Source of the DNA: Dehalococcoidia bacterium
Lineage (GTDB): Bacteria > Chloroflexota > Dehalococcoidia > UBA2979
Direction of reading: 5' to 3'
Length of the DNA: 64,000 bases
NCBI GenBank assembly: GCA_963667465.2
Contig: CAXXDN010000002.1
Location: forward strand, 800,001-864,000
How positions within the stretch are numbered: the first letter of the stretch is position 1; each line of letters begins with the position of its first letter. The notes under the pieces are model-generated. The model searched no databases, was not told the origin of the DNA, and was given only the letters and a program-made list of their open reading frames with translations. The translations under genes were made by a program, and so were the position numbers. Positions 1 through 64,000 of this stretch are shown here, one piece after another.

Positions 1-941
1 GTCTCACCCGGTCCGTCCGGGTTCCCCGGTGGCATGTCGAACCGGACCGTGCCGCTTGTCGGCCCCGTGAAGTCGCGGAACGGTCCCGAACTGCTCGCCG
101 TGCTCGTTTCTGTCACCCGCCAGTCGACCTCGGCGATGGTGCGTGTCAGGCACGCCGCATCCGGCCTGAAGAAGACCAGCTGCGCGCCGAAATCGGTGCC
201 GGTTCCGCTGTCCCCCTCCGCGCCGCGGCCGTCCCTGCCATCGGCGCTAATGGGGATGACGGTGATCCTGGGCAGCTCCTGGTCGTCGTCCGCGATCGTT
301 GCCTCTACCTGCCTGGAGTGCTTCGCGCCGTTCGGAGCGTCCTTCAGCTCGACCGTCGTCAGGCCACCGAGCTCACCCTTGAGTGTGAAGTTCACCCTGA
401 CCGATTCATCCACCTCCTGAAAACGGTCCGAGATGGTCTTCATGTCAATGGTCGCCGTCGCGGAATCGGTATTCGTGCCTGAGAATGGGAAGTAGACGCG
501 GAACCGCCCGCAGAACTCGTCGTCGCAAGCGTTGCTGTCCTGCTTCGAGATCGCCGAGCCCGAGGTCTTCACCACGGGATCGTCGACATCCCCGTGCTCG
601 TGGGCGTAGTTGGGAACGGCGGGCCCGGTCAGGGTGGCAGCGCCCGACCGGTGGTTGCGATCGCTATGCCAGTCACGATCGATATTCCAGTCGACCCAGA
701 AGCTGATGATCGGTTTGGCAGCTTCGGTGGCCGGGCGGTTCACCTCGATGGTGAACGTGAGCTTGTTGCCGTGGCTTGCCTGGTCCTTGGCGGTGCCCTC
801 GGTTACGCCGACGGCGCTCACGGTGACGATGGTGGTGGGAGTCGTCTGGGCGAAGACCAGGCCCGGGAGGAATACAATAGTAATAGCAAGCAGGGACAGG
901 GCGCCAACCGCCGTGTAGAAGCTGACCCGTCTCAGGGACAT
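1..941 (-). CDS. Secreted Calx-beta/Ig-like repeat surface protein (N-terminal part; runs off the window start)
   Basis: Not in the ORF track because it has no stop in the window. Manual translation gives a signal peptide MSLRRVSFYTAVGALSLLAITIVFLPGLVFA-Q, then Calx-beta-like motifs VTEG, QEVDESVRV, ATIADDD, AEGDSGT and RDFTGPTSGTVRF. Confidence 0.7.
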   Translation of the reverse strand, partial: MSLRRVSFYTAVGALSLLAITIVFLPGLVFAQTTPTTIVTVSAVGVTEGTAKDQASHGNKLTFTIEVNRPATEAAKPIISFWVDWNIDRDWHSDRNHRSGAATLTGPAVPNYAHEHGDVDDPVVKTSGSAISKQDSNACDDEFCGRFRVYFPFSGTNTDSATATIDMKTISDRFQEVDESVRVNFTLKGELGGLTTVELKDAPNGAKHSRQVEATIADDDQELPRITVIPISADGRDGRGAEGDSGTGTDFGAQLVFFRPDAACLTRTIAEVDWRVTETSTASSSGPFRDFTGPTSGTVRFDMPPGNPDGPGE

Positions 942-1139
942 CAGCGGTGACCGACTGTGACTATCGAGGCGTCCGGCGCAAACACCCGCTGGAACACCTA
1001 GTGCCGAGCCTGCATGAGCTCGCTCCCCTCCCGGCGCGCAGGGCAACATCCATGCAACGACATTGATTGTAGCCGCATCCTACGCGATCAGGGAAGCGTC
1101 CGCGTGTCCTCGTGGGAAGATCCCGGCCCCCACCGGCGG

Positions 1140-1691
1140 CCGGGAGATCGCTGCGCTCGTTGCGGACCGGGACGATTCCGGCGACCCCGGCCGCCTCGTC
1201 CGAAGCCCAACCGGCGGGCGAGCGCGCCAGGAACGCGCCGGCGCTCGACGTGCGGAGCCAGCTCTACCAGCTCACGGGGGTGGACCTGACGCGGATTGAT
1301 GGGGTGGACAAGCACACGGCGCTGACGTTCGTCAGCGAGGTCGGGCTGGACATGAGCGGGAGACCGTGAAGCACTTCGCCTCGTGGTTGGGCCTGTGCCC
1401 GAGAAGCCGCGTCACCGGTGGCACGGTCATCAGCTCCCGGACCCAGCCGTCAGCGAGCCGGGCTGCAGCCGCCCTCGGTCTGGCGGCCTACGGCCTTCCC
1501 GCTCCGACAGCGCGCTCGGGGCGTTCCTGCGGCGGAAGAGGGCGCAGCTGGGGTCGTCGAAGGCCATCACGGCGACGGCTCACAGGCTGGCGCGGATCAG
1601 CTACCTGATGCTGGAGGACGGACACGCCTGCACGGAAGCCGGAGCCGGCTACTGCGAGCAGCCGCCGCCACCCCGGCGTCGCCAGCTTTGA
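1140..1691 (+). pseudogene. IS110-family transposase C-terminal remnant, frameshifted
   Basis: Pieces lie in different frames: LYQLTGVDLTRIDGV..SEVGLDMS, KHFASWLGLCP..VTGG..ISSRT, and SALGAFLRRKRAQLG..KAITATAHRLAR. No N-terminal DEDD domain is seen. Confidence 0.85.
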
Positions 1692-1730
1692 CGCACTGCA
1701 GGGCAGGACAGCGGCAGGCAGCTGGTCCGG

Positions 1731-2549
1731 TCAGGGACGGACGGCGAGAGCGCGGCCGAAGGCCATCCCGGCAACGGCTCCGGGGTCCCGCCACCATTCC
1801 GCCAACTGGCGAGCGATCTCGGTCATCATCTCCGGTGACAGCGCTCCACTCTGCTTCGCGGCGTCCGCTATGCCGCCATCCAGAAACCACTGGCGGATGA
1901 TGGCGTGGTAGAAATCGATCTCGTCGGGAGTGTGGTAGACCTCGAAGGAAGCAGAGATGTCGATGTCCACGAAGCCAGCCCGCCAAAGGTGCAGCTTCAT
2001 GTCCCGGGCGATCTCGGGGTGGCCGCCGTCCGCGGCCAGCAGATCACTGAACGCCTCCAGCGACCGTTGCATCACCCCCAACTCCGGATGGGCGAAACAG
2101 GATCCAAGCATGAGGTCGCGGCAGGCCACCAGGCCCCCCGGCCGCAGCACCCGCTTCACCTCCGCCAATGCCCGGTCGGTGTCGGAGACGTGCAGCAGGA
2201 CGCCGCCCAGATGGACCGCGTCGAAGGAGCCGTCCTCGAAAGGCAGGTCCTCCACGTCGGCTACCTGGAACGCCGCGTTGCGGCAGTCGGCAGCGGCGGT
2301 CACGGCTCGGGCGAGGTCAATCTGCGACGGCTCGATATCAACTCCACGCAGCTCGCCCGGGGCGACGGCCCGGGCCAGTCGCAGCGACAGATGTCCCGCA
2401 CCACAGCCGACGTCCAGCAGCCTTTGCCCGCGCTCCAGATGGGGAATCAGGAAATTCAGGCTCTCCTGCTGGGCGAAGCGCGCCTGGAACCGGCTCATCT
2501 CCTCGCTGTAACCCATGGTGTATACCGAATCTGCTGTGTCCTGTGGCAT
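1731..2549 (-). CDS. Class I SAM-dependent methyltransferase (UbiE-like)
   Basis: Motifs LLDVGCGAG, GVDIEP, DLPFEDGSFDAV and RVLRPGG. Confidence 0.9.
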   Translation of the reverse strand: MPQDTADSVYTMGYSEEMSRFQARFAQQESLNFLIPHLERGQRLLDVGCGAGHLSLRLARAVAPGELRGVDIEPSQIDLARAVTAAADCRNAAFQVADVEDLPFEDGSFDAVHLGGVLLHVSDTDRALAEVKRVLRPGGLVACRDLMLGSCFAHPELGVMQRSLEAFSDLLAADGGHPEIARDMKLHLWRAGFVDIDISASFEVYHTPDEIDFYHAIIRQWFLDGGIADAAKQSGALSPEMMTEIARQLAEWWRDPGAVAGMAFGRALAVRP

Positions 2550-2608
2550 TTCCCGCGTACACCTCCCTGTGCTGACTTTGCATGCGGACGCCGTGGCGGC
2601 GGCGAGTT

Positions 2609-3052
2609 CTACCCTGATCTTGACCGTGCATCCAGGCTGTCCAGTATGGCCGCGATGACTTCCACGGCCTGCTGGAACCGGTCCGGGGGAATTCCTCGCG
2701 CCAGATCTTCCGCCAGTTCCCGAAGGGGCTGCTCCAACTGCCGCGCCAGTTCCTCGCCCTCCCTGGTGACCCGCAGGGTCACGTTTCGCCGGTCGGTCCG
2801 CGAGCGGCGCCGGGTAATCAGCTGCTTCTCGTAGAGGCGCTGCGCCGTCCGGCTGATCAGCGACTGCTCCAGGGTCACGCGTGAACCGACGTCGACCGGG
2901 TTCATGGGGCCTTGTTCCACCAGTGTAACGAGCACGCGGTATTCGGACGGCGAGATCCCGGAGGACACCAGCACCGCCGCCCAGCGCCGCTCCACCAGGA
3001 GACCCACGTCCGCGAGCTGCAGGGGCAAGGTCACGTTCACGTTTTCAGACAT
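2609..3052 (-). CDS. MarR-family transcriptional regulator
   Basis: Winged-helix pattern GISPSEYRVL...ISRTAQRLYEKQLITR..SRTDRR...VTREG. Confidence 0.9.
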   Translation of the reverse strand: MSENVNVTLPLQLADVGLLVERRWAAVLVSSGISPSEYRVLVTLVEQGPMNPVDVGSRVTLEQSLISRTAQRLYEKQLITRRRSRTDRRNVTLRVTREGEELARQLEQPLRELAEDLARGIPPDRFQQAVEVIAAILDSLDARSRSG

Positions 3053-3084
3053 GGATGGACTCCCCGGGGGGAGGGGGAGCGCTT

Positions 3085-3117
3085 ACTATATCATTTGTTC
3101 TGCAATCGCGCTGATTG
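3085..3117 (-). promoter_or_regulatory. Extended -10 (TGATATAGT) of marR plus CAATC-N5-GATTG inverted repeat, a possible operator
   Basis: AT-rich stretch upstream of marR. TGnTATAGT lies at 3093-3085 and the inverted repeat at 3103-3117. Confidence 0.45.
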
Positions 3118-3213
3118 ATAAAAGTGCTATGTCCTCATACGTAATGGCACTCGTGACTGTGGCATTGATTGTATGGCCTTCACTGGACTCGCACAATTCA
3201 AATCGCCAGCCAG

Positions 3214-3328
3214 CACCCGTGGCCGTCGTAACGATTTGCCGTCAGGACTCAAGGCGGGAGCCGGATGCGTTAGCCGCACGTCCGAATCCGTGCGGGGGGC
3301 GCCGGCAACCGGCGTCCCTACCGCGAAC
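3214..3328 (+). mobile_element. 3' fragment of a group II intron (IEP C-terminal tail plus domains V and VI), class E-like
   Basis: GAGCCGGATGCG-TTAGC-CGCACGTCCGAATC (DV with AGC triad) is followed by GGGGCGCCGGCAACCGGCGTCCCTACCGCGA (DVI with branch A). The upstream frame reads HPWPS*RFAVRTQGGSRMR*, resembling a class E RT C-terminus. Confidence 0.85.
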
Positions 3329-3400
3329 CCGTAGCGACCGCACGATGTGCGGGGCGATCTTCGGGCAGCAAGCGTTGGCCGGGCGGAAGCCTCTCAGCGG

Positions 3401-6400
3401 TCACGAGCATCGCCGGACGGATGCAATGATGAGATCGAAATTCGCGTTGACGTCGAAGGTCGTGAGGGCCTGTTGATGGCTCTGCTGGAGCGCTGCGATG
3501 TCCTCTGCTGAGTCACCTTCGTCCCGTAGCGCCTGGAGTGCGTCCGCTTGCTGATCGACGAGCGCTTGCCGATCAATGGCCTGCTGAGCCCGCAGGGCGG
3601 CGAGGCGCTGCTGGATCACCTCGTCCGGCGGATCGCATTCGGCGGTAGGAGTCGGCGTAGGCGTCGACGTAGGTGTGGGCGTAGGTGCGGGCGTTTCCGG
3701 CCGGTCTCGAGGGCGCACCGCGGTCCGCTCTACCTCCGCAGCGATGACCGTGAAGCGGCTGCTGTCGCCGCGTCCGAAGACGTCCGGGAAGTAGCTCTCC
3801 TCGGCGCGCGCGGGGGCGACAAAAAAGTCACCGGGCGTCGTCGCCCGCGCATAGTAGACGTACTCGTGCACTCCTCGAGGCAGGCGCGTGGCCAGCAGCA
3901 CCACCCGGTCGTCACGGAGGTCCACCTGGTCCCACGGGCTCCAGTACCAGCGGTACCAGGGCGCGGAGTACGCCGGCGCAGCGCCGGGCAGCGCCTCCGC
4001 GCGATCCGCTTCCAGCCGCTCGCGCAGATAGGGCGCGACGATGTTCAACTGCGGGTCGATCGGCTCGAGGCCGGCCGGCAGGGAGTCCTCGACCCTGGCG
4101 AAGAGGCGATCCGCGGGCGCGGCGACCGTCACGACGACACGCACCACGTCGCCGATGGAAGCGCTCGTGATGGGCGTGCCGGGGTCGTCCAGCAGCGAGT
4201 AGCGGCGCGAGACGGCAAAGCCGCGGTTCAGCGCCTCGACGGCTTGCGCCGGCGTGACGTAGCGCAGGTTGAGCCCGTAGTAGAGCCGCCCGGCGCTAGC
4301 AGCCTCGCGGTCGAACTGCACCCGGCTGACCTCGCCCGGCGGCAGGTCCGCGAGGGCGACCGCGGCGGCGTCGAGGTAGTCGCCGGCCGGCACGTCAAAG
4401 TCGCCGTCGAGCACCCGCGTGGTGTTGACCAGCACCGAGTAGTCGTAGACGCCGCGCGTCTCGCCGGTCAGCTCGGCGTAGGCGCCGAGCGAGGCCATGC
4501 CCTGTGCGCGCTCGACGTCGGTCTTCCAGCGGTTGACCGAGCGGGCGTAGGCGAGCCAGCGCGCGGTCTCCTCGAGCAGCGGGTGCGACGGGTCGACCTC
4601 GGTGAGGGCGCGCAGCACGATCGCGGTGGTCCGCACGCTGCCGTTGTGCATGCTGCCCGCGATGCGTTCGTCCTCCCAGTGGTTGCCGTTGGCGCTGGCG
4701 ATGGTGTTGGCCGTGAGGTCGTTGAGCAGCGCGCGCGCGGCCTCGTGGTCGCGCTCGTGGCCACTTCCGATGAGGCCGAGCAGCAGGTAGGCGCGCCCCC
4801 AGTTCGTGAGGTCCGCGCGGTGCTGCTCGAAGATCGCGAGCACCCTGCCGGCCTGCTCGCGCGAGCGCGCGCTGACCTCGCGCCCCTCGTTCGAGGCGTC
4901 AACGAGCGCGTAGAGCAGGAAGGCGTGCTGGTTGGCGTCGGCCGGACGCTCGACGTCGGTCGTGCGGTCCAGGTACTCCGTGACCGCGCGAGTGGCCCGC
5001 GACAGCGCCCCGTCGGGAACCGTCTCAGCGGTGTCCCGGGCCTCGCCGAGCGCCAGCAGCACCCAGCCGCTGACCCAGGCGTCCTGCTCGCAGACGCCGC
5101 ACCAGCTCCACCAGCCGTGGTACTCCTGCTCGCCGACCAGCGTCCTCACGTCGGCCGTGAGCTGGGCCCGCTCAGTCTGGTCCAGACCATCCGGCGTCGC
5201 ACGCTCCACGGCGACAGAGGCGATGACGCGGCTCGCGATGCGCACGGGCCACTCGGTCCAGCGCAGGTAGGGCTTGAAGTAGTCCAGCTCCTCGTCGAGC
5301 GCGCCGACCAGCGAGCCCTGTAGCGACAGCTCCAGCGAGCCGCTGCCCGTGATCACGTAGTCCGGCAGGTACACCGCCTCGATAGCCGGTACGTCCTCGA
5401 CGACGCCGCCGGTCGCCGTCGTCTCCGGGGTCACGTCGAGGTGCACGGGCAGGCTGATCTCGACGGCGTCGCCGTAGCTATCCGTGACGGCGCGGAAGCG
5501 CACCGTCGCCGCGCCCTCGGCGAGGACGCGGGCGGGCCAACCGAAGATCGCCGAGTCGCCGGGTTCGATCGTCATCGTGCGCGCGGCATCGTCGTCGAGG
5601 GTCACGCCCTCGGCCTCGACGGTGACGGTCACCTCGCGCGCCGTGTCCGTACCGTTGCGCACGAGCGTGCGCAGCGTGACGGAGTCGCCGACGCGCAGGA
5701 AGCGCGGCAGCGCGGGGCGCACGAGCAGCGGCTGCGTCACCCGCAGCTCGCTCTCGCCCTCGCCGACTTGCGTCTCGGCCGTCACGGCGCGGGCGAGCGC
5801 TCGCCAGGTGGTGGTGTTGTCCGGCAGATGCAGCTCGAAACTGGCCTTGCCTCCCTCGTCCGTGGTGAGTTGCTCGATCCAGAGCGCCGTGTTCTGGAAG
5901 TCCGAGCGCACAGGCGCGTCGGCGCCGCTCTCTGCCACGGGCGCGGGGGCGATCACCGCGTCTTCCGCCCCGGACATACCCGTGTCTGGATGCTCCGGCG
6001 GTAGGGATGGCCCGGCGGGTGACCGGTTCTTCGCCCGGCCGTCGCCCGTGGCTTCTTCGCCCTCCCCGGCCTCGCGGTAGGCCTCGTTCCAGCGGTCGAC
6101 GAGGACGGCGAGCGACGAGGCGGTACGGACGCCAAGCCCACGCTCGTACCAGAACCAGTCCAGCCCGTTCGCCCCAGGCTCGTCCGCCAGCGCGAGCACA
6201 GCCTTGTCGACGATCGCGACCGCGAGATCGGCCTCGACGCCGCGGCCTTCCGCATCGGTCACGGTGACGTCGTAACGTACCGTTTCGCCAGCCAGGGCCT
6301 GCGTGCGGTCCGGCTCGATGCGCACATCAAGGCTCCGCGGCGCCGTCGAGACGGAGAGTTCGATGTTGCCAACGAGGTAGCGCGGGTAGGGATCGTCAGC

Positions 6401-9400
6401 GGTCGGCGGGCGATAGAGCACGACACCCACGTAGATGTTGGGGATATGCGCGTCCTCGATCGGGATGCGCAGCACCTCGCTGTTCGTCTCGAAGCTGCGC
6501 ACCTCGCTGCTCAGCACGCGCCCGCGCTCGATGGTGACGAGGGCGGTGGCGCCCGCGAACGGCGCCGGCACGAGCACCTCGGCCACGTCGCCGACCTCGT
6601 ACTCCTCACGGTCGGCGATGAGCTCGATGATGTCGTCGTCGCGCACCGGCCACGGCGCGTAGTCCGGGCCACTCACCCAGAGGGCGCGGGCAGAGCGCGC
6701 GACACGTTCACGCTCGTCGAGCGACTCCGCCACGAGCCGGTACGAGCCGGACTTCGGCGGGGTGAACGTCAGCGCTGCCTCGCCAGCCTCGTTCGTCGTG
6801 GCGGAGAGCACCTCGATCTCCGTCTCGCGCAGCTCATAGCGGTAGGAGTAGCCGCCGTGGTCCGCCCGCTCCTTCGAACGCACCCACTCGCGCTCGACTA
6901 CACGGACCGTCATGGGCCGGTTCGGCGCGATGCGGCTCTCGAAGTCGACCGTCACGAGGTGGATGGTCTCCGGCTCTCCGGCCCTGGCGATGTAGGACTC
7001 GGTCTTGATGCCGGCGTACCACGTGGCGGGGTGGACGGTGACCGCGGTGCTGTTCCCCACGGCCTGCCCGTTCGCGTCTGTCACGGTCGCGCTGATCGTG
7101 AACCGCTGGGTGCCCTCGTCCTGCTCGAGCCTGGCGGGAACCTCGAAGCGTGCGCTGCCGGAGGCGTCCGTACGCGTCTCGCCTTCGCCCCGCAACGGAT
7201 CAGCGCGGTCGGGGGTTCGGTAGTAGTAGTCGTACTCCGAGAACGAGTAGTCCTCGTAGCCCTCGACGCGGATCGAAGTGGGCCACGCCAGCGCGGACCA
7301 CTTGACAGCGGCGTCCGCCACGGCGCCGCCGAAGTAGAAGCTCGCCGCTACCTCGGCCGAGATCGCGTCAGCAGCGAGGTAGTCCGTTCCCGCCGCCTCC
7401 ACGGTGACCTCGAACTCCGGCGCGCGGAACTCCGCCACCGTGAAGGGAATCGAGGCCACCACGCGGCCGTGACCATCGAGCACGGACACCGCGTACCTAC
7501 CCGTGGCGGCGTTGCCGGGGAGCACGAACTCGCCCGCGAGAGCCCCGAACTCATCGAGCTCGGACGTTGTGTCGAGCAGGTCCTCCCAGCGTGGATCCCG
7601 GATCCGGATGGTGACCTCGGTGCCCGGTCCTGGCACGGCTAACGACGCGTCGTCGTCGTCCCGCACGACGGCCTTGTAGTAGACGGTCTCGCCGGGGCGG
7701 TAGATCGGCCGGTCGCTGTACAGGTGGCCGACCGAGCTGGGGAAGTACGATGAAGCCCCCAGCTGTGAGGGTGAAGCTCCCGCATCCCACCACGTAGCCG
7801 CCACGCCGCTGCGTCCGTCCTCCTCGATCCGCACGAGGTGGTTTCCGTACGGCCTCCAGTAGCTCGAGTAGGAGTCACTGGTGGCCGTGACGGCGAACCG
7901 CGCCAGTCCGTCGCTGTCGGTGTCGGCGGCCTGGTAGGGGCTCGCTGGCGGGTTCTCGAGCGGGGCGGTGTTCACCGTGACGCCGCTGAGCGGGTTGCCG
8001 GTCTCGTAGTCGAGCGCCCAGACGATCAACTCGTCGAACGCGAGCTTGGTGACGATCGCCGTGTCGACGACGCTGAGCACCAGCTTCCGCGGGTACCACC
8101 ACTGCGCCTCGGGGTGGTCGACCGCGAGGAAGTAGTGGCCCCTGGGCAGCGGTTCGCCCTCGCTCAGGCCCGTCGAGTAGACGCGCGAGGCGTCGCGCAA
8201 CTCCGCGTCGATCTGCTCGCTCCAGCTGCGTATCGGATTGCTGGCGGGAGTGAACTCCTCCCAGCCGTCGGAGCGCCATCCGTCGATGAAGCCGCTGCGG
8301 AGCAGGATCTCAGCCTCGGCGTCCGCGAGACGGTAGAGCCGGAAGCGAGCCTCTTCCACGGCCAGCGCGTGGTAGTACAGCACCTGTGGATCGGCCGCCG
8401 CGAAGGTGACGAAGCTGCCCGGGGCCGCCGGGTTCACCCGCGGGTTCACGGTCTCCGCCTCCGTGGTGAACGAGAACTCGTAGGCGGGAACCGCCCGCCC
8501 CCCGCGATCACGTGCGCCTGCCGCGAGGCGCACGGTGTACTTCGTCGCGGGCTCGAGTCGGACGTCCACGCTCACTATCCCGCGGCCCCAGCTGTAGGGC
8601 GAGACCACGATGTCATCGGGTTCGATGCCACTGATCGAGACGCGGCCTTCGAAGGATTCGAAGTCCATCGGGTTGTTGTATTCGAGGGTGATGTCGTACC
8701 GCCAAGCGTCGCTCTCACCGTCCAGCGGCCGCGTGCGTATCAGCCGCGGCGGCTCCACCACGGTGAAGCGAGCGATCCGGTGCGACTGGATGCCGCCGCC
8801 CGCAGCGCCGCGCAGCCCGAGCGGCGCTTCCAGCCTGTACGCGACGCCGAGCGCCAGCGGCTGGTCAGGCATGAGCGTGACCACGCTGTCGCCCTCGCTC
8901 CAGGCGAACGAGGACGCAACGGCGGAGCCGCTCTCGACGCGCAGCTTGAGGCCCGCCTCGACCGAGGCGCGGTCCATCGGCTGGTTGAAGGTGACGACGA
9001 ACGGCCCGTCCGGCTCGACGAACTTCGAGCCGTCACTCGGCTTGAAGCGCGTGATCGCGGGCTGGATCGTCGCGAAGCTCCACTCGAAGTCGGACTGGAG
9101 GACGCCGTCGGCGGCCGAGGTGAGCCCAGCGGGGATGCGCACGCGATACTGAGTGCTGGGCGGCAGCCCCGTGCTCGGCGTGAAGCGGTAGAGCGATGTG
9201 TTGAGCCATTCGCCCTTGCCCGCGATCTGCGGGTCGAACTCCAGCACCGGCGGCGCTTCGCCCTCCTGGAGCACGGTCAGCGCCGCGACCGAGCGGTTGA
9301 ACTGCACGAGGATCTGCGCCTCCGCAGGCACCTCGCGATCCCCATCTCCGGGGATGACGTAGGTCACCTCCAGCCCGCCGGAGACGGTGAACGCGTGCAC

Positions 9401-10099
9401 GTGGTCCTCGGAGAGCCCTGCCGCCGCAGCGTCCACGCGCAGCTCGTAGCGCTTCCCGCGTTCCCAGCCCGGGTAGGCGGGCTGGTACAGCAGCGTGCGA
9501 TTGTCGGCCCAGACGAACGAGCCCTCGACGGGCGGGGCGATCGAAACGAGGGCGGCGCCGTCCGCCTCGGACGGCGGAACGCGGAAGGCGATCGTCGCGA
9601 CCGCGAGCCGCGGCACTTCCGTGCCGCCAGGCGAGACGGCCACCGGGCGCGGAAGCTCGTCGAGGGGCACCACAATCCTCAGGTTTCCGTAGCGGAAGCG
9701 CCCGTCGAGGCTGTGGCCATCGTCGAGTTGGAGCGGGCCCGGATCGAGCCACTCGCCGCCTGTCCGGCGGGCGCTGACGGAGACGGACATGGGATCGCCG
9801 ACGCCCTGCCAGACGCGCAGCTCGACGCCGCCGACGGTGATGTCACCGTAGCGAAGGCTACCGTCGTCGCTCTTCCCGCTCTGCGGGAGCGGAATCGTTC
9901 CGAGCGCGCCCCAGTCGCCGCCCTCGGGGCGGGCACTGACCAGGAGCGACTGCGGGTAGAGCACGTCCTGCCAGACGCGCAACTCGAGGACGGCGCTGTC
10001 GTCGCCGCTGGCGCTCGCGCTTCGCGCTCCGTCCGGGCTGCTCGTGGCCGCCAGCGCAGCCAGGAGCAGCGTGCTCAGCACGACGGCGAGTAGTCTCAC
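3401..10099 (-). CDS. Alpha-2-macroglobulin family protein with N-terminal Ig-like (Big_5) domains
   Basis: 2232 aa with a signal peptide and Big_5 repeats (FNRSV, FNQPMD, YNNPMD). MG2 motif YSDRPIYRPGETV, then AIVDKAVLAL, VRSDFQNTALW, LPDNTTTWR, PRFLRVGD, EDSLPAGLEPI and RATTPGDF. Confidence 0.95.
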   Translation of the reverse strand: MRLLAVVLSTLLLAALAATSSPDGARSASASGDDSAVLELRVWQDVLYPQSLLVSARPEGGDWGALGTIPLPQSGKSDDGSLRYGDITVGGVELRVWQGVGDPMSVSVSARRTGGEWLDPGPLQLDDGHSLDGRFRYGNLRIVVPLDELPRPVAVSPGGTEVPRLAVATIAFRVPPSEADGAALVSIAPPVEGSFVWADNRTLLYQPAYPGWERGKRYELRVDAAAAGLSEDHVHAFTVSGGLEVTYVIPGDGDREVPAEAQILVQFNRSVAALTVLQEGEAPPVLEFDPQIAGKGEWLNTSLYRFTPSTGLPPSTQYRVRIPAGLTSAADGVLQSDFEWSFATIQPAITRFKPSDGSKFVEPDGPFVVTFNQPMDRASVEAGLKLRVESGSAVASSFAWSEGDSVVTLMPDQPLALGVAYRLEAPLGLRGAAGGGIQSHRIARFTVVEPPRLIRTRPLDGESDAWRYDITLEYNNPMDFESFEGRVSISGIEPDDIVVSPYSWGRGIVSVDVRLEPATKYTVRLAAGARDRGGRAVPAYEFSFTTEAETVNPRVNPAAPGSFVTFAAADPQVLYYHALAVEEARFRLYRLADAEAEILLRSGFIDGWRSDGWEEFTPASNPIRSWSEQIDAELRDASRVYSTGLSEGEPLPRGHYFLAVDHPEAQWWYPRKLVLSVVDTAIVTKLAFDELIVWALDYETGNPLSGVTVNTAPLENPPASPYQAADTDSDGLARFAVTATSDSYSSYWRPYGNHLVRIEEDGRSGVAATWWDAGASPSQLGASSYFPSSVGHLYSDRPIYRPGETVYYKAVVRDDDDASLAVPGPGTEVTIRIRDPRWEDLLDTTSELDEFGALAGEFVLPGNAATGRYAVSVLDGHGRVVASIPFTVAEFRAPEFEVTVEAAGTDYLAADAISAEVAASFYFGGAVADAAVKWSALAWPTSIRVEGYEDYSFSEYDYYYRTPDRADPLRGEGETRTDASGSARFEVPARLEQDEGTQRFTISATVTDANGQAVGNSTAVTVHPATWYAGIKTESYIARAGEPETIHLVTVDFESRIAPNRPMTVRVVEREWVRSKERADHGGYSYRYELRETEIEVLSATTNEAGEAALTFTPPKSGSYRLVAESLDERERVARSARALWVSGPDYAPWPVRDDDIIELIADREEYEVGDVAEVLVPAPFAGATALVTIERGRVLSSEVRSFETNSEVLRIPIEDAHIPNIYVGVVLYRPPTADDPYPRYLVGNIELSVSTAPRSLDVRIEPDRTQALAGETVRYDVTVTDAEGRGVEADLAVAIVDKAVLALADEPGANGLDWFWYERGLGVRTASSLAVLVDRWNEAYREAGEGEEATGDGRAKNRSPAGPSLPPEHPDTGMSGAEDAVIAPAPVAESGADAPVRSDFQNTALWIEQLTTDEGGKASFELHLPDNTTTWRALARAVTAETQVGEGESELRVTQPLLVRPALPRFLRVGDSVTLRTLVRNGTDTAREVTVTVEAEGVTLDDDAARTMTIEPGDSAIFGWPARVLAEGAATVRFRAVTDSYGDAVEISLPVHLDVTPETTATGGVVEDVPAIEAVYLPDYVITGSGSLELSLQGSLVGALDEELDYFKPYLRWTEWPVRIASRVIASVAVERATPDGLDQTERAQLTADVRTLVGEQEYHGWWSWCGVCEQDAWVSGWVLLALGEARDTAETVPDGALSRATRAVTEYLDRTTDVERPADANQHAFLLYALVDASNEGREVSARSREQAGRVLAIFEQHRADLTNWGRAYLLLGLIGSGHERDHEAARALLNDLTANTIASANGNHWEDERIAGSMHNGSVRTTAIVLRALTEVDPSHPLLEETARWLAYARSVNRWKTDVERAQGMASLGAYAELTGETRGVYDYSVLVNTTRVLDGDFDVPAGDYLDAAAVALADLPPGEVSRVQFDREAASAGRLYYGLNLRYVTPAQAVEALNRGFAVSRRYSLLDDPGTPITSASIGDVVRVVVTVAAPADRLFARVEDSLPAGLEPIDPQLNIVAPYLRERLEADRAEALPGAAPAYSAPWYRWYWSPWDQVDLRDDRVVLLATRLPRGVHEYVYYARATTPGDFFVAPARAEESYFPDVFGRGDSSRFTVIAAEVERTAVRPRDRPETPAPTPTPTSTPTPTPTAECDPPDEVIQQRLAALRAQQAIDRQALVDQQADALQALRDEGDSAEDIAALQQSHQQALTTFDVNANFDLIIASVRRCS

Positions 10100-10349
10100 G
10101 GGTACTTCTGCACCGACACCGAGGGTGGCGCGGCCTCACCGCAGGTGTGAGCATCCCCACGAGCGAACCGGCGCCCCGTGGACGTCTCAGACAATCTATG
10201 CCTGTTCTTCTTCTTGTTGCGGCGGCGCATCACCGCCATCAGCCGCTTGACGGACGCTATTTCGTACTTCACCAACTCCGGCGCGATGTTCACCATCAGC
10301 TTGAACGGAGACCACCAATCTGCCCTTGTTGCCCTGATCTCGTTTCAGC

Positions 10350-10703
10350 CGCGCCTCGAGCAGCGAGGTGCGTCAGTTGCGTGAGCTCGGACAGCTTTGC
10401 CTGGAGCGTGCCGGTCATCGCCTTGTTCACGGGCTCCAGCTTCGTGACGCCGCCGTTTCTCAGCTTCACCCCGTACCACGGGGCCAGCGGGACATCGGCG
10501 CTCCAGTTGAGGGCGTCGGTGACCGTCCCCTCGAGGCCGGCCTGCACAGCCAACAGCAGCGTGCAGTCGGCACCCTGCGTGCAGGCCGTCTGCGCCCGCG
10601 CGCCGTCAGCGCCCGCCGGTGACGGCCAGCCAGAGGCTAACCCCGAGGCCGATCGCGAGGAGCGCACCAGGCTCAGCCAACGCTGCGTCCGCACGTTTCG
10701 CAT
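10350..10703 (-). pseudogene. Truncated secreted leucine-rich-repeat protein (LRR N-cap)
   Basis: DCTLLLAVQAGLEG..LNWSADVPLAPWYGV..VTKLE..MTGTLQAKLSELTQLTHL resembles a plant-like LRR N-cap. The hydrophobic signal core (LLAIGLGVSLWLAV) lies in another frame, and homology stops after about one repeat. Confidence 0.65.
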
Positions 10704-10764
10704 GAGCCGTCACCCTCCCGCAGGGCCAGCCCGACTCCTGGGAGACTGCTCATCGATGATACAG

Positions 10765-13257
10765 CTAGCCCCGCGGCCGCGAGGCCGCAAGCCTCTCGCG
10801 CTGGCGCTCCTCGGCGGCCCGGGCGGCGGCGTCCTCGCCGCCCTCGTCCGGCCAGCCGACGATGCCGGCCTCCCTGAAGCCGTCGATCTCGTCGGCCGAG
10901 TAGCCCAGCTCCTCGAGGATGGGACGGGTGTGCTCGCCGGGCTCGCAAGCCGGACCGATGATCGGCGGGGCGCTGTCGAGGGTGACGATCGGGCCGTGAC
11001 GCCAGTACTCCCCGAACGTCGGGTGGCTGACGTCGACGGTGAAGCCGAGCGCGCGGTTGGCGTCGTTCCCGGCGAACTCCGCGACAGTGGCGGTGTCGGC
11101 CCGGACACAGGCGACGTCGCGGGCGGCAAGATCGCGCTCCCACCTGTCGGCGCTGCGCCCGACGAACACCTCGGCGAGGGCCGCCGCAAGCGTATCGCCG
11201 TGCTCCTCGCGCGCCTCGGCGCTCGCGAAGCGCGGGTCCGTGAGCCACTCGTCGCGTCCCAGCTCCGCGCAGAGTGCGCGCCACTCCTGCTCGAACGGCG
11301 CGGCGAGGAACACCCAGGCGTCATCGCCGGTGCGGTACAGGCGATAGAGCGGCCCCTGCCCCAGCAGCTCGGAGTCCGGCTGGCGGCGCGGTGGCACGTC
11401 CGGCCCGCGGACGGCCCCGTCTGCGTTGGCATAGAGGTTCGAGGCGATCATCGTCGTGAGCTGGTACTGGCCGATGCCCAGCTCCTCGGCGACGCGCAGG
11501 CCGAGCAACAGGCTGCTGCCGAGGCCGAGCGCGGCGTTGACGTCGGGGTTGCCCTCGTTCGCGTTCTGGAGGCGCCAGGCCTTCTGCTTGAGCCCGTCCA
11601 GCGGCAGCCCGGCGTCGTCGGCGTGGAGCTCGCTCGGGGGCATCTGCTGGATCGCGCCGCCGCCGAGGGCGCCCGCGATGGGGTGCATCGCCGGCTTGAA
11701 CGAGTACGGGCCTGAGTCCCCGTAGGAGGCGCCGTAGTGGTAGACGACACGCGGATTGAGCGCCCTCGCCTGCTCGTAGCCGATGCCGAGCCGCTCGGCA
11801 ACACCGGGGCGGAAGTTGTGCATGACGACGTCGGCGCGCTCCAGCAGGCGGTGGACGATCGCCTGGCCCTCCGCTGTCTTGAGGTTGACCCCGATGCTCT
11901 CCTTGCCGGCGGTCGTCTTGTAGAACAGCAGCCGGCCCGCTGTGTAGCGACTCACCTCGCCCTCGGGCGGCTCGACCTTGATCACGCGCGCCCCGAGGTC
12001 GGCGAGCAGCGCGCTGCCGAACGGCGTGGCGAAGAAGGTCGAGAAGTCGACGACGAGGGTTCCCTCGAGGGGCGCCGCCGGCGCGGGGCCGGCTTCGCCG
12101 GGCTCGACTGCCGCCCAACTCCCGGCGTCGACGCCATTGGCCGAGCCGAGTGAGGGCGCTCCCCGGCTGGGAGTCGCGGGAGTCTCGGTTTGCCGAACGA
12201 TCGGGCCGACCTGCTCGACGCCGTCGATCTCGATGATGTGCTCGTTGTGGCGGACCTGGGGGTGGTCGAACGCGTCGGCAGCCTCGAAGAAAGGCTCGAT
12301 GGCGATGTCGCGCTCGGCGTCGAAGATCGCCTTCCACTCGGCCCAGGTCTTCTCGCGCGTGCGATCGAGCACCGCCTCCCAGACGCCCTCGCTGTCCGCG
12401 GCGTTCCTGAGTGCGGGGAGGTCGACGTAGCGTGGGTCGGAGTAGAGGTCGGTGAGCCCCATCGCGTTCAGCTGCGCCATGAAGAGGTGCGGGAGGGTGT
12501 TGGCGAACTGCAGCCAGACACCGTCCTTCGTGACCGCCGTCAGGTAGTTCGGGCGCGGGACCTGGTACTGAATCGCGCCCCAGGTGCTCAGCCGATCGGC
12601 CGCGAGCGGGTCGGCCGCGGCCGCCTGCATCGCGTACCAGCGGATCATGTCGTAGGCAGTGGTGCCCTGCAGCAGGCTGGTCTCGACGTGCGTGCCTCGC
12701 CGCGTCTGCCGCCGCACGTGCAGGGCCGCGAGGATGCCCTGCAGCGCAGCGTGGAGCGCGCCGTAGCCGGCCGACGGCACGGCGGCGAACGCCGGGCCGC
12801 CTCGCTTGGGCAGCAGGCTTGAGAACTCGAGCATGCGACCGCTCAGCGCGGAGACGATGCCCTCGTAGCCCTTGAGGTGAGCCCAGGGTCCGCGCGCGCC
12901 GAAGCCCGTGATCGAGGCGTAGACGAGCGCCGGGTTAAGCGCGCGGGCCTCCTCGTAGCCGAGGCCGAGCCGCTCCATCACGCCGGGCCGGAAGTTCTCG
13001 ACCAGCACGTCGGCCGCTGCGATCAACTCGCGTGCGGCGGCTCGCCCGTCCCCGGACTTGAGGTCCAGGACGCGGCTGCCCTTGCCGCGGTTCCAGAAGC
13101 CCCACGCGGGGTGCCCTCGGTACGGGTCAGCCGAGGGCGGCTCGATCTTGACGACCTCCGCCCCGAAGTCGGCGAGGATCGTGCTGACGAGGTTGCCGTG
13201 CATCCCCCGCGTGAAGTCGAGGACGCGCAGTCCGCTACAGGCCAGCGTCACAGTCAC
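10765..13257 (-). CDS. Family III (CaiB/BaiF) CoA-transferase, tandem two-domain fusion
   Basis: Two copies of LAD(F/L)GA.V.K(I/V)EPP, GK(G/E)S and (E/H)NFRPG. Start placed at a GTG after GGAGG; the ORF-track N-extension overlaps the upstream gene. Confidence 0.9.
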   Translation of the reverse strand: MTVTLACSGLRVLDFTRGMHGNLVSTILADFGAEVVKIEPPSADPYRGHPAWGFWNRGKGSRVLDLKSGDGRAAARELIAAADVLVENFRPGVMERLGLGYEEARALNPALVYASITGFGARGPWAHLKGYEGIVSALSGRMLEFSSLLPKRGGPAFAAVPSAGYGALHAALQGILAALHVRRQTRRGTHVETSLLQGTTAYDMIRWYAMQAAAADPLAADRLSTWGAIQYQVPRPNYLTAVTKDGVWLQFANTLPHLFMAQLNAMGLTDLYSDPRYVDLPALRNAADSEGVWEAVLDRTREKTWAEWKAIFDAERDIAIEPFFEAADAFDHPQVRHNEHIIEIDGVEQVGPIVRQTETPATPSRGAPSLGSANGVDAGSWAAVEPGEAGPAPAAPLEGTLVVDFSTFFATPFGSALLADLGARVIKVEPPEGEVSRYTAGRLLFYKTTAGKESIGVNLKTAEGQAIVHRLLERADVVMHNFRPGVAERLGIGYEQARALNPRVVYHYGASYGDSGPYSFKPAMHPIAGALGGGAIQQMPPSELHADDAGLPLDGLKQKAWRLQNANEGNPDVNAALGLGSSLLLGLRVAEELGIGQYQLTTMIASNLYANADGAVRGPDVPPRRQPDSELLGQGPLYRLYRTGDDAWVFLAAPFEQEWRALCAELGRDEWLTDPRFASAEAREEHGDTLAAALAEVFVGRSADRWERDLAARDVACVRADTATVAEFAGNDANRALGFTVDVSHPTFGEYWRHGPIVTLDSAPPIIGPACEPGEHTRPILEELGYSADEIDGFREAGIVGWPDEGGEDAAARAAEERQRERLAASRPRG

Positions 13258-13277
13258 CACCCTCCGCGCGTCTCTTG

Positions 13278-15554
13278 TCAGCGGCAGATTACCGCGAAGG
13301 CGTAGCCGCGTCCGGTGAGGCCATCGAGGACGGTCTCGAGCGCGGCGACGGTCTGCGAGCGTTCGCCGCCCCCGTCGTGCATCAGAATGATCGCGCCGGG
13401 CCGCACGTTGGCGAGGATGTGCGAGGCGATCTGCTCCGCGCCGGGCCGCCGCCAGTCCTGCGGGTCGATCGACCAGAGCACCATCGACTTGCCGAGTTCG
13501 GCGGCGATGCGAGTGGCGTACTCGTTCGTCGCTGCGTACGGGGGCCGCAGGCACTCGATTGGGTCGACGCTCGTCCCCGCGACGGCGTGGAGGGCGGCGT
13601 CCGTGCTCGTCACCTGCGCGACGATGTCCTCGCGGTCCGCCTTGCTCAGCCAGATGTGGTCGAACGTGTGGTTCTCTGCCTCGTGCCCGGCCTCGACCAT
13701 GCGCTCGATGATCGACGGAAACCGTGAGACGTTCTGGCCGAGCACGAAGAAGGTCGCCGTCACCTCGTAGCGATCGAGCACGTCGAGCACCGCGGGCGTC
13801 CAGGTGGGGTGCGGTCCGTCGTCGAAGGTCAGGTAGGCCAGCGGCGCGCCGGCCCGGTTGTGCGCCGGCGGGTGCGCCGGGTCCACCCGGTTCGGCCGCT
13901 CCGCGACGGGCTCGGGCTGCTGCCAGGCGGCCTCGATGGCGTCCCAGGTCGAGCGGTCGACGACGCCCGTCGGTTCGAGATCGGCGCGTAGCTGGATGCG
14001 GATCACCGCCTCGCGGGTCGCGGTGTCGTAGACGTCGTAGTAGCGGCCGGGGTAGAGGAAGCCGAGCCCCGGCACGCGCGCGAGCCGCTGCTGCAGCGCG
14101 CGCACGGCGCGCCCGCGATCGCCCGAGCCGATTGTGTAGCCCTCGGCGAGGCGCTCCGCCGACGGTCCTGGTAGCAGCTCGTCGGCCGATGGCTCCCCGG
14201 GCGGCGCGCCGGGCGCGCGTTCGGCGGACTTGAGGAACGCCGCCAGCTCGTGCAGGGAGACGTCATCGGGGGAGCGTTCGATCGCCCGTGCGGCCGCCTC
14301 GCGCGCCCGCTCCAGGTCGTCCGGCGAGGCGAGCGCGAAGGCCAGGGCGCGAACCGCGTGGATCGCCGCGTGGTCCGGCCGCTGCTCGAGCGCGCGCTCG
14401 CTGTAGTCGAGGAGCGTCACGGCCAGCGTCGTGAGGTCGAGCTCGGCGGCCGTGTCGGTGATGAGCGGCCCATCGAGGGCGAACGCATCGTCCGGCGCGT
14501 GGGCACGCATCAGGTCGAGCGCCGCCTCGTACTCCCCGGCGAACACATGGGTGAGCAGCGGCTGGCCGGGCGACCCCGCGTACGCGAGCCGCGCCGCCGC
14601 CGTCTGGTTCACGAGGATCGAGAGCCAGCGCAGGCCGTCGTGGCCGGGGACCTCGCTGGCCGCGTGCACGGCGCGCGCCGCCGCCTCCCGCCAGAGATCG
14701 GCTTCCGCGAGCGCCACGACGGACGCCGCGTCTGCCCTGGCATCCGGTGGAAGGCCCGGCGGAACTGCGAGCTGCACGCGACTCAGGTCGCTGCCGTCCC
14801 AGCGGTAGATCTCCAGCGACCGCTCCTCAACGGCGCACGCGTAACAGAAGACGTAGGGGTTCGAAGAGTTCAGCACGAACTCGGGGAGCCCGTCGCCATC
14901 GAGGTCCGTGGTCGCTCCTGCGTTCGGCCGTGAGCTGATGTGCGAGAGCGCGCTGGAGAGGCGGGTGCCGTCGAAGCGGATCACGTCGAACGTTCCGGCG
15001 TGCGCCCCCGTCGGCCCGCGGATGATCACCCAGGCGCTGCCCGGCACGGCGTCGATCGTGACGAGCTCGACCTGCTCCGTGCGCTGCGGCGCCGTGTCGA
15101 TCTCGATCCGGTCAATCTCCTCGGACCAGGTTCCATCGTTGCTGAGGCGGTAGACGGCGACGATGTGGAAGAAGTCGATCGGGTCGCCGTCGTCGTTCAC
15201 GTAGAACGGCTGCGGCCCGTCGGTGACCACGGCCCAGTACGCGCCGCCCGCGTCCCGCACCCCGAGGTCCAGCGCACGCGCCGTGAGCTCGTTGTCGCCG
15301 AACTCCTCCGTGATCGCCGCGAGCAGGATCGAGGCGAGTTCGGCCGCCCGCTCGGCGAGCTCCTCGATGCCGGGTGTTGGCTGCGGCGTCGGGCTCAGTG
15401 CAGGCGTCGCGGTCGGGCTCGGCGCGCTTGCCGGCGAAGGCGCCGGTGTGGCGACGGGCACAGGTGCGCGGCCGGGGTCGTCGCCGCTCTCGCAGCCCGC
15501 GAGGATGGCGACGCCAAGCACCAGCACGGCAGCGGCGGTGAGGCGTGCATTCAT
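13278..15554 (-). CDS. Lipoprotein polysaccharide/peptidoglycan deacetylase with PG-binding domain
   Basis: Lipobox LAGC, PT linker, DLDGDGLPE loop, PG_binding_1 (GDRGRAVRALQQRL..TGVVDRSTW), and NodB motifs TFDDGP, HTFDH, RPPY, DW and LMHD. Confidence 0.88.
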   Translation of the reverse strand: MNARLTAAAVLVLGVAILAGCESGDDPGRAPVPVATPAPSPASAPSPTATPALSPTPQPTPGIEELAERAAELASILLAAITEEFGDNELTARALDLGVRDAGGAYWAVVTDGPQPFYVNDDGDPIDFFHIVAVYRLSNDGTWSEEIDRIEIDTAPQRTEQVELVTIDAVPGSAWVIIRGPTGAHAGTFDVIRFDGTRLSSALSHISSRPNAGATTDLDGDGLPEFVLNSSNPYVFCYACAVEERSLEIYRWDGSDLSRVQLAVPPGLPPDARADAASVVALAEADLWREAAARAVHAASEVPGHDGLRWLSILVNQTAAARLAYAGSPGQPLLTHVFAGEYEAALDLMRAHAPDDAFALDGPLITDTAAELDLTTLAVTLLDYSERALEQRPDHAAIHAVRALAFALASPDDLERAREAAARAIERSPDDVSLHELAAFLKSAERAPGAPPGEPSADELLPGPSAERLAEGYTIGSGDRGRAVRALQQRLARVPGLGFLYPGRYYDVYDTATREAVIRIQLRADLEPTGVVDRSTWDAIEAAWQQPEPVAERPNRVDPAHPPAHNRAGAPLAYLTFDDGPHPTWTPAVLDVLDRYEVTATFFVLGQNVSRFPSIIERMVEAGHEAENHTFDHIWLSKADREDIVAQVTSTDAALHAVAGTSVDPIECLRPPYAATNEYATRIAAELGKSMVLWSIDPQDWRRPGAEQIASHILANVRPGAIILMHDGGGERSQTVAALETVLDGLTGRGYAFAVICR

Positions 15555-15612
15555 CTCACGAACCTATCACGCGCCGGGCCCACCAAGGCGGCCAGCCGCT
15601 ACCATCGGACGC

Positions 15613-16506
15613 ATGACGCCATCCGCACGGATCGAGGTCGAGGAGGCGCCTGCGCGCAGGCTGCTGACGCCCACTGGCGGCTACCTCTCCGCCTTCTCGC
15701 ACACCCTCAACCCGTACGCAGGTTGCGCCTTCGGCGACCGCGGTTGCGGCGTCTACTGCTACGTCGCCGAGTCGCCGATCGGGCGCTTCGCAGACCGCCC
15801 CTGGGGCCGCTGGTTACGCGTCAAGACGAACGCCGCCGCGGCGCTGCGGCGCGAGCTTGAGCGCCGGCCACGCCTCGAGGACGTGCGCATCTTCATGAGC
15901 TCGGCAACGGACCCCTACCAGCCCGCGGAGGCGCGTTACGGGATCACCCGCTCGATCCTCGAGGTCTTCTGCGAGTTCCCGGTGGGCCTGCTGCTCCTGC
16001 AAACTCGCTCCCCGCTCGTCGAGCGCGATCTCGACCTGCTCGCCGGGCTGCCCTTCGCATGGCTCTCGATGACCGTCGAGACCGACGACGACGAGGTGCG
16101 GCGCGCCCTTACGCCGACCAGCCCGGGCATCGAGCGCCGCTTCGCGGTGATGCGCCGGGCACGCTCGCTTGGCGTCGCGGTGCAGGCAGCGGTCAGCCCG
16201 GTGCTGCCGCACGACCGCGAGCGCTTCGTCGAGCTGATCGCCGGGGCCGCCGACCGTGTGGTCGTCGACACATTCACCGGCGACGGCGCGGCGGGACGGC
16301 GCACGGCGGCGCGGCCCCTCCCCGCCCGCTTCGAGGATCTCGGCTACGGCGACTGGCGCGACGAACGTGCGGCCCGGTCGCTCTACGATGACTTGCGCGA
16401 GCGCCTTGACGCCGAGCGGGTCGGCTGGTCCGTCGAGGGTTTCAACGAGCTGGCGCGGCCTGCTCTCACAGACGCAGTGCGCAGTTATGTCTCCTATGAG
16501 GACTAA
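15613..16506 (+). CDS. Radical SAM protein, spore-photoproduct-lyase-like (Rv2578c/SplB family)
   Basis: Motifs LNPYAGC...C...CY, SSATDPYQPAE and LQTRSPLVERD. TACCAT -10 box 7 nt before the ATG. Confidence 0.85.
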   Translation: MTPSARIEVEEAPARRLLTPTGGYLSAFSHTLNPYAGCAFGDRGCGVYCYVAESPIGRFADRPWGRWLRVKTNAAAALRRELERRPRLEDVRIFMSSATDPYQPAEARYGITRSILEVFCEFPVGLLLLQTRSPLVERDLDLLAGLPFAWLSMTVETDDDEVRRALTPTSPGIERRFAVMRRARSLGVAVQAAVSPVLPHDRERFVELIAGAADRVVVDTFTGDGAAGRRTAARPLPARFEDLGYGDWRDERAARSLYDDLRERLDAERVGWSVEGFNELARPALTDAVRSYVSYED

Positions 16507-16508
16507 GA

Positions 16509-16905
16509 GGCCAGGGGGCCTGTAAGCCGAATTCTGTACCGCCCTCGGTCTGAGGGCGGCGACGACCATCCATCTAGGGCGACGGTTGCCCGCCGCCTCC
16601 AGCGGCCTACCCGGGAGCGGAGCCGGACGCCCCTGCCGCGCAGAGCACGGCGCGCTCCCCTATTTGGCCTTGCTCCGGGCGGGGTTTGCCTGGCCGCCCC
16701 GTCTCCGGGACGCCGGTGCGCTCTTACCGCACCATTTCACCCTTACCGCCGGAGCCGAGGCCCGCGACGGCGGTATCTTTCTGTGGCACTTTCCGTCGGC
16801 TCGCGCCGCCCGGCCGTTAGCCGGCGCCCTGTCCGGAGGAGTTCGGACTTTCCTCCCGCGGCTCGCCCGAAGGCGCTCCACCGGCGGCCGTCCGGCCCCC
16901 TGGCC
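16509..16905 (-). ncRNA. rnpB: RNase P RNA, bacterial type A
   Basis: Minus strand has GAGGAAAGTCCG, AGTGCCACAGAAA, GGTGAAATGGTGCGGTAAGAGCGCACC, GGCAAACCCC..GGAGCAAGGCCAAATAG and ACAGAATTCGGCTTA. P1 is GGCCAGGGGGCC/GGCCCCCTGGCC; TAGGAT -10 at 16918-16913. Confidence 0.97.
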
Positions 16906-16915
16906 AGCCTCGATC

Positions 16916-17995
16916 CTACTCCCCGGCGCCCGTGGTCCGCGACATTACGTGCAGATCGTCCGCCGGCAGCTCAACCACCCAGCGCTCCTGGCCCGCCACG
17001 CCGAGGATCTCGTAGGGCCTCGATGCAACCTCGACGGCGATCGGCGGTCCGGCTCCCTCGGGCACGAGGTGCAACGTGTGCGTGTTGCCGAAGGCGAGGT
17101 CGTCGACGACGCGCGCGACGAAGCAGTTGTCCGGCAGCGCGCCGTCCGGGTCGATGCGCCGCAGCACCACGCGCTCCGCGCGGATCGCGATGTCGACTGT
17201 CTCCGCGTCGGCCGTGCCGGGCGGCAACGTAGCGCCCAGGGGCAGCCCGGAGACGATCGCGCCGTCGCCCCGGCACTCCCCCTCGAAGATGTTGGAGAAC
17301 CCGGTCAGCTCCGCGACCAGCCGCGAGGCGGGGCGGCGGAACACCTCGTCGCGCGGTCCGAACTGCAGCACGCGGCCCTCGTCGAGGACCGCGATGCGGT
17401 CGCCAAGCAGGTGCGCCTCGCGCAAGTCGTGCGTGACGAAGACGATCGAGAGCCGCATCTCGCGGCGCAGGCGCAGCAGCTCCGCCCGCAGATCGGCGCG
17501 CAACGCCTCGTCGAGCGCCGAGAACGGCTCGTCGAGCAGTAGCACGTCCGAGCGCCGCACGAGCGCCCTCGCGAGGGCGGCTCGCTGCTGCTGCCCGCCC
17601 GAGAGCTGGTGCGGCCGCCGCCCGTCCAGCCCCTCGATCGAGAGTAGTCGCAGCAACTCCTCGTAGCGCCCGGGCGCATCGATGTCGCGCTCGAGCCCGA
17701 TTAGCACGTTGCGCCGCAGATCCAGGTGTGGGAACAGCGTCGGCTCCTGCACGACGTAGCCGCTGCGCCGCTCCTGCGGCGGCAGATCGACGCCCGCAGC
17801 GGCGTCGAAGACCGTGCGCCCGCCGATCTCGATGCGGCCGCCGCGAGGCCGCAGCAAACCCGCGATCGCACGCAGCGTCAGGCTCTTGCCGGAGCCGGAG
17901 CGCCCGTAGAGCACCACCAGCTCGTCGGCGGCCTCGAGGGTGACCGCGAGGTCGAAGTCGCCGACGCGCGCCGCGAAGCGCGCGCGCAGCGTCAT
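16916..17995 (-). CDS. modC: Molybdate ABC transporter ATP-binding protein
   Basis: GRSGSGKS, LSGGQQQR, LLLDEPF, VTHD, TOBE-like tail; coupled to modB. Confidence 0.88.
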   Translation of the reverse strand: MTLRARFAARVGDFDLAVTLEAADELVVLYGRSGSGKSLTLRAIAGLLRPRGGRIEIGGRTVFDAAAGVDLPPQERRSGYVVQEPTLFPHLDLRRNVLIGLERDIDAPGRYEELLRLLSIEGLDGRRPHQLSGGQQQRAALARALVRRSDVLLLDEPFSALDEALRADLRAELLRLRREMRLSIVFVTHDLREAHLLGDRIAVLDEGRVLQFGPRDEVFRRPASRLVAELTGFSNIFEGECRGDGAIVSGLPLGATLPPGTADAETVDIAIRAERVVLRRIDPDGALPDNCFVARVVDDLAFGNTHTLHLVPEGAGPPIAVEVASRPYEILGVAGQERWVVELPADDLHVMSRTTGAGE

Positions 17996-18789
17996 CGGTA
18001 CGCCCCCGCCGAGGCGGTGACGCGGTGCAGCGCGAGCAGCAGCACGGCGGCGAACCCGAGCAGCACCACCGACAGCGAGACCGCACCGGCGATCCCGGCC
18101 TCCGACTCGAAGGCGGCGAGGATCGCGAGCGGCATCGTCTGTGTCCGGCCCGGCAGCGAGCCGGCGAAGAGCAGCGTTGCGCCCAACTCGCCGAGCGCGC
18201 GCGCCCAGCAGAGCACCGCGCCGCCCGCTAGCGAGGGCCAGACCAGCGGCAGCGTCACACTGCGGAAGGTCCGCCAGCGCGAGAGCCCGAGCGTGTAGGC
18301 GACGCCCTCGAAGCGCGGGTCGGCGCCCCGGAAGCCGGCATATGCGGAGCGCACGTAGAAGGGCGCGGAGACGAAGAGCTGCGCCAGCACCACCGCCGTG
18401 GTGGTGAAGGAGAGCGAGAGGCCGATCCCGCCGAGCGTGTCGCCGAGGTAGCCGCTGCGCCCGAACGCGGAGAGCAACGCGATGCCCGCGACCGTCGGTG
18501 GCAGCACCAGCGGCAGGTCGAGCAGCGACGCGGCGAGGCGGGCCGCCCTCGCCCGGCTGCGCGCCAGCAGCCAGGCGAGCGGCGTGCCGAGCAGCACAGC
18601 GATCGCGAGGCTGATCGTGGCGGTGACCATCGAGAGGCGCAGCGCGTCCCAGGTCGCCCCCGATGTGAGCTCGGCGGCGACATCACCGTCGCTGAGGGCG
18701 CGCCAGACGAGGCCGCCGAGCGGCAGGAGCAGCAGGAGCACGAGCAGGGTCGCAGCGACGGCCACCGCGATCGAGACGCTCCGGCTCAT
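17992..18789 (-). CDS. modB: Molybdate ABC transporter permease
   Basis: DLPLVLPPTVAGIALL, WARALGELGATLLFAG and RTQTMPLAI. ATG overlaps the modA stop. Confidence 0.9.
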   Translation of the reverse strand: MSRSVSIAVAVAATLLVLLLLLPLGGLVWRALSDGDVAAELTSGATWDALRLSMVTATISLAIAVLLGTPLAWLLARSRARAARLAASLLDLPLVLPPTVAGIALLSAFGRSGYLGDTLGGIGLSLSFTTTAVVLAQLFVSAPFYVRSAYAGFRGADPRFEGVAYTLGLSRWRTFRSVTLPLVWPSLAGGAVLCWARALGELGATLLFAGSLPGRTQTMPLAILAAFESEAGIAGAVSLSVVLLGFAAVLLLALHRVTASAGAYR

Positions 18790-19601
18790 CGCGCCTGCAC
18801 CCCGGCGACGCTCGGCAGGAAGCCGTAGAGCGCGAAGATCGCCTGCGCGGGCGAGGACAACAGCCAGGCGAGCAGATCCCCGGCCGCCGGTTCGGCCTCC
18901 TCGATCAGAACCGCCACGTACTCGTTCAGCGGGGTCCGGGGCGGCAGCAGGATTGCGCGCAGCCCGTCGCTCAGCGCGACGTCCGAGGCGTAGACGAACG
19001 CCGCGTCCGCCTCGCCGAGTTCGAGTCGCGAGAGCACGATCCGCACGCTCGGGTCCTCCGTCGCAATCTTGTCGCGCAACGCGTGTGCGGTCTCCGGCTG
19101 CTGCTGCTCGACCCACTCAAGGGCGATCCGCGAGAGTGCGCCGACCGGGACCGAGGGCGCCCCGACCGCGATCCGCACGTCCGCCAGCGCCAGATCGCGC
19201 AGGCTGCGCCACGGCGCATCCTCCGGAACGGCGACGACGAGCGCGTTCGCCGTCACCACCGTGGGCTGTCTGGCGAGCCCGGCGTCGAGCAGGCGGGCTG
19301 CCTGCAGCGGATTGGCGGAGATGAAGAGATCGTCGCCCGCCCCTTCCGCGATCTGGGAGGCGAGCACCTGCGAGCCGGCGAAGCGCACCTCGACCTCGAT
19401 GCCGGGATGGGCGCGCTCGAAGCCCCCGACGATGTCGGGCAGGGCGTGCCGCAGCGAGGACGCTGCGGCGAGCGTGACGGTCGGTTTCCGTTCGCCGCTG
19501 TCGCAGCCGCCGAGCAGCAGCGCGAGGACGGCGAGGAGCGCGAGCGCCGGCAGCGGAGCGCGGAGGCGCCATGATAGCGAGAGTCGGCAGGCCGAGCGCA
19601 T
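18786..19601 (-). CDS. modA: Molybdate ABC transporter substrate-binding lipoprotein
   Basis: Lipobox LGGC, AAASSL, FAGSQ.LA.QI.EGA..DLFISAN, VPVG and GEADAAFVYASD. Confidence 0.9.
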   Translation of the reverse strand: MRSACRLSLSWRLRAPLPALALLAVLALLLGGCDSGERKPTVTLAAASSLRHALPDIVGGFERAHPGIEVEVRFAGSQVLASQIAEGAGDDLFISANPLQAARLLDAGLARQPTVVTANALVVAVPEDAPWRSLRDLALADVRIAVGAPSVPVGALSRIALEWVEQQQPETAHALRDKIATEDPSVRIVLSRLELGEADAAFVYASDVALSDGLRAILLPPRTPLNEYVAVLIEEAEPAAGDLLAWLLSSPAQAIFALYGFLPSVAGVQAR

Positions 19602-19757
19602 ACTGCCCAGGGCTCCCCGCAGTCCGCGCCGCCCTGCACAAGCTCAGAACGCCGCCGCGCCTCCGAGTATATTCCGCGGCGCGCCCGGTGCTACGATCGT
19701 TTCCTGTTGGCCACGCAGTCAGCGCGGTCACGGCAGACGCCACAACGGAGACCGGTC

Positions 19758-20312
19758 GTGCATTTCAACGTCGCCACGCTGCTGCAGGAGCCGGTCGGAA
19801 GCCGCCGCGACGGACGCCTCGAGGGCGAGGCGATGCGCGTCGAAACGGTGGACTGGAGCGCCCTCGCGAGCGGCGAGGTGCGGCTGCTTCGCTCGACCCG
19901 CGGCGTGCTGGTGCATGCGCGGCTCGAGACAGCCCCCCTTGTTGAGTGCGCACGCTGCCTCGAGTCGTTCCGCCAGGCGGTCGCGTTGAGCATCGACGAG
20001 GAGTTCGTCGCGCCGTACGACCTGCTGACCGGCGAGCCCGTGGAAGCGATCGACGAGGACGACTTCCGGATCGACGCGCAACACCATCTCGATCTCAGCG
20101 AGGCAGTCCGGCAGTATGAACAGACGGCGATCCCGATCCAGCCGATCTGCCGTCCCGCCTGCGCCGGGTTGTGCGCGGAGTGCGGGAGCAACCGCAACCT
20201 CGCTGCCTGCGAGTGCGCGGAGACAGTCACGGCCGGGCCGTGGGAGGCGCTGAGCGCGCTGAGCGAGCGGCTGCACGCCACGGAGGAACACGATGGCGCT
20301 ACCGAAACGTAG
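19758..20312 (+). CDS. yceD: DUF177/YceD family protein
   Basis: ECARCL, LDLSEAVRQ and CRPACAGLCAECG; lies upstream of rpmF. Confidence 0.9.
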   Translation: MHFNVATLLQEPVGSRRDGRLEGEAMRVETVDWSALASGEVRLLRSTRGVLVHARLETAPLVECARCLESFRQAVALSIDEEFVAPYDLLTGEPVEAIDEDDFRIDAQHHLDLSEAVRQYEQTAIPIQPICRPACAGLCAECGSNRNLAACECAETVTAGPWEALSALSERLHATEEHDGATET

Positions 20313-20502
20313 AACCCCGAAGGCGAAGCAGCGGCAGCGCCGCAGCCACCACCGCATCAACGCGCCGCACCTCGTGCGCTGCACGACCTGCAACTCCTGG
20401 CACGTGAGCCATCACGTGTGCGAGGTGTGCGAGGGTGACTACAATGACGCCGCCGAAGCGGCCCCGGTCGCCGAGGCCGAAGACGACGACGACGAGGAGT
20501 AG
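20293..20502 (+). CDS. rpmF: 50S ribosomal protein L32
   Basis: MALPKRRT.K...RRSH with CxxC..HHVCxxC and an acidic tail. Confidence 0.93.
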   Translation: MALPKRRTPKAKQRQRRSHHRINAPHLVRCTTCNSWHVSHHVCEVCEGDYNDAAEAAPVAEAEDDDDEE

Positions 20503-20562
20503 CCTCCAGCCGGACTCCGCGTGGTTCGGCCCGAGGCATACCGAACACCCCGCGGAGCGCCG

Positions 20563-21519
20563 ATGACCCCCATCACCATCCCGGAACTGCCCGCCGCCGC
20601 CGCCACAGCCTGGCTCTTCCCCGGACAAGGCGCCCAGCACGTCGGCATGGGCCATGACCTCGCCGAGGAGATCCCCGCCGCCCGCGCCGTCTTCGACGCG
20701 GCCGACGAGGCGCTCGGATTCTCACTCTCCACGCTCTGCTTCGAGGGCCCGGAGGACGAGCTGCTGCGCACGGTCAACACCCAGCCGGCACTCGTCGCGC
20801 ACGGCATCGCCGCACTCGCCGCGGCGATCGACCAGGGCAGTATCAGCGAGGCGCCCGCCCTTCTCGCAGGCCACTCGCTGGGCGAGTACGCCGCGCTGAT
20901 CGCGGCGGGCGCGATTAGCTTCGAGGACGGCATCCGGCTGGTCCGCGAGCGCGGGCGGCTGATGCAGGAAGCGTGCGACGCGCAGGCTGGCACGATGGCC
21001 GCCATCCTCGGCCTCGACCGTGACACGCTGGAACCGATCTGCGCCGACCACGGGGCAGCCGTCTGCAACGAGAACGCCGCCGGCAACATCAGCATCGGCG
21101 GGACCGCCGAGGCGGTCGCCGCGGCGAGTGAGGCAGCAACCGAGGCGGGCGCCTCGCGCGTCGTGCCGCTCAAGGTCGCGGGCGCCTTCCACACGCCGCT
21201 GATGGCAAGCGCCGCCGCGGGAATGGCGGCTGTCCTCGCTGCCGCTCCCTTCACGGACCCCGCAACGCCGGTCGTCTCCAACGTGACGGCGCAGCCGCTG
21301 ACCGCGGGGGACGCCCTCGCGGCCGAGCTGCGCGATCAGATCACGAGCCCTGTGCTCTGGCTTGACTCGCTGCGCACGATGCTCGATGCCGGCGTGAGCT
21401 CGTTCGTCGAGTTCGGGCCGGGCCGGGTGCTGACCGGGACGGTCGGCCGGACGGATCGTTCGGCCGCGGTGCGCAACGTCGCGACCGCTGCGGACGCGCG
21501 CGGCGGGGACGAGGAGTAG
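20563..21519 (+). CDS. fabD: Malonyl-CoA:ACP transacylase
   Basis: FPGQGAQ, TQPAL, GHSLGEY, GAFHT and EFGPG. Confidence 0.95.
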   Translation: MTPITIPELPAAAATAWLFPGQGAQHVGMGHDLAEEIPAARAVFDAADEALGFSLSTLCFEGPEDELLRTVNTQPALVAHGIAALAAAIDQGSISEAPALLAGHSLGEYAALIAAGAISFEDGIRLVRERGRLMQEACDAQAGTMAAILGLDRDTLEPICADHGAAVCNENAAGNISIGGTAEAVAAASEAATEAGASRVVPLKVAGAFHTPLMASAAAGMAAVLAAAPFTDPATPVVSNVTAQPLTAGDALAAELRDQITSPVLWLDSLRTMLDAGVSSFVEFGPGRVLTGTVGRTDRSAAVRNVATAADARGGDEE

Positions 21520-21523
21520 CGGC

Positions 21524-22291
21524 ATGGTCGACCAGGCGAACACGAGGCCACTGCTGGGACGCAACGCAGCCATCACAGGCGGCGCGCGGGGCATCGGCCG
21601 AGCGATCGCGATGGAGCTCGGCCGCCACGGCGCGAACGTGATCATCACCTACCGGCGCGAGGAACACCTCGCCAGCGCCGTCGCCAGCGACATCCGCTCG
21701 CTTGGCGTGTCCTGCACCGCCGTGCAGGTGGACGTGCGCAACCAGGACGATCTGGAGGCGCTGTTCGAGGAAGGGCGCCAGCGCCACGGCAAGATCGACA
21801 TCCTCGTCAACAACGCCGGCGTCACCGAGGACGGCCTCGTCGTGCGCATGAGCGACGACTCCTGGGACCGCGTCATCGAGACGAACCTGCGCGGGGCCTT
21901 CCTCGCGACGCGGTTGGCGCTGCGCCAGATGACGCGGGCGCGCTGGGGCCGCGTCATCAACATCACCTCCGTCTCCGGGATCATGGGCAACGCCGGGCAG
22001 GCCAACTACGCCGCGGCCAAGGCAGGCATGATTGGCTTCACGCGCGCCGTGGCTCGCGAGGTTGCCTCGCGCCAGGTCACCGTCAACGCGGTGGCGCCCG
22101 GTTTCGTGCACACGGACCTCACGGCAGGGCTCAGCGACAGCCAGAAGCAGGCGATCCTCGACCTGATCCCGCTCGGCCGCCACGCCGAGCCCGAGGACAT
22201 CGCACCGCTCGTCGCCTTCCTCGCCTCGGACGCCGCGGGTTACATCACCGGCCAGACGCTGCACGTCGACGGCGGCCTGGTGATGCAGTAG
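21524..22291 (+). CDS. fabG: 3-oxoacyl-ACP reductase
   Basis: TGGARGIG, NNAG and GNAGQANYAAAKAG; follows fabD. Confidence 0.93.
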   Translation: MVDQANTRPLLGRNAAITGGARGIGRAIAMELGRHGANVIITYRREEHLASAVASDIRSLGVSCTAVQVDVRNQDDLEALFEEGRQRHGKIDILVNNAGVTEDGLVVRMSDDSWDRVIETNLRGAFLATRLALRQMTRARWGRVINITSVSGIMGNAGQANYAAAKAGMIGFTRAVAREVASRQVTVNAVAPGFVHTDLTAGLSDSQKQAILDLIPLGRHAEPEDIAPLVAFLASDAAGYITGQTLHVDGGLVMQ

Positions 22292-22297
22292 CGGGCG

Positions 22298-22765
22298 ATG
22301 CCGCCCGGCTCCCGCCGCCGTTCCCGCATCGTCGCCTTCCAGGTGCTCTACGAGGCGGACCAATCCGGCCGCGATCTGCGGCCCATCCTGGAGCGACATC
22401 TGGACGAATCGCGGCTTTCCGCGGATGCCGCGGCCTTCACCCGCTCGCTCGTCGAGGGCGTGGAGGAGCATCGCGAGCAACTGGACCAGCGGATCGCCGC
22501 GCAGGCGCCCGCGTTCCCCCTCTCCTCGATGGCGCCGATCGACCGCAACCTGCTGCGCCTTGCCCTCTTCGAGATATGCTTCGATAATCGCCGTGCTCCG
22601 CTGCCGGTCGTAATCAACGAGGCCGTCGAACTGGCCAAGGGATACGGCTCGGAGTCATCCGGGCGCTTCGTCCACGGGGTGCTCGGAGGGATCACGGCGG
22701 CGGACGCCACGGACCGCGAGGCGACGACCAACGAGCACGCCGGGCGCTCCGCCGGACCCGACTGA
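22298..22765 (+). CDS. nusB: Transcription antitermination factor NusB
   Basis: RRRSR..AFQVLY, IDRNLLRLA and INEAVELAKGYG...FVHGVL. Confidence 0.95.
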   Translation: MPPGSRRRSRIVAFQVLYEADQSGRDLRPILERHLDESRLSADAAAFTRSLVEGVEEHREQLDQRIAAQAPAFPLSSMAPIDRNLLRLALFEICFDNRRAPLPVVINEAVELAKGYGSESSGRFVHGVLGGITAADATDREATTNEHAGRSAGPD

Positions 22766-22801
22766 ACCGGCGCCCGCCCCCAGACCGAGAGGACCGCACC
22801 G

Positions 22802-23062
22802 GTGGCAACCACGTACGAGCGCGTTCGCGCCCTGATCGTCGAGCAACTCGGCGTCGACGAATCCCAGGTGACTCCCAACGCCTCCTTCGTCGATGACCTC
22901 AACGCCGACTCACTCGACCTCGTCGAGCTGATCATGTCGATGGAGGAGGAGTTCTCCGCCGACGGCACGGACATCGAGATCTCGGACGAGGACGCGGAGA
23001 AGATCCAGAGCGTCCAGGACGCCCTCGACTACCTGCACGACCTCGGCATCGAGGACGAGTAG
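22802..23062 (+). CDS. acpP: Acyl carrier protein
   Basis: [15 protein letters not shown] phosphopantetheine site. Confidence 0.97.
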
Positions 23063-23176
23063 CGCGCGCCGCCCGCGGGCGGCGTCTACGCCCCGGTGCA
23101 GCGGAGTCCCGGCCGCTCGCCGCGGTGAACCGCGCGTGGCCGAACGGAGCCGCGCCGGGCGTACTATCCTGTAGAC

Positions 23177-23620
23177 ATGGAACTGCTTGGCGTCGGTGTT
23201 GCCGAGGCGTTCGTGGTCCTCGTGATCTCGCTGATCGTCGTCGGCCCGCAGCGCTTCCCCGAGATCGCCCGCCAGGGCGGCCGCTATTTCCGCATGGCCC
23301 GGCGCTACGCCGCCGAAGTCACCGCCGACGTGCGCGGCGCGATGCAGGAGCTTGAGGCCGAGGTCGAGGAGCAGCGCGAAGAACTGATGGCCGCCCGGGA
23401 GGACATCTCCAGCGGCATCAGCACCTCGATCGAGGAGACCCGGAGCGATCTCCGCGACATCGGGCGTGAAACACAGGACGCTTTGCGGGACGCACCGGCC
23501 GCCGACGTACCGGCGGCGCGCGAGCCCGACACCTCCGGGAACGGCGCCGCCCCTCCCGCTGCGGCCAGCGGGCTGCTGACGCCTCGTGAACTCCCCGCGC
23601 GCGACGGCGAGAGCGACTAG
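23177..23620 (+). CDS. tatB: Twin-arginine translocase TatB/TatA-family subunit
   Basis: GVGVAE..V..ISLIVVGPQRFPEIAR followed by an amphipathic helix; precedes tatC. Confidence 0.85.
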   Translation: MELLGVGVAEAFVVLVISLIVVGPQRFPEIARQGGRYFRMARRYAAEVTADVRGAMQELEAEVEEQREELMAAREDISSGISTSIEETRSDLRDIGRETQDALRDAPAADVPAAREPDTSGNGAAPPAAASGLLTPRELPARDGESD

Positions 23621-23623
23621 GCC

Positions 23624-24433
23624 GTGACCAGCGCCCCGACCGACGAGCAAATCCCACCGGAACCGGACGCCGGGGAGGAGCCCGACGGCGAAGAAGAGGA
23701 GCGCGACGGCGGGGAGATGACCCTGCTCGGTCACCTCCTGGAGTTGCGCACCCGCGTCACCTGGATGGCGGGGGCGATCATCCTCGGCATGTGCATCTTC
23801 TTCCCGCCGCCCGTCAACTTCGCGATCTGGGAGTTCCTGCTCGAACCGGCGCGCTCGCGCATCGAGAACTTCGAGGCGCAGGCGATCGAGCCGCTGGAGA
23901 ACCTCGGCGTCTACTTCCGGATCGCGCTCGCCTGCGGCCTCGCCGTGGCGATGCCGATGCTCGTCTACCAGACGATGCGCTTCGTCACCCCGGCGCTGAC
24001 GAGGCAGGAGAAGCGCTGGATCTACCCGATCGCGCTCGGCGCCTCATTCGCCTTCCTCGCGGGCATGGCCTTCGCCTACTTCGTCGTGCTGCCGGCCGCT
24101 TACGGCTTCCTCTTCCAGTTCGGGAGTGACCTGGCGTCGCCGAATCCGCGCATTAGCAGCTACATGGACCTGACGCTGCGGCTGATCGTAATCCTCGGGT
24201 TCGTGTTCGAGATGCCGATCCTGATCATGGGGCTCGCGCGCATCCGCGTCGTGCACTGGCGCAAGCTGCTCGGCTGGTGGCGCATGGCGATCATCGGCGC
24301 CTTCGTCGTCTCAGCCATCGCGACGCCGACGATCGACCCGGTGACGCAGTCGCTGGTCGCCGGGCCGATGATCGTCCTCTACGGCCTTGGCATCGGCCTC
24401 GCCTGGGTCGTGCGTCCGAGGGCCGAGGAGTAG
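23624..24433 (+). CDS. tatC: Twin-arginine translocase subunit TatC
   Basis: MTLLGHLLELRTR, FVTPAL..EK, GFVFEMP and TPTIDP. Confidence 0.95.
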   Translation: MTSAPTDEQIPPEPDAGEEPDGEEEERDGGEMTLLGHLLELRTRVTWMAGAIILGMCIFFPPPVNFAIWEFLLEPARSRIENFEAQAIEPLENLGVYFRIALACGLAVAMPMLVYQTMRFVTPALTRQEKRWIYPIALGASFAFLAGMAFAYFVVLPAAYGFLFQFGSDLASPNPRISSYMDLTLRLIVILGFVFEMPILIMGLARIRVVHWRKLLGWWRMAIIGAFVVSAIATPTIDPVTQSLVAGPMIVLYGLGIGLAWVVRPRAEE

Positions 24434-24510
24434 CCGCGCCGCATCCGCCAGACCGATCAGCTGCATACGCAGCGCTACCGTTTCCGTAAGCGTGCTACGA
24501 TAGGCTGCAG

Positions 24511-25206
24511 ATGAGTGATGCCATCGGCAGTCCGTCTCGGGCGGCCAACCCCGCCCTGCTCACCCTCTACGAGGAGATTGCCGATTGCCCCGCCTGCGAA
24601 CTGGCCCGTACGCGCACGCAGACCGTCCCCGGCGCCGGCCCCGCCCCTGCCGAGGTGATGTGCATCGGCGAGGCGCCCGGCGCGCGCGAGGATGAACAGG
24701 GCCTGCCTTTCGTCGGGCCCGCCGGCCGCTTCCTCGACCAGTTGCTGGGTGGCGTCGGGCTTTCGCGGGAGGCGGTGCACATCGCCAACGTCGTGAAGTG
24801 CCGCCCGCCGGGGAACCGCGATCCGCAACCCGAGGAGATCGCGGCCTGCAACCCCTTTCTCGAACGCCAGATCGCGATTGTCGATCCGCTGCTGATCGTC
24901 ACGCTCGGGCGCTTCTCGATGTCCCGCTGGTTCCCTGGCGCCTCGATCAGCCGCATCCACGGCCAACCGAAGGATTTCGGTGGGCGCATCGTCCTGCCGA
25001 TGTACCACCCGGCCGCGGCGCTCCACCGCGGCGACCTGCGCCCGGTGATCGAGGCCGATTTCGCCCGCATTCCCGAGCTTCTGGAGCAGGCGCGGCGCGG
25101 GGGCCAGGCCGGGGACGCCGCCGCCTCCGAACCGTCCGCTCCGTACGTCCAGGCAAGCGCGGCCGCTGCTCCCGGCTCCTCGTCCGGGCAGCGTTCCCTG
25201 CTGTGA
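24511..25206 (+). CDS. Uracil-DNA glycosylase, family 4 (Fe-S)
   Basis: [30 protein letters not shown] and YHPAA. Confidence 0.93.
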
Positions 25207-26936
25207 GCGCGCGCAACGGGGCGACCCTGCGGGTCATTCCCCTCGGCGGCCTCGGCGAGATCGGCCGCAACATGATGCTCTACGAGCAGGGCGACGACGT
25301 GATCGCCGTCGACGTGGGGCTGATGTTCCCCGAGGAGCACATGCCCGGCGTCGACCTCGTGATCCCGGACCTGCGCTACTTGCTGCAGAACGCCGAGCGG
25401 CTGCGCGCCGTCTTCCTCACGCACGGCCACGAGGACCACATCGGCGCGCTGCCCTTCCTGATGCGCGCGCTGCGCGATCACGGCGAGCCGCTCCCGCCCG
25501 TCTTCTGCACCCAGCTCACACGAGGCCTCGTGCAGGTCAAGCTGCGCGAGCACCGGCTACTCGAAGAGACGCACGTGCAGGTGATCGAGCCGGGCCAGAC
25601 GATCGAGGCCGGTTCGTTCTCTGTCGAGCCGTTCGCCGTCTCGCACTCTATCCCGGACTCGGTGGGGTTCATCATCCACACCTCGCTCGGTCCGGTCGTG
25701 CACACCGGCGATTTCAAGATCGACCACACGCCGGTGATGGGGCAGCACACGGACCTCACGCGCCTTGCCGAGATCGGCCGCGAGGGCGTCGTGCTGCTCG
25801 CGGCGGACTCCACCTACGCGGAGATCGAGGGCCACACACCCTCCGAGCAGACGGTCGCCGACGCGCTCGATCGCGTGATCGGAGATGCGCCGGGGCGGGT
25901 CGTCGTCGCGACCTTCGCCTCGCTGATCTCGCGCGTGCAGATGGTGATCGACGCGGCCGAACGCTATGACCTGCGCGTCTTCGTCACGGGCCGTTCGATG
26001 GTCAACAACGTGCAGATGGCGCGCGAGCTCGGCTACCTCGACGTGCCCGACGGCATCCTCATGAACGTGCGCGAGATGCAGGAACACCCGGACTCGCGCA
26101 CCGTCGTGATCAGCACCGGCGCGCAGGGCGAGCCGACCGCCGCCCTCACCCGCATGGCGAACGGCGATCACCAGCACATCGCGATCACCGAGGGCGACAC
26201 GGTGATCCTCTCCTCGAACCCGATCCCCGGGAACGAGGCGCTCGTCGACCGCAACATCGACAACCTCTTCCGGGCCGGGGCGCGCGTCGTCTACAACCGC
26301 ATCGCGCCCGTCCACGTCCGCGGCCACGCCGCGCGCGAGGAGCTGAAGATCATCCACCGCCTCGTGCAGCCCCGGCACTTCGCCGGCATCCACGGCGAGC
26401 ACCGCCACCTGGTGATGCACCGCGAACTCGCAATCGACCTCGGGATCGACGCGGACGACGCCTTCGTCCTCAGCGACGGCGACGTGCTGGAGATCAGCGA
26501 GGACGGCGCAGCGATCGCCGATGTCGTCCCTGCCGATTATGTCTATGTCGACGGCATCGGCATCGGCGACATCGACCACATCGTGCTGCGCGACCGGCAG
26601 CGGCTCGCCTCGGACGGAATGTGCGTGGTGGTCGTCGCCGTCGACCGGCGCCGCGGCGAGCTGGTCGGCGTCCCGCAGGTGCTGCTGCATGGCTTTGTGG
26701 GCCCCGAGGAAGAGGAACTGATCACAGAGCGCGTGTGCCAGCTGGTCGCCAACCTCGCCGGTGGCGAGGAGGGGCGTCGCGACTGGACCGACTGGCGTGA
26801 GACACTGGAGGACGAGGTGGCTCGCCTCCTCTATCGCGAGACGCACCGGCGGCCCGTTGTACTGCCGGTCACCGTGGAGGCGCCGTCCGGCGAACGGGGC
26901 GGCGTCCTGCCAAGGAGCGCAACGACGGAGGAGTGA
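25203..26936 (+). CDS. rnj: Ribonuclease J
   Basis: [34 protein letters not shown] and HVRGHA. GTG overlaps the udg stop. Confidence 0.95.
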
Positions 26937-26998
26937 GCAGAGCCCTCGAACCGGACCGCTTGCCTGGCGGGGGGCGGTCCGGTTGAAGGAGCGGAGCG

Positions 26999-29440
26999 AT
27001 GGCCCGAACGAATACCCGCCGCCCGGCTGGCCGTGGCACGCAGCGAGCGACCTCACGATCGGTCGTGAGGCACGTCCTGCGCCCGGAGATCGCCGGGACC
27101 GCCCTTGTCGTTCTGGCGGTGGCGCTACTGCCCTTCCTGCTCCCGCTGACGAGTATCGTGGCCGAGGCCCGCGACGGCCTGGTGGGCGCCCTCGGGCTGC
27201 ACGTCTTCACGCTCGTCGTGCTCACGCTGACGACCGGGCTGCTGCTCGCGCTGCGCCAGGGCGGGCGGCTGCGCGGCCGCGGGCGGCACATCGCCGGCGC
27301 GGCCCTGCTGCTGGCGTTCAGCGCCGGGCTGCTCGGGCTCTGGACACCCGACGTGATCGTCGGCGAGGTCGACCTTGGCACGAGCTCGGCCGGGGGTAGC
27401 CTCGGGCGCGAACTCGCAGGCGGCGGGCTGCTGACGGCCGCCTGGCTCGCACTGTTCCCGATCGGGTTCACGCTGCTCTGGCCGCGCACGGCCTGGCAGT
27501 TACTGCGCGGCAGCCCGCGCGCCCTCGGCCTCACCCTGGCCTGGCTCTGGCGTCACGTCGCGCGGCCCGCCGGGCACGGCGTTGCCGCGCAGGTCCGCGC
27601 CTTCCGCGCGCGCCGCCGCCGGCCCGAGCTGGCGAGCGACCCGTACGCCGACCTCCGCGCCGACCTGCCGGCCGGAACCGGCCTGCCGACGCGCCTCGAG
27701 AACCAGCCGGCCACGAACGGTGCGACCTCGGGGGCCGAGGCCGCGAGCGAAGCGGCAGCCGCGATCGAGGTCGCGGAGCCGCCGCCCCCGAAGCAGATCG
27801 AGATGGACCTCGAGCACGATGTCAGCACCTGGCGTCACTCGAGCGATGGCTGGCAACTGCCGCCGATCGAGCTGCTGGCCGCGGCGGAGCCACTCGCGCC
27901 CGAGCTGGGCGACCAGCAGCGTCGCGCCGATCTGATCGTCGAGACGCTCGCCTCCTTCGGCGTCGAGGCGCAGGTCTCGCAGATCAGCGAGGGCCCGACC
28001 GTCACCCAGTTCGGCGTCGAGCCCGGCTGGGACGTGCGCACCCGCACGGTCCAGGAACGCACGCCCGAGGGCCAGGCCGTCCTCGACGAGGAGGGCCAGC
28101 CGCGCACGAAGCAGATCGAGGTCTCGCGCACGCGCGTGCGCGTGAACCGCATCACCGCGCTGCAGAACGACCTCGCGCTCGCGCTCGCCGCCCCCGCGCT
28201 GCGCATCGAGGCGCCCGTACCCGGGCGCTCGGTCGTGGGCATCGAGGTGCCGAACGCCAGCTCTGCGGTGGTGACGCTGCGCAGCGTGCTGGAGTCGCGC
28301 GAGTTCGCGAAGGCGGCGGGCAAGTCGCCCCTGCCGATCGCGCTCGGCTCCGGCGTCTCCGGCACGCCGGCCGTCGCCGACCTCGCGCAGATGCCGCACC
28401 TGCTGATCGCGGGCGCGACGGGCTCCGGCAAGTCGGTCTGCCTCAACTCGATCATCGCCTGCCTGCTGATGAACTTCTCGCCCGAGCAGCTGCGCTTCGT
28501 GCTGATCGACCCGAAGCGCGTCGAGCTCGCGCCTTTCGCCGACGTGCCGCACCTCGCCTTCAGCGAGATCGTGATCGACATGGACAAGGTGGTCGGCACG
28601 CTGCAGGCCGTGATCCACGAGATGGAATCGCGCTACCGGCGCTTCGCGAACGTCGGCGTGCGCAACCTCGAGCGCTACAACGAGCAGGCCGGGAGCGGCC
28701 GCCTGCCCTACTGGGTCGTGGTCATCGATGAGCTGGCCGACCTGATGCTGGCCGCGCCCTACCAGGTGGAGCACCAGTTGGTGCGCCTCGCGCAGCTCGC
28801 AAGGGCGACCGGCATCCACCTCGTGGTCGCCACGCAGCGGCCCTCGGTGGACGTGGTGACCGGCCTGATCAAGGCGAACTTCCCGACGCGGATCGCCTTC
28901 GCCGTCTCATCGCAGGTGGACTCGCGCACCATCCTCGACGGCGGCGGCGCCGAAAAGCTGCTCGGCAAGGGCGACATGCTCTTCCAGCCGAAGGATCAGG
29001 GGAAGCCGACCCGGCTCCAGGGCGTCTTCGTCTCCGACGGCGAGATCGAGGACCTGACGAGCTTCTGGACCGACGGTCGTTTCGAGGACCTGCGCCCGCC
29101 CAGCTTCGATGAGCTGATCGACGAAGCCGCCGAGGAAGTCGCCGCCCTCGAGGCCGGAGGGGGCGCCGGACCCGCCTCCGCCGAGGTCGACCCGATGATC
29201 ACGAAGGCCCTCGAACTGGCGCGCGAACACGACCAGATCTCGACCTCCCTGCTGCAGCGCCGCCTGCGCATCGGCTACCCGCGCGCCGCGCGCGTCATGG
29301 ACGAGCTCGAGGAGCAGGGCGTGGTTGGCGCCTCAGAGGGCGGATCGGGCAGCCGTCCCGTGCTCCTCGACGCGGACGAGGGTGGCGCGGAGACGCCTGC
29401 CGCGCCTGTCGCGGGTGCGCCGGTGGTGGATCGGGAATAG
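26999..29440 (+). CDS. ftsK: DNA translocase FtsK
   Basis: N-terminal TM region, MPHLLIAGATGSGKS, IDELADLM, ATQRPSVDV and gamma domain LQRRLRIGYPRAAR. Confidence 0.95.
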   Translation: MARTNTRRPAGRGTQRATSRSVVRHVLRPEIAGTALVVLAVALLPFLLPLTSIVAEARDGLVGALGLHVFTLVVLTLTTGLLLALRQGGRLRGRGRHIAGAALLLAFSAGLLGLWTPDVIVGEVDLGTSSAGGSLGRELAGGGLLTAAWLALFPIGFTLLWPRTAWQLLRGSPRALGLTLAWLWRHVARPAGHGVAAQVRAFRARRRRPELASDPYADLRADLPAGTGLPTRLENQPATNGATSGAEAASEAAAAIEVAEPPPPKQIEMDLEHDVSTWRHSSDGWQLPPIELLAAAEPLAPELGDQQRRADLIVETLASFGVEAQVSQISEGPTVTQFGVEPGWDVRTRTVQERTPEGQAVLDEEGQPRTKQIEVSRTRVRVNRITALQNDLALALAAPALRIEAPVPGRSVVGIEVPNASSAVVTLRSVLESREFAKAAGKSPLPIALGSGVSGTPAVADLAQMPHLLIAGATGSGKSVCLNSIIACLLMNFSPEQLRFVLIDPKRVELAPFADVPHLAFSEIVIDMDKVVGTLQAVIHEMESRYRRFANVGVRNLERYNEQAGSGRLPYWVVVIDELADLMLAAPYQVEHQLVRLAQLARATGIHLVVATQRPSVDVVTGLIKANFPTRIAFAVSSQVDSRTILDGGGAEKLLGKGDMLFQPKDQGKPTRLQGVFVSDGEIEDLTSFWTDGRFEDLRPPSFDELIDEAAEEVAALEAGGGAGPASAEVDPMITKALELAREHDQISTSLLQRRLRIGYPRAARVMDELEEQGVVGASEGGSGSRPVLLDADEGGAETPAAPVAGAPVVDRE

Positions 29441-29443
29441 AAC

Positions 29444-31528
29444 CTACCGCCCGCGCCCCCTGCCGCCGCGGCGCCCGCCGCCGGCGTTCGCACGCTGCGG
29501 GCGCGGCGAGGGCGTGTCGAAGGCGCGCAGGCCCTCGGGGGTATCGCCGACGAGCTCGCGGCGCAGCTCGACAATCTGGTCGCGGAGCTGGGCGGCGCGC
29601 TCGAACTCCAGTTCGCGCGCGGCGGACTTCATCTGTGACTCCAGCTCCTTGATCATCCGCAGCAGCTCGTCCCGCGGCAGGTCCGTGGCGACGACGTAGG
29701 CAGGCGACTCTTCGGCGACGCGAAGGCCGTCCGTGATGTCGCGGATCTCCTTGCTGATGCCCTCGGGCTCGATGCCGTGCTGCTCGTTCCAGGCGAGCTG
29801 GATCGCGCGCCGCCGCTCCGTCTCGTCGAGGGCGTTTCGCATCGAGTCCGTCACGGTGTCGGCGTACATGATCACGCGGCCTCCGGCGTGGCGGGCCGCT
29901 CGGCCGATCGTCTGGATCAGCGATCCGCCGGAGCGCAGGAACCCCTCCTTGTCGGCGTCGAGAATGCAGACGAGCGAGACCTCGGGCAGGTCGAGGCCCT
30001 CGCGCAGCAAGTTGATGCCCACGACCACGTCGTACACGCCCTGCCGCAGATCGCGCAGGATGTCGACGCGCTCGAGGGTGTCGATCTCGGAGTGGAGGTA
30101 GTGAGCCTTCACGTCCATCTCGAGCAGATAGTCGGTCAGGTCCTCGGCCATCTTCTTGGTCAGCGTGGTCACGAGGACGCGCTCGCGACGCCCGGCCCGC
30201 GTGCGCACCTCGGCGAGCAGGTCGTCGATCTGCCCCTGCGTCTCGCGCACCTCGACGATCGGGTCAGGGAGGCCGGTCGGGCGGATTACCTGCTCGGCGA
30301 CGTGCTGCGAGCGCTCCAGTTCGTACGGCCCGGGGGTCGCCGAGACAAAGATCACCTGGTTGAGATGGTCCTCGAACTCGGCGAAGTCGAGTGGGCGGTT
30401 GTCGAGTGCCGAAGGCAGCCGGAAGCCAAAGTCGACCAGCGTCTGCTTGCGCCGGATGTCACCGAAGTACATCCCGCGGATCTGCGGCATGGCGATGTGC
30501 GACTCGTCGACGAACACCAGCCAGTCGTCCGGGAAATAGTCGAGCAGCGTCCACGGCGTGGAGCCCACCCCGCGCCCCTGGAGGTGCCTCGAGTAGTTCT
30601 CGATGCCGGAGCAGTAACCGCTCTCACGCAGCATCTCCAGGTCGTAGCGCGTGCGCTCCTCGAGCCGCGTCGCCTCGAGGATCTGGCCCGCGCTCCGCAG
30701 CGCGACGGAGCACTCGCGCAGTTCCTCCTCGATATTCTTGATGGCGAGCTCGAGGCGGTCGCTGGAGGTGACGAAGTGCTTCGCCGGGTAGATCGAGAAG
30801 CGCTCCTGCGCCGTCAGCAGCTCGCCGGAGAGCGGGTCGACGGTGCCGATGCGCTCGATCTCGTCGCCCCAGAAGTCGACACGCACGGCGACGTCCTCGT
30901 AGGCCGGGAAGATCGTGAGCGTGTCGCCGCGCACGCGGAAGGTGCCGCGCACGAGGTTCATGTCGTTGCGTGCGTACTGCATGTCCACCAGCTGGCGGAT
31001 CAAGGAGTTGCGGTTGACGTGCCGCCCGACGTGCAGCTTCGCGACGAACGATTCGTACTCGCCGGGCTCGCCGAGACCGTAGATGCAGGACACGGAGGCG
31101 ACGATTAGTACATCGCGCCGCTCGAACAGCGCGCGCGTCGCCGAGTGGCGCATCTTGTCGATCTCGTCGTTGATGTCGGCGTCCTTGGCGATGTAGGTGT
31201 CAGTGCGGGGGATGTAGGCCTCGGGCTGGTAGTAGTCGTAGTAGGAGACGAAGTACTCGACGGAGTTGCGAGGGAAGAACTCGCGGAACTCCGCCGTCAG
31301 CTGTGCGGCCAGCGTGCGGTTGGGCGCGAGCACCAGCGTCGGCCGCTGATGCTGGGCGATGATGTTGGCCATCGTGAAGGTCTTGCCGGAGCCGGTGGCC
31401 CCGAGCATGGTCTGCATCGTCAGTCCACGATCGAGGCCCTCGAGGAGTTGCTCGATCGCCTGCGGCTGGTCGCCCATCGGGCGGAACTCGCTAACCAGCT
31501 CGAACCCGGTGCTCGCTGTGGTGGTCAC
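29444..31528 (-). CDS. uvrB: Excinuclease ABC subunit B
   Basis: [25 protein letters not shown] and [14 protein letters not shown]. Start placed at a GTG 7 nt after TACAAT (ATG at 31537 is an alternative). Confidence 0.96.
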
Positions 31529-31640
31529 GCGCTCCATTGTACGCCTCGCCGGCGCCGATCCCGCCTCGCGCCGCGCCGCGCTATGCTGCCCGGCGGAACG
31601 GAACTGAAGCGCACGACGCGTGAGGCCGGGGAGGTGAACG

Positions 31641-32366
31641 ATGCGGCTCGAGGGCAAGGTCGCGATGGTCACGGGAGCGGCTTCGGGCATCGGACGGGCG
31701 ACATCGCTGACGCTGGCGCGCGAGGGCGCGGCCGTGATGTGCGCCGACGTCAACACCGCGGGCGCGCAGGCTACGGCGGACGCGATCGCCGCAGCGGGCG
31801 GGACGGCGGCCGTCGTCGCGCTGGATGTCACCGACGAGGAGGCCGTGCAGGCCGCCCTGGCCGCCACCGTCGAACAGCTCGGCGCGCTGCACATCCTGGT
31901 CAACGATGCCGGTATCAGCGGCCGTACGCACGATTACCACGACGTGATCGACGTGAACCTCAACGGCGTCTACTACTGCATGAAGCACGGCGCGGCGCTG
32001 ATCGAGCAGCACGGCGGCGGCTCGATCGTGAGCCTCTCCTCGATCATGGGGCTTGTGGGGGGCTCCGCGCCGGGCTACACCGCTTCGAAGCACGGCGTGC
32101 TCGGCCTCACTCGCAACTACGCGCTCATGTACGGCGGGCGCGGCGTGCGCGTGAACTGCGTCAACCCCGGCTACATCGAGACGCCGATGACGGAGTTCAT
32201 GCTCAGCGACGAGGCCCGGCGCGAAGACGCACTCGACCTGCACCCGATCGGCCGCCTCGGCAGGGCCGAGGACGTGGCGAACGCGATCCTCTTCCTCGCC
32301 AGCGAGGACGCCTCGTTCGTGACGGGCGTGGCGCTGCCCGTGGACGGCGGCTACACCGCACAGTAG
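31641..32366 (+). CDS. Short-chain dehydrogenase/reductase
   Basis: [13 protein letters not shown] and VDGGY. Confidence 0.92.
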
Positions 32367-32391
32367 CCGCCGCCGAGCGCCCGCTTGCGGC

Positions 32392-33174
32392 TCAGTCCTC
32401 GCCGAACCAGAAGCGGCGCATGTTCGCGCCCGCGATCGCCTCGATCGCGTCGTCCGGAACCGGCAGCTTGCCCTCGAGCAGCAGGTTGAGGTCGGCGACG
32501 TACTCATCGAGGCCCCCGGACGCCGGGTAGTTCGAGCCCCAGACGATGCGCTCCGGGCCGAACGCCTCCACGGCCTGCGCGATCACGGGGTACACCGCCG
32601 CGTGGGGGTGGGGGGCGTAGCGGCTCGGGAACGAGAGCTGGAACCAGACGCCCTCATGGCGCGCCAGCTCCCAGACCGGCTGCTGTGGCGCGAAATCGGG
32701 CGCGTCTTGCAGCCGCGGCGTCGCGAGGTGCGAGAGCATCACGCGCGTCGCCGGGTGGCGGGCGATCGCCGCGTCGATGTACGGGACCCAGTCGGCCGGC
32801 GCGTGGTGGGGCATCGCCTGGATGATGAGTCCGAGGTGCGCGGCGGCCATCAGCAGCTCCGGCCGCTCGAAGATCATCTCCGAGGTGAGTCGCACGCCCG
32901 TGAAGTCGCCCTCCCGGGCGATCTCCTCGAGTTGATCGCGGGCCCGCGGATCGCGGTGGTTGACGAGGCAGACGCCGGCGACCCTGTCCCGGTCCGCGCG
33001 GATGACCCCGGCGAGGTAGCCGTTGTCGTACTCGCCCATGTGCTGGACGATCGTCACCCGCGTCACGCCCGCCTCGCCGAGCGTGCCGCGCAGTGTCTCG
33101 TACGGGTAGTACTTGCTCAGGCCGCAGTGCGTGTAGGCGTCGTTGACCTCGAAGGGGTGGACGGGCGCAGTCAT
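32392..33174 (-). CDS. Amidohydrolase_2 family protein
   Basis: DAYTH, DNGYL, MLSHLA.P and FGPERIVWGSNYP. Confidence 0.85.
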   Translation of the reverse strand: MTAPVHPFEVNDAYTHCGLSKYYPYETLRGTLGEAGVTRVTIVQHMGEYDNGYLAGVIRADRDRVAGVCLVNHRDPRARDQLEEIAREGDFTGVRLTSEMIFERPELLMAAAHLGLIIQAMPHHAPADWVPYIDAAIARHPATRVMLSHLATPRLQDAPDFAPQQPVWELARHEGVWFQLSFPSRYAPHPHAAVYPVIAQAVEAFGPERIVWGSNYPASGGLDEYVADLNLLLEGKLPVPDDAIEAIAGANMRRFWFGED

Positions 33175-35018
33175 GAGGTTGCCTCCATCAGGAGACCTTG
33201 CGTGCGGTAGCACTCAGGATCGAGATCGTCCAGCAGTGGCGACCGCGTCCGCGGACGGCACACGATCGTGAGCGCGTTGCTTGATCGGGTGAGCGCGACG
33301 TAGAGCTGCGCGCGCTCGCTGGCGGTTGAGTCGCCTCGGGGCTCAAAGTCCAGCAGGTACACAGAGGAGAAGTCGAGCCCCTTGGCGGAGTGCACGGTGA
33401 GTACGGACACACTCGACCCATCGGGGGCTGAGCGTGAGACGACGGCTGCCTCGATCCCTTGCTCAATGAGCTGCTTCGCAGCCTGTTGGGCTCGTCGATT
33501 CCTGGAGGCCAGGACTGCGATCTGCGAGGGCGGGCGTCCGCGCTCAGTCTCCGCCCGGATCGCGTCAGCGATGAACTCCAACTCCTGCTGGGCGGTCGGA
33601 ATGTGGGCAAGCACCGGTACCGGGCCGTCACGGTCACCTGGTCGCATTTCACCAAGCTCGCGGTACATTTCTTCATCACTGCCATAGAGAGACGCTGCGA
33701 GCGCGTGGACCTGCCGCGTCGAACGATAGGGAACGCGCAGGACGCGCACGCGCGACCGGGGCGGTCGCAATTCACGCTGCGCCCATGTGAAGCCATGTGG
33801 GTAGATCGACTGCGCAGCGTCGGAAAACACCATCATTGTATTCTCCGAGCCGTGCGTCAGAGCACGTGCGAGGCGCGCCATCACAGGGCTGCAGTCCTGT
33901 GCCTCATCAACGATCACCGCGCGGTACCGCGGTGGATCCTTGTCCTCTTCCAGCAACGCGCGGGCGCGCTCAATTTGGTCGTCCCATTGATGAGGGCCGC
34001 CGGCCTCGGGCCGGATGCGCTGGTTCAGTTCCCAGATCACTTCACGTTGACGCCGCTTCAGCGGGTGCAGGCCCTGGCTGCGCGGGCGTGTGACGTCGAG
34101 GTAACCCCCGATCTCACTGAATTGATTGGGGCGAAGGACGCTGAGGATTTCGTTTGCCAGGTCATCGTCCGAGAGGTCCTCGATCTCGGCTCGCTGCTGA
34201 TCCGAAAGGGTCGGGCGGGCAATCGATACCGCAGTTCGCAGCTCGCTCCCGGAGGCATCGACGTTGATCCGCACGCCCCTGCTGTTGGCGTAGCGCGCAG
34301 CCCAACGATGGAAGCTTGTGACCTCGATCTCCTGCGCAACGGCGGGATCAGCGAGAGAGTCAATTGCCTGCCGAACAGCCTCCATGAGAACGCGGTTGTA
34401 GCAGAGATAGAGGACTCGTCCGACGCCGAGCGCCGGCTCCCCCGCGAGGTGGATTGCACGCCTGATCGCAATCGAACTCTTGCCCGTCCCCGCTCCACCC
34501 TTGACGAGGGCGAAACCGCCCCAGTTGCTTGTATCGAGCGTCACCAGCGTTGCCTGGCGCTCATCAAGAGCGGCGAAGTAGTGCGCAAAGCCACGGTCCG
34601 CCATTTCGACGAGGAGGTCAGGACGGGCCAGTGGAATCGGATCTTCGGGCGACACACGGGGTACGGCGGCTGGCGCGCCGACGCCAGCTGTGCGCATCCG
34701 CTCTCCCCGTTCGACAAGCGAGGCGATTGTCGAACGGTGCTGCGTGGCCCAATCGTATGCCTCATCGTGACCGCCGACCCAAAGAAGTACGAAGCGGTCT
34801 TCGAGGCTGGCAAGAATGAGCCTGTACTTGCGGCTTACCCGGACTGAGTCGACCCGCGCGCTACCCAGATTGTAGAGCCGCTCCCGGTTGAGGCCCGGGC
34901 TCAGCGGATCGTCCGAGAGTCGCTGCCACGCTTCTGCCGTTTCTGCAGCGAGGCGTTCTGGAAGTTGGTCGTAGCTATCCGGGAACGTAGGCGCGACGAA
35001 CGGATCCCGGTCCGGCAT
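33171..35018 (-). CDS. SF1 (UvrD/Rep-like) helicase with N-terminal RelE-like domain
   Basis: N-terminus has DPLSPGLNRERL..SVRVSRKYRLIL..LWVGGHDEAYDWA. Helicase motifs GGAGTGKS, LCYNRVL, VDEAQD, DAAQSIY, YRS, HSAKGLDF and LYVALTR. AAGGAG RBS. Confidence 0.85.
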   Translation of the reverse strand: MPDRDPFVAPTFPDSYDQLPERLAAETAEAWQRLSDDPLSPGLNRERLYNLGSARVDSVRVSRKYRLILASLEDRFVLLWVGGHDEAYDWATQHRSTIASLVERGERMRTAGVGAPAAVPRVSPEDPIPLARPDLLVEMADRGFAHYFAALDERQATLVTLDTSNWGGFALVKGGAGTGKSSIAIRRAIHLAGEPALGVGRVLYLCYNRVLMEAVRQAIDSLADPAVAQEIEVTSFHRWAARYANSRGVRINVDASGSELRTAVSIARPTLSDQQRAEIEDLSDDDLANEILSVLRPNQFSEIGGYLDVTRPRSQGLHPLKRRQREVIWELNQRIRPEAGGPHQWDDQIERARALLEEDKDPPRYRAVIVDEAQDCSPVMARLARALTHGSENTMMVFSDAAQSIYPHGFTWAQRELRPPRSRVRVLRVPYRSTRQVHALAASLYGSDEEMYRELGEMRPGDRDGPVPVLAHIPTAQQELEFIADAIRAETERGRPPSQIAVLASRNRRAQQAAKQLIEQGIEAAVVSRSAPDGSSVSVLTVHSAKGLDFSSVYLLDFEPRGDSTASERAQLYVALTRSSNALTIVCRPRTRSPLLDDLDPECYRTQGLLMEATS

Positions 35019-35055
35019 AGGTGCTCCTTGTCTTGTTGCCCGCCCGCAGTCTAGC

Positions 35056-36091
35056 TGTTCTTCCCACGAACGTTGTTTACAGGCGTGAGGCGGGGACAGC
35101 CCCGCCGATGCCGCCGTGTGGCCGGCGAGCATTGTAGCGGTAGAGCCAGCGCGGGAGCTGGTGCAACCGCTCGGCGTTGGAGCGGTAGGGGCGGGCGTAG
35201 GCCCACTCGTTCTGCAGGATCTGGATGAAGCGCTCGGCCTTCCCGTTCGTTTGCGGGCGGTAGGGCCGGGTGTGACGCAGTTCCACTCCTGCGGCGGCGG
35301 CCACGCCGCGGAAGTCGCCGGAGACGGTGTACGCCTTCGCGTTGTCGGTGAGCACGCCGCGCACGCGCACGCCGCGGCGGCCGAACGCGGCGAGCGCCTG
35401 CTTGAGGAAGGCGGCGCAGCTCGCGCCGCGCTCGTCGGGCAGCACGGCGACGTAGGCGTAGCGGCTGTGGTCGTCGACGGCGACGTGGAGGTAGTCGAGG
35501 CCGCGCGTGCGCGGGGTCGCCGCGGAGCGGCCACGGACGCGGTGTCCGCCGCCCTCGGGGATGCGGCCCAGCTTTTTCACGTCGATGTGCAGCAGGTCGC
35601 CGGGGGCAGGGTGCTCGTAGCGCAGCTTCTGCCTGCTCACGCGGTGCAGGCGGTCGAGACGGTTGAGACCGAAGCGGCGGAGCACGGCGTAGGCGGTGGA
35701 GCGGGCGATCCCGAGCGCCCAGGCGATGCGGTGCGGCCCGAACCCCTGGCTGCGGCGCACCGCGCAGATGCGGGACTCCAGCTGCGGCGAGGTGCGGCGC
35801 GGATTCGAGCGCGGAGCGGAGGTGCGGTCCTCGAGTCCGGCCGCGCCCTCCTCGTGGTAGCGGCGCCACCACTTGCCGACCGTCGCACGAGAAACCCGGA
35901 AGCGCCGCGCAACCTCCGCCTGCGACCAGCTGGCCTCGACCTCCAGAACCATCTCCAGCCGGGTGGCCGGAGTCAGACGCGCGTTAGGATGTGCCACGAG
36001 AGGCTCCTCTCCTGCTACTGGTGCGTTCTTCAGACACACACACAGCAGCAGGCGGGGCCCCTCACCTGCAACAACCTACGTGGGAACTACA
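35056..36091 (-). mobile_element. IS481-family insertion sequence, apparently complete
   Basis: TGT...ACA ends with imperfect IRs (TGTTCTTCCCACGAACGTTGTT / TGTAGTTCCCACGTAGGTTGTT). Direct repeat TCTAGC at 35050-35055 and 36092-36097. Confidence 0.95.
35077..35997 (-). CDS. IS481-family transposase
   Basis: HPNARLTP, HIDVKKLGRI, VDDHSR, LTDNA and RPQTNGKAERF (DDE). Confidence 0.95.
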   Translation of the reverse strand: MAHPNARLTPATRLEMVLEVEASWSQAEVARRFRVSRATVGKWWRRYHEEGAAGLEDRTSAPRSNPRRTSPQLESRICAVRRSQGFGPHRIAWALGIARSTAYAVLRRFGLNRLDRLHRVSRQKLRYEHPAPGDLLHIDVKKLGRIPEGGGHRVRGRSAATPRTRGLDYLHVAVDDHSRYAYVAVLPDERGASCAAFLKQALAAFGRRGVRVRGVLTDNAKAYTVSGDFRGVAAAAGVELRHTRPYRPQTNGKAERFIQILQNEWAYARPYRSNAERLHQLPRWLYRYNARRPHGGIGGAVPASRL

Positions 36092-36178
36092 TCTAGCGAA
36101 GCATGAACTGCCCGGGTGAGGGTGCGCGCCGACTGCGGGCGGTGACGGGCGGGGCTAGAGTGGGCCGCTGGAGGCGGC

Positions 36179-37501
36179 ATGGTCGCGAGGCTGTTCCCGG
36201 GCGTCTACGAGGGCTGGATCGTCGTCGGCGCCTCGACGACGATGCTCTTCATCCTCTCGGCCGCGGTCTTCTGGGGCCTCGGCCCGATCTTCAACCCGAT
36301 CCTCGACGAGTTCGGCTGGAGCCACGGCGCCACCGCGTTCGCTTTCGCCGCCCGCTCCGAGGTCAACGGGGCGGCGGCCCCGTTCGTCGGGGCGCTGATC
36401 GACCGGATCGGCTCGCGAATGATGCTGGTCGTCGGACTTGTCGTCGCATCGTGCAGTCTCTTCCTGCTCTCCTTCATGCAGAACATCGTGCACTTCTACC
36501 TGCTGATGCTCGTCATGGCGCTGGGCACCAGCACCTGCGGGGGACAGGCGACGATGGTCTCCACCGTCAGCTGGTTCGAGCGCAAGCGGGCGCGCGCCCT
36601 GGCCCTGGCGACGGCGGGCGGCACGCTTGGCGGGATCCTCGTCGTGGCCATCGCCTTCCTCGTCGAGTCGCTCGGCTGGCGAGGCGCGCTGCAAGTGATG
36701 GCGGTGGTCCTGCTCGTCGGCGGCCTCCTCGCTGGATCGAACGTGCGCACGAGGCCGCCAGGCCACCGCCAGCCGCTCGACGGCATCCCACGGGCCGGAG
36801 GTCCGGATCTTCGTGAGGGCGACGACGACGACGAGCGCTGGGGCGTGCCGCTGCGCGAGGCGCTGCGCGCGCGGGCGTTCTGGCTGCTCGCGTTCGCGCA
36901 GTTCGCGATCTTCTTCGCGATCACGGCCATCGTCGTGCTGCACGTCCCGTTCATGGAGGACGATGTCGGGATCTCGAAGACGGCGGCGGGCGTGGGCTCG
37001 GCGTTCTTCGCCGTCGCCTCGCTGGTGGGGCGAATCATCTCCGGGGGCGCCGCCGACCGCTTCGACAAGCGAGTGGTGCTGGCGCTGGTGGTCCTGGTGG
37101 CGGGCGTTGCGATGCCGCTCTTCGCGCTGGTCCAGAACCTCTGGCAGGCGAGCCTGGTGCTGATGGTCATCGCCGCCGGAGTCGGCGGCGCGAACCCGAT
37201 CCGCACGGCGCTGCTGGCGGACTACTTCGGGACGCGCTCGTTCGGCGCGATCAACGGCGTCTCGATGGCGATCGGGACGCTCGGCGCGTTCTTCGGTCCG
37301 TGGCTGCTGGGGCTGAGCGTGGACGCGACGGGCGGCTACTCGATCGGCTTCGTCTTCACCGGCGTGGTCGCGCTGATCGCGATCCCCTTCGTGCTGCGGA
37401 CGAAGGCGCCGACGGAGCTGACGGCGCGTTACCGCGGCCGCCCGGTCCGCGTCGTGCCACCCGGTCCGCCGCGCCCCCGGCCCGGCGCGCCTCGGGGTTA
37501 G
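36179..37501 (+). CDS. MFS transporter (OFA/MCT-like)
   Basis: About 12 TM segments, GALIDRIGSR, WFERKRARAL and GAADRFDKR. Confidence 0.9.
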   Translation: MVARLFPGVYEGWIVVGASTTMLFILSAAVFWGLGPIFNPILDEFGWSHGATAFAFAARSEVNGAAAPFVGALIDRIGSRMMLVVGLVVASCSLFLLSFMQNIVHFYLLMLVMALGTSTCGGQATMVSTVSWFERKRARALALATAGGTLGGILVVAIAFLVESLGWRGALQVMAVVLLVGGLLAGSNVRTRPPGHRQPLDGIPRAGGPDLREGDDDDERWGVPLREALRARAFWLLAFAQFAIFFAITAIVVLHVPFMEDDVGISKTAAGVGSAFFAVASLVGRIISGGAADRFDKRVVLALVVLVAGVAMPLFALVQNLWQASLVLMVIAAGVGGANPIRTALLADYFGTRSFGAINGVSMAIGTLGAFFGPWLLGLSVDATGGYSIGFVFTGVVALIAIPFVLRTKAPTELTARYRGRPVRVVPPGPPRPRPGAPRG

Positions 37502-38787
37502 TCGAGCCGTCGCAGCCGCGGCAGGAACGCCAGCATCGCGAGCGTCAGGACGACGAGCACGGCCGAGACGGTGCCGAACGCCCATTGCCCGCCGACCTGC
37601 TCGGCGAAGAGACCGAACAGCACGGCTCCGAAGGACATGATCCCGAACTCCGTCATGTAGAGGGACATCACGCGCCCGCGATACTCGTCGAGCGAGTACT
37701 GCTGCAGCAGCACGTTGCCCAGCGCCTGCCGCCCCGCGCTGCCGATGCCGACGAACAGCATGAAGAAGCCGCTCAGCCAGATCAGCCTCGTCGAGGCGAA
37801 CCCGATCAGCGCCACGCCGACGAACAGCGAGCTCAGCAGCAGGAGCAGCCCGCGGCGCCTCGCGGGCAACGAGGCGAGCACAAGCGATCCCCCGAGCGAT
37901 CCGACCGCGCTCACGGCGATCAGCAGCCCGAGCTCGATCGCGCCGCCGCCGAGCACTTCGGTCACGAAGCCGGGCAGCATGATCTGGTACGGCAGCGCCA
38001 GCAGCGCGCCGACCATGCCGGCGACGAGGAGCAGGGCGAGCGTGCGTTCGGCGATGACGTAGCGCACGCCCTCGACGAGGTCGGCGTACCCGCTGGTGCG
38101 TCTGGAGCGGGCCGCAGGCTCGTAGTGCAGCCGCACCTGCCCGAGCGTGACGACGGCGAACCCGTAGAGCCCGGCCATCAGGAAGTAGACCCACTCGGCG
38201 CCGATGAAGGCGATCATGAATCCGCCGGCCGCCGGGGCGGCAAGCCGCATCAGGTTCGACGCCGCGGCGCTCAGCGAGACGGCGTTCATCAGCCGCTCCA
38301 TGCCGACGACCTCCGGCAGGATCGCCTGCCTCGAAGGCATCATCAGCGCAAGCGCGATGCCGTGCGCCACGCCCGCAACCAGCAGGTGCATGAACTCAAG
38401 CAGGTCGAACAGCAGCAGCAGACCGACGATGACGGCGGTGACGGCGTTGGCGAGCTGCCCCAGTTGCAGCACCAGCTTCTTCGGCGCGCGGTCCGCGAGC
38501 ACGCCGCCGAAGACCGAGAGGATGAGCATCGGCGCGGCGCTTCCGAGAGAGATCACGCCGAGCGCGGCGAAGCTGCCCGTGAGATCGAATGCCAGGAAGC
38601 CGCGCGCCAGCATCTGCATGTTCATCGCGGCCATCTGGCCAAGCAGGGCGAGGTAGAACCAGCGGAAGTCGCGGTCGGAGAACGAGTCGAAGGTGCGGAG
38701 CTGCCGTCCGCCTCCAGATGCTCCGCCCTCCCCCGGCGGCCGCTCGACCGGGCGCTCGGCAGCGCCCTGGGTCGGGGCGGCGGTCAC
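37498..38787 (-). CDS. MFS transporter
   Basis: DRDFRWF, GGVLADRAPKK, PSRQAILPEVV and RGRVMS. Confidence 0.9.
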   Translation of the reverse strand: MTAAPTQGAAERPVERPPGEGGASGGGRQLRTFDSFSDRDFRWFYLALLGQMAAMNMQMLARGFLAFDLTGSFAALGVISLGSAAPMLILSVFGGVLADRAPKKLVLQLGQLANAVTAVIVGLLLLFDLLEFMHLLVAGVAHGIALALMMPSRQAILPEVVGMERLMNAVSLSAAASNLMRLAAPAAGGFMIAFIGAEWVYFLMAGLYGFAVVTLGQVRLHYEPAARSRRTSGYADLVEGVRYVIAERTLALLLVAGMVGALLALPYQIMLPGFVTEVLGGGAIELGLLIAVSAVGSLGGSLVLASLPARRRGLLLLLSSLFVGVALIGFASTRLIWLSGFFMLFVGIGSAGRQALGNVLLQQYSLDEYRGRVMSLYMTEFGIMSFGAVLFGLFAEQVGGQWAFGTVSAVLVVLTLAMLAFLPRLRRLD

Positions 38788-38933
38788 GAAGCGAGACCGC
38801 TCGCGAGGGCGGCGGAGACTGACGGTCTGCGGGAGCGTGCGATCATCTCCGCAGTCTAGGCGATGATGCCCGGGGTTGCCCCGGCCGTGTCGTACGGTGT
38901 AACGCAAGTGGGTCAGGAACGACGTGGGTAGCC

Positions 38934-38961
38934 TTGACGGGCTGTTCGCTATTTGCGAACA
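38934..38961 (+). promoter_or_regulatory. TA-operon promoter (TTGACG) with TGTTCGC-N5-GCGAACA operator palindrome
   Basis: Perfect 7-bp inverted repeat at 38943-38961, between TTGACG and the AGGAGG RBS. Confidence 0.6.
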
Positions 38962-38982
38962 TCAGGAGGAATCAGGCCGGGC

Positions 38983-39240
38983 ATGACAATCGAGTGGGGG
39001 AGCAAAGCGATTCGGGACATGCGCCGCCTGCCTGCACGGGAGCGGGAGCGCATCATCGCCAGGATCGAGCAGTACGCCGCGAACCCGGCGTCACTCGCGA
39101 GGCAGGTGGTCGCGTTGACCGGGGGTCCGTACAGGCGGCTGCGAGTCGGCGACTATCGCGTGATCTTCAATGTCGAGCAGGGCAACCCCGCGGTCATGGC
39201 CGTGTTGAGGGTCCGGCACAGGAGAGAGGCATATGACTGA
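38983..39240 (+). CDS. RelE/ParE-family toxin (HigB-like position)
   Basis: IEWGSKAIRDM..L, YRRLRVGDYRVIF and RVRHRREAY. Confidence 0.9.
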   Translation: MTIEWGSKAIRDMRRLPARERERIIARIEQYAANPASLARQVVALTGGPYRRLRVGDYRVIFNVEQGNPAVMAVLRVRHRREAYD

Positions 39241-39625
39241 CAAGGACACAGTCACTCTGCCCCGTACGGAGTACGAGGCCCTGATCGAGCGCAACAGCGA
39301 GCTTGAGGACACGCTTGCCGCCATCGAGGCGGACGACGGCAACCGCGTGCCGCACGAGGTGGCGCTCGCGATGATTCGCGGCGAGAGCCCGCTCCTCGCG
39401 TTCCGCAGCCACTTCGGACTGACGCTGCGCCAGCTCGCCGCGCGGACCGGGATCGCCGCCAGCTACCTGTCTGAGATCGAGCGCGGGCACAAGCCGGGCT
39501 CCACCTCCGCCCTGGCCCGCATCGCCGAGGCGTTCGGCTCCACGATCGACGCCCTGCTCAGTGATCGGGAGTTGCCCGGAGGCGAGCTGCTGGTAGCGGA
39601 GGACGAGCCCGAATACCCGCGATGA
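39233..39625 (+). CDS. Xre/HTH_3 antitoxin (HigA-like)
   Basis: VTLPRTEYEAL and GLTLRQLAARTGIAASYLSEIERG; overlaps the toxin stop. Confidence 0.88.
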   Translation: MTDKDTVTLPRTEYEALIERNSELEDTLAAIEADDGNRVPHEVALAMIRGESPLLAFRSHFGLTLRQLAARTGIAASYLSEIERGHKPGSTSALARIAEAFGSTIDALLSDRELPGGELLVAEDEPEYPR

Positions 39626-39689
39626 TCGGCGCGGTTGCCGCGCGGGAGGCCCCCCGCTAGGGTTCGCAACGCGAGACGGGAGGACCGCG

Positions 39690-40478
39690 ATGCCGATGCT
39701 CGATGTGGACGGGGCCAGGCTGCACTACCACGAGCAGGGAGCCGGCGAGACGATCGTCCTCACCGCCGCCTACAACACCCCCTCGAAGTTCTGGGGCCCG
39801 CTGGCCCCGACGCTCGCCAAGAACTTCCGCGTCGTGACCTACGACGTGCGTGGTTTCGGCGACACGGAGATCGAGACCGAGAGCGCCAACGTCGATATCG
39901 CCGCAGACGACCTGCACGCGCTGATTCAGCACGTCAGCGACGGCCCCGTGTTGTCGCTCGGGCATGCCTTCGGGGGCGGGGTCGCCGCCAACCACGTCGT
40001 GCGCAACCCGGACGCCGTGCGCGGGCTGATCCTCGTCAACGCCGGCGGCATGTTTGCCGGCGATCCTGCGGCCTCCGCCAACATGTACTCGCTCTCCACC
40101 AAGCGCGGCCTCGATGCCGATGGCTTCGCGGAGCTCTTCGTGGAGACCTACTGCGGCGCGGGGTTCGGCGAGACCGAGGAGCAGCGCGCGCTCCTCGACG
40201 GGATGTTCGAGGACCGCAGCCCGCGCGAGAAGGTGATGATGGCGCTGTCGATCCTCGGCTCGTCGAACGCCGACAAGTACTGGGCGCAGTGGTCGCATCC
40301 GACGCTGCTGATCTACGGCACCGCCGACCGCGTTGCGGTGCCACTCAACGGCTTCGACCTCGCGAGGGCGCTGCCCAACTCCGAGCTGCACTGGCTCCGC
40401 GGCGCCGGACACTACAGCCCCTGGGAGCGCCCCGATCGCATCGCCGAGCTGGTTGGCGAGTTCGCGGCGAGCCTCTAG
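39690..40478 (+). CDS. Alpha/beta-hydrolase fold protein with nucleophile Ser replaced by Ala
   Basis: YDVRGFG, GHAFGG elbow, GTAD and GAGH...E.P. Confidence 0.85.
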   Translation: MPMLDVDGARLHYHEQGAGETIVLTAAYNTPSKFWGPLAPTLAKNFRVVTYDVRGFGDTEIETESANVDIAADDLHALIQHVSDGPVLSLGHAFGGGVAANHVVRNPDAVRGLILVNAGGMFAGDPAASANMYSLSTKRGLDADGFAELFVETYCGAGFGETEEQRALLDGMFEDRSPREKVMMALSILGSSNADKYWAQWSHPTLLIYGTADRVAVPLNGFDLARALPNSELHWLRGAGHYSPWERPDRIAELVGEFAASL

Positions 40479-40511
40479 CCAGGATCCGAGGGCGCTGCGA
40501 GGGCACGGCGT

Positions 40512-41288
40512 GTGACGCAACGCCTCGACGCCAACGTCGCCGTCGTCACCGGCGCCGCCTCCGGCGCCGGACGGGCGATGGCGCAGCGCTGTGCTTCCGA
40601 AGGCGCCGCCGTGCTCTGCGCCGACCTCAACGAGGACGGCCTCGCCGGGACGGTCGCGAGCATCGAGGCCGCCGGCGGACGCGCCGCCGCACGGCGCGTC
40701 GACGTCTCCCGCGAGTCCGATGTCGAGGCGATGCTGCAGGAGGCCGTCGAGCGGTTCGGGCGGCTCGATCTGCTGTTGAATAACGCGGCCGTCGGGGGCG
40801 GCGTCGGCGACTGGTCGCGGACAATTGCGGTCAACCTCGAGGGCGTCTACTACGGGCTGCAACACGGTGCGGCGCTGCTTGCCGAGCAGGGCGGCGGCGC
40901 GATCGTCAGCACGGCCTCGGTCGGCGCGCTGGTCGCGCTGCGCCACCACCGGCTGCCGCGCGACGGCGGCACGCTGCCCTCGGGTCCGCTCGGCTACGTC
41001 GCCGCCAAGGCTGGAGTCGTGGGCCTGACGAGGCAGTTCGCCGTCGTCTACGGGCGGCGCGGCGTGCGCGTCAACGCGATCGCCCCCGGCGGCATCGACA
41101 CGCCGATGCTGCGTGGCGGCAGCGACTTCAGCGAGGGCGACCCGCACCCCGCCGACGCGATCCACCCGCTCGGCCGCATCGCGCGGCCCTCGGAGATCGC
41201 GGCTGCGGCGGTCTTCCTCGCAAGCGACGAGGCGGCGTTCATTACCGGCGTCGTGCTGCCCGTCGACGGCGGCTACACCGCGATGTAG
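40512..41288 (+). CDS. Short-chain dehydrogenase/reductase
   Basis: TGAASGAG, NNAA, YVAAK and VDGGY. Confidence 0.9.
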   Translation: MTQRLDANVAVVTGAASGAGRAMAQRCASEGAAVLCADLNEDGLAGTVASIEAAGGRAAARRVDVSRESDVEAMLQEAVERFGRLDLLLNNAAVGGGVGDWSRTIAVNLEGVYYGLQHGAALLAEQGGGAIVSTASVGALVALRHHRLPRDGGTLPSGPLGYVAAKAGVVGLTRQFAVVYGRRGVRVNAIAPGGIDTPMLRGGSDFSEGDPHPADAIHPLGRIARPSEIAAAAVFLASDEAAFITGVVLPVDGGYTAM

Positions 41289-41356
41289 CCGCGCCGCAAC
41301 CACCGCGCGCCTGGACTCAGACCGACACGCTTGAGACGACCGAGGGGCGGGCAGCG

Positions 41357-42241
41357 ATGCAGGACTTCCATGGCAGGGTCGCCGTCGTCACCGGCGCGGC
41401 GAGCGGCATCGGGCGCGGGCTCGCGCAACGCTTCGCCGAGGAAGGCATGCGCGTCCTGCTCGCCGACGTCGAGGCGGACGCCCTCGATGTGGCTGTCGAG
41501 GAGCTGCGGGCGGCGGGGCACGAGGTGCGCGGCGAGCAGGTGGACGTCTCCAGCCAGGACTCGGTCGCTGCGCTCGCGGAGGCGGCGTTCGCCGCCTGGG
41601 GCGGGGTGCACGTGGTGTGCAACAACGCCGGCGTCGCGGCGGTCAACGACTGGGGCTCGCTGCACCCGGAGGGCGGCGTGCCGATGTGGGAGCTGACGCT
41701 CGATGACTGGCGCTGGACCTACGGCGTGAACTTCTGGGGCGTGCTCCACGGCATCCGCGCCTTCGCGCCGCTGCTGATCGAGCAGGGCGAGCCGGCGCAC
41801 ATCGTCAACACCGGCTCCGTGCAGAGCTTCCAGGGCAACACCAGCCTCGTCGCCTACAGCTCGACGAAGTTCGCCGTCGGGCGCATCACCGAGGCGTTGC
41901 AGATGCAGCTGCGGGAGCTCGGGTCGCCGGTGCGCGCGCACCTGCTCTGCCCCGGCGGCGTCGCGACCCGCAGCTACCTCGCGGAGCGCAACCGGCCGCC
42001 CGCGTTGCAAAACCCCGACCCGGCAGCGGGCGACCCGGAGCGCGCGGCCGCCTTCGAGCGCGCGCGCGAGGAGACCGGCGAGAGCATGGGCCGCAACATG
42101 CCGCCCTCGGGCGTCGCGGCGGCGGTGATCGAGGGACTGCGTGCGGAGCGCTTCTACATCTTCTCGCACGGGACCGACTTCGACGCCCGGATTCGCGCAC
42201 GCATGGAGCGGATCATCGCGCGCAAGGAGCCGCAGCCCTGA
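41357..42241 (+). CDS. Short-chain dehydrogenase/reductase
   Basis: [13 protein letters not shown] and YSSTK. Confidence 0.92.
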   Translation: MQDFHGRVAVVTGAASGIGRGLAQRFAEEGMRVLLADVEADALDVAVEELRAAGHEVRGEQVDVSSQDSVAALAEAAFAAWGGVHVVCNNAGVAAVNDWGSLHPEGGVPMWELTLDDWRWTYGVNFWGVLHGIRAFAPLLIEQGEPAHIVNTGSVQSFQGNTSLVAYSSTKFAVGRITEALQMQLRELGSPVRAHLLCPGGVATRSYLAERNRPPALQNPDPAAGDPERAAAFERAREETGESMGRNMPPSGVAAAVIEGLRAERFYIFSHGTDFDARIRARMERIIARKEPQP

Positions 42242-42272
42242 TCCCGGTCCAAAGATCGGCTATCGTGCGCCC

Positions 42273-42719
42273 ATGACCGCTGACGACCGCCTCGCCATCC
42301 TCGATCAGATCGGCCGCTACTCCTACGCGGTCGACGCGTTCGACGGCGACGCATTCGCTGCGCGCTTCACCGCCGACGGCGTCTTCGAGCGCCGCGCGAT
42401 CGGCTCGGACGGGCCGTACGAGGTGATCGCGGGCCACGCGGCGCTGCGAAGCTGGATCCTCGGCATCCTCGAGACGCTCCCCGAGGGCGTGATCACTCGT
42501 CACCACCAGCGCGCAACGGTCTTCGAGGAGCTGAACGCGGACGCGGCGCGCACCCGCACGATGCTGCTGCTGACGAGCATCGGCCCCGGCGATCGCCACC
42601 CGCGAACGGTGAGCAGCGGCGTCTACCGCGACGAGTGGCGCCGCACTGCCAACGGCTGGCGCATCGCGCGGCGCATCGCCGACATGGACCGGCCGGCCCC
42701 GGACGCGGCGCGTGGCTGA
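42273..42719 (+). CDS. SnoaL/NTF2-like (LinA/BaiE-like) protein
   Basis: DRLAI...RYSYAVD..D...FT.DG, TRHH and GVYRDEW.R...GWRI..R. Confidence 0.85.
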   Translation: MTADDRLAILDQIGRYSYAVDAFDGDAFAARFTADGVFERRAIGSDGPYEVIAGHAALRSWILGILETLPEGVITRHHQRATVFEELNADAARTRTMLLLTSIGPGDRHPRTVSSGVYRDEWRRTANGWRIARRIADMDRPAPDAARG

Positions 42720-43005
42720 GGTGCGCATCGTCGGCAAGGCGATGGACGACCTCGCCGACGACTGGCACTGGGTGGTGTTGCATGCCGCCGAGGAGTTGGA
42801 GCCGCGCCTCTACTTCACCGCCCGCGTCGACACCGTCTGTGGCATCCTCATCGCGGATCGTCCGAGGAAGGTGCGGCTCTTCGACATGGGCGCGCCGGAC
42901 GAGCCGACCTGCCCGACCTGTAACAAGGACGGCCTGCCGCCCGGAATCCTCGCCGACGTGCGCGAGGCAATTGAGCGCGGCGAGCGCGAACCGGTGGAGG
43001 TCTAG
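42712..43005 (+). CDS. Small hypothetical protein with putative H/C zinc finger
   Basis: GC-rich codon usage, overlap with the upstream stop, and WH...VCG...CPTC. Confidence 0.6.
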   Translation: MAEVRIVGKAMDDLADDWHWVVLHAAEELEPRLYFTARVDTVCGILIADRPRKVRLFDMGAPDEPTCPTCNKDGLPPGILADVREAIERGEREPVEV

Positions 43006-43040
43006 CCCCGGCCACCGGGCGCGGCGATATACTGCGCGCA

Positions 43041-45881
43041 ATGGCCCTCGATCTGTCGGACCGCCCGAACCTCCTCGTCATCCTCGATTCGCACGGCATC
43101 ATCTATCGCTCGTACTACGCGCTGCGCGACAGCTTCGCGAGCACCGTGCGGCGCACCGGCGAGCCGGTCTGGGCCGTCTACGGCTACGCGAACTCGCTGC
43201 TCTACGTCCTCGACGAGCTGCGGCCGACGCACATCATCGCGGCCTGGGACGCCCCCACCCCTACCTTCCGCCACGAGGCCGACGCCGACTACAAGGCGAC
43301 CCGCGCGCCGACGCCCGACGACCTGAAGCCGCAGATCGAACGCGTGCGCGATGTGCTGGGCGCGTTCCGGATTCCCCTGATCGAGGCGCCGGGCTTCGAG
43401 GCCGACGACGTCCTCGGCACCCTCGCCACGCAGGCGAAGGCGGCGGGCGTCGAAACCGTTATCGTGACGCTCGACAACGACATGGTGCAGCTCGTCCAAC
43501 CGGGCGTGAAGGTGCTGATGTACCGGCCGTACCAGAGAGATTATGTCCTGTATGACACCGAGGGAGTGCGTGATCGCTGGGGCTTCGAGCCCGAGCAGAT
43601 CCCCGATTTCAAGGCCCTCGTCGGCGACAACACCGACAACATCGCCGGCGTCCGTGGCATCGGCGACAAGGGCGCGAAGGCGCTGATCGGTGAGTGGGGC
43701 ACGCTTGAAGGGATGATCGAGCACCTCGACGAGATCAAGCCGGCGCGCGCCCGGAAGGCGCTGGCCGCGGCCGTCGAGGAAGCCCGCCACTACAAGCGCA
43801 TGGCCACCATCGTCACGGACGTGCCGGACGTCACCCTCGAGCTCGACTCGGCGCTCGTGCACGACTACGACCGCGCGGCCGTGCTCTCGCTCTTCCAGGA
43901 GCTCGAGTTCCGCTCGCTCGTCGGGCGGCTGCCGCAGCACGCCGACGACGCGGACAGTAGCGGCGAGCAGCCCGAGGGCGCGATCACCAGCGGCGGCGAG
44001 TACGAGGTCGTAACGACGGCCGAGCGCCTCGGGGAGGTCGTCGAGGCCGTGCGCGCGGCCGGGCGCTTCGGGTTCGAGCTGTTGGCCGACGACGAGCATC
44101 CGATGCGCGCGGCCTACGGCCTCGTCGGCCTCGCGCTCAGCATCGAGCCGGGCACGGGCTGGTACCTCCCGTTCGGCCACACGCAGGAGCCGCTGCCGCC
44201 GAAGGCGGGCCAGCAGGAGCTGATGATGGACGCGCCGGAGCCCGTGGCGCCGGTCGTCCAGCTCCCGCGCGACGCCGTCCTCGAGGCCGCTCGCGCGCTG
44301 TTCACGGACCCGGACCTGCAGCGCGTCTCCAACAGCGGCAAGACGCAGTTGCTTGCGCTCGCGCAGACGCCCGGTGGGGTCTGGACCGAGAGCATCGACT
44401 TCGACAGCTCGATCGCCGCGTACGTGCTGGGCGAGCGCGCGCGCGATATTCGCGGGCTCGCGTTCGAGCGGCTGGGCCACGAGCTGCCCGAGGCGAAGAG
44501 TCTGCTCGGCACGGGCCGCAAGGCGATCCCCTTCTCGCGCACCGACCCCGAGGACGCCGCGGGCCTCGCCGCCGGCGCCGCCGACGCGACGCTGCGCCTC
44601 TCCGGCGAGCTGCTCGTGGACCTTGAGGCGAACGACCTCGACCGCGTCTTCCGCGAGATCGATCTGCCGCACCTGCCGGTGCTCGCTCGCATGGAGCAAT
44701 ACGGCCTCGCCGTGGACCGCGAAGCGCTCGCAATCCTCGGTGCGGAGCTGGCCGAGCTGACGGACGGAGCGCAGGACGAGGTCTTCTCCGCGGTCGGCCA
44801 CGAATTCCAGATCGGTTCGCCCCAGCAGCTCTCCCACGTGCTCTTCGAGGAGCTGGAGTTGCCCCGGACGCGCAAGACGGCGACGGGCTGGACGACAGAC
44901 GCGAACGCCCTGGAGCCGCTCCGCCAGGCGCACCCCGCCGTCGAGGCCGTGCTGCGCTGGCGCGAATTGACGAAGATCCGATCGACCTACGTGGACACGC
45001 TGCCAGGGCAGATCCACCCGATCACGGGGCGCGTTCACACGGTGTTCTCGCAGACGACTGCCGCCACCGGGCGGCTCTCCTCGAATGACCCGAACCTGCA
45101 GAACATCCCCGTGCGCACGGAGATCGGCGCGGCGGTGCGCAACGCCTTCGTCGCGCGCGACTGCGGCGACGATCCGATCCTGCTCTCGCTCGACTACTCA
45201 CAGATCGAGCTGCGCATCCTCGCCCACGTCTCCGGCGATGAGGAGCTGCGGCGCGCCTTCCTCGAGGGCGAGGACATCCACCGCGCGACGGCATCGAACG
45301 TCTTCCACGTCGGGCCCGACGAGGTGGATGCGGAGATGCGGCGTCGCGCGAAGGTGTTCAACTTCGGCGTGCTCTACGGCCTCACGGCGTTCGGCCTGTC
45401 GCAGCGCGAGGGCATCCCGCGGGACGAGGCCGAGGAGTTCATCCGCGCCTACTTCGCCGCCTACCCGCAGGTTGCGCACTGGCGCGATGCCGTCGTAACC
45501 GAGGCGCGCGACCGCGGCTACGCGGAGACGCTGACCGGCCGCCGCCGCTACATCCCGGAGCTCGGTTCGCGGAACCACAACCGCCGCCTCGCTGCCGAGC
45601 GGATCGCGATCAACATGCCGATCCAGGGCGCCGCCGCCGACATCATCAAGATCGCCATGAACCAGATCGACGCCGAGCTCATCGCCCACCGCGCTCACGG
45701 CGGACGGGCGCGCATGGTGCTGCAGGTCCACGACGAGCTCCTGTTCGAGCTCCCGCGCGAGGAACTCGACGCAGTGCGCGAGATCGCGCGCCGTCTCATG
45801 CCGGCCGTGCAGCTCTCGGTGCCGCTCGACCTCGACGAGAAGTACGGCCGCTCCTGGGGCGAGATGGTCGAGACGGCGTGA
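43041..45881 (+). CDS. polA: DNA polymerase I
   Basis: 5'-exonuclease motifs (FEADDV, GDNTDNI.GV.GIG.K), TGRLSSNDPNLQNIP, DYSQIELR and LQVHDEL. Confidence 0.97.
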   Translation: MALDLSDRPNLLVILDSHGIIYRSYYALRDSFASTVRRTGEPVWAVYGYANSLLYVLDELRPTHIIAAWDAPTPTFRHEADADYKATRAPTPDDLKPQIERVRDVLGAFRIPLIEAPGFEADDVLGTLATQAKAAGVETVIVTLDNDMVQLVQPGVKVLMYRPYQRDYVLYDTEGVRDRWGFEPEQIPDFKALVGDNTDNIAGVRGIGDKGAKALIGEWGTLEGMIEHLDEIKPARARKALAAAVEEARHYKRMATIVTDVPDVTLELDSALVHDYDRAAVLSLFQELEFRSLVGRLPQHADDADSSGEQPEGAITSGGEYEVVTTAERLGEVVEAVRAAGRFGFELLADDEHPMRAAYGLVGLALSIEPGTGWYLPFGHTQEPLPPKAGQQELMMDAPEPVAPVVQLPRDAVLEAARALFTDPDLQRVSNSGKTQLLALAQTPGGVWTESIDFDSSIAAYVLGERARDIRGLAFERLGHELPEAKSLLGTGRKAIPFSRTDPEDAAGLAAGAADATLRLSGELLVDLEANDLDRVFREIDLPHLPVLARMEQYGLAVDREALAILGAELAELTDGAQDEVFSAVGHEFQIGSPQQLSHVLFEELELPRTRKTATGWTTDANALEPLRQAHPAVEAVLRWRELTKIRSTYVDTLPGQIHPITGRVHTVFSQTTAATGRLSSNDPNLQNIPVRTEIGAAVRNAFVARDCGDDPILLSLDYSQIELRILAHVSGDEELRRAFLEGEDIHRATASNVFHVGPDEVDAEMRRRAKVFNFGVLYGLTAFGLSQREGIPRDEAEEFIRAYFAAYPQVAHWRDAVVTEARDRGYAETLTGRRRYIPELGSRNHNRRLAAERIAINMPIQGAAADIIKIAMNQIDAELIAHRAHGGRARMVLQVHDELLFELPREELDAVREIARRLMPAVQLSVPLDLDEKYGRSWGEMVETA

Positions 45882-45902
45882 GCCGCCGGCCCCCGCTGCG
45901 CG

Positions 45903-46733
45903 ATGCCTGAGCTGCCCGAGGTCGAAACCATCCGCCGCGGCCTGGAGCCGCGAGTCGTCGGGCGCACCATCGAGGCGGTGCGGATCCACGCCGGCGCAGA
46001 GCGGCTGGCGGTCACCCACTCCCCGCGCGAGTTCGAGCGCGAGCTGCCAGGGCGGCGCATCGAGGCGCTCGGGCGACACGGCAAGTACCTGATCGCCGCC
46101 CTCGATGACGGCCGCCACTGGGTGCTGCACCTGCGTATGACAGGCGTACTGCTGATCGGCGAGCGCTCGGCGCCCAGCGAGCGCTTCGAGCGCGCACGCG
46201 TCGACCTCGACGACGGCTGCGCGCTGCGCCTCAACGACATCCGCAAGTTCGGCACCTGGCACCTCGTCGAGGATCCTCAGGAGGCGATGCCGCGCATCGG
46301 GCCGGACGCGCTGTCCGGGGAGTTCAGCGTGCGCTGGCTGCGAGACGCTCTCGGCCGGCGCACGGTGGCGGTGAAGTCGGCGCTGCTCGATCAGCGGGTG
46401 GCGGCGGGGGTCGGCAACATCTACGCCGACGAGGCGCTGTGGATCGCCGGGATCGACCCGCGCACGCCCGCTGGATCGATCGGCCCGCGCCGCGTCGCAC
46501 GGCTGCACGCGGCGCTGCTGGAGACGCTGCGCGACGGGCTGGCCGACGGCGGGAGCTCCTTCGACGACTACCGCGACGCCTTCGGGCTGACCGGCGGGCA
46601 CCATCTGCGCGTCCACGTCTTTCGCCGCGAGGGCGAGCCGTGCGAGCGCCCTCGCTGCCACGGACGCGAGATCCGCAAGATCCGCCTCGGCGGACGCGCC
46701 ACGCACTACTGCGTGAGCTGTCAGCGCCGCTGA
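45903..46733 (+). CDS. mutM: Formamidopyrimidine-DNA glycosylase
   Basis: MPELPEVE, HLRMTG, GVGNIYADE and C-terminal zinc finger. Confidence 0.96.
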   Translation: MPELPEVETIRRGLEPRVVGRTIEAVRIHAGAERLAVTHSPREFERELPGRRIEALGRHGKYLIAALDDGRHWVLHLRMTGVLLIGERSAPSERFERARVDLDDGCALRLNDIRKFGTWHLVEDPQEAMPRIGPDALSGEFSVRWLRDALGRRTVAVKSALLDQRVAAGVGNIYADEALWIAGIDPRTPAGSIGPRRVARLHAALLETLRDGLADGGSSFDDYRDAFGLTGGHHLRVHVFRREGEPCERPRCHGREIRKIRLGGRATHYCVSCQRR

Positions 46734-46855
46734 CAGGCCCGCTGGCGACACAAGCACGGGTTGCGGCCCGCGCGCCGTGCTTGTGAGCCTCGGAACGCGC
46801 TGGTACGGTCCGCACCGGAACTCACAGGCGCCGGACTGAAGACGGGCCGGACGGC

Positions 46856-47761
46856 GTGATCGTGCTGCTGGTGGGCGGGCTGATCGGCATTGCGGGCGTC
46901 CTGCTCGCGTACGTCCTCGCGGCGTTCTACCTCGCCGAGTTGCTGACGCGCACCAAGCGCTGGCGCGTCGAGGGCAATCCCGCCGATCTGCGGCTGCGCC
47001 ACGACGAGGTCGAGTTCTTCGCGGCGGACGGTGTGTGCATCCGCGGCTGGTACATGGAATCGCCCGGTGCGCGCGCGACGATCGTCGTGGTGCACGACGC
47101 CCAGGGGACGCGCTCGGATCCCGGCCAGGGCCTGCTCGACCTCCAGCGCGACTACCTCCGCCGCGGCATCAACGTGCTCAGCTTTGACCTCCGCGGACGC
47201 GGTGAATCCGAGGGCGATGACGACCACCTCGGCGCGGCGGAGTTGGCGGATGTCGAGGCAGCGGTCGCGTATGCCCGGAGCCAGGGCGCGCACACTCCGC
47301 TGTTCCTGCATGGCTTCGGGATGGGCGCGGCGCTCGCGCTGCTGGTTGCGGCGCGCGACCCCGCCATCGCGGGCGTGATCGCGGACTCGCCGTTCGTCTC
47401 GATGCGCAGCTACGTGCGGCACGAGTACCAACAGTGGCCGGAGTTCGTCTTCTGGCTCGGCGCCTGGCTGGCCCGCCGCTTCTTCCACGCCGACGTCGAC
47501 GCCGTCTCACCGATCGAGGTGGTCCCGCAACTCCAGCAGCCAGTGCTGTACATCCACGCCGAGGACGACCCCGAGGTGCCCGTGGAGCACACACTGAACC
47601 TCGGAGCGGCCTCGCTCAACGCGGGCGACGAGATCTGGATCTCAGCCGCCGGCGGGCATTGCCGGACCTACCTCGACAACCCGGGCGGCTACCTCGCGCG
47701 CTGCATCGGCCACATCGGCTCGGTCGTTTCGCCGCGGCAGCCGCTCGCGCGTGCACCCTGA
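46856..47761 (+). CDS. Membrane-anchored alpha/beta-hydrolase fold protein with nucleophile Ser replaced by Gly
   Basis: N-terminal TM, FDLRGRGESEG, HGFGMGA elbow, ADSPF, HAEDD.EV and GGH. Confidence 0.82.
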   Translation: MIVLLVGGLIGIAGVLLAYVLAAFYLAELLTRTKRWRVEGNPADLRLRHDEVEFFAADGVCIRGWYMESPGARATIVVVHDAQGTRSDPGQGLLDLQRDYLRRGINVLSFDLRGRGESEGDDDHLGAAELADVEAAVAYARSQGAHTPLFLHGFGMGAALALLVAARDPAIAGVIADSPFVSMRSYVRHEYQQWPEFVFWLGAWLARRFFHADVDAVSPIEVVPQLQQPVLYIHAEDDPEVPVEHTLNLGAASLNAGDEIWISAAGGHCRTYLDNPGGYLARCIGHIGSVVSPRQPLARAP

Positions 47762-48804
47762 TGCCGCACGACCCCATGGGTTCAGCGGCTACCGGACCGC
47801 GCGACGCGATCACGGACGTCGGCGGCATCCGTGTTGGGCAATGGACGCACCGCCGCTGGGCGACCGGCTGCACGGTGGTGATCTGCGCCGCCGGGGCGGT
47901 CGGTGGCGTCGACGTGCGCGGGGCCGCGCCCGGGACGCGCGAAACGGACCTGCTGAGGCCCGGCAATCTCGTCGAGGAAGTGCACGCCGTCGTGCTCTCC
48001 GGCGGCTCCGCCTTCGGGCTCGACGCGGCTGGCGGAGTCGTTCGCTACCTAGAGGAGCAGGGCATCGGCCTGCGCTTCGCGGAGCGCACCATCCCGATCG
48101 TCCCGGCGGCGATCCTCTTCGACCTCGGGCTGGGGAGCGGCGCCCGCCGTCCCGGCGCCGCCGAGGGCGAACGCGCGGCGAGGCGCGCCACGGGCGGCCG
48201 CGTGGCGCAGGGCTCGGTCGGCGCGGGCGCCGGCGCGACGGTCGCCTCGCTGCTCGGCCAGGATCGGGCGCTCAAGGGCGGTCTCGGAACCGCCAGCGAG
48301 CGCCTGGAGAGCGGCGCGACCGTTGGAGCGATCGTCGCCGTGAACGCTGCCGGGGCGATTCGCGACCCGGGCGACGGCTCCCTCGTCGCCGCGCCCCGAG
48401 CCGATGGCAGTGGGTTCGTCGATCTCGATGCGCATCTGCGTAGCGGCGTCCGCTGGCCGGAACTGCCCGACCCTGACGCCGAGGATGGCGCGGACGGTCC
48501 GGAGAACACGACCATCGCGGTGGTCGCGACCGACGCGCGGCTCACGCGGGAGCAGGCGAACCGGCTGGCGACCGTCTGCCATGACGGCTTCGCACGCACG
48601 ATCTGGCCGGCGCACTGTCGCAGCGACGGCGACGTGATCTTCACGCTCGCCACCGGCGCCGTCGAGATCGACCGCTACGCCTACGCCGCCCTCGAGGCGC
48701 TCGCGACGCGCGCGGTGGAGCGCGCGGTGCTCAACGGCGTCAACGCCGCGGAGGGTCTTGCGGGCGTCCCAGCGGCTGCGGAATGGCGAGCTGCGGGGCG
48801 CTGA
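47761..48804 (+). CDS. P1/S58 (DmpA-like) peptidase
   Basis: ITDVGGIRVG, DVRGAAPGTRETD, LSGGSAFGL, ENTTI and DGD..F. Confidence 0.9.
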   Translation: MPHDPMGSAATGPRDAITDVGGIRVGQWTHRRWATGCTVVICAAGAVGGVDVRGAAPGTRETDLLRPGNLVEEVHAVVLSGGSAFGLDAAGGVVRYLEEQGIGLRFAERTIPIVPAAILFDLGLGSGARRPGAAEGERAARRATGGRVAQGSVGAGAGATVASLLGQDRALKGGLGTASERLESGATVGAIVAVNAAGAIRDPGDGSLVAAPRADGSGFVDLDAHLRSGVRWPELPDPDAEDGADGPENTTIAVVATDARLTREQANRLATVCHDGFARTIWPAHCRSDGDVIFTLATGAVEIDRYAYAALEALATRAVERAVLNGVNAAEGLAGVPAAAEWRAAGR

Positions 48805-48892
48805 CAGGAGTGCCGGGGCCGTTCGGGAGAGCCCTCGATCGAGGGTTCGTGTGTGTACCGCCGATACCTGTGCGCTATTCTCCTGATTGCTG

Positions 48893-49099
48893 ATGAAAGA
48901 CAGGAACCTGACACCGCAGGAGACCAGGGCGGTCAAGATCGTGTTCCTCTTGGCCGGCGGACTCGCTGCCCTCGGGTTCGCGTTCATGTTGTTGCCGGAG
49001 GTTCTCACGCTCATCTTCCTGGCGGTGGCCATCCCAATCATGGTCTTCGTTCGGTGGCGCTGGGGTGAGGCGATCGACAGGTGGTTGCTAGGCGGATGA
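48893..49099 (+). CDS. Small two-TM membrane protein
   Basis: Two hydrophobic segments in about 68 aa; no family recognised. Confidence 0.55.
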   Translation: MKDRNLTPQETRAVKIVFLLAGGLAALGFAFMLLPEVLTLIFLAVAIPIMVFVRWRWGEAIDRWLLGG

Positions 49100-49416
49100 G
49101 TAGCTGGCTCGGGCTCAGCTACGATCGGACGGACAGGGTCGCTGGGTCACAACACATGGCTGGGCACCGATCGCCGGATGCCTACGCTCCAGCACCCGAT
49201 GCCCTTGGGCATGGCCGGAGGCGGCTGGCGCCCCAGCCCCTGGGTAAGCGGACCCGAGTCAGGCGCCGTGAGCCTGGAACCGGGCTTCGTAACCGTTCGG
49301 TAACGGCCATCGTGATGCACGCGCCCCGATCCTGGTAACAGATCCAATGATGCGATGCGCGGGGTTGCGCGCATGCCTATACTGTCGGCGCGTTCACGCC
49401 AGTTGGAACATGCGGA

Positions 49417-49454
49417 TCCGCTTCAATCCCGCCGAGATCGGGACGGAGTGAGGA
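49417..49454 (+). promoter_or_regulatory. pan-motif-like cis-regulatory RNA hairpin upstream of panDBC
   Basis: CGCTTC-AA-TCCCG-(CCGAGAT)-CGGGA-C-GGAGTG stem with unpaired adenines. It lies downstream of TATACT (49378-49383) and 5' of the pan genes. Confidence 0.6.
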
Positions 49455-49455
49455 C

Positions 49456-49536
49456 ATGACCCAAGCACCCGGCCCGGCGGCTAACGTCCCCTTCGCGGAC
49501 GCGCCCGAACCAGCTGCGAACGGAGCCAGGCGATGA
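49456..49536 (+). CDS. Putative 26-aa leader peptide coupled to panD
   Basis: Purine-rich GGAGTGAGGA precedes the ATG. Reads [26 protein letters not shown]; its TGA overlaps the panD ATG (ATGA). Confidence 0.4.
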
Positions 49537-49958
49537 TGCGGATCATGCTGCGCTCGAAGATCCATCGCGCCACTGTCACCGCCGCCGACCTCGACTACGA
49601 GGGCTCGATCAGCATCGACCAGGCGCTGCTGGATGCGGCCGGCATCGTCGAGTGGGAGCAGGTGCACGTGGTCGACCTGACAAACGGCGCGCGCCTCGAG
49701 ACCTACGTTATACCGACGCCGGCTGGCTCCGGCGAGATCCAGATCAACGGCGCCGCGGCGCACCTCGTCGATCCCGGCGACATGGTGATCATCATGGCCT
49801 ACGAGGGCGTCCCCGAGGATCGCCTCGCCGGGCACCGCCCGCGCATCGTCCTCGTCAACGAGCGCAACCAGGTCGAATCCAGCTCATCCACCAACCTCGT
49901 CAACGGGGCACGTCCCGTGGAGTCGCGCGAGCCAGTCGTACAGGGGGCAGCACGATGA
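49533..49958 (+). CDS. panD: Aspartate 1-decarboxylase
   Basis: [25 protein letters not shown] and NGAAAH. Confidence 0.96.
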
Positions 49959-50935
49959 GCGCAGGCATGAAGCGGGTAAATGTCAGCGACCTGCAGGGGA
50001 TGCGCCGCAAGAAGCAGCGGATCACGATGATCACGGCCTACGACTACCCGACGGCGCGCCTCGCCGACGAGGCCGGGGTTCCCGTTATCCTCGTCGGCGA
50101 CTCCCTCGGGATGGTCGTCCTCGGCTACGACTCGACCCTGCCGGTGACGATGGAGGACATGATCCACCATGGGTCTGCGGTGACGCGGGGTGCGCAGCGC
50201 GCGCATGTGGTGGTCGACATGCCGTTCGGCTCCTACCAGGCGGGCTGGAAGAACGCGCTGCGCAACGCGACGCGCCTCATGCAGGAGACCGGCTGCAGCG
50301 CCGTCAAGCTCGAGGGCGGGCAGCGTTCGGCAGGCATCGTCAAGCGTCTCGTCGAGGCGGGCATCCCGGTGATGGGCCACGTCGGCCTCACCCCGCAGTC
50401 CGTGAACACAATGGGCGGATACAAGATCCAGGGACGCACCCCGCGCGACGCGGTCCGCGTGCTCAACGATGCGAAGGCGCTCGAGGAGGCCGGTGCATAC
50501 GCGGTGGTGCTCGAGGTCGTCCCGGCCATCGTCGCCTGGCGCATCACCGAACGGCTCCGCGTGCCGACGATCGGCATCGGCGCCGGACCGTACTGCAGCG
50601 GGCAGGTGCAGGTCTTCCACGACATGCTCGGCCTGTACCCGGACATGGATCCGAGGCACGCGCGCCGCTTCCTCCAGGGCGGCGAGTTGATCCGCAACGC
50701 CATCACCGAGTACCGCGAGGCTGTCGAGGACGGCAGCTTCCCCAGCCCCGCGGAGTCGTTCTTCCTCGACGCCGCCAGGCGGCAGCACATCGAGGCGACG
50801 CTCGCACGGCACGCGCACGAGGGGGCGCCACCCGCCAGCCGTGTGCCGCTGTCCGACAACGGGCTGACGCCCGACAGCGCGCACGAGGGCGTCGACGCCG
50901 AGGTGGCGATGCTCGAGGAGGACGAGGTCGTCTAG
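49955..50935 (+). CDS. panB: 3-methyl-2-oxobutanoate hydroxymethyltransferase
   Basis: [26 protein letters not shown] and TIGIGAG. Confidence 0.96.
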
Positions 50936-50973
50936 CCGCTCGCCGGTGACGCCTCGATGGCTATGACACCCCG

Positions 50974-51816
50974 ATGCTGATCGTCGCGCGCACGATCGCC
51001 GATCTGCGGATGGCGCTGCGCGCCCCGGCCGCGCCGCTCGGCCTCGTGCCGACGATGGGCTACCTGCACGACGGCCACCTCTCGCTCGTCGAGGCCGCCA
51101 AGGCGCAGTGCCCGACCGTCGTTGTCTCGCTCTTCGTGAACCCCACCCAGTTCGGCCCGAACGAGGACTTCGAGGACTACCCCCGCGACGAGGACCGCGA
51201 CCTCGATCTGCTCGGTGATGCGGGCGCGGACATCGCCTTCATTCCCTCCGTCGAGGAGATCTACCCGGCCGGCGACAGCACCCGCGTGCGCGTCGGGGGC
51301 CTTACCGAGGTGCTGGAGGGCGACCGCCGCCCCGGCCACTTCGAGGGCGTCGCGACCGTCGTTGCGCGGCTGTTCCTGATGGTGCAGCCGGACCGCGCCT
51401 ACTTCGGCGAGAAGGACGCGCAGCAGCTCGCTGTGCTGAAGCGCATGACCGCGGACATGCAATTCCCGATCGAAGTCGTCGGTTGCCCCACGGTGCGCGA
51501 ACCGGACGGGCTCGCGCTCTCCTCGCGCAACATCTACCTCACGCCCGAGGAGCGGACGCAGGCGCCCGCGCTGCACGCGGGGCTGAGTGCCGCCGCCGAG
51601 GCGTTCGCGGCCGGCGAGCGCGACGCCTCGGCACTGCGTGCGCTCGTGCGCGATCACATCGCGGCGCAGCCCCGGGCGGAGATCGACTACATCTCGCTCG
51701 CGGACTCGGGGACGTTGGCGGAGCTCGAGGGCGTCGTCGAGCCGCCTGCGCTGCTCTCGCTTGCCGTGCGCTTCGGAGCGGCGCGGCTGATCGACAACGT
51801 CACGCTGCGCGCGTAG
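50974..51816 (+). CDS. panC: Pantoate--beta-alanine ligase
   Basis: VPTMGYLHDGH, FVNPTQF, FGEKDAQQ, GLALSSRN and RLIDN. Confidence 0.97.
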   Translation: MLIVARTIADLRMALRAPAAPLGLVPTMGYLHDGHLSLVEAAKAQCPTVVVSLFVNPTQFGPNEDFEDYPRDEDRDLDLLGDAGADIAFIPSVEEIYPAGDSTRVRVGGLTEVLEGDRRPGHFEGVATVVARLFLMVQPDRAYFGEKDAQQLAVLKRMTADMQFPIEVVGCPTVREPDGLALSSRNIYLTPEERTQAPALHAGLSAAAEAFAAGERDASALRALVRDHIAAQPRAEIDYISLADSGTLAELEGVVEPPALLSLAVRFGAARLIDNVTLRA

Positions 51817-51920
51817 CGGCGGGAGCGCCGTCCGGCTGTCTGCCGGTGCTACCATGCCTGTACCTGTCGTGAAGCCTCGGAAGCGGCGTGCATGCACGTC
51901 GCCATTCTCGGGAGGGGTTC

Positions 51921-52673
51921 GTGTCCGGTCACTCCAAGTGGTCATCGATCAAGCACAAGAAGGCGGCGACCGACGCCAAGCGCGGGCAGCTTTTCACCAA
52001 GCTCGCGCGCGACATCACTGTCGCTGCCCGCGGCGGGGCCGACCCCGAGATGAACTCGGCGCTGCGCCTCGCGATCCAGAAGGCGCGCGACAGCAACATG
52101 CCGGGCGCCAACGTCGAGCGGGCGATCCTGCGCGCCACGGGTGGTGGTGACGGCGCCTCCCTCGAGGAGATCGTCTACGAGGGCTACGCCCCGGGCGGCA
52201 CGGCCGTGCTGATCCAGACGGTCACGGACAACCGCAACCGCACCGTCGCCGATATCCGCGTGACGCTGAACCGCGGCGGCGGCACGCTCGCCGAGAACGG
52301 CGCCGTCTCCTGGATGTTCGACCTGCGGGGCGTGATCACCCTCGACGCTGCCAATGCCGACGCCGACGAGATCCAGCTCACCGCCATCGAGGCCGGCGCC
52401 GAGGACGTCAGCGCCGACGAGCAGCTCGTCGAGGTATTGACCAGCCCCGGCGACCTCGAGGCCGTGCGCGCGGCGCTGACGGAGGAGGGGTTCACCATCG
52501 CCAGCGCCGAGATCGCGCAGGTGGCGAAGAACACGGTCGAGCTCGACGAGAAGAACGCGGCCCAGACGCTGCGCCTGCTCGACCAGCTCGACGAGCTCGA
52601 CGACGTATCGCGCGTCTACAGCAACGCCGACTTCAGCGACGAGGTGCTCGCCGCGGCCGGCCTCGGGGAGTGA
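51921..52673 (+). CDS. yebC: YebC/PmpR family protein
   Basis: SGHSKWSSIKHKK, YEGYAPGG and TDNRNRT. Confidence 0.95.
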   Translation: MSGHSKWSSIKHKKAATDAKRGQLFTKLARDITVAARGGADPEMNSALRLAIQKARDSNMPGANVERAILRATGGGDGASLEEIVYEGYAPGGTAVLIQTVTDNRNRTVADIRVTLNRGGGTLAENGAVSWMFDLRGVITLDAANADADEIQLTAIEAGAEDVSADEQLVEVLTSPGDLEAVRAALTEEGFTIASAEIAQVAKNTVELDEKNAAQTLRLLDQLDELDDVSRVYSNADFSDEVLAAAGLGE

Positions 52674-52695
52674 CCGGGGCCCTGGTGAGCGCACG

Positions 52696-53217
52696 GTGAG
52701 CGCCGGCGTCCGGCGCGTGATTGGGGTCGATCCCGGCCTCGCCGCCACTGGCTACGGGATCATCGACGGCGACGCCCGCAACGCCGAAGTCATCGCCTAC
52801 GGCGCGATCCGCACCCGCGCGCGCTGGAGCCGCGCCGAACGCCTGCACCACATTCACGAGCAGGTGCGCGCACTGATCGAGGAGCACCGCCCCCACGAGC
52901 TCGCGATCGAGGAGCCGTACGTGGCGAAGAACGCGCGATCCGCCCTCGCGATCGGCGAGGCGCGCGCGGCGGTGCAGATTGCGGCCGCCGGACACGCCAC
53001 CCCCGTCTTCGAGTACCCACCGGCGACGATCAAGGCGTCGGTGGCTGGCCACGGCGGAGCCTCGAAGGAGCAGGTGCAGGCGATGGTCACCCTGCAGCTC
53101 GGGCTCGCCGAGCCGCCGACACCCCTCGACGCCGCCGACGCGCTCGCGATCGCCCTCACGCGGCTCGCCGAGGTCGACTTCGAGGCGCGTCTCGCGAGCA
53201 GCGGGAGCGGGCCGTGA
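52696..53217 (+). CDS. ruvC: Holliday junction resolvase RuvC
   Basis: GVDPGL..TGYG, IEE, GHGGASKEQV and DAADALAIA. Confidence 0.95.
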   Translation: MSAGVRRVIGVDPGLAATGYGIIDGDARNAEVIAYGAIRTRARWSRAERLHHIHEQVRALIEEHRPHELAIEEPYVAKNARSALAIGEARAAVQIAAAGHATPVFEYPPATIKASVAGHGGASKEQVQAMVTLQLGLAEPPTPLDAADALAIALTRLAEVDFEARLASSGSGP

Positions 53218-53837
53218 TCGCGGCGCTCAGCGGACCCCTCGTGCGCTGGGACGCCGAGCGCTTCTCGTTGTGGATCCTGGCGGGCGGCATCACCTACGAG
53301 GTGCACATGCCCGCCTTCGCGGCGGACTGGGCGGCGGGCCACCAGCAGGGCGAGGCTGTACAGGTCTTCACCTACTACCACGCCACCGAGCGCCAGCCCT
53401 TGCCCACGCTCTACGGCTTCCCGCACCTCGCCGAGCGCGAGTTCTTCCGCAAGTTCATCGAAGTGCCGGACGTCGGCCCGGCCAAAGCCGTGCGCGCCCT
53501 CACCTGGCCCGTCTCGGAGATCGCCGGCTGGATCGAGGCGGAGGACCAGCGCTCGCTGCGCCAGCTCCCGGGCATCGGCGAACGCCTCGCCCAGACGATC
53601 GTCGCGCACCTGCGGGGCAAAGTGGTCCAGGAGGCGCTCCTTCGCGACGCCGTCGAGGGTGAGCGCGAGCCGGTGCCCGACATCCGCGACGACGCCATCG
53701 AGGCGCTCGTGACGCTCCAGTACTCCCGCCGCGAGGCCACGAACCTGGTCGCCGACGCGCTGGCGGAGGACCCGTCGCCGCAGACGCTCGAGGACGTGCT
53801 CCGCTCCGTCCTCGAACAGCGCGCGCCGTCGGGGTAG
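53214..53837 (+). CDS. ruvA: Holliday junction branch migration protein RuvA
   Basis: MIA.LSG, GGITYEV, TLYGF...ERE.F, VGPAKA, LPGIG.R.AQ and DAIEAL..LQY. Confidence 0.9.
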   Translation: MIAALSGPLVRWDAERFSLWILAGGITYEVHMPAFAADWAAGHQQGEAVQVFTYYHATERQPLPTLYGFPHLAEREFFRKFIEVPDVGPAKAVRALTWPVSEIAGWIEAEDQRSLRQLPGIGERLAQTIVAHLRGKVVQEALLRDAVEGEREPVPDIRDDAIEALVTLQYSRREATNLVADALAEDPSPQTLEDVLRSVLEQRAPSG

Positions 53838-53867
53838 GGTCCGCTGGGGTTCAGCAGCCCTCGGTAG

Positions 53868-54071
53868 TCAGCTCACTATCGAGGCGACGGCGGCCGCGAT
53901 CGCGGCAGCTGCAGCCATGCCGGCGAGCATCGTCGCGACGGTCCACCTGATCAAGCGGGTCTCGAGTTCCGCCAGATCAGCCTTCGTCGCCAGGTGCTCA
54001 AGCGTGGCCTCGATGCGCGTAACGCGAATGTCGAGCGAGTCTGAGTGCGTAGTCACGAGGCGCCCGACCAT
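53868..54071 (-). CDS. Small DUF1640/CCDC90-like coiled-coil membrane protein
   Basis: HLATKADLAELETRLIRW followed by a C-terminal TM helix. Confidence 0.7.
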   Translation of the reverse strand: MVGRLVTTHSDSLDIRVTRIEATLEHLATKADLAELETRLIRWTVATMLAGMAAAAAIAAAVASIVS

Positions 54072-54130
54072 CCTTCAACTCGTAGTGTTCGCCTGTCCAG
54101 CACAGTTTGGCCATAGCGGTGCTCATTGGT

Positions 54131-55489
54131 CTACGCCCCCTCCGCCTCGTCCCCGAGCTCACCCGGCACGTAGTAGGTGTTGCCCTCGGCAGGGGGCGGG
54201 CGGTGGGTTTGCGAGGGCGGGGTGTGGCCCTCGTAGTCGTGGGCGTACTGGTAGCCGCGGCCGTAGCCGAGGTCGCTCATGAGCCCCGTCGCGGCGTTGC
54301 GCAGGTGCAGCGGCACCGGCTCGTTGCGCGTGCGCTCGGCGTCCGCGGCCGCGCGCTGGTAGGCCACGTAGGCGCTGTTGGACTTCGGCGCGCGCGCCAG
54401 ATAAACAGTCGCCTCGGCGAGCGGCAGCCGCGCCTCCGGCATGCCGAGGAAGTGCACCGCCTGCTGCGCCGCCACCGCCAGCGGGAGCGCCGCCGGATCG
54501 GCGAGCCCGATGTCCTCTGCGGCGAGGATCACGACGCGGCGCGCGACGAACAGCGGGTCCTCGCCGGCCTCGAGCATCCGCGCCAGCCAGTAGAGCGCCC
54601 CGTCCGGGTCCGAGCCGCGGACCGACTTGATGTAGGCGGAGATGTGGTCGTAGTGGCCGTCGCCCTGGCGGTCGTAGAGCAGCGTCGGGTGCTGACCGGC
54701 GGCGTCGACGGCCTCGCGGGTGATGGCGCGCGCACCCTCCGCCGAGGGCTGCACGGTCGTCGCCGCAAGTTCGAGCAGGTTGAGTCCCGCCCGCGCGTCG
54801 CCGCCCGCGAGGTGCACGATCGCCGCCAGCGCGCCCTCGTCAACACTCACCTGCTGCTCTTGCAGTTGCTCGTCGCGCTCGAGGGCGCGCGTCACGATCG
54901 CGCGCAGTGCCTCCTCGCCGAGTGGACGCAGCACGAAGACGCGGGCGCGTGAGAGCAGCGGCGCGACGACGTGGAACGAGGGGTTCTCGGTGGTTGCGCC
55001 GATCACGGTTACGACGCCCTCCTCGACGTGGGGGAGGACCGCGTCCTGCTGGTTGCGGCTGAAGCGGTGCAGCTCGTCGATGAAGAGAATCGTCTCGATG
55101 CCGGAGATGCGGCGGCGCTCGCGCGCCTCGGAGACCACGCGCCGGATATCGGCGACGCCGGAGTCGACGGCCGAGAGCGGCTCGAAGCGGCGGCGGGTGG
55201 TGCGCGCGATAATCGCCGCGAGCGTCGTCTTGCCAGAGCCGGGCGGCCCCCAGAGCACGAGCGAGGGCGTCTCGTCGCGCTCGATCATGCCGCGCAACGG
55301 GCTGCCCGGCCCGACGACGTCCTCCTGACCGACGAAGTCGTCGAGCGCCTCGGGACGCATCCGCGTGGCGAGGGGCGCCGCCTTCGCGCCGGGCGCCACG
55401 GCGCCGCTCGGCAGGCGCGGCTCATCGGCCTCGAACAGGTCGCTCTGGAGGCCGGGCGGGAGGCTGCGGGAACGGCGTCTGCTGCCCAT
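54131..55489 (-). CDS. rarA: Replication-associated recombination protein A
   Basis: PLATRMRP, GPPGSGKTT, DELHRF, ATTENPSF, KSVRGSDPD, AEDIGLAD and VPLHLRNA. Confidence 0.95.
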   Translation of the reverse strand: MGSRRRSRSLPPGLQSDLFEADEPRLPSGAVAPGAKAAPLATRMRPEALDDFVGQEDVVGPGSPLRGMIERDETPSLVLWGPPGSGKTTLAAIIARTTRRRFEPLSAVDSGVADIRRVVSEARERRRISGIETILFIDELHRFSRNQQDAVLPHVEEGVVTVIGATTENPSFHVVAPLLSRARVFVLRPLGEEALRAIVTRALERDEQLQEQQVSVDEGALAAIVHLAGGDARAGLNLLELAATTVQPSAEGARAITREAVDAAGQHPTLLYDRQGDGHYDHISAYIKSVRGSDPDGALYWLARMLEAGEDPLFVARRVVILAAEDIGLADPAALPLAVAAQQAVHFLGMPEARLPLAEATVYLARAPKSNSAYVAYQRAAADAERTRNEPVPLHLRNAATGLMSDLGYGRGYQYAHDYEGHTPPSQTHRPPPAEGNTYYVPGELGDEAEGA

Positions 55490-55570
55490 ACGCCAGTCTA
55501 GGCCGTCACGCCGCCGGATGTGGCGAGGCGCGACGCCCGCGGGGGTGGGAAAGGCTGCCGCTGCGGGAAC

Positions 55571-55588
55571 ATTGGAGTATGCTCCAAT
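55571..55588. promoter_or_regulatory. Palindromic operator candidate ATTGGAG-TATG-CTCCAAT overlapping a TATGCT -10
   Basis: Perfect 7-bp inverted repeat in the rarA / thiolase-fold divergent region. Confidence 0.45.
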
Positions 55589-55630
55589 CCCGCAGCGGCA
55601 GCGCCCGACAGTGGCCCGCCGCAAGAGAGG

Positions 55631-56815
55631 ATGGAGCGAGTGAGCGAACGATCTATCCGCGGTCAGGCCGCGGTCACCGGCTTCGCCGAGATCAAGCCCG
55701 AACGGCGCAAGCCGGGCCGCACCGCGGTCGGGCTGGCCGCCGAGCTGGCGAAGAACTGCGTCGAGGACGCTGGACTGACGAAGGACCAGGTCGACGGCCT
55801 GATCACCCACATCCCGTACTCCCACAACATCGAGTTCGCCGAGTACCTCGGCCTCAAGCCGGTCTGGTCGCACAGCGTCGACCAGATGGGCGGCTCCGGC
55901 GCGACGAGCCTGACGGTGGCGGCGGCGGCGGTGGCCACCGGCCTCGCCGACAACGTCCTCGTAATCGTCTGCTCCAGCCAGTGGGGCGGCTTCGGTGGCG
56001 GCACCGAGCCGTCGCCGGACGGCCACGGCGCCCAGTACGTGCGCGCCCACGGCCCGGGCCCAGGCGCGAACTACGAGTACGCGCAGATCGCGACCCGCTA
56101 CGAGCACCTCTACAACCTCAGCGACGAGGACCGCGTGAACATCGCGGTCCAGCAGCGAGAGAACGCACAGGCCAACCCGGACGCCGTCTTCTACGGCCAG
56201 CCCGCGACGGCCGACGACATCCTCAACTCGCGGATGGTCGCCGACCCGCTGCGGCTGCTCGAGTGCGTCATGCCCTGCATCGGCGGCGCGGCGGTCATCG
56301 TGAGCGCCGCCGACGCGACCGACTACTCGCCGAACTCGCCCGTCTACCTGCTGGGCGCCGGCTGCGCCACGGACCGAGGCGTGCCGGGGCTCTCCTACGC
56401 GCCGGACATGACGATCTCGCCGGTCAAGGTGTCGGCGGAGCGCGCCTTCGCGACCGCTGGCCTGACCCCGGCCGACATGGACATGGCCCAGATCTACGAC
56501 TGCTACACGATCGCGATCATCTGCGAGTTCGAGGACGCCGGCTTCGCTCCCAAGGGCGAGGGTGGCCAGTGGTTCGCCTCGCACGACGTGACGTACAAGG
56601 GCGAGTTCCCGGTGAACACGCACGGCGGCCAGCTCTCCTTCGGGCAGGCCGGCAGCGGCGGCGGCATGTCGCACGTCGTCGAGGGCGTGCGCCAGATGAT
56701 GGGCCGCGGCGAGGCCCGGCAGGCGCACAAGGACCTCAACTACGCGTTCATCAACAACAACGGCGGCGGCCTCAGCGTCGAGGCCTCGCTGGTCTTCGGA
56801 AAGGGCGTTGACTAG
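55631..56815 (+). CDS. SCP2/Ltp2-type thiolase-fold protein lacking the N-terminal catalytic Cys
   Basis: VDQMGGSGA at the CxS position, ADPLRLLEC, IYDCYT and NTHGGQLS. Confidence 0.88.
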   Translation: MERVSERSIRGQAAVTGFAEIKPERRKPGRTAVGLAAELAKNCVEDAGLTKDQVDGLITHIPYSHNIEFAEYLGLKPVWSHSVDQMGGSGATSLTVAAAAVATGLADNVLVIVCSSQWGGFGGGTEPSPDGHGAQYVRAHGPGPGANYEYAQIATRYEHLYNLSDEDRVNIAVQQRENAQANPDAVFYGQPATADDILNSRMVADPLRLLECVMPCIGGAAVIVSAADATDYSPNSPVYLLGAGCATDRGVPGLSYAPDMTISPVKVSAERAFATAGLTPADMDMAQIYDCYTIAIICEFEDAGFAPKGEGGQWFASHDVTYKGEFPVNTHGGQLSFGQAGSGGGMSHVVEGVRQMMGRGEARQAHKDLNYAFINNNGGGLSVEASLVFGKGVD

Positions 56816-56817
56816 TC

Positions 56818-57234
56818 ATGGCTGAGCAAGACGTTCCGCGCCCTGTCCCGTCCTCGAACGCGCTGACCGAGCCGTTCTGGGAGGCCACCAGGCAGCACAA
56901 GCTCGTGGTCCAGCACTGCACGGGCTGCGACAAGCTGGTCTGGTACCCGCGCGAGATCTGCCCGGGCTGCTGGACCATGGAGGGCATCGAGTGGCAGGAG
57001 CTGAGCGGTAAGGGCCGCCTGCACACCTACACCGTGATCCGCCAGGCCGCAGATCCCTGGTTCCAGCAGCGCGTCCCCTACGTCTACGGGGTCGTCGAGC
57101 TGGACGAGGGCCCGCGCATGATCTCGGGCATCCAGTGCGAGGTCGAAGACGCCGTCTGCGACATGCCCGTCGAGGCAGTGTTCGAGGACCTGAACGACGA
57201 CTGGACGATCGTCCAGTTCAAGCCGGCAAGCTAG
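56818..57234 (+). CDS. DUF35 Zn-ribbon/OB-fold acyl-CoA-binding protein
   Basis: PFWEA, CxxC..YPR..CxxC, SGKG.LHTYT and VELDEGPRM. Confidence 0.92.
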   Translation: MAEQDVPRPVPSSNALTEPFWEATRQHKLVVQHCTGCDKLVWYPREICPGCWTMEGIEWQELSGKGRLHTYTVIRQAADPWFQQRVPYVYGVVELDEGPRMISGIQCEVEDAVCDMPVEAVFEDLNDDWTIVQFKPAS

Positions 57235-57270
57235 CAGCGCGACGCCCTCGAGGCGTCCGCTCAAGCATCG

Positions 57271-57302
57271 CGAAGAGCCGTCCCGGCGGGGGCGGCTTTT
57301 CG
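57271..57302 (+). terminator. Rho-independent terminator
   Basis: GAAGAGCCGTCCC-GGC-GGGGGCGGCTTTTC hairpin with a U tract after the DUF35 gene. Confidence 0.7.
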
Positions 57303-57376
57303 TTGCCAGGCGTGCTCCGGTACGACATTCGTCTTGACAGGCTCGCACGCGGGTAGAGATCAGAGGGCGCGGCGGC

Positions 57377-57698
57377 GAGGAGATCCCGCTGGACCCCGTG
57401 GAGCTGTCTACCCCCGACTTCAAGCACGATCTACGGCTCCGCGAACCGCGACGAGCGTGAGTTCCCGGATCCGGACGACTTCATGCTCGACCATGAGCAC
57501 GGCTCACACCTCGCCTTCGGGCACGGCATCCACTACTGCCTCGGCGCGCCGCTCGCCGCGCCGAGCTGCGGGCCGCGCTCAACGGCCTGCTGGACCGCTA
57601 CGCAGCCATCGAGCGCGCCGGACCTGCCGAGCAGCATGCAGTCGCCGGGCTTCACCCTGCGCGGCTTCGGGCGGCTGCCCATCCGCTGCAGTCCGTAG
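57377..57698 (+). pseudogene. Cytochrome P450 remnant (internal deletion and frameshifts)
   Basis: [35 protein letters not shown] (heme Cys motif), then frameshifted ELRAAL.. and LRGF..LP. Confidence 0.85.
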
Positions 57699-58383
57699 CG
57701 CCGTCGAGGATTGTGCGGGCGCGGGCGAAGACCTCGTCGAACATCGGCTCCGTGAGGCGGCCGGTGAAGGTGTTCTGCTGGCTTGGGTGGTAAGAGCAGA
57801 GCAGCGTGCGCCCTCCGGAGAGCTCAAATTCTGCGCCGTGCCCGAAACGCGGCCGCGGGCGCAGGTCCTCGAGGACGGCAAGCCTGTTGAGCGCCCAGCC
57901 GCCGAGCGCGAGATAGACGCGCGCGCCATCGAGCAGCGCCAGCTCGCGCTCAAAGTACGGATGACAGCGGTCCCGCTCCTCGACGGTCGGGCGGTTGTCG
58001 GGTGGAGCGCAGCGCACGGTCGCCACGACGCGCGCGTCGAGCAGCTCGAGGCCGTCGTCGCGGCTCACGGCGTGGGGCTGGTTGGCGAACCCGGCGCGGT
58101 GCATCGCGCGGAAGAGCCAGTCGCCGGAGCGATCGCCGGTGAAGACGCGCCCCGTGCGATTCGCGCCGTGCGCGGCCGGCGCGAGGCCGACGACCACGAG
58201 GCGCGCCTCGGCAGCCCCGAAGCCGGGCACGGGCCTGCCCCAGTAGTCCTGGTCGCGGAAGGCCGCGCGCTTCTCGTGCGCCACCCGCTCGCGCCACTCG
58301 ACGAGGCGCGGGCAGGCGCGGCAGGCGACGATCTCATCCTCCAGCGCCGCCAGCGAAGCGACGTGCGGGTCGCAGTCACTCAC
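57652..58383 (-). CDS. Uracil-DNA glycosylase, family 5 (UdgB-like)
   Basis: [34 protein letters not shown] and YHPSQQN. Confidence 0.92.
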
Positions 58384-58832
58384 GGCGTGGGGCCCTCGAC
58401 GCTCCAGCTGCTCGCGCGCAGCGGCGTGAGCGCGACCAGCGGGCGCCCATCCAGCGCCATCTCCCGGTACTGCGGGTACTTCTCGCGGAGCGCAGCGAGG
58501 GCTTCCGCGTACCCCTCGTCGCCCTCGTCCAGCACCGCGGCGCGGCAGCGCAGCATCGCCCAGGCGAGTTGCTCCCAGTCGTCGCTGTAGACGTCGCAGA
58601 GCAGCGTGGCCGCGCCGTGTTCCTCGATGTTGCGCAGGCGCTGCAGGCGCGCGGTGCGCTTTGGCTTCTCGTCGACCACCGAGTAGCAGCGCCCGCCAAG
58701 CAGCACGAAGCAGATCGGGACGATGTGCGGCGTACCCGCGGGGTCGACGGTGGCGAGGCGTGCGACGCGCTGCTCCTCGACGAACGCGCGCACGGCGGGC
58801 GAGAGTTGCAGCGGCTCAGGCAACGGGTCCAT
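58380..58832 (-). CDS. PPOX-class (F420-dependent-like) split-barrel oxidoreductase
   Basis: RVARLATV...G.PH.VP.CF, VDEKPK...L.RLRNI and D.YSDDW..L.W. Confidence 0.88.
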   Translation of the reverse strand: MDPLPEPLQLSPAVRAFVEEQRVARLATVDPAGTPHIVPICFVLLGGRCYSVVDEKPKRTARLQRLRNIEEHGAATLLCDVYSDDWEQLAWAMLRCRAAVLDEGDEGYAEALAALREKYPQYREMALDGRPLVALTPLRASSWSVEGPTP

Positions 58833-58865
58833 GGGCAGAACGTAACGGTGGAGGGATGACGCCCG

Positions 58866-60266
58866 CTACTCCGGGAGGATCTCGATCTGCGCCCGGTCGC
58901 CGACCACGGCGGCCCAGTTGACGGCGTCGTCGCTGTTGTCGAACCAGATGTCGCGCTGCTCGCCGTGGACGGCGCCGCCCGTGTCCTTGCAGGTGTACGT
59001 CAGGTCGAGTGGGTCGCCGATGATCCGGAAGCGTTGTCCGAAGTTTTCACGGGAGCAGGCGGCCGCGCCCTCGTGGACAGTCTCGCCGTTGGCCATTCGG
59101 CCGCAAAACCCGCCGCCGTCGCCGATGCCTGCCGCGATCTCCCCCTGGTTGCAGTAGAAGTACGTGATCCTCGCCTCGATGATCGCTCCCTCGGGTTCGG
59201 CGGTGGCAGTCGGCTCGGGCGTGGCAGTGGGCGTCGGTGTGGCGGTCGGCTGCGGCGTTGGTGTCGTCACCGCGCCGGCGCGCACCCAGACGATCGAGTC
59301 CTCCCGCAACTGACCGCGCGCGAGGGATTGCGCCCAGTCGGGGGCGCCCGGGCTGTAGATCAGCCACTCCTGCGACGGTACGTCCAGCATCGCGATCAGC
59401 TTCACCTCGAACGGTTGCGAGGCCGCGAGCACTTTCGGATCGTTCGTGCCCGACACGCCGATCGTGAACTTGCCCGCAGGCGGCGTGGGCAGCAGGTTCG
59501 CGACGCCTCGAGGGGCCTCGCCGGCGGGAGCGGCCGCCGGCTCGCCCAGGTCGCCGGGCTTGTCGCCCGTGCGTCGCAACAGCACGACGCTGTCCGGACC
59601 GAGGTCCGGCAGGCCGACCTCGTTCACGAAGTCGGGCGCGCCGACGAAGTACGAGTCGTAGTCCTGCGTGGCTACATCGAACATCCAGACGCTCTCGACA
59701 TCGAACGTTTGCGCGTCGATGAGTGTGGCGATGTCCGACGTGCCCGCGAGCCCCGGGGTCCAGCCGTCGGGGGGCGGGACGGCCAGGACGCCTGGCTCGC
59801 CCGGTGACGGCGTCGTGTCCGGTTCGTCCTCTTCGTCCGGTGGCGGCGTCGTGTCCGCTTCGTCCTCGTCGCTTGAGGCATCGGCGCAGGGATCGGCGTT
59901 ATCGTCGCTCGACCCGCCGAGGGGTTCGAGGTACTCGGCGGCCATCCAGCCGTTCAGGCCGTCGTGAGTGACGGCCTCCCAGCAATGCCCGTCTGCCAGG
60001 TGCTGCGCGCCGCGGGCGGTCACCACCGTGCCGTCGGCGACCTCGGCGAGGACGGCGGCGCTCCGCGACGGCATCGAGCGCATATTGAGACCGTCGCCGT
60101 CGGCGCTGACGACGGCCTGCTGGCCCTCGGCAAGCGGGCCAGCCGCGTGCGCGGGGTTCGCGCTGGTCGACGCGGACAGCAGGAAGGCGGCGACCAGCGC
60201 GAGGGGTACGAGGAGGCGCGAGAGGTAACGCGGTCGATGCGGGTGGACGCCCACGGCACCATCCAT
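58866..60266 (-). CDS. Secreted protein: SH3b + two unrecognised repeats + 3D/DPBB-like domain
   Basis: Signal peptide (AHA-A), GLNMRSMPS...GWMAAEYL, GAPD repeats and C-terminal DTGGAVHGEQRDIWF. Start uncertain. Confidence 0.8.
   Translation of the reverse strand: MDGAVGVHPHRPRYLSRLLVPLALVAAFLLSASTSANPAHAAGPLAEGQQAVVSADGDGLNMRSMPSRSAAVLAEVADGTVVTARGAQHLADGHCWEAVTHDGLNGWMAAEYLEPLGGSSDDNADPCADASSDEDEADTTPPPDEEDEPDTTPSPGEPGVLAVPPPDGWTPGLAGTSDIATLIDAQTFDVESVWMFDVATQDYDSYFVGAPDFVNEVGLPDLGPDSVVLLRRTGDKPGDLGEPAAAPAGEAPRGVANLLPTPPAGKFTIGVSGTNDPKVLAASQPFEVKLIAMLDVPSQEWLIYSPGAPDWAQSLARGQLREDSIVWVRAGAVTTPTPQPTATPTPTATPEPTATAEPEGAIIEARITYFYCNQGEIAAGIGDGGGFCGRMANGETVHEGAAACSRENFGQRFRIIGDPLDLTYTCKDTGGAVHGEQRDIWFDNSDDAVNWAAVVGDRAQIEILPE
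59801..59872. repeat. Two near-identical 36-bp tandem units encoding an acidic/Pro linker
   Basis: CCGGTGACGGCGTCGTGTCCGGTTCGTCCTCTTCGT / CCGGTGGCGGCGTCGTGTCCGCTTCGTCCTCGTCGC. Confidence 0.8.
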
Positions 60267-60405
60267 CGCCGTGCGAACCCGCCCCCCTGCCGGCACGCAC
60301 GCTGCTCTGCCATATATGTTCTATCGCATACGCGTTATGCGCGAGGGTGCGCGGCGTCCGGCCCTCGCTGGCGACGAGGCGGCGCAGCGGCGAGAATGGC
60401 GCGCG

Positions 60406-61686
60406 ATGGCAACAGGGCCCTTCGACGGCATCCGCGTGCTCGAGTTCTGCCAGATCGTGGCCGGTCCGGTGATCGGCCAGTTCCTCGCCGACCTCGGCGC
60501 GGACGTCGTCAAGATCGAGTCGCTCGAGGGCGATCCGTTCCGCCGTACCGGTAGCGTGGCGCCGGGAACCAGCAAGGGCTTCCAGTGGTACAACCGCGGC
60601 AAGCGCAGCCTGATGCTCAAGCTCAGCGATCCGCGCGCCCAGGAGATCGTGCACCGCATGGTCCCCTCGTTCGACGTGGTCGTCGCGAATCCGCGGCCGG
60701 GTGTCCTCGAACGACAGCGGATCGACTACGAGACGCTCTCGGCGCTCCGTCCGGATCTGATCTACGCGCGCGTCACGGGCTTCGGGCCGGAGGGGCCGCT
60801 GGCCGATCAGGCCGCCTCGGACATCGTCGGCCAAGCCTACTCCGGGATGCTGGCCGACGAGGGCGCCGTGGACGAGTGGGGCGCGCCGCGGCGGATCCGA
60901 TCGCTGCCGATCTCCGACCTGATGGCGGGGCTCTCGGCGACGGTCGGCGTGGCGTCGGCGCTCTACCACCGCGCTCAGACCGGTGAGGGCCAGCTGATCG
61001 ACGCCTCGCTGCTACGCGGGGCGATGGCCGGCATCGGGCGTGCCGTGACGCAGGAGCCCGTCACCGACGCCGTGATCACCGGGCCGGCGCTGCAGCGGGT
61101 GCGCGACGCCCTCGAGGCCGGCGCAAGCTACGCCGAGGCGATCGAGGGCTACGGCCAGGGAGGCCTCGCGCCCACCGGCGTCGTCCGCCGCATCTATCAC
61201 ACCGCCTACGAGACCAGCGACGGCGCGATCGTCGTCGGTGCGCTGACGCGGGCCAACCGCGAGGCGATCCGCGAGGCGATCGGCTTCGAGTACGAGGGCG
61301 GCGACGAGCCCGACTTCGACCCCCTCGACGAAGAGACGCGCGAGCGCATGCTCGAGTTCAAGCGGCAGGTCGCCGAGATCGTACGCACACGCACGACGGC
61401 CGAGTGGGTCGAGGCGCTGCGCCGCACCGGCGCTCCCGCCGCGCCGCTGCGCTTCCCCGAGGATCTCGCCGACGATGTGCAGACCTCGGACTGGTTCGTG
61501 GAGCTCGACGATCCGCTGAGCGGGCCGCAGCGTCAGCTCGCCTCCTGGATCGAGATGTCGAAGACGCCGGCCCGCGCGCAGGGCCCCGCGCCCGCCCCCG
61601 GCGGTCACAGCGCCGAGCTGCTGCGCGAGTTCGGCTACGGCGACGGGGAGATTGCGGCGCTGCGCGATGACGGCGTGGTGAACTAG
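60406..61686 (+). CDS. Family III (CaiB/BaiF) CoA-transferase
   Basis: GIRVLEF, LADLGADVVKIE, NRGKRS and PISDLMAG (catalytic Asp). Confidence 0.92.
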   Translation: MATGPFDGIRVLEFCQIVAGPVIGQFLADLGADVVKIESLEGDPFRRTGSVAPGTSKGFQWYNRGKRSLMLKLSDPRAQEIVHRMVPSFDVVVANPRPGVLERQRIDYETLSALRPDLIYARVTGFGPEGPLADQAASDIVGQAYSGMLADEGAVDEWGAPRRIRSLPISDLMAGLSATVGVASALYHRAQTGEGQLIDASLLRGAMAGIGRAVTQEPVTDAVITGPALQRVRDALEAGASYAEAIEGYGQGGLAPTGVVRRIYHTAYETSDGAIVVGALTRANREAIREAIGFEYEGGDEPDFDPLDEETRERMLEFKRQVAEIVRTRTTAEWVEALRRTGAPAAPLRFPEDLADDVQTSDWFVELDDPLSGPQRQLASWIEMSKTPARAQGPAPAPGGHSAELLREFGYGDGEIAALRDDGVVN

Positions 61687-61734
61687 CGCATATCATCGTG
61701 CCGGCGCGCAACCACGCGCCAACGGAGACGTGCC

Positions 61735-62592
61735 ATGGAAGACTTCCGGGACCGCGTGGCCGTGATCACGGGCGGCGCCTCGGGCATCGGGCGCGCGCTT
61801 GGCCTCGCGCTTGCGGATGCCGGTGCGCACATCGTGGTCGCGGACATCGATGCCTCGCTCGCAGAGCAGACCGCCGGAGAGATCGCCGCGCGAGGCGTCC
61901 GCAGCCTCGCCGTCGAGGCCGACGTGGCCGAGCGGGACTCCGTCGAGGCGCTCGCGGAGCGAGCCTTCGAGGAGTTTGGCGCGGTCCACCTGCTGTTCAA
62001 CAACGCCGGCGTGGCGCTGCACGGCTCACTCGCGGAGATGAGCGAGCAGGACTGGCAATGGGTGCTCTCGGTCAACCTCTGGGGCCAGCTGCACGGCGTG
62101 GGTGTGTTCCTCCCGAGGATCCGCGAGCAGCTGGCGCGCGATGGCGGTGACGCGCACATCGTCAACACCGCCTCGCTGAACGGCGTTGTCGCGCGCGACA
62201 ACGCGCACGGCGTCTACACCGCGAGCAAGTACGCCGTCGTCGGATACAGCTTCGTGTTGCGCGAGGAGCTGGCCGCCGAAGGCATCGGCGTCTCGGTGCT
62301 CTGCCCGAGCATGATGGCGACCGGGCTGATGACGGCCGGGCGCAACCGGCAGCAGCGCTATGGCGGGCCGCTCACCCAGCCGCCGATGCCGATCCCGCCG
62401 CGGCGCGAGCCCGCCGACCCGGCAATCATGGCCCCGCGCATCCTCGACGGCGTGCGCGAGAACCGGCGCTTCATCTTCACCCACCCCGACACCCGCCCTG
62501 TCGTCGAGGAGTACCAGGCAGAGCTGATCGCCGACTACGACGCGCTCGACCGCGCTCTGGCGGCTGCCGGGGAAGGCGTGGCGGCATCGTGA
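61735..62592 (+). CDS. Short-chain dehydrogenase/reductase
   Basis: TGGASGIG, NNAGV and YTASK. Confidence 0.92.
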   Translation: MEDFRDRVAVITGGASGIGRALGLALADAGAHIVVADIDASLAEQTAGEIAARGVRSLAVEADVAERDSVEALAERAFEEFGAVHLLFNNAGVALHGSLAEMSEQDWQWVLSVNLWGQLHGVGVFLPRIREQLARDGGDAHIVNTASLNGVVARDNAHGVYTASKYAVVGYSFVLREELAAEGIGVSVLCPSMMATGLMTAGRNRQQRYGGPLTQPPMPIPPRREPADPAIMAPRILDGVRENRRFIFTHPDTRPVVEEYQAELIADYDALDRALAAAGEGVAAS

Positions 62593-64000
62593 CCAACGGG
62601 ATGGGCAATGGCGCCATGCGCGGCCCTTGCGACGACATCCGCGTGATCGATCTCAGCAGCGGCCCCGTCGGCGGCATCGCGACGATGATGCTCGCCGACT
62701 ACGGCGCCGACGTGATCAAGGTCGAGCGGCCGGGCGGCGATCCGTTCCGGCGGCTCACCGCCGCGCCGGTGTGGCTGCGCGGCAAGCGCTCGATCACGCT
62801 CGAGATCGGCGACGAGGTATCGCGCGAGCGCCTGCGCGGGCTGGCAGCGGGCGCGGACGTGGTGGTCGCCTCCTTCCGCCCCGGTCGCGCCGAGGCGCTG
62901 GGCGCGGACTACGCGACGCTCAGCGAGGGCAACCCGGGCCTCGTCTACTGCTCGATCACGGGCTTCGGTCCGCGCGGCCCCTACGCCGGCTACCCCGGCT
63001 ACGAGGGCGTGGTCGCGGCGAAGTCCGGGCGGATGCAGCACTTTGGCGGCGTGCCGAGACGTGAGGGTCCGGCCTTCGCCGCCGTGCAGACGGGGACGCA
63101 CGCGGCGGCGCAGTCCGCACTGACGGGCATCCTCGGGGCGCTGTTGGTACGCGACCAGAGCGGGTGCGGACAGCTGATCGAGACCAGCCTGTTGCAGGGC
63201 CTGATGGGCTACGACATGAACAGTCTGGTCCGTACGCAGCTCGAGCGGACCTTCCCGGCGCAGATGGAGGGCAACCAGCTCGGCGCCTACGGGGCTGCGC
63301 CGCCGATCTACTACCAGCCCGTGATGGCGAAAGACGGGACCTGGATCCAGCCGGCCAACCTCATCGACCACCTCTTCCACGCCTTCATCGCGACGATCGG
63401 CCTGGAGGACATCTACCTCGAGGAGCGCTTCCACGGCGCGCCGCGCCAGCTCGCCGAGGCGGATCGCGAGGAGCTGCGCGAGCGCATGCTGCTGCGAGTG
63501 CGGGAGCGCACGAGCGACGAGTGGATGGAGCTCTTCCGCAACGCCCAGAACGTCGCCGCCGAGCCGTTCGGCAAGACCCTTGGCGCGCTCTCGAACCCCG
63601 ACCTCGTCGCCAACGCCGAGGTCGTCGAGGTCGAACACCCGCGGCTCGGGCCCGTCCGTCAGCTCGGCCTCGTCGCTAACCTGACAGAGACGCCGGGAAC
63701 CGTCGGCGCCCCGGCGGCCGAGCCCGGCGCGCAGACCAGCGAGGTGCTCGCCGAGCCCGCGCGCGCCGCGTGGACCCCGCCCGAGGGAGCGCGCGCGAAG
63801 CCCGCGCACACCCTCGAGGGCGTCACTGTGCTCGAGTTCGCGACGGTGATCGCGGCGCCGCTCGGCGCCGCGCTGCTCGCCGACCTCGGGGCACGCGTGA
63901 TCAAGGTCGAGCCGATCGGCGGCGAACCGTTCCGGGGCAACACCCCCGGTCTGCCCGGTCACGTCGGCGTCGCGAAGACGACCGCCGGCAAGGAGGGGCT
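62589..64000 (+). CDS. Tandem two-domain family III CoA-transferase (partial; runs off the window end)
   Basis: Manual translation gives IRVIDLS..LADYGADVIKVE, RGKRS, FRPG and GYEG, then a second LEGVTVLEF..LADLGARVIKVEP. Confidence 0.88.
   Translation, partial: MTNGMGNGAMRGPCDDIRVIDLSSGPVGGIATMMLADYGADVIKVERPGGDPFRRLTAAPVWLRGKRSITLEIGDEVSRERLRGLAAGADVVVASFRPGRAEALGADYATLSEGNPGLVYCSITGFGPRGPYAGYPGYEGVVAAKSGRMQHFGGVPRREGPAFAAVQTGTHAAAQSALTGILGALLVRDQSGCGQLIETSLLQGLMGYDMNSLVRTQLERTFPAQMEGNQLGAYGAAPPIYYQPVMAKDGTWIQPANLIDHLFHAFIATIGLEDIYLEERFHGAPRQLAEADREELRERMLLRVRERTSDEWMELFRNAQNVAAEPFGKTLGALSNPDLVANAEVVEVEHPRLGPVRQLGLVANLTETPGTVGAPAAEPGAQTSEVLAEPARAAWTPPEGARAKPAHTLEGVTVLEFATVIAAPLGAALLADLGARVIKVEPIGGEPFRGNTPGLPGHVGVAKTTAGKEG

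Follow-up and report, generated by a model that had tools for sequence, protein, structure and literature searches.

A solitary gene joining a predicted RelE-fold domain to an SF1A helicase in a Dehalococcoidia bacterium is related to ArmD of the ARMADA anti-phage system

Does the gene at positions 33171..35018 of the window (the whole stretch of 64,000 nucleotides that was analysed) encode an undescribed defence system, as the initial annotation proposed, or does it belong to a family that is already known? The open reading frame was found as annotated, with its ATG, an AAGGAG and a TGA, and the four strings that had been quoted from the translation (PTFPDSYDQL, PLSPGLNRERL, SVRVSRKYRLI and LWVGGHDEAY) are all present in the product, which is named P0002 here. 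The gene and its parts are the following.

33171..35018, minus strand: P0002 gene, encoding a 615-aa protein with a predicted RelE fold and an SF1A helicase; stop codon included
35018-35016, minus strand: ATG start codon, read in the open reading frame
33173-33171, minus strand: TGA stop codon, read in the open reading frame
35024..35029, minus strand: ribosome-binding site AAGGAG, 5 nt upstream of the ATG, seen in the sequence itself
34734..35018, minus strand: N-terminal RelE/YoeB-fold (BECR) domain, residues 1-95, predicted from AF2, Foldseek, the ArmD-N HMM and alignments A1-A3
34569..34733, minus strand: linker, residues 96-150, placed from pLDDT and BLASTP pieces to E. coli ArmD
33174..34568, minus strand: UvrD/PcrA-type SF1A helicase core, residues 151-615, from Pfam, PDB sequence matches and Foldseek
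34476..34496, minus strand: Walker A GAGTGKS, residues 175-181, with K180; G175, G177, G179 and K180 are invariant in alignment A1
33894..33908, minus strand: Walker B (motif II) DEAQD, residues 371-375; D371, E372, Q374 and D375 are invariant in alignment A1

The RelE-like character first assigned to the N-terminal domain from its motif spacing was borne out at the level of the predicted fold. The AF2 model of residues 1-125 (pLDDT 86.1) contains the elements H12-17, H21-36, E46-51, E54-60, E65-71, E76-83 and H84-93. When this domain was compared with the PDB by Foldseek, all 11 matches at E <= 0.001 were chains of RelE, YoeB, YafQ, Cami1 or an H. pylori toxin, the best being 1wmi_A (E 7e-5), and superposition on 1wmi_A, 2a6r_C and 3oei gave target-normalised TM-scores of 0.72-0.77 and rmsd values of 2.2-2.7 A. 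The modelled structure confirms that the domain has the fold of the RelE/ParE (BECR-fold) toxin superfamily. In Pfam, it reached ParE_like PF24732 below the cut-off (13.9 bits vs 24.4, E 0.057), and at E <= 1 this family was touched in 6 of 34 clade members and HigB-like in 5. The homology to toxins was upheld despite these sub-threshold scores, because residues 7-87 share 43% identity with an 89-aa protein encoded in the same genome (G000) at G000:C1:36545-36781, itself a genuine PF24732 member (37.4 bits), and because the ArmD-N HMM matches the domain at E 3.8e-21; this HMM was made exclusively from ArmD-type N-termini, 36 in number, of proteins whose genes have an ArmC-like gene upstream.

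Three residues of the domain, R60, R66 and H84, are invariant in all 34 aligned sequences, which comprise solo proteins, ArmD-type proteins and one stand-alone toxin; E46, S58, D85, A87 and W90 are nearly so in alignments A1-A3, and Y88 is conserved as well. The catalytic residues of YoeB are Glu46, Arg65, His83 and Tyr84. A profile alignment to S. aureus YoeB 7v6w_F, which is weak (E 0.033) and ends before H84, places E46, R60 and R66 on residues of FEKLE and SRRI..HRVVY. By these alignments, the domain has the Arg/Arg/His set that is conserved in its subfamily and that looks like an active site. The stand-alone PF24732 toxin has the SxR..YR and HDE.Y motifs in common with P0002. It is preceded, however, by an 84-aa partner whose stop adjoins the toxin start, whereas P0002 has no antitoxin gene and, unlike the type II toxins YoeB, RelE and YafQ, has its RelE fold joined to a 465-aa motor.

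That motor was correctly described at the outset as an SF1A helicase with recognisable motifs. UvrD-helicase PF00580 (E 9.8e-17, 61.9 bits) and UvrD_C PF13361 (E 4.4e-16, 59.7 bits) both scored above the Pfam cut-offs, AAA_19 was also matched, and the motifs GAGTGKS (175-181), VDEAQD (370-375), YRST (431-434), TVHSAKGLDF (541-550) and YVALTRS (573-579) are readable in the translation, all helicase motifs being invariant in alignment A1. Sequence matches in the PDB were to HelD, PcrA and UvrD, and the full-length model (pLDDT 85.2) was matched in Foldseek by PcrA 1pjr (E 5.3e-19) and also by UvrD 2is4 and 4c30. Sequence matches and predicted structure agree in confirming a complete UvrD/PcrA/Rep-type SF1A helicase. 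Residues 110-124 of the linker are predicted to be disordered (pLDDT < 50), which makes the mutual placement of the RelE domain and the motor uncertain in the model, so that an inhibition of the RelE domain in cis can only be inferred.

HelD is an RNA-polymerase recycling motor, and the best NCBIfam and PDB sequence matches of the C-terminal half are to HelD (1.9e-20; 6wvk_H 1.7e-14). P0002 might accordingly have a role outside defence, as an accessory HelD/UvrD-like motor that clears transcription-translation or replication conflicts and whose RelE fold is an inert ribosome or RNA adaptor. We consider such a role improbable. An identity as HelD or helicase IV was rejected, the scores lying far under the cut-offs (72 bits for HelD, against a model cut-off of 419), and the invariance of the basic and His residues that typify active sites of the RelE type does not suit an inert adaptor; the distribution and insertion history of the gene, given below, also bear on this point.

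The idea of an undescribed system was not sustained, since the same architecture is that of ArmD in ARMADA type II, and the earlier interpretation was only partly right because the RelE-helicase design had already been described. In the available parts of two reports (10.1101/2025.09.15.676423; PMC13463889), ArmD, a RelE-like domain with a GajB/UvrD-like helicase, is the product of the fourth gene of a tested ARMADA type II anti-phage system, exemplified by armABCD of E. coli NCTC 12900 / EDL933, in which it follows a BrxHII-like helicase (armA), a PglX-like methylase (armB) and a YprA-like helicase (armC). According to the same parts, deletion of armD abolishes defence in both studies, ArmD works in E. 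coli only with ArmA, ArmB and ArmC, and the ArmD mutants presented are those of Walker A and Walker B only. A RelE-helicase is also mentioned beside Tiamat type I-K in the part available of another report (10.64898/2026.09.30.754977).

For comparison, the arm cluster of E. coli NCTC10444 was used, which is of the armABCD type and ends with a UvrD-like protein of 704 aa in the ArmD position. BLASTP gave 36% identity to this protein for the N-domain of P0002 (89 aa aligned, E 5e-15) and 26% for the motor (452 aa aligned, E 5e-26). The Walker A of P0002 aligns with that of the E. coli protein, which contains K266, and the Walker B aligns with D454; both K266 and D454 match residues that were mutated in the ARMADA study, as far as the available text of that paper goes (10.1101/2025.09.15.676423). 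The equivalents of R60, R66 and H84 are common to P0002 and ArmD-type proteins, and the ArmD-N HMM matches 75 of 75 N-termini of the clade to which P0002 belongs. Judged by these similarities, the N-domain and the motor both qualify as homologous to ArmD.

The two proteins differ in length, P0002 having 615 aa and ArmD ~700-730 aa. A middle region of ~140 aa in ArmD is replaced in P0002 by the ~55-aa linker, and residues 103-257 of the E. coli ArmD stayed unmatched in the BLASTP pieces; without this middle region, the proteins of the P0002 clade are ~100 aa shorter than ArmD. In a FastTree of helicase cores (midpoint root, 87 rows, after 45 rows without the Walker A pattern had been dropped and the ArmD-type rows thinned to 28), the ArmD-type clade does not include P0002, which sits in a clade of its own (SH-like support 100). 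We refer to it as the solo clade, as none of its eight examined loci has armA, armB or armC next to the gene. A co-directional upstream ORF of at least 1500 aa (ArmC-like) was present at 0/8 solo loci vs 31/40 ArmD-type loci with enough upstream DNA, and a search of the window's own genome, G000 (93.6% complete), for PF09369 MZB (YprA) gave no match. Whereas ArmD is the last gene of armABCD, P0002 has an amidohydrolase, an IS481 and MFS genes as neighbours.

The nearest relative of the helicase core (support 97) is a sister clade of RelE-type helicases in ARMADA-like clusters of Ktedonobacteria, Chloroflexia and cyanobacteria, possibly the form of ARMADA with 'reversed order' to which the preprint refers in the part available (10.1101/2025.09.15.676423). 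Its members also have an N-terminal RelE-superfamily domain, but from other subfamilies (PF05016 ParE_toxin, YoeB, Gp49 or YafQ), and the ArmD-N HMM reaches them only weakly (E 3e-5 or worse). At four of the examined loci, the gene lies between an MmeI/Eco57I-type methylase and a split YprA helicase (~1280 aa plus ~620 aa with MZB). A related motor with an effector likewise at its N-terminus is found in the NERD-UvrD helicases, namely the PADLOC candidate model C3a187 and the 'NERD-helicase' partners of Tiamat type I-G. C3a187 is the best PADLOC match of P0002 (E 1.3e-30, residues 150-590); it covers profile positions 196-546, which are the motor alone, and P0002 has no match to NERD, a PD-(D/E)xK domain. 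N-terminal domains are swapped among related helicase cores, NERD being found in 14/79 and RelE-type Pfam families in 18/79. Models of GajB from Gabija match parts of the motor at up to 6.7e-20, GajB structures are weak matches by sequence (E 0.19), and no neighbour resembling GajA, the OLD-family nuclease with which GajB is paired, was matched by PADLOC among 82 proteins (81 neighbours from the eight solo-clade loci and the ORF in the corresponding slot of G009, described below). For the RelE fold, a precedent is Cami1 (PDB 8phb, 8phj), a CARF-RelE ancillary nuclease of type III CRISPR and an example of a sensor-gated RelE fusion without antitoxin, which holds ranks 2, 3 and 5 among the Foldseek PDB matches of the N-domain. 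The sensor of Cami1 is a cA4-binding CARF domain, where P0002 has an ATP motor; the RelE domain of Cami1 is C-terminal, and the two proteins are unrelated beyond the RelE fold.

These comparisons leave room for a helicase-nuclease that hits invader nucleic acid directly, its RelE-fold head being a cis-acting RNase or nucleic-acid binder rather than a ribosome-dependent toxin. Such a head would work on the substrate of the motor (R-loops, nascent transcripts or RNA primers), and protection would be direct and non-abortive, as ARMADA protection is described in the part of the preprint available (10.1101/2025.09.15.676423). The NERD nuclease at the equivalent position of related helicases, the top rank of C3a187 and the missing antitoxin all fit this possibility. 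We nevertheless hold it to be rather unlikely, as the nearest structural matches of the head, RelE, YoeB, YafQ and Cami1, are all ribosome-dependent mRNases, and as the stand-alone paralogue with the same motif stands behind a typical small antitoxin-like gene, which speaks for a toxic action of the subfamily in its free form.

The history of the locus was reconstructed from the following features.

32392-33174: Amidohydro_2 gene (Pfam E 9e-31)
33190..36132, unstranded: window-specific segment (helicase cassette and IS), from blastn of window positions 28001-42000 against L089
35051..36096, minus strand: IS481-family element, with 27-nt inverted repeats at 35051-35077 and 36070-36096
~35077-35997, same direction as the helicase: IS481 transposase ORF (Pfam rve, rve_3, LZ_Tnp_IS481)
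38953-39240 and 39233-39625: HigBA-type pair, ParE_toxin and HTH_3 respectively (Pfam)

The codon usage of the P0002 gene is indeed less GC-skewed than that of its surroundings, as had been noticed before, with a GC3 of 0.714 vs 0.92-0.95 in the FtsK, UvrB, SDR, amidohydrolase and MFS genes. The ATGA overlap with the amidohydrolase gene is real, but the coupling that had been read from it does not hold: G009, a relative with 91% nucleotide identity in the flanks, keeps the amidohydrolase gene and ~19 bp upstream of it without the helicase. This syntenic genome lacks the segment 33190..36132 and has there 592 bp that contain a 165-aa ORF. Because the same flanks enclose a different small gene in G009, the overlap and the HigBA-type pair are incidental, and the overlap is a by-product of insertion. 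The pair, reported ~4 kb away, does exist, but the suggested link to P0002 fails, since it lies within the block conserved with G009. An IS481-family element directly upstream was likewise found as announced, 32 bp from the helicase ATG. It has four full copies in the genome, the three further ones being 99-100% identical, and contigs of run X8, from another sample, cross the empty CTAG site uninterrupted and thus represent an IS-free allele. The IS481 is a later, recent and strain-specific insertion outside the helicase module; being in the same orientation, it may now either drive the expression of P0002 or interfere with it. A composite transposon was ruled out, as a single IS481 copy flanks the gene and the others are 32-88 kb away. 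The sequence comparisons support the P0002 gene as a horizontally acquired, accessory single-gene cassette.

Homologues at E <= 0.001 numbered 598 among 8000 candidates scored. Rather than being core and syntenic, they are patchy and lie in varied contexts: among 401 genomes of the class, 6 (G000 counted) have a homologue at E <= 1e-50, and the P0002 gene is found in 3 of the 19 genomes of the genus. Monophyletic and conserved in length, the solo clade has at least 75 full-length members that are 31-88% identical, and appears from these searches to be rare, separate and mainly in Chloroflexota. No solo-clade member was among the matches listed in a scan of metagenome contigs, which gave at least 79 loci, all of them 24-36% identical relatives. 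In a plasmid search, 72 records matched the helicase alone, at < 60% identity and none with at least 80% query coverage.

The eight solo-clade loci examined represent six unrelated contexts. Neighbours common to different genomes are confined to the related pairs L001/L002 and L090/L091 and to one MFS_3 protein in L173, 46% identical to that of the window, which was read as chance because such transporters have many paralogues; no neighbour is conserved across the eight loci. The P0002 cassette moves alone into unrelated chromosomal sites, without a conserved partner or antitoxin. This agrees with the earlier statement that there is no separate antitoxin, the gene having the amidohydrolase downstream, the IS upstream and no conserved neighbour in eight loci, and the antitoxin of the stand-alone paralogue showed no similarity to any part of P0002 (E 1.2). 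The defence-island enrichment that had been envisaged for the homologues was not found: the PADLOC scan of the 82 proteins gave one specific candidate, PDC-S11 in L172, and the remaining neighbour matches were generic (HTH, FtsK, UvrB, DinG, methyltransferase). Since the neighbourhoods are mostly metabolic or housekeeping, no such enrichment is demonstrated. Both observations would also suit the conflict-clearing role outside defence. A gene restricted to so few genomes of its class and genus, with a foreign codon signature and with its slot filled by a different gene in the nearest relative G009, is hardly what that role predicts, and the characterised homologue ArmD serves phage defence in the available parts of the ARMADA reports (10.1101/2025.09.15.676423; PMC13463889).

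A lone gene with a toxin fold, no partner and a patchy distribution could also be a selfish addiction cassette, that is, a fused toxin-antitoxin-like gene, or a functionless ArmD leftover after loss of ArmA, ArmB and ArmC. Fused toxin-antitoxin genes are known in the RelE superfamily from the available part of Gerdes 2025 (PMC11980606), in whose supplementary files, to the extent available, the words 'helicase' and 'UvrD' were not found, and the IS 32 bp upstream could silence the gene. Comparison with the G015 orthologue gave a dN/dS of 0.113 for the whole gene and of 0.107 for the RelE domain and the helicase alike. Purifying selection constrains the two domains to the same degree (dN/dS ~0.11), and the low ratio together with the invariant helicase motifs in A1 indicates a functional gene rather than a decaying one. 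A remnant or an addiction gene is very improbable: a monophyletic clade of conserved length with this many full-length members does not look like decay, no region of P0002 resembles a cognate-type antitoxin, the IS-free allele exists in another sample, and a pure addiction role would not require the helicase motifs to be kept.

On balance, we somewhat favour the explanation that P0002 is a solitary, horizontally acquired relative of ArmD which acts as a self-contained conflict protein, directed against phages or mobile elements, and whose motor targets or gates an RNase-fold domain. The motor would load onto single-stranded nucleic acid and track along it, by analogy with UvrD/PcrA in the 3'->5' direction on ssDNA, and would thereby position or unlock the N-terminal domain. 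The latter might then cleave RNA, either mRNA on ribosomes in the manner of YoeB and RelE, or RNA on the tracked substrate, and the helicase body may substitute for an antitoxin by keeping the RelE domain inactive in cis. The autonomy of the shorter orphan form is an assumption, because ArmD needs ArmA, ArmB and ArmC in E. coli according to the parts of the reports cited above. A narrower and more speculative version, which we doubt, would make the solo clade an autonomous one-protein immune device, whose SF1A motor is both the sensor and the cis-antitoxin of a ribosome-dependent RelE/YoeB-type mRNase and which, on meeting an invader nucleic-acid structure, shuts off translation without partner genes or a small-molecule signal. 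If true, the device would parallel Cami1 in a minimal form gated by a motor, and the ArmD module of ARMADA could act independently of ArmA, ArmB and ArmC. The direct, non-abortive mode described for ARMADA in the available part of the preprint is at odds with a classical RelE toxin that arrests growth.

The RelE-helicase design being known already, the unusual part is its solitary form, without the three partner genes of ArmD. ArmD is essential for ARMADA as far as the available parts of the reports go, and the natural solo form gives access to the role of its RelE-like head: being shorter, partnerless and under purifying selection, it is a simpler object for asking whether the RelE fold is an active RNase, whether it is gated by the motor and whether it is autonomous. 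Should P0002 be inactive alone, the dependence of ArmD on its partners would be demonstrated equally. ArmD-like genes circulate in Chloroflexota as single-gene cassettes, and they would be overlooked by tools that annotate defence genes by the four-gene cluster.

A promoter scan of positions 32300-36300 gave no sigma-70-like site, a result of little weight at 70% GC, and RNA data were absent among the listed sequencing runs that carry the P0002 gene. The labels of the runs with this gene indicate that the source genome is sponge-associated.

The helicase-fusion ORF of the window lies on the minus strand and encodes a protein of 615 aa. The gene is surrounded by the following features:

33171-35018, minus strand: RelE-helicase gene, from the ATG at 35018 to the TGA at 33171
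5 nt before this ATG, minus strand: AAGGAG ribosome-binding site, from sequence reading
at the helicase stop codon: Amidohydro_2 gene, whose ATG overlaps this codon
35051-36096, directly upstream of the helicase: IS481-family element with 27-nt inverted repeats, 32 bp before the helicase start codon
38953-39625: ParE_toxin/HTH_3 pair
other neighbours: FtsK, UvrB, SDR and two MFS transporters

A longer, GTG-started frame reaches back to 35534, but the extra part merely overlaps the end of the IS transposase gene out of frame. All strings quoted in the initial annotation, which had described a RelE-like domain fused to an SF1A helicase, are present in the translation; this observation was confirmed, and the interpretation given to it was partly supported. 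Over residues 168-590, all Pfam matches were above the cut-off (UvrD-helicase, E 9.8e-17; UvrD_C, E 4.4e-16; AAA_19), and the full-length model (pLDDT 85.2, pTM 0.74), in which residues 110-124 form a disordered linker, was matched by Foldseek to PcrA and UvrD (1pjr, E 5.3e-19; 2is4; 4c30), in agreement with the SF1A assignment. The N-terminus gave a sub-threshold Pfam match to ParE_like alone (PF24732, E 0.057, residues 29-85). However, an AlphaFold2 model of residues 1-125, built from an alignment of 59 sequences (mean pLDDT 86.1), has a helix-helix-four-strand-helix topology, and all 11 of its PDB matches at E <= 0.001 in Foldseek, among them archaeal RelE (1wmi_A, E 7e-5), Cami1, YafQ, YoeB and M. 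tuberculosis RelE3, have the RelE-type toxin fold, as had been proposed.

Among 8000 candidates scored, 598 relatives were found at E <= 0.001. One close set consists of proteins of 590-670 aa, which align almost end to end at 31-88% identity; where a source name is given for a member, it is Chloroflexota or Thermomicrobiales. More distant relatives (24-32% identical, ~700-730 aa) occur in many phyla and align from residue ~8 on, N-domain included, several of them carrying the JGI label 'superfamily I helicase / RelE'. In their loci, a ~2100-aa DEAD + Helicase_C + MZB (DUF1998) protein is encoded directly upstream of the helicase gene and is itself preceded by a ~1050-1200-aa Eco57I/N6_Mtase protein. 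This is the order in which ArmB, ArmC and ArmD follow one another in ARMADA type II, an anti-phage system composed of a BrxHII-like helicase, a PglX-like methylase, a YprA-like helicase and the RelE-UvrD protein ArmD. According to the preprint, protection by this system is abolished by deletion of any single gene out of the four and by the ArmD substitution K266A, is partly impaired by D454N, and is said to work by a direct, non-abortive mechanism (10.1101/2025.09.15.676423); an EHEC study likewise reports that armD deletion removes defence (PMC13463889).

In an arm-type cluster of E. coli NCTC10444, a helicase, a methylase and a helicase of 2113 aa are followed by a UvrD-like protein of 704 aa, in which K266 and D454 fall at the positions published for ArmD. 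To this last protein, that of the window is 36% identical over 89 aa of the N-domain (E 5e-15) and 26% identical over 452 aa of the motor (E 5e-26), whereas ArmD residues ~103-257 have no counterpart in it. In addition, an HMM built from 36 ArmD-type N-termini only (ArmD-N) matched the window N-domain (E 3.8e-21) and the N-termini of all 75 full-length members of its own clade. The gene had been put forward as a candidate for an undescribed system, which was not borne out, as it is homologous to ArmD in both domains (BLASTP and ArmD-N HMM); it is instead a partner-less, shortened new variant of the recently described ArmD. No account of ArmD-like genes that stand alone turned up in the literature searched. 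In the Gerdes 2025 survey of multidomain RelE/ParE toxins, the words helicase and UvrD are absent, and fusions without identifiable antitoxin were excluded (PMC11980606).

The ArmD-N HMM also found, at E 1.8e-10, a stand-alone toxin in the window's own genome (G000), which is 43% identical to residues 7-87 of the window protein:

G000:C1:36545-36781: stand-alone PF24732 ParE_like toxin, 89 aa (37.4 bits for PF24732)
G000:C1:36545-37071 (locus stretch L082, 1477-2003, minus strand): the toxin with an 84-aa gene of no Pfam family directly upstream, in antitoxin-like placement

Together, the two genes probably make up a toxin-antitoxin pair of type II, from the RelE subfamily to which the window N-domain belongs; the window gene itself is accompanied by no antitoxin and no partner gene.

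Eight loci of the window protein's separate clade, hereafter the solo clade, were compared (window, L001, L002 and those of genomes G015, G006, G025, G201 and G216). An ArmC-like gene was present in none of them, as against 31 of the 40 ArmD-type loci for which 6.5 kb or more of upstream sequence is available, and no MZB domain was found in G000 (93.6% completeness). The neighbours vary from locus to locus (oxidoreductases, pyruvate:ferredoxin oxidoreductase, PBP2/RodA, MetE, EEP-family genes), and those common to different genomes were found within two pairs of related genomes. One further common neighbour, an MFS_3 protein, occurs in L173 and shares 46% identity with its counterpart in the window; it was read as a chance likeness, because such transporters have many paralogues. 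An association of the homologues with defence islands, considered in the initial annotation, was not seen: when 82 proteins (81 from the surroundings of the eight loci, and one ORF of genome G009, described below) were scanned with PADLOC, one specific defence candidate, PDC-S11 in L172, was obtained, and otherwise generic matches alone. A cellular motor that has no part in defence, which such neighbourhoods would suit but the homology to ArmD speaks against, is improbable.

In L172 (G201:C1 248000-267999; genes at 6438-7463, 9305-10027, 11916-12740 and 13671-14030), the solo helicase lies between two Exo_endo_phos (EEP) genes, of which one is co-directional and only 37 bp upstream; close by are the candidate defence gene PDC-S11/DUF4268 and an antitoxin of the TacA type. 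As ArmC of ARMADA II is said to carry an inactivated EEP domain (10.1101/2025.09.15.676423), these EEP genes may not be there by chance.

In a FastTree phylogeny of helicase cores (87 rows, midpoint root, ArmD-type rows thinned to 28; 45 rows, including most NERD forms, left out for want of the Walker A pattern), the solo clade was monophyletic with an SH-like support of 100. Its sister (support 97) is a clade of Ktedonobacteria, Chloroflexia and cyanobacteria, whose N-domains belong to other RelE subfamilies (PF05016, YoeB, Gp49, YafQ) and whose genes have, in four examined loci, an MmeI-type methylase on one side and a split YprA helicase on the other. Both neighbouring clades are thus mostly ARMADA-linked, and the window's clade alone stands solo. 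Among 79 relatives from genomes, 14 carry an N-terminal NERD domain and 18 one of a RelE-type Pfam family; this family of motors thus has an exchangeable effector head. The window-type gene is rare and patchy among whole genomes: homologues at E <= 1e-50 occur in 6 of 401 sampled genomes of the class, the window's own included, and true orthologues in 3 of the 19 genomes of the genus.

An ARMADA-like cluster with the order SNF2 helicase, MmeI/Eco57I-type methylase, RelE-type UvrD helicase and split YprA (~1280 aa and ~620 aa, the latter with MZB) was observed in L021, L060 (1633-19008), L041 and L146, from Ktedonobacteria, Chloroflexia and relatives, and is followed in L021 by an AAA_5 (McrB-like) gene; its RelE head is of another subfamily (PF05016, YoeB or Gp49). 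Six ArmD-type loci (L011, L031, L033, L040, L055 and L107) encode proteins of ~700-790 aa and have no ArmC-like giant ORF in the 8-10 kb available upstream, so that beyond the window's clade, too, there may be full-length ArmD genes that are solitary or rearranged.

Among the invariant positions in the alignment of the family are residues of Walker A, motif II, motif III and motifs V-VI, and, in the N-domain, L34, G42, R60, R66, L79, H84 and A87. R60, R66 and H84 are also invariant in a 34-sequence alignment of solo, ArmD-type and stand-alone proteins, and E46, R60 and R66 were aligned with YoeB residues through a weak profile match (E 0.033). Compared to the 76%-identical orthologue of G015, dN/dS was 0.107 in the RelE domain and likewise 0.107 in the helicase, with 0.175 in the linker between them, values that are rough at a dS of ~1.4. 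Both halves of the gene are kept by purifying selection. The motor would track nucleic acid and target or unlock the RNase-fold head, and the product would be a conflict protein directed against phages or other mobile elements. The head might cleave mRNA on ribosomes, like its structural neighbours, or act on the tracked substrate; the second option would fit better, because ARMADA is reported to be non-abortive. That the protein is a direct helicase-nuclease on invader nucleic acid is a possible but doubtful alternative. The autonomy of a partner-less ArmD-like protein is the testable point that this gene raises.

The less GC-skewed codon usage attributed to the gene was found again (GC3 of 0.714 versus 0.92-0.95 in all listed neighbours), and points to a recent import. 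Within the genus, genome G009 shares the arrangement of window 29444-33189 and 36133-42000, where its nucleotide identity is ~91%, and between these collinear blocks contains 592 bp alone, encoding an unrelated 165-aa ORF on the opposite strand. The gene thus moves singly; with both of its halves under selection, it is very unlikely to be a selfish or remnant gene. The collinearity extends 19 bp into the helicase 3' end; what precedes the amidohydrolase there, the final codons of the helicase and the ATGA included, is therefore resident sequence. The overlap, which had been taken as coupling and would have suggested a common function with the amidohydrolase, is real but was rejected as a junction artefact. 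Similarly, the HigBA-type pair ~4 kb away, listed earlier as context, exists but belongs to the block conserved with G009 and has no relation to the helicase.

Between the MFS gene and the amidohydrolase lies a slot that behaves, in this comparison, as a small variable hotspot. Its G009 ORF (L089 8001-8498, minus strand; G009:C1 ~38000-38497; equivalent to window 33190-36132) had no Pfam match (E <= 0.001) and no PADLOC match, and contains the stretch D-A-E-N-F-I-K-P-I-I-D-A-L, which may resemble RusA-type resolvases. The G009 orthologue of the MFS gene (window 36179-37501) aligns in three pieces and is broken by ~1.19 kb of extra DNA (L089 6031-7219; window 36864-36867), probably another insertion.

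The IS481-family element was indeed located immediately upstream of the helicase, as annotated. Three more full copies are present in G000 at 99-100% identity (C2 761190-762237, 746840-747885 and 867290-868342). In contigs of X8, a public sequencing run, a ~96% identical allele of the gene is IS-free: the region upstream of the helicase is joined, through one CTAG only, to the sequence beyond the IS, which indicates that the element is a later, strain-specific insertion and that it was active recently. The same helicase-IS junction as in the window was also found in runs of two other studies. The transposase gene is co-directional with the helicase, and read-through transcription into the latter is therefore possible. 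The four copies lie on one replicon, all within about 120 kb, and their ends read CTAG. One 56-nt contig of X8 (depth 5) joins window 33717 to 36092 with 6 extra letters between them, a junction that would remove the 5' two-thirds of the helicase and the IS site; its flanks span 20-30 nt only, and it could have arisen in the assembly or belong to a different organism.
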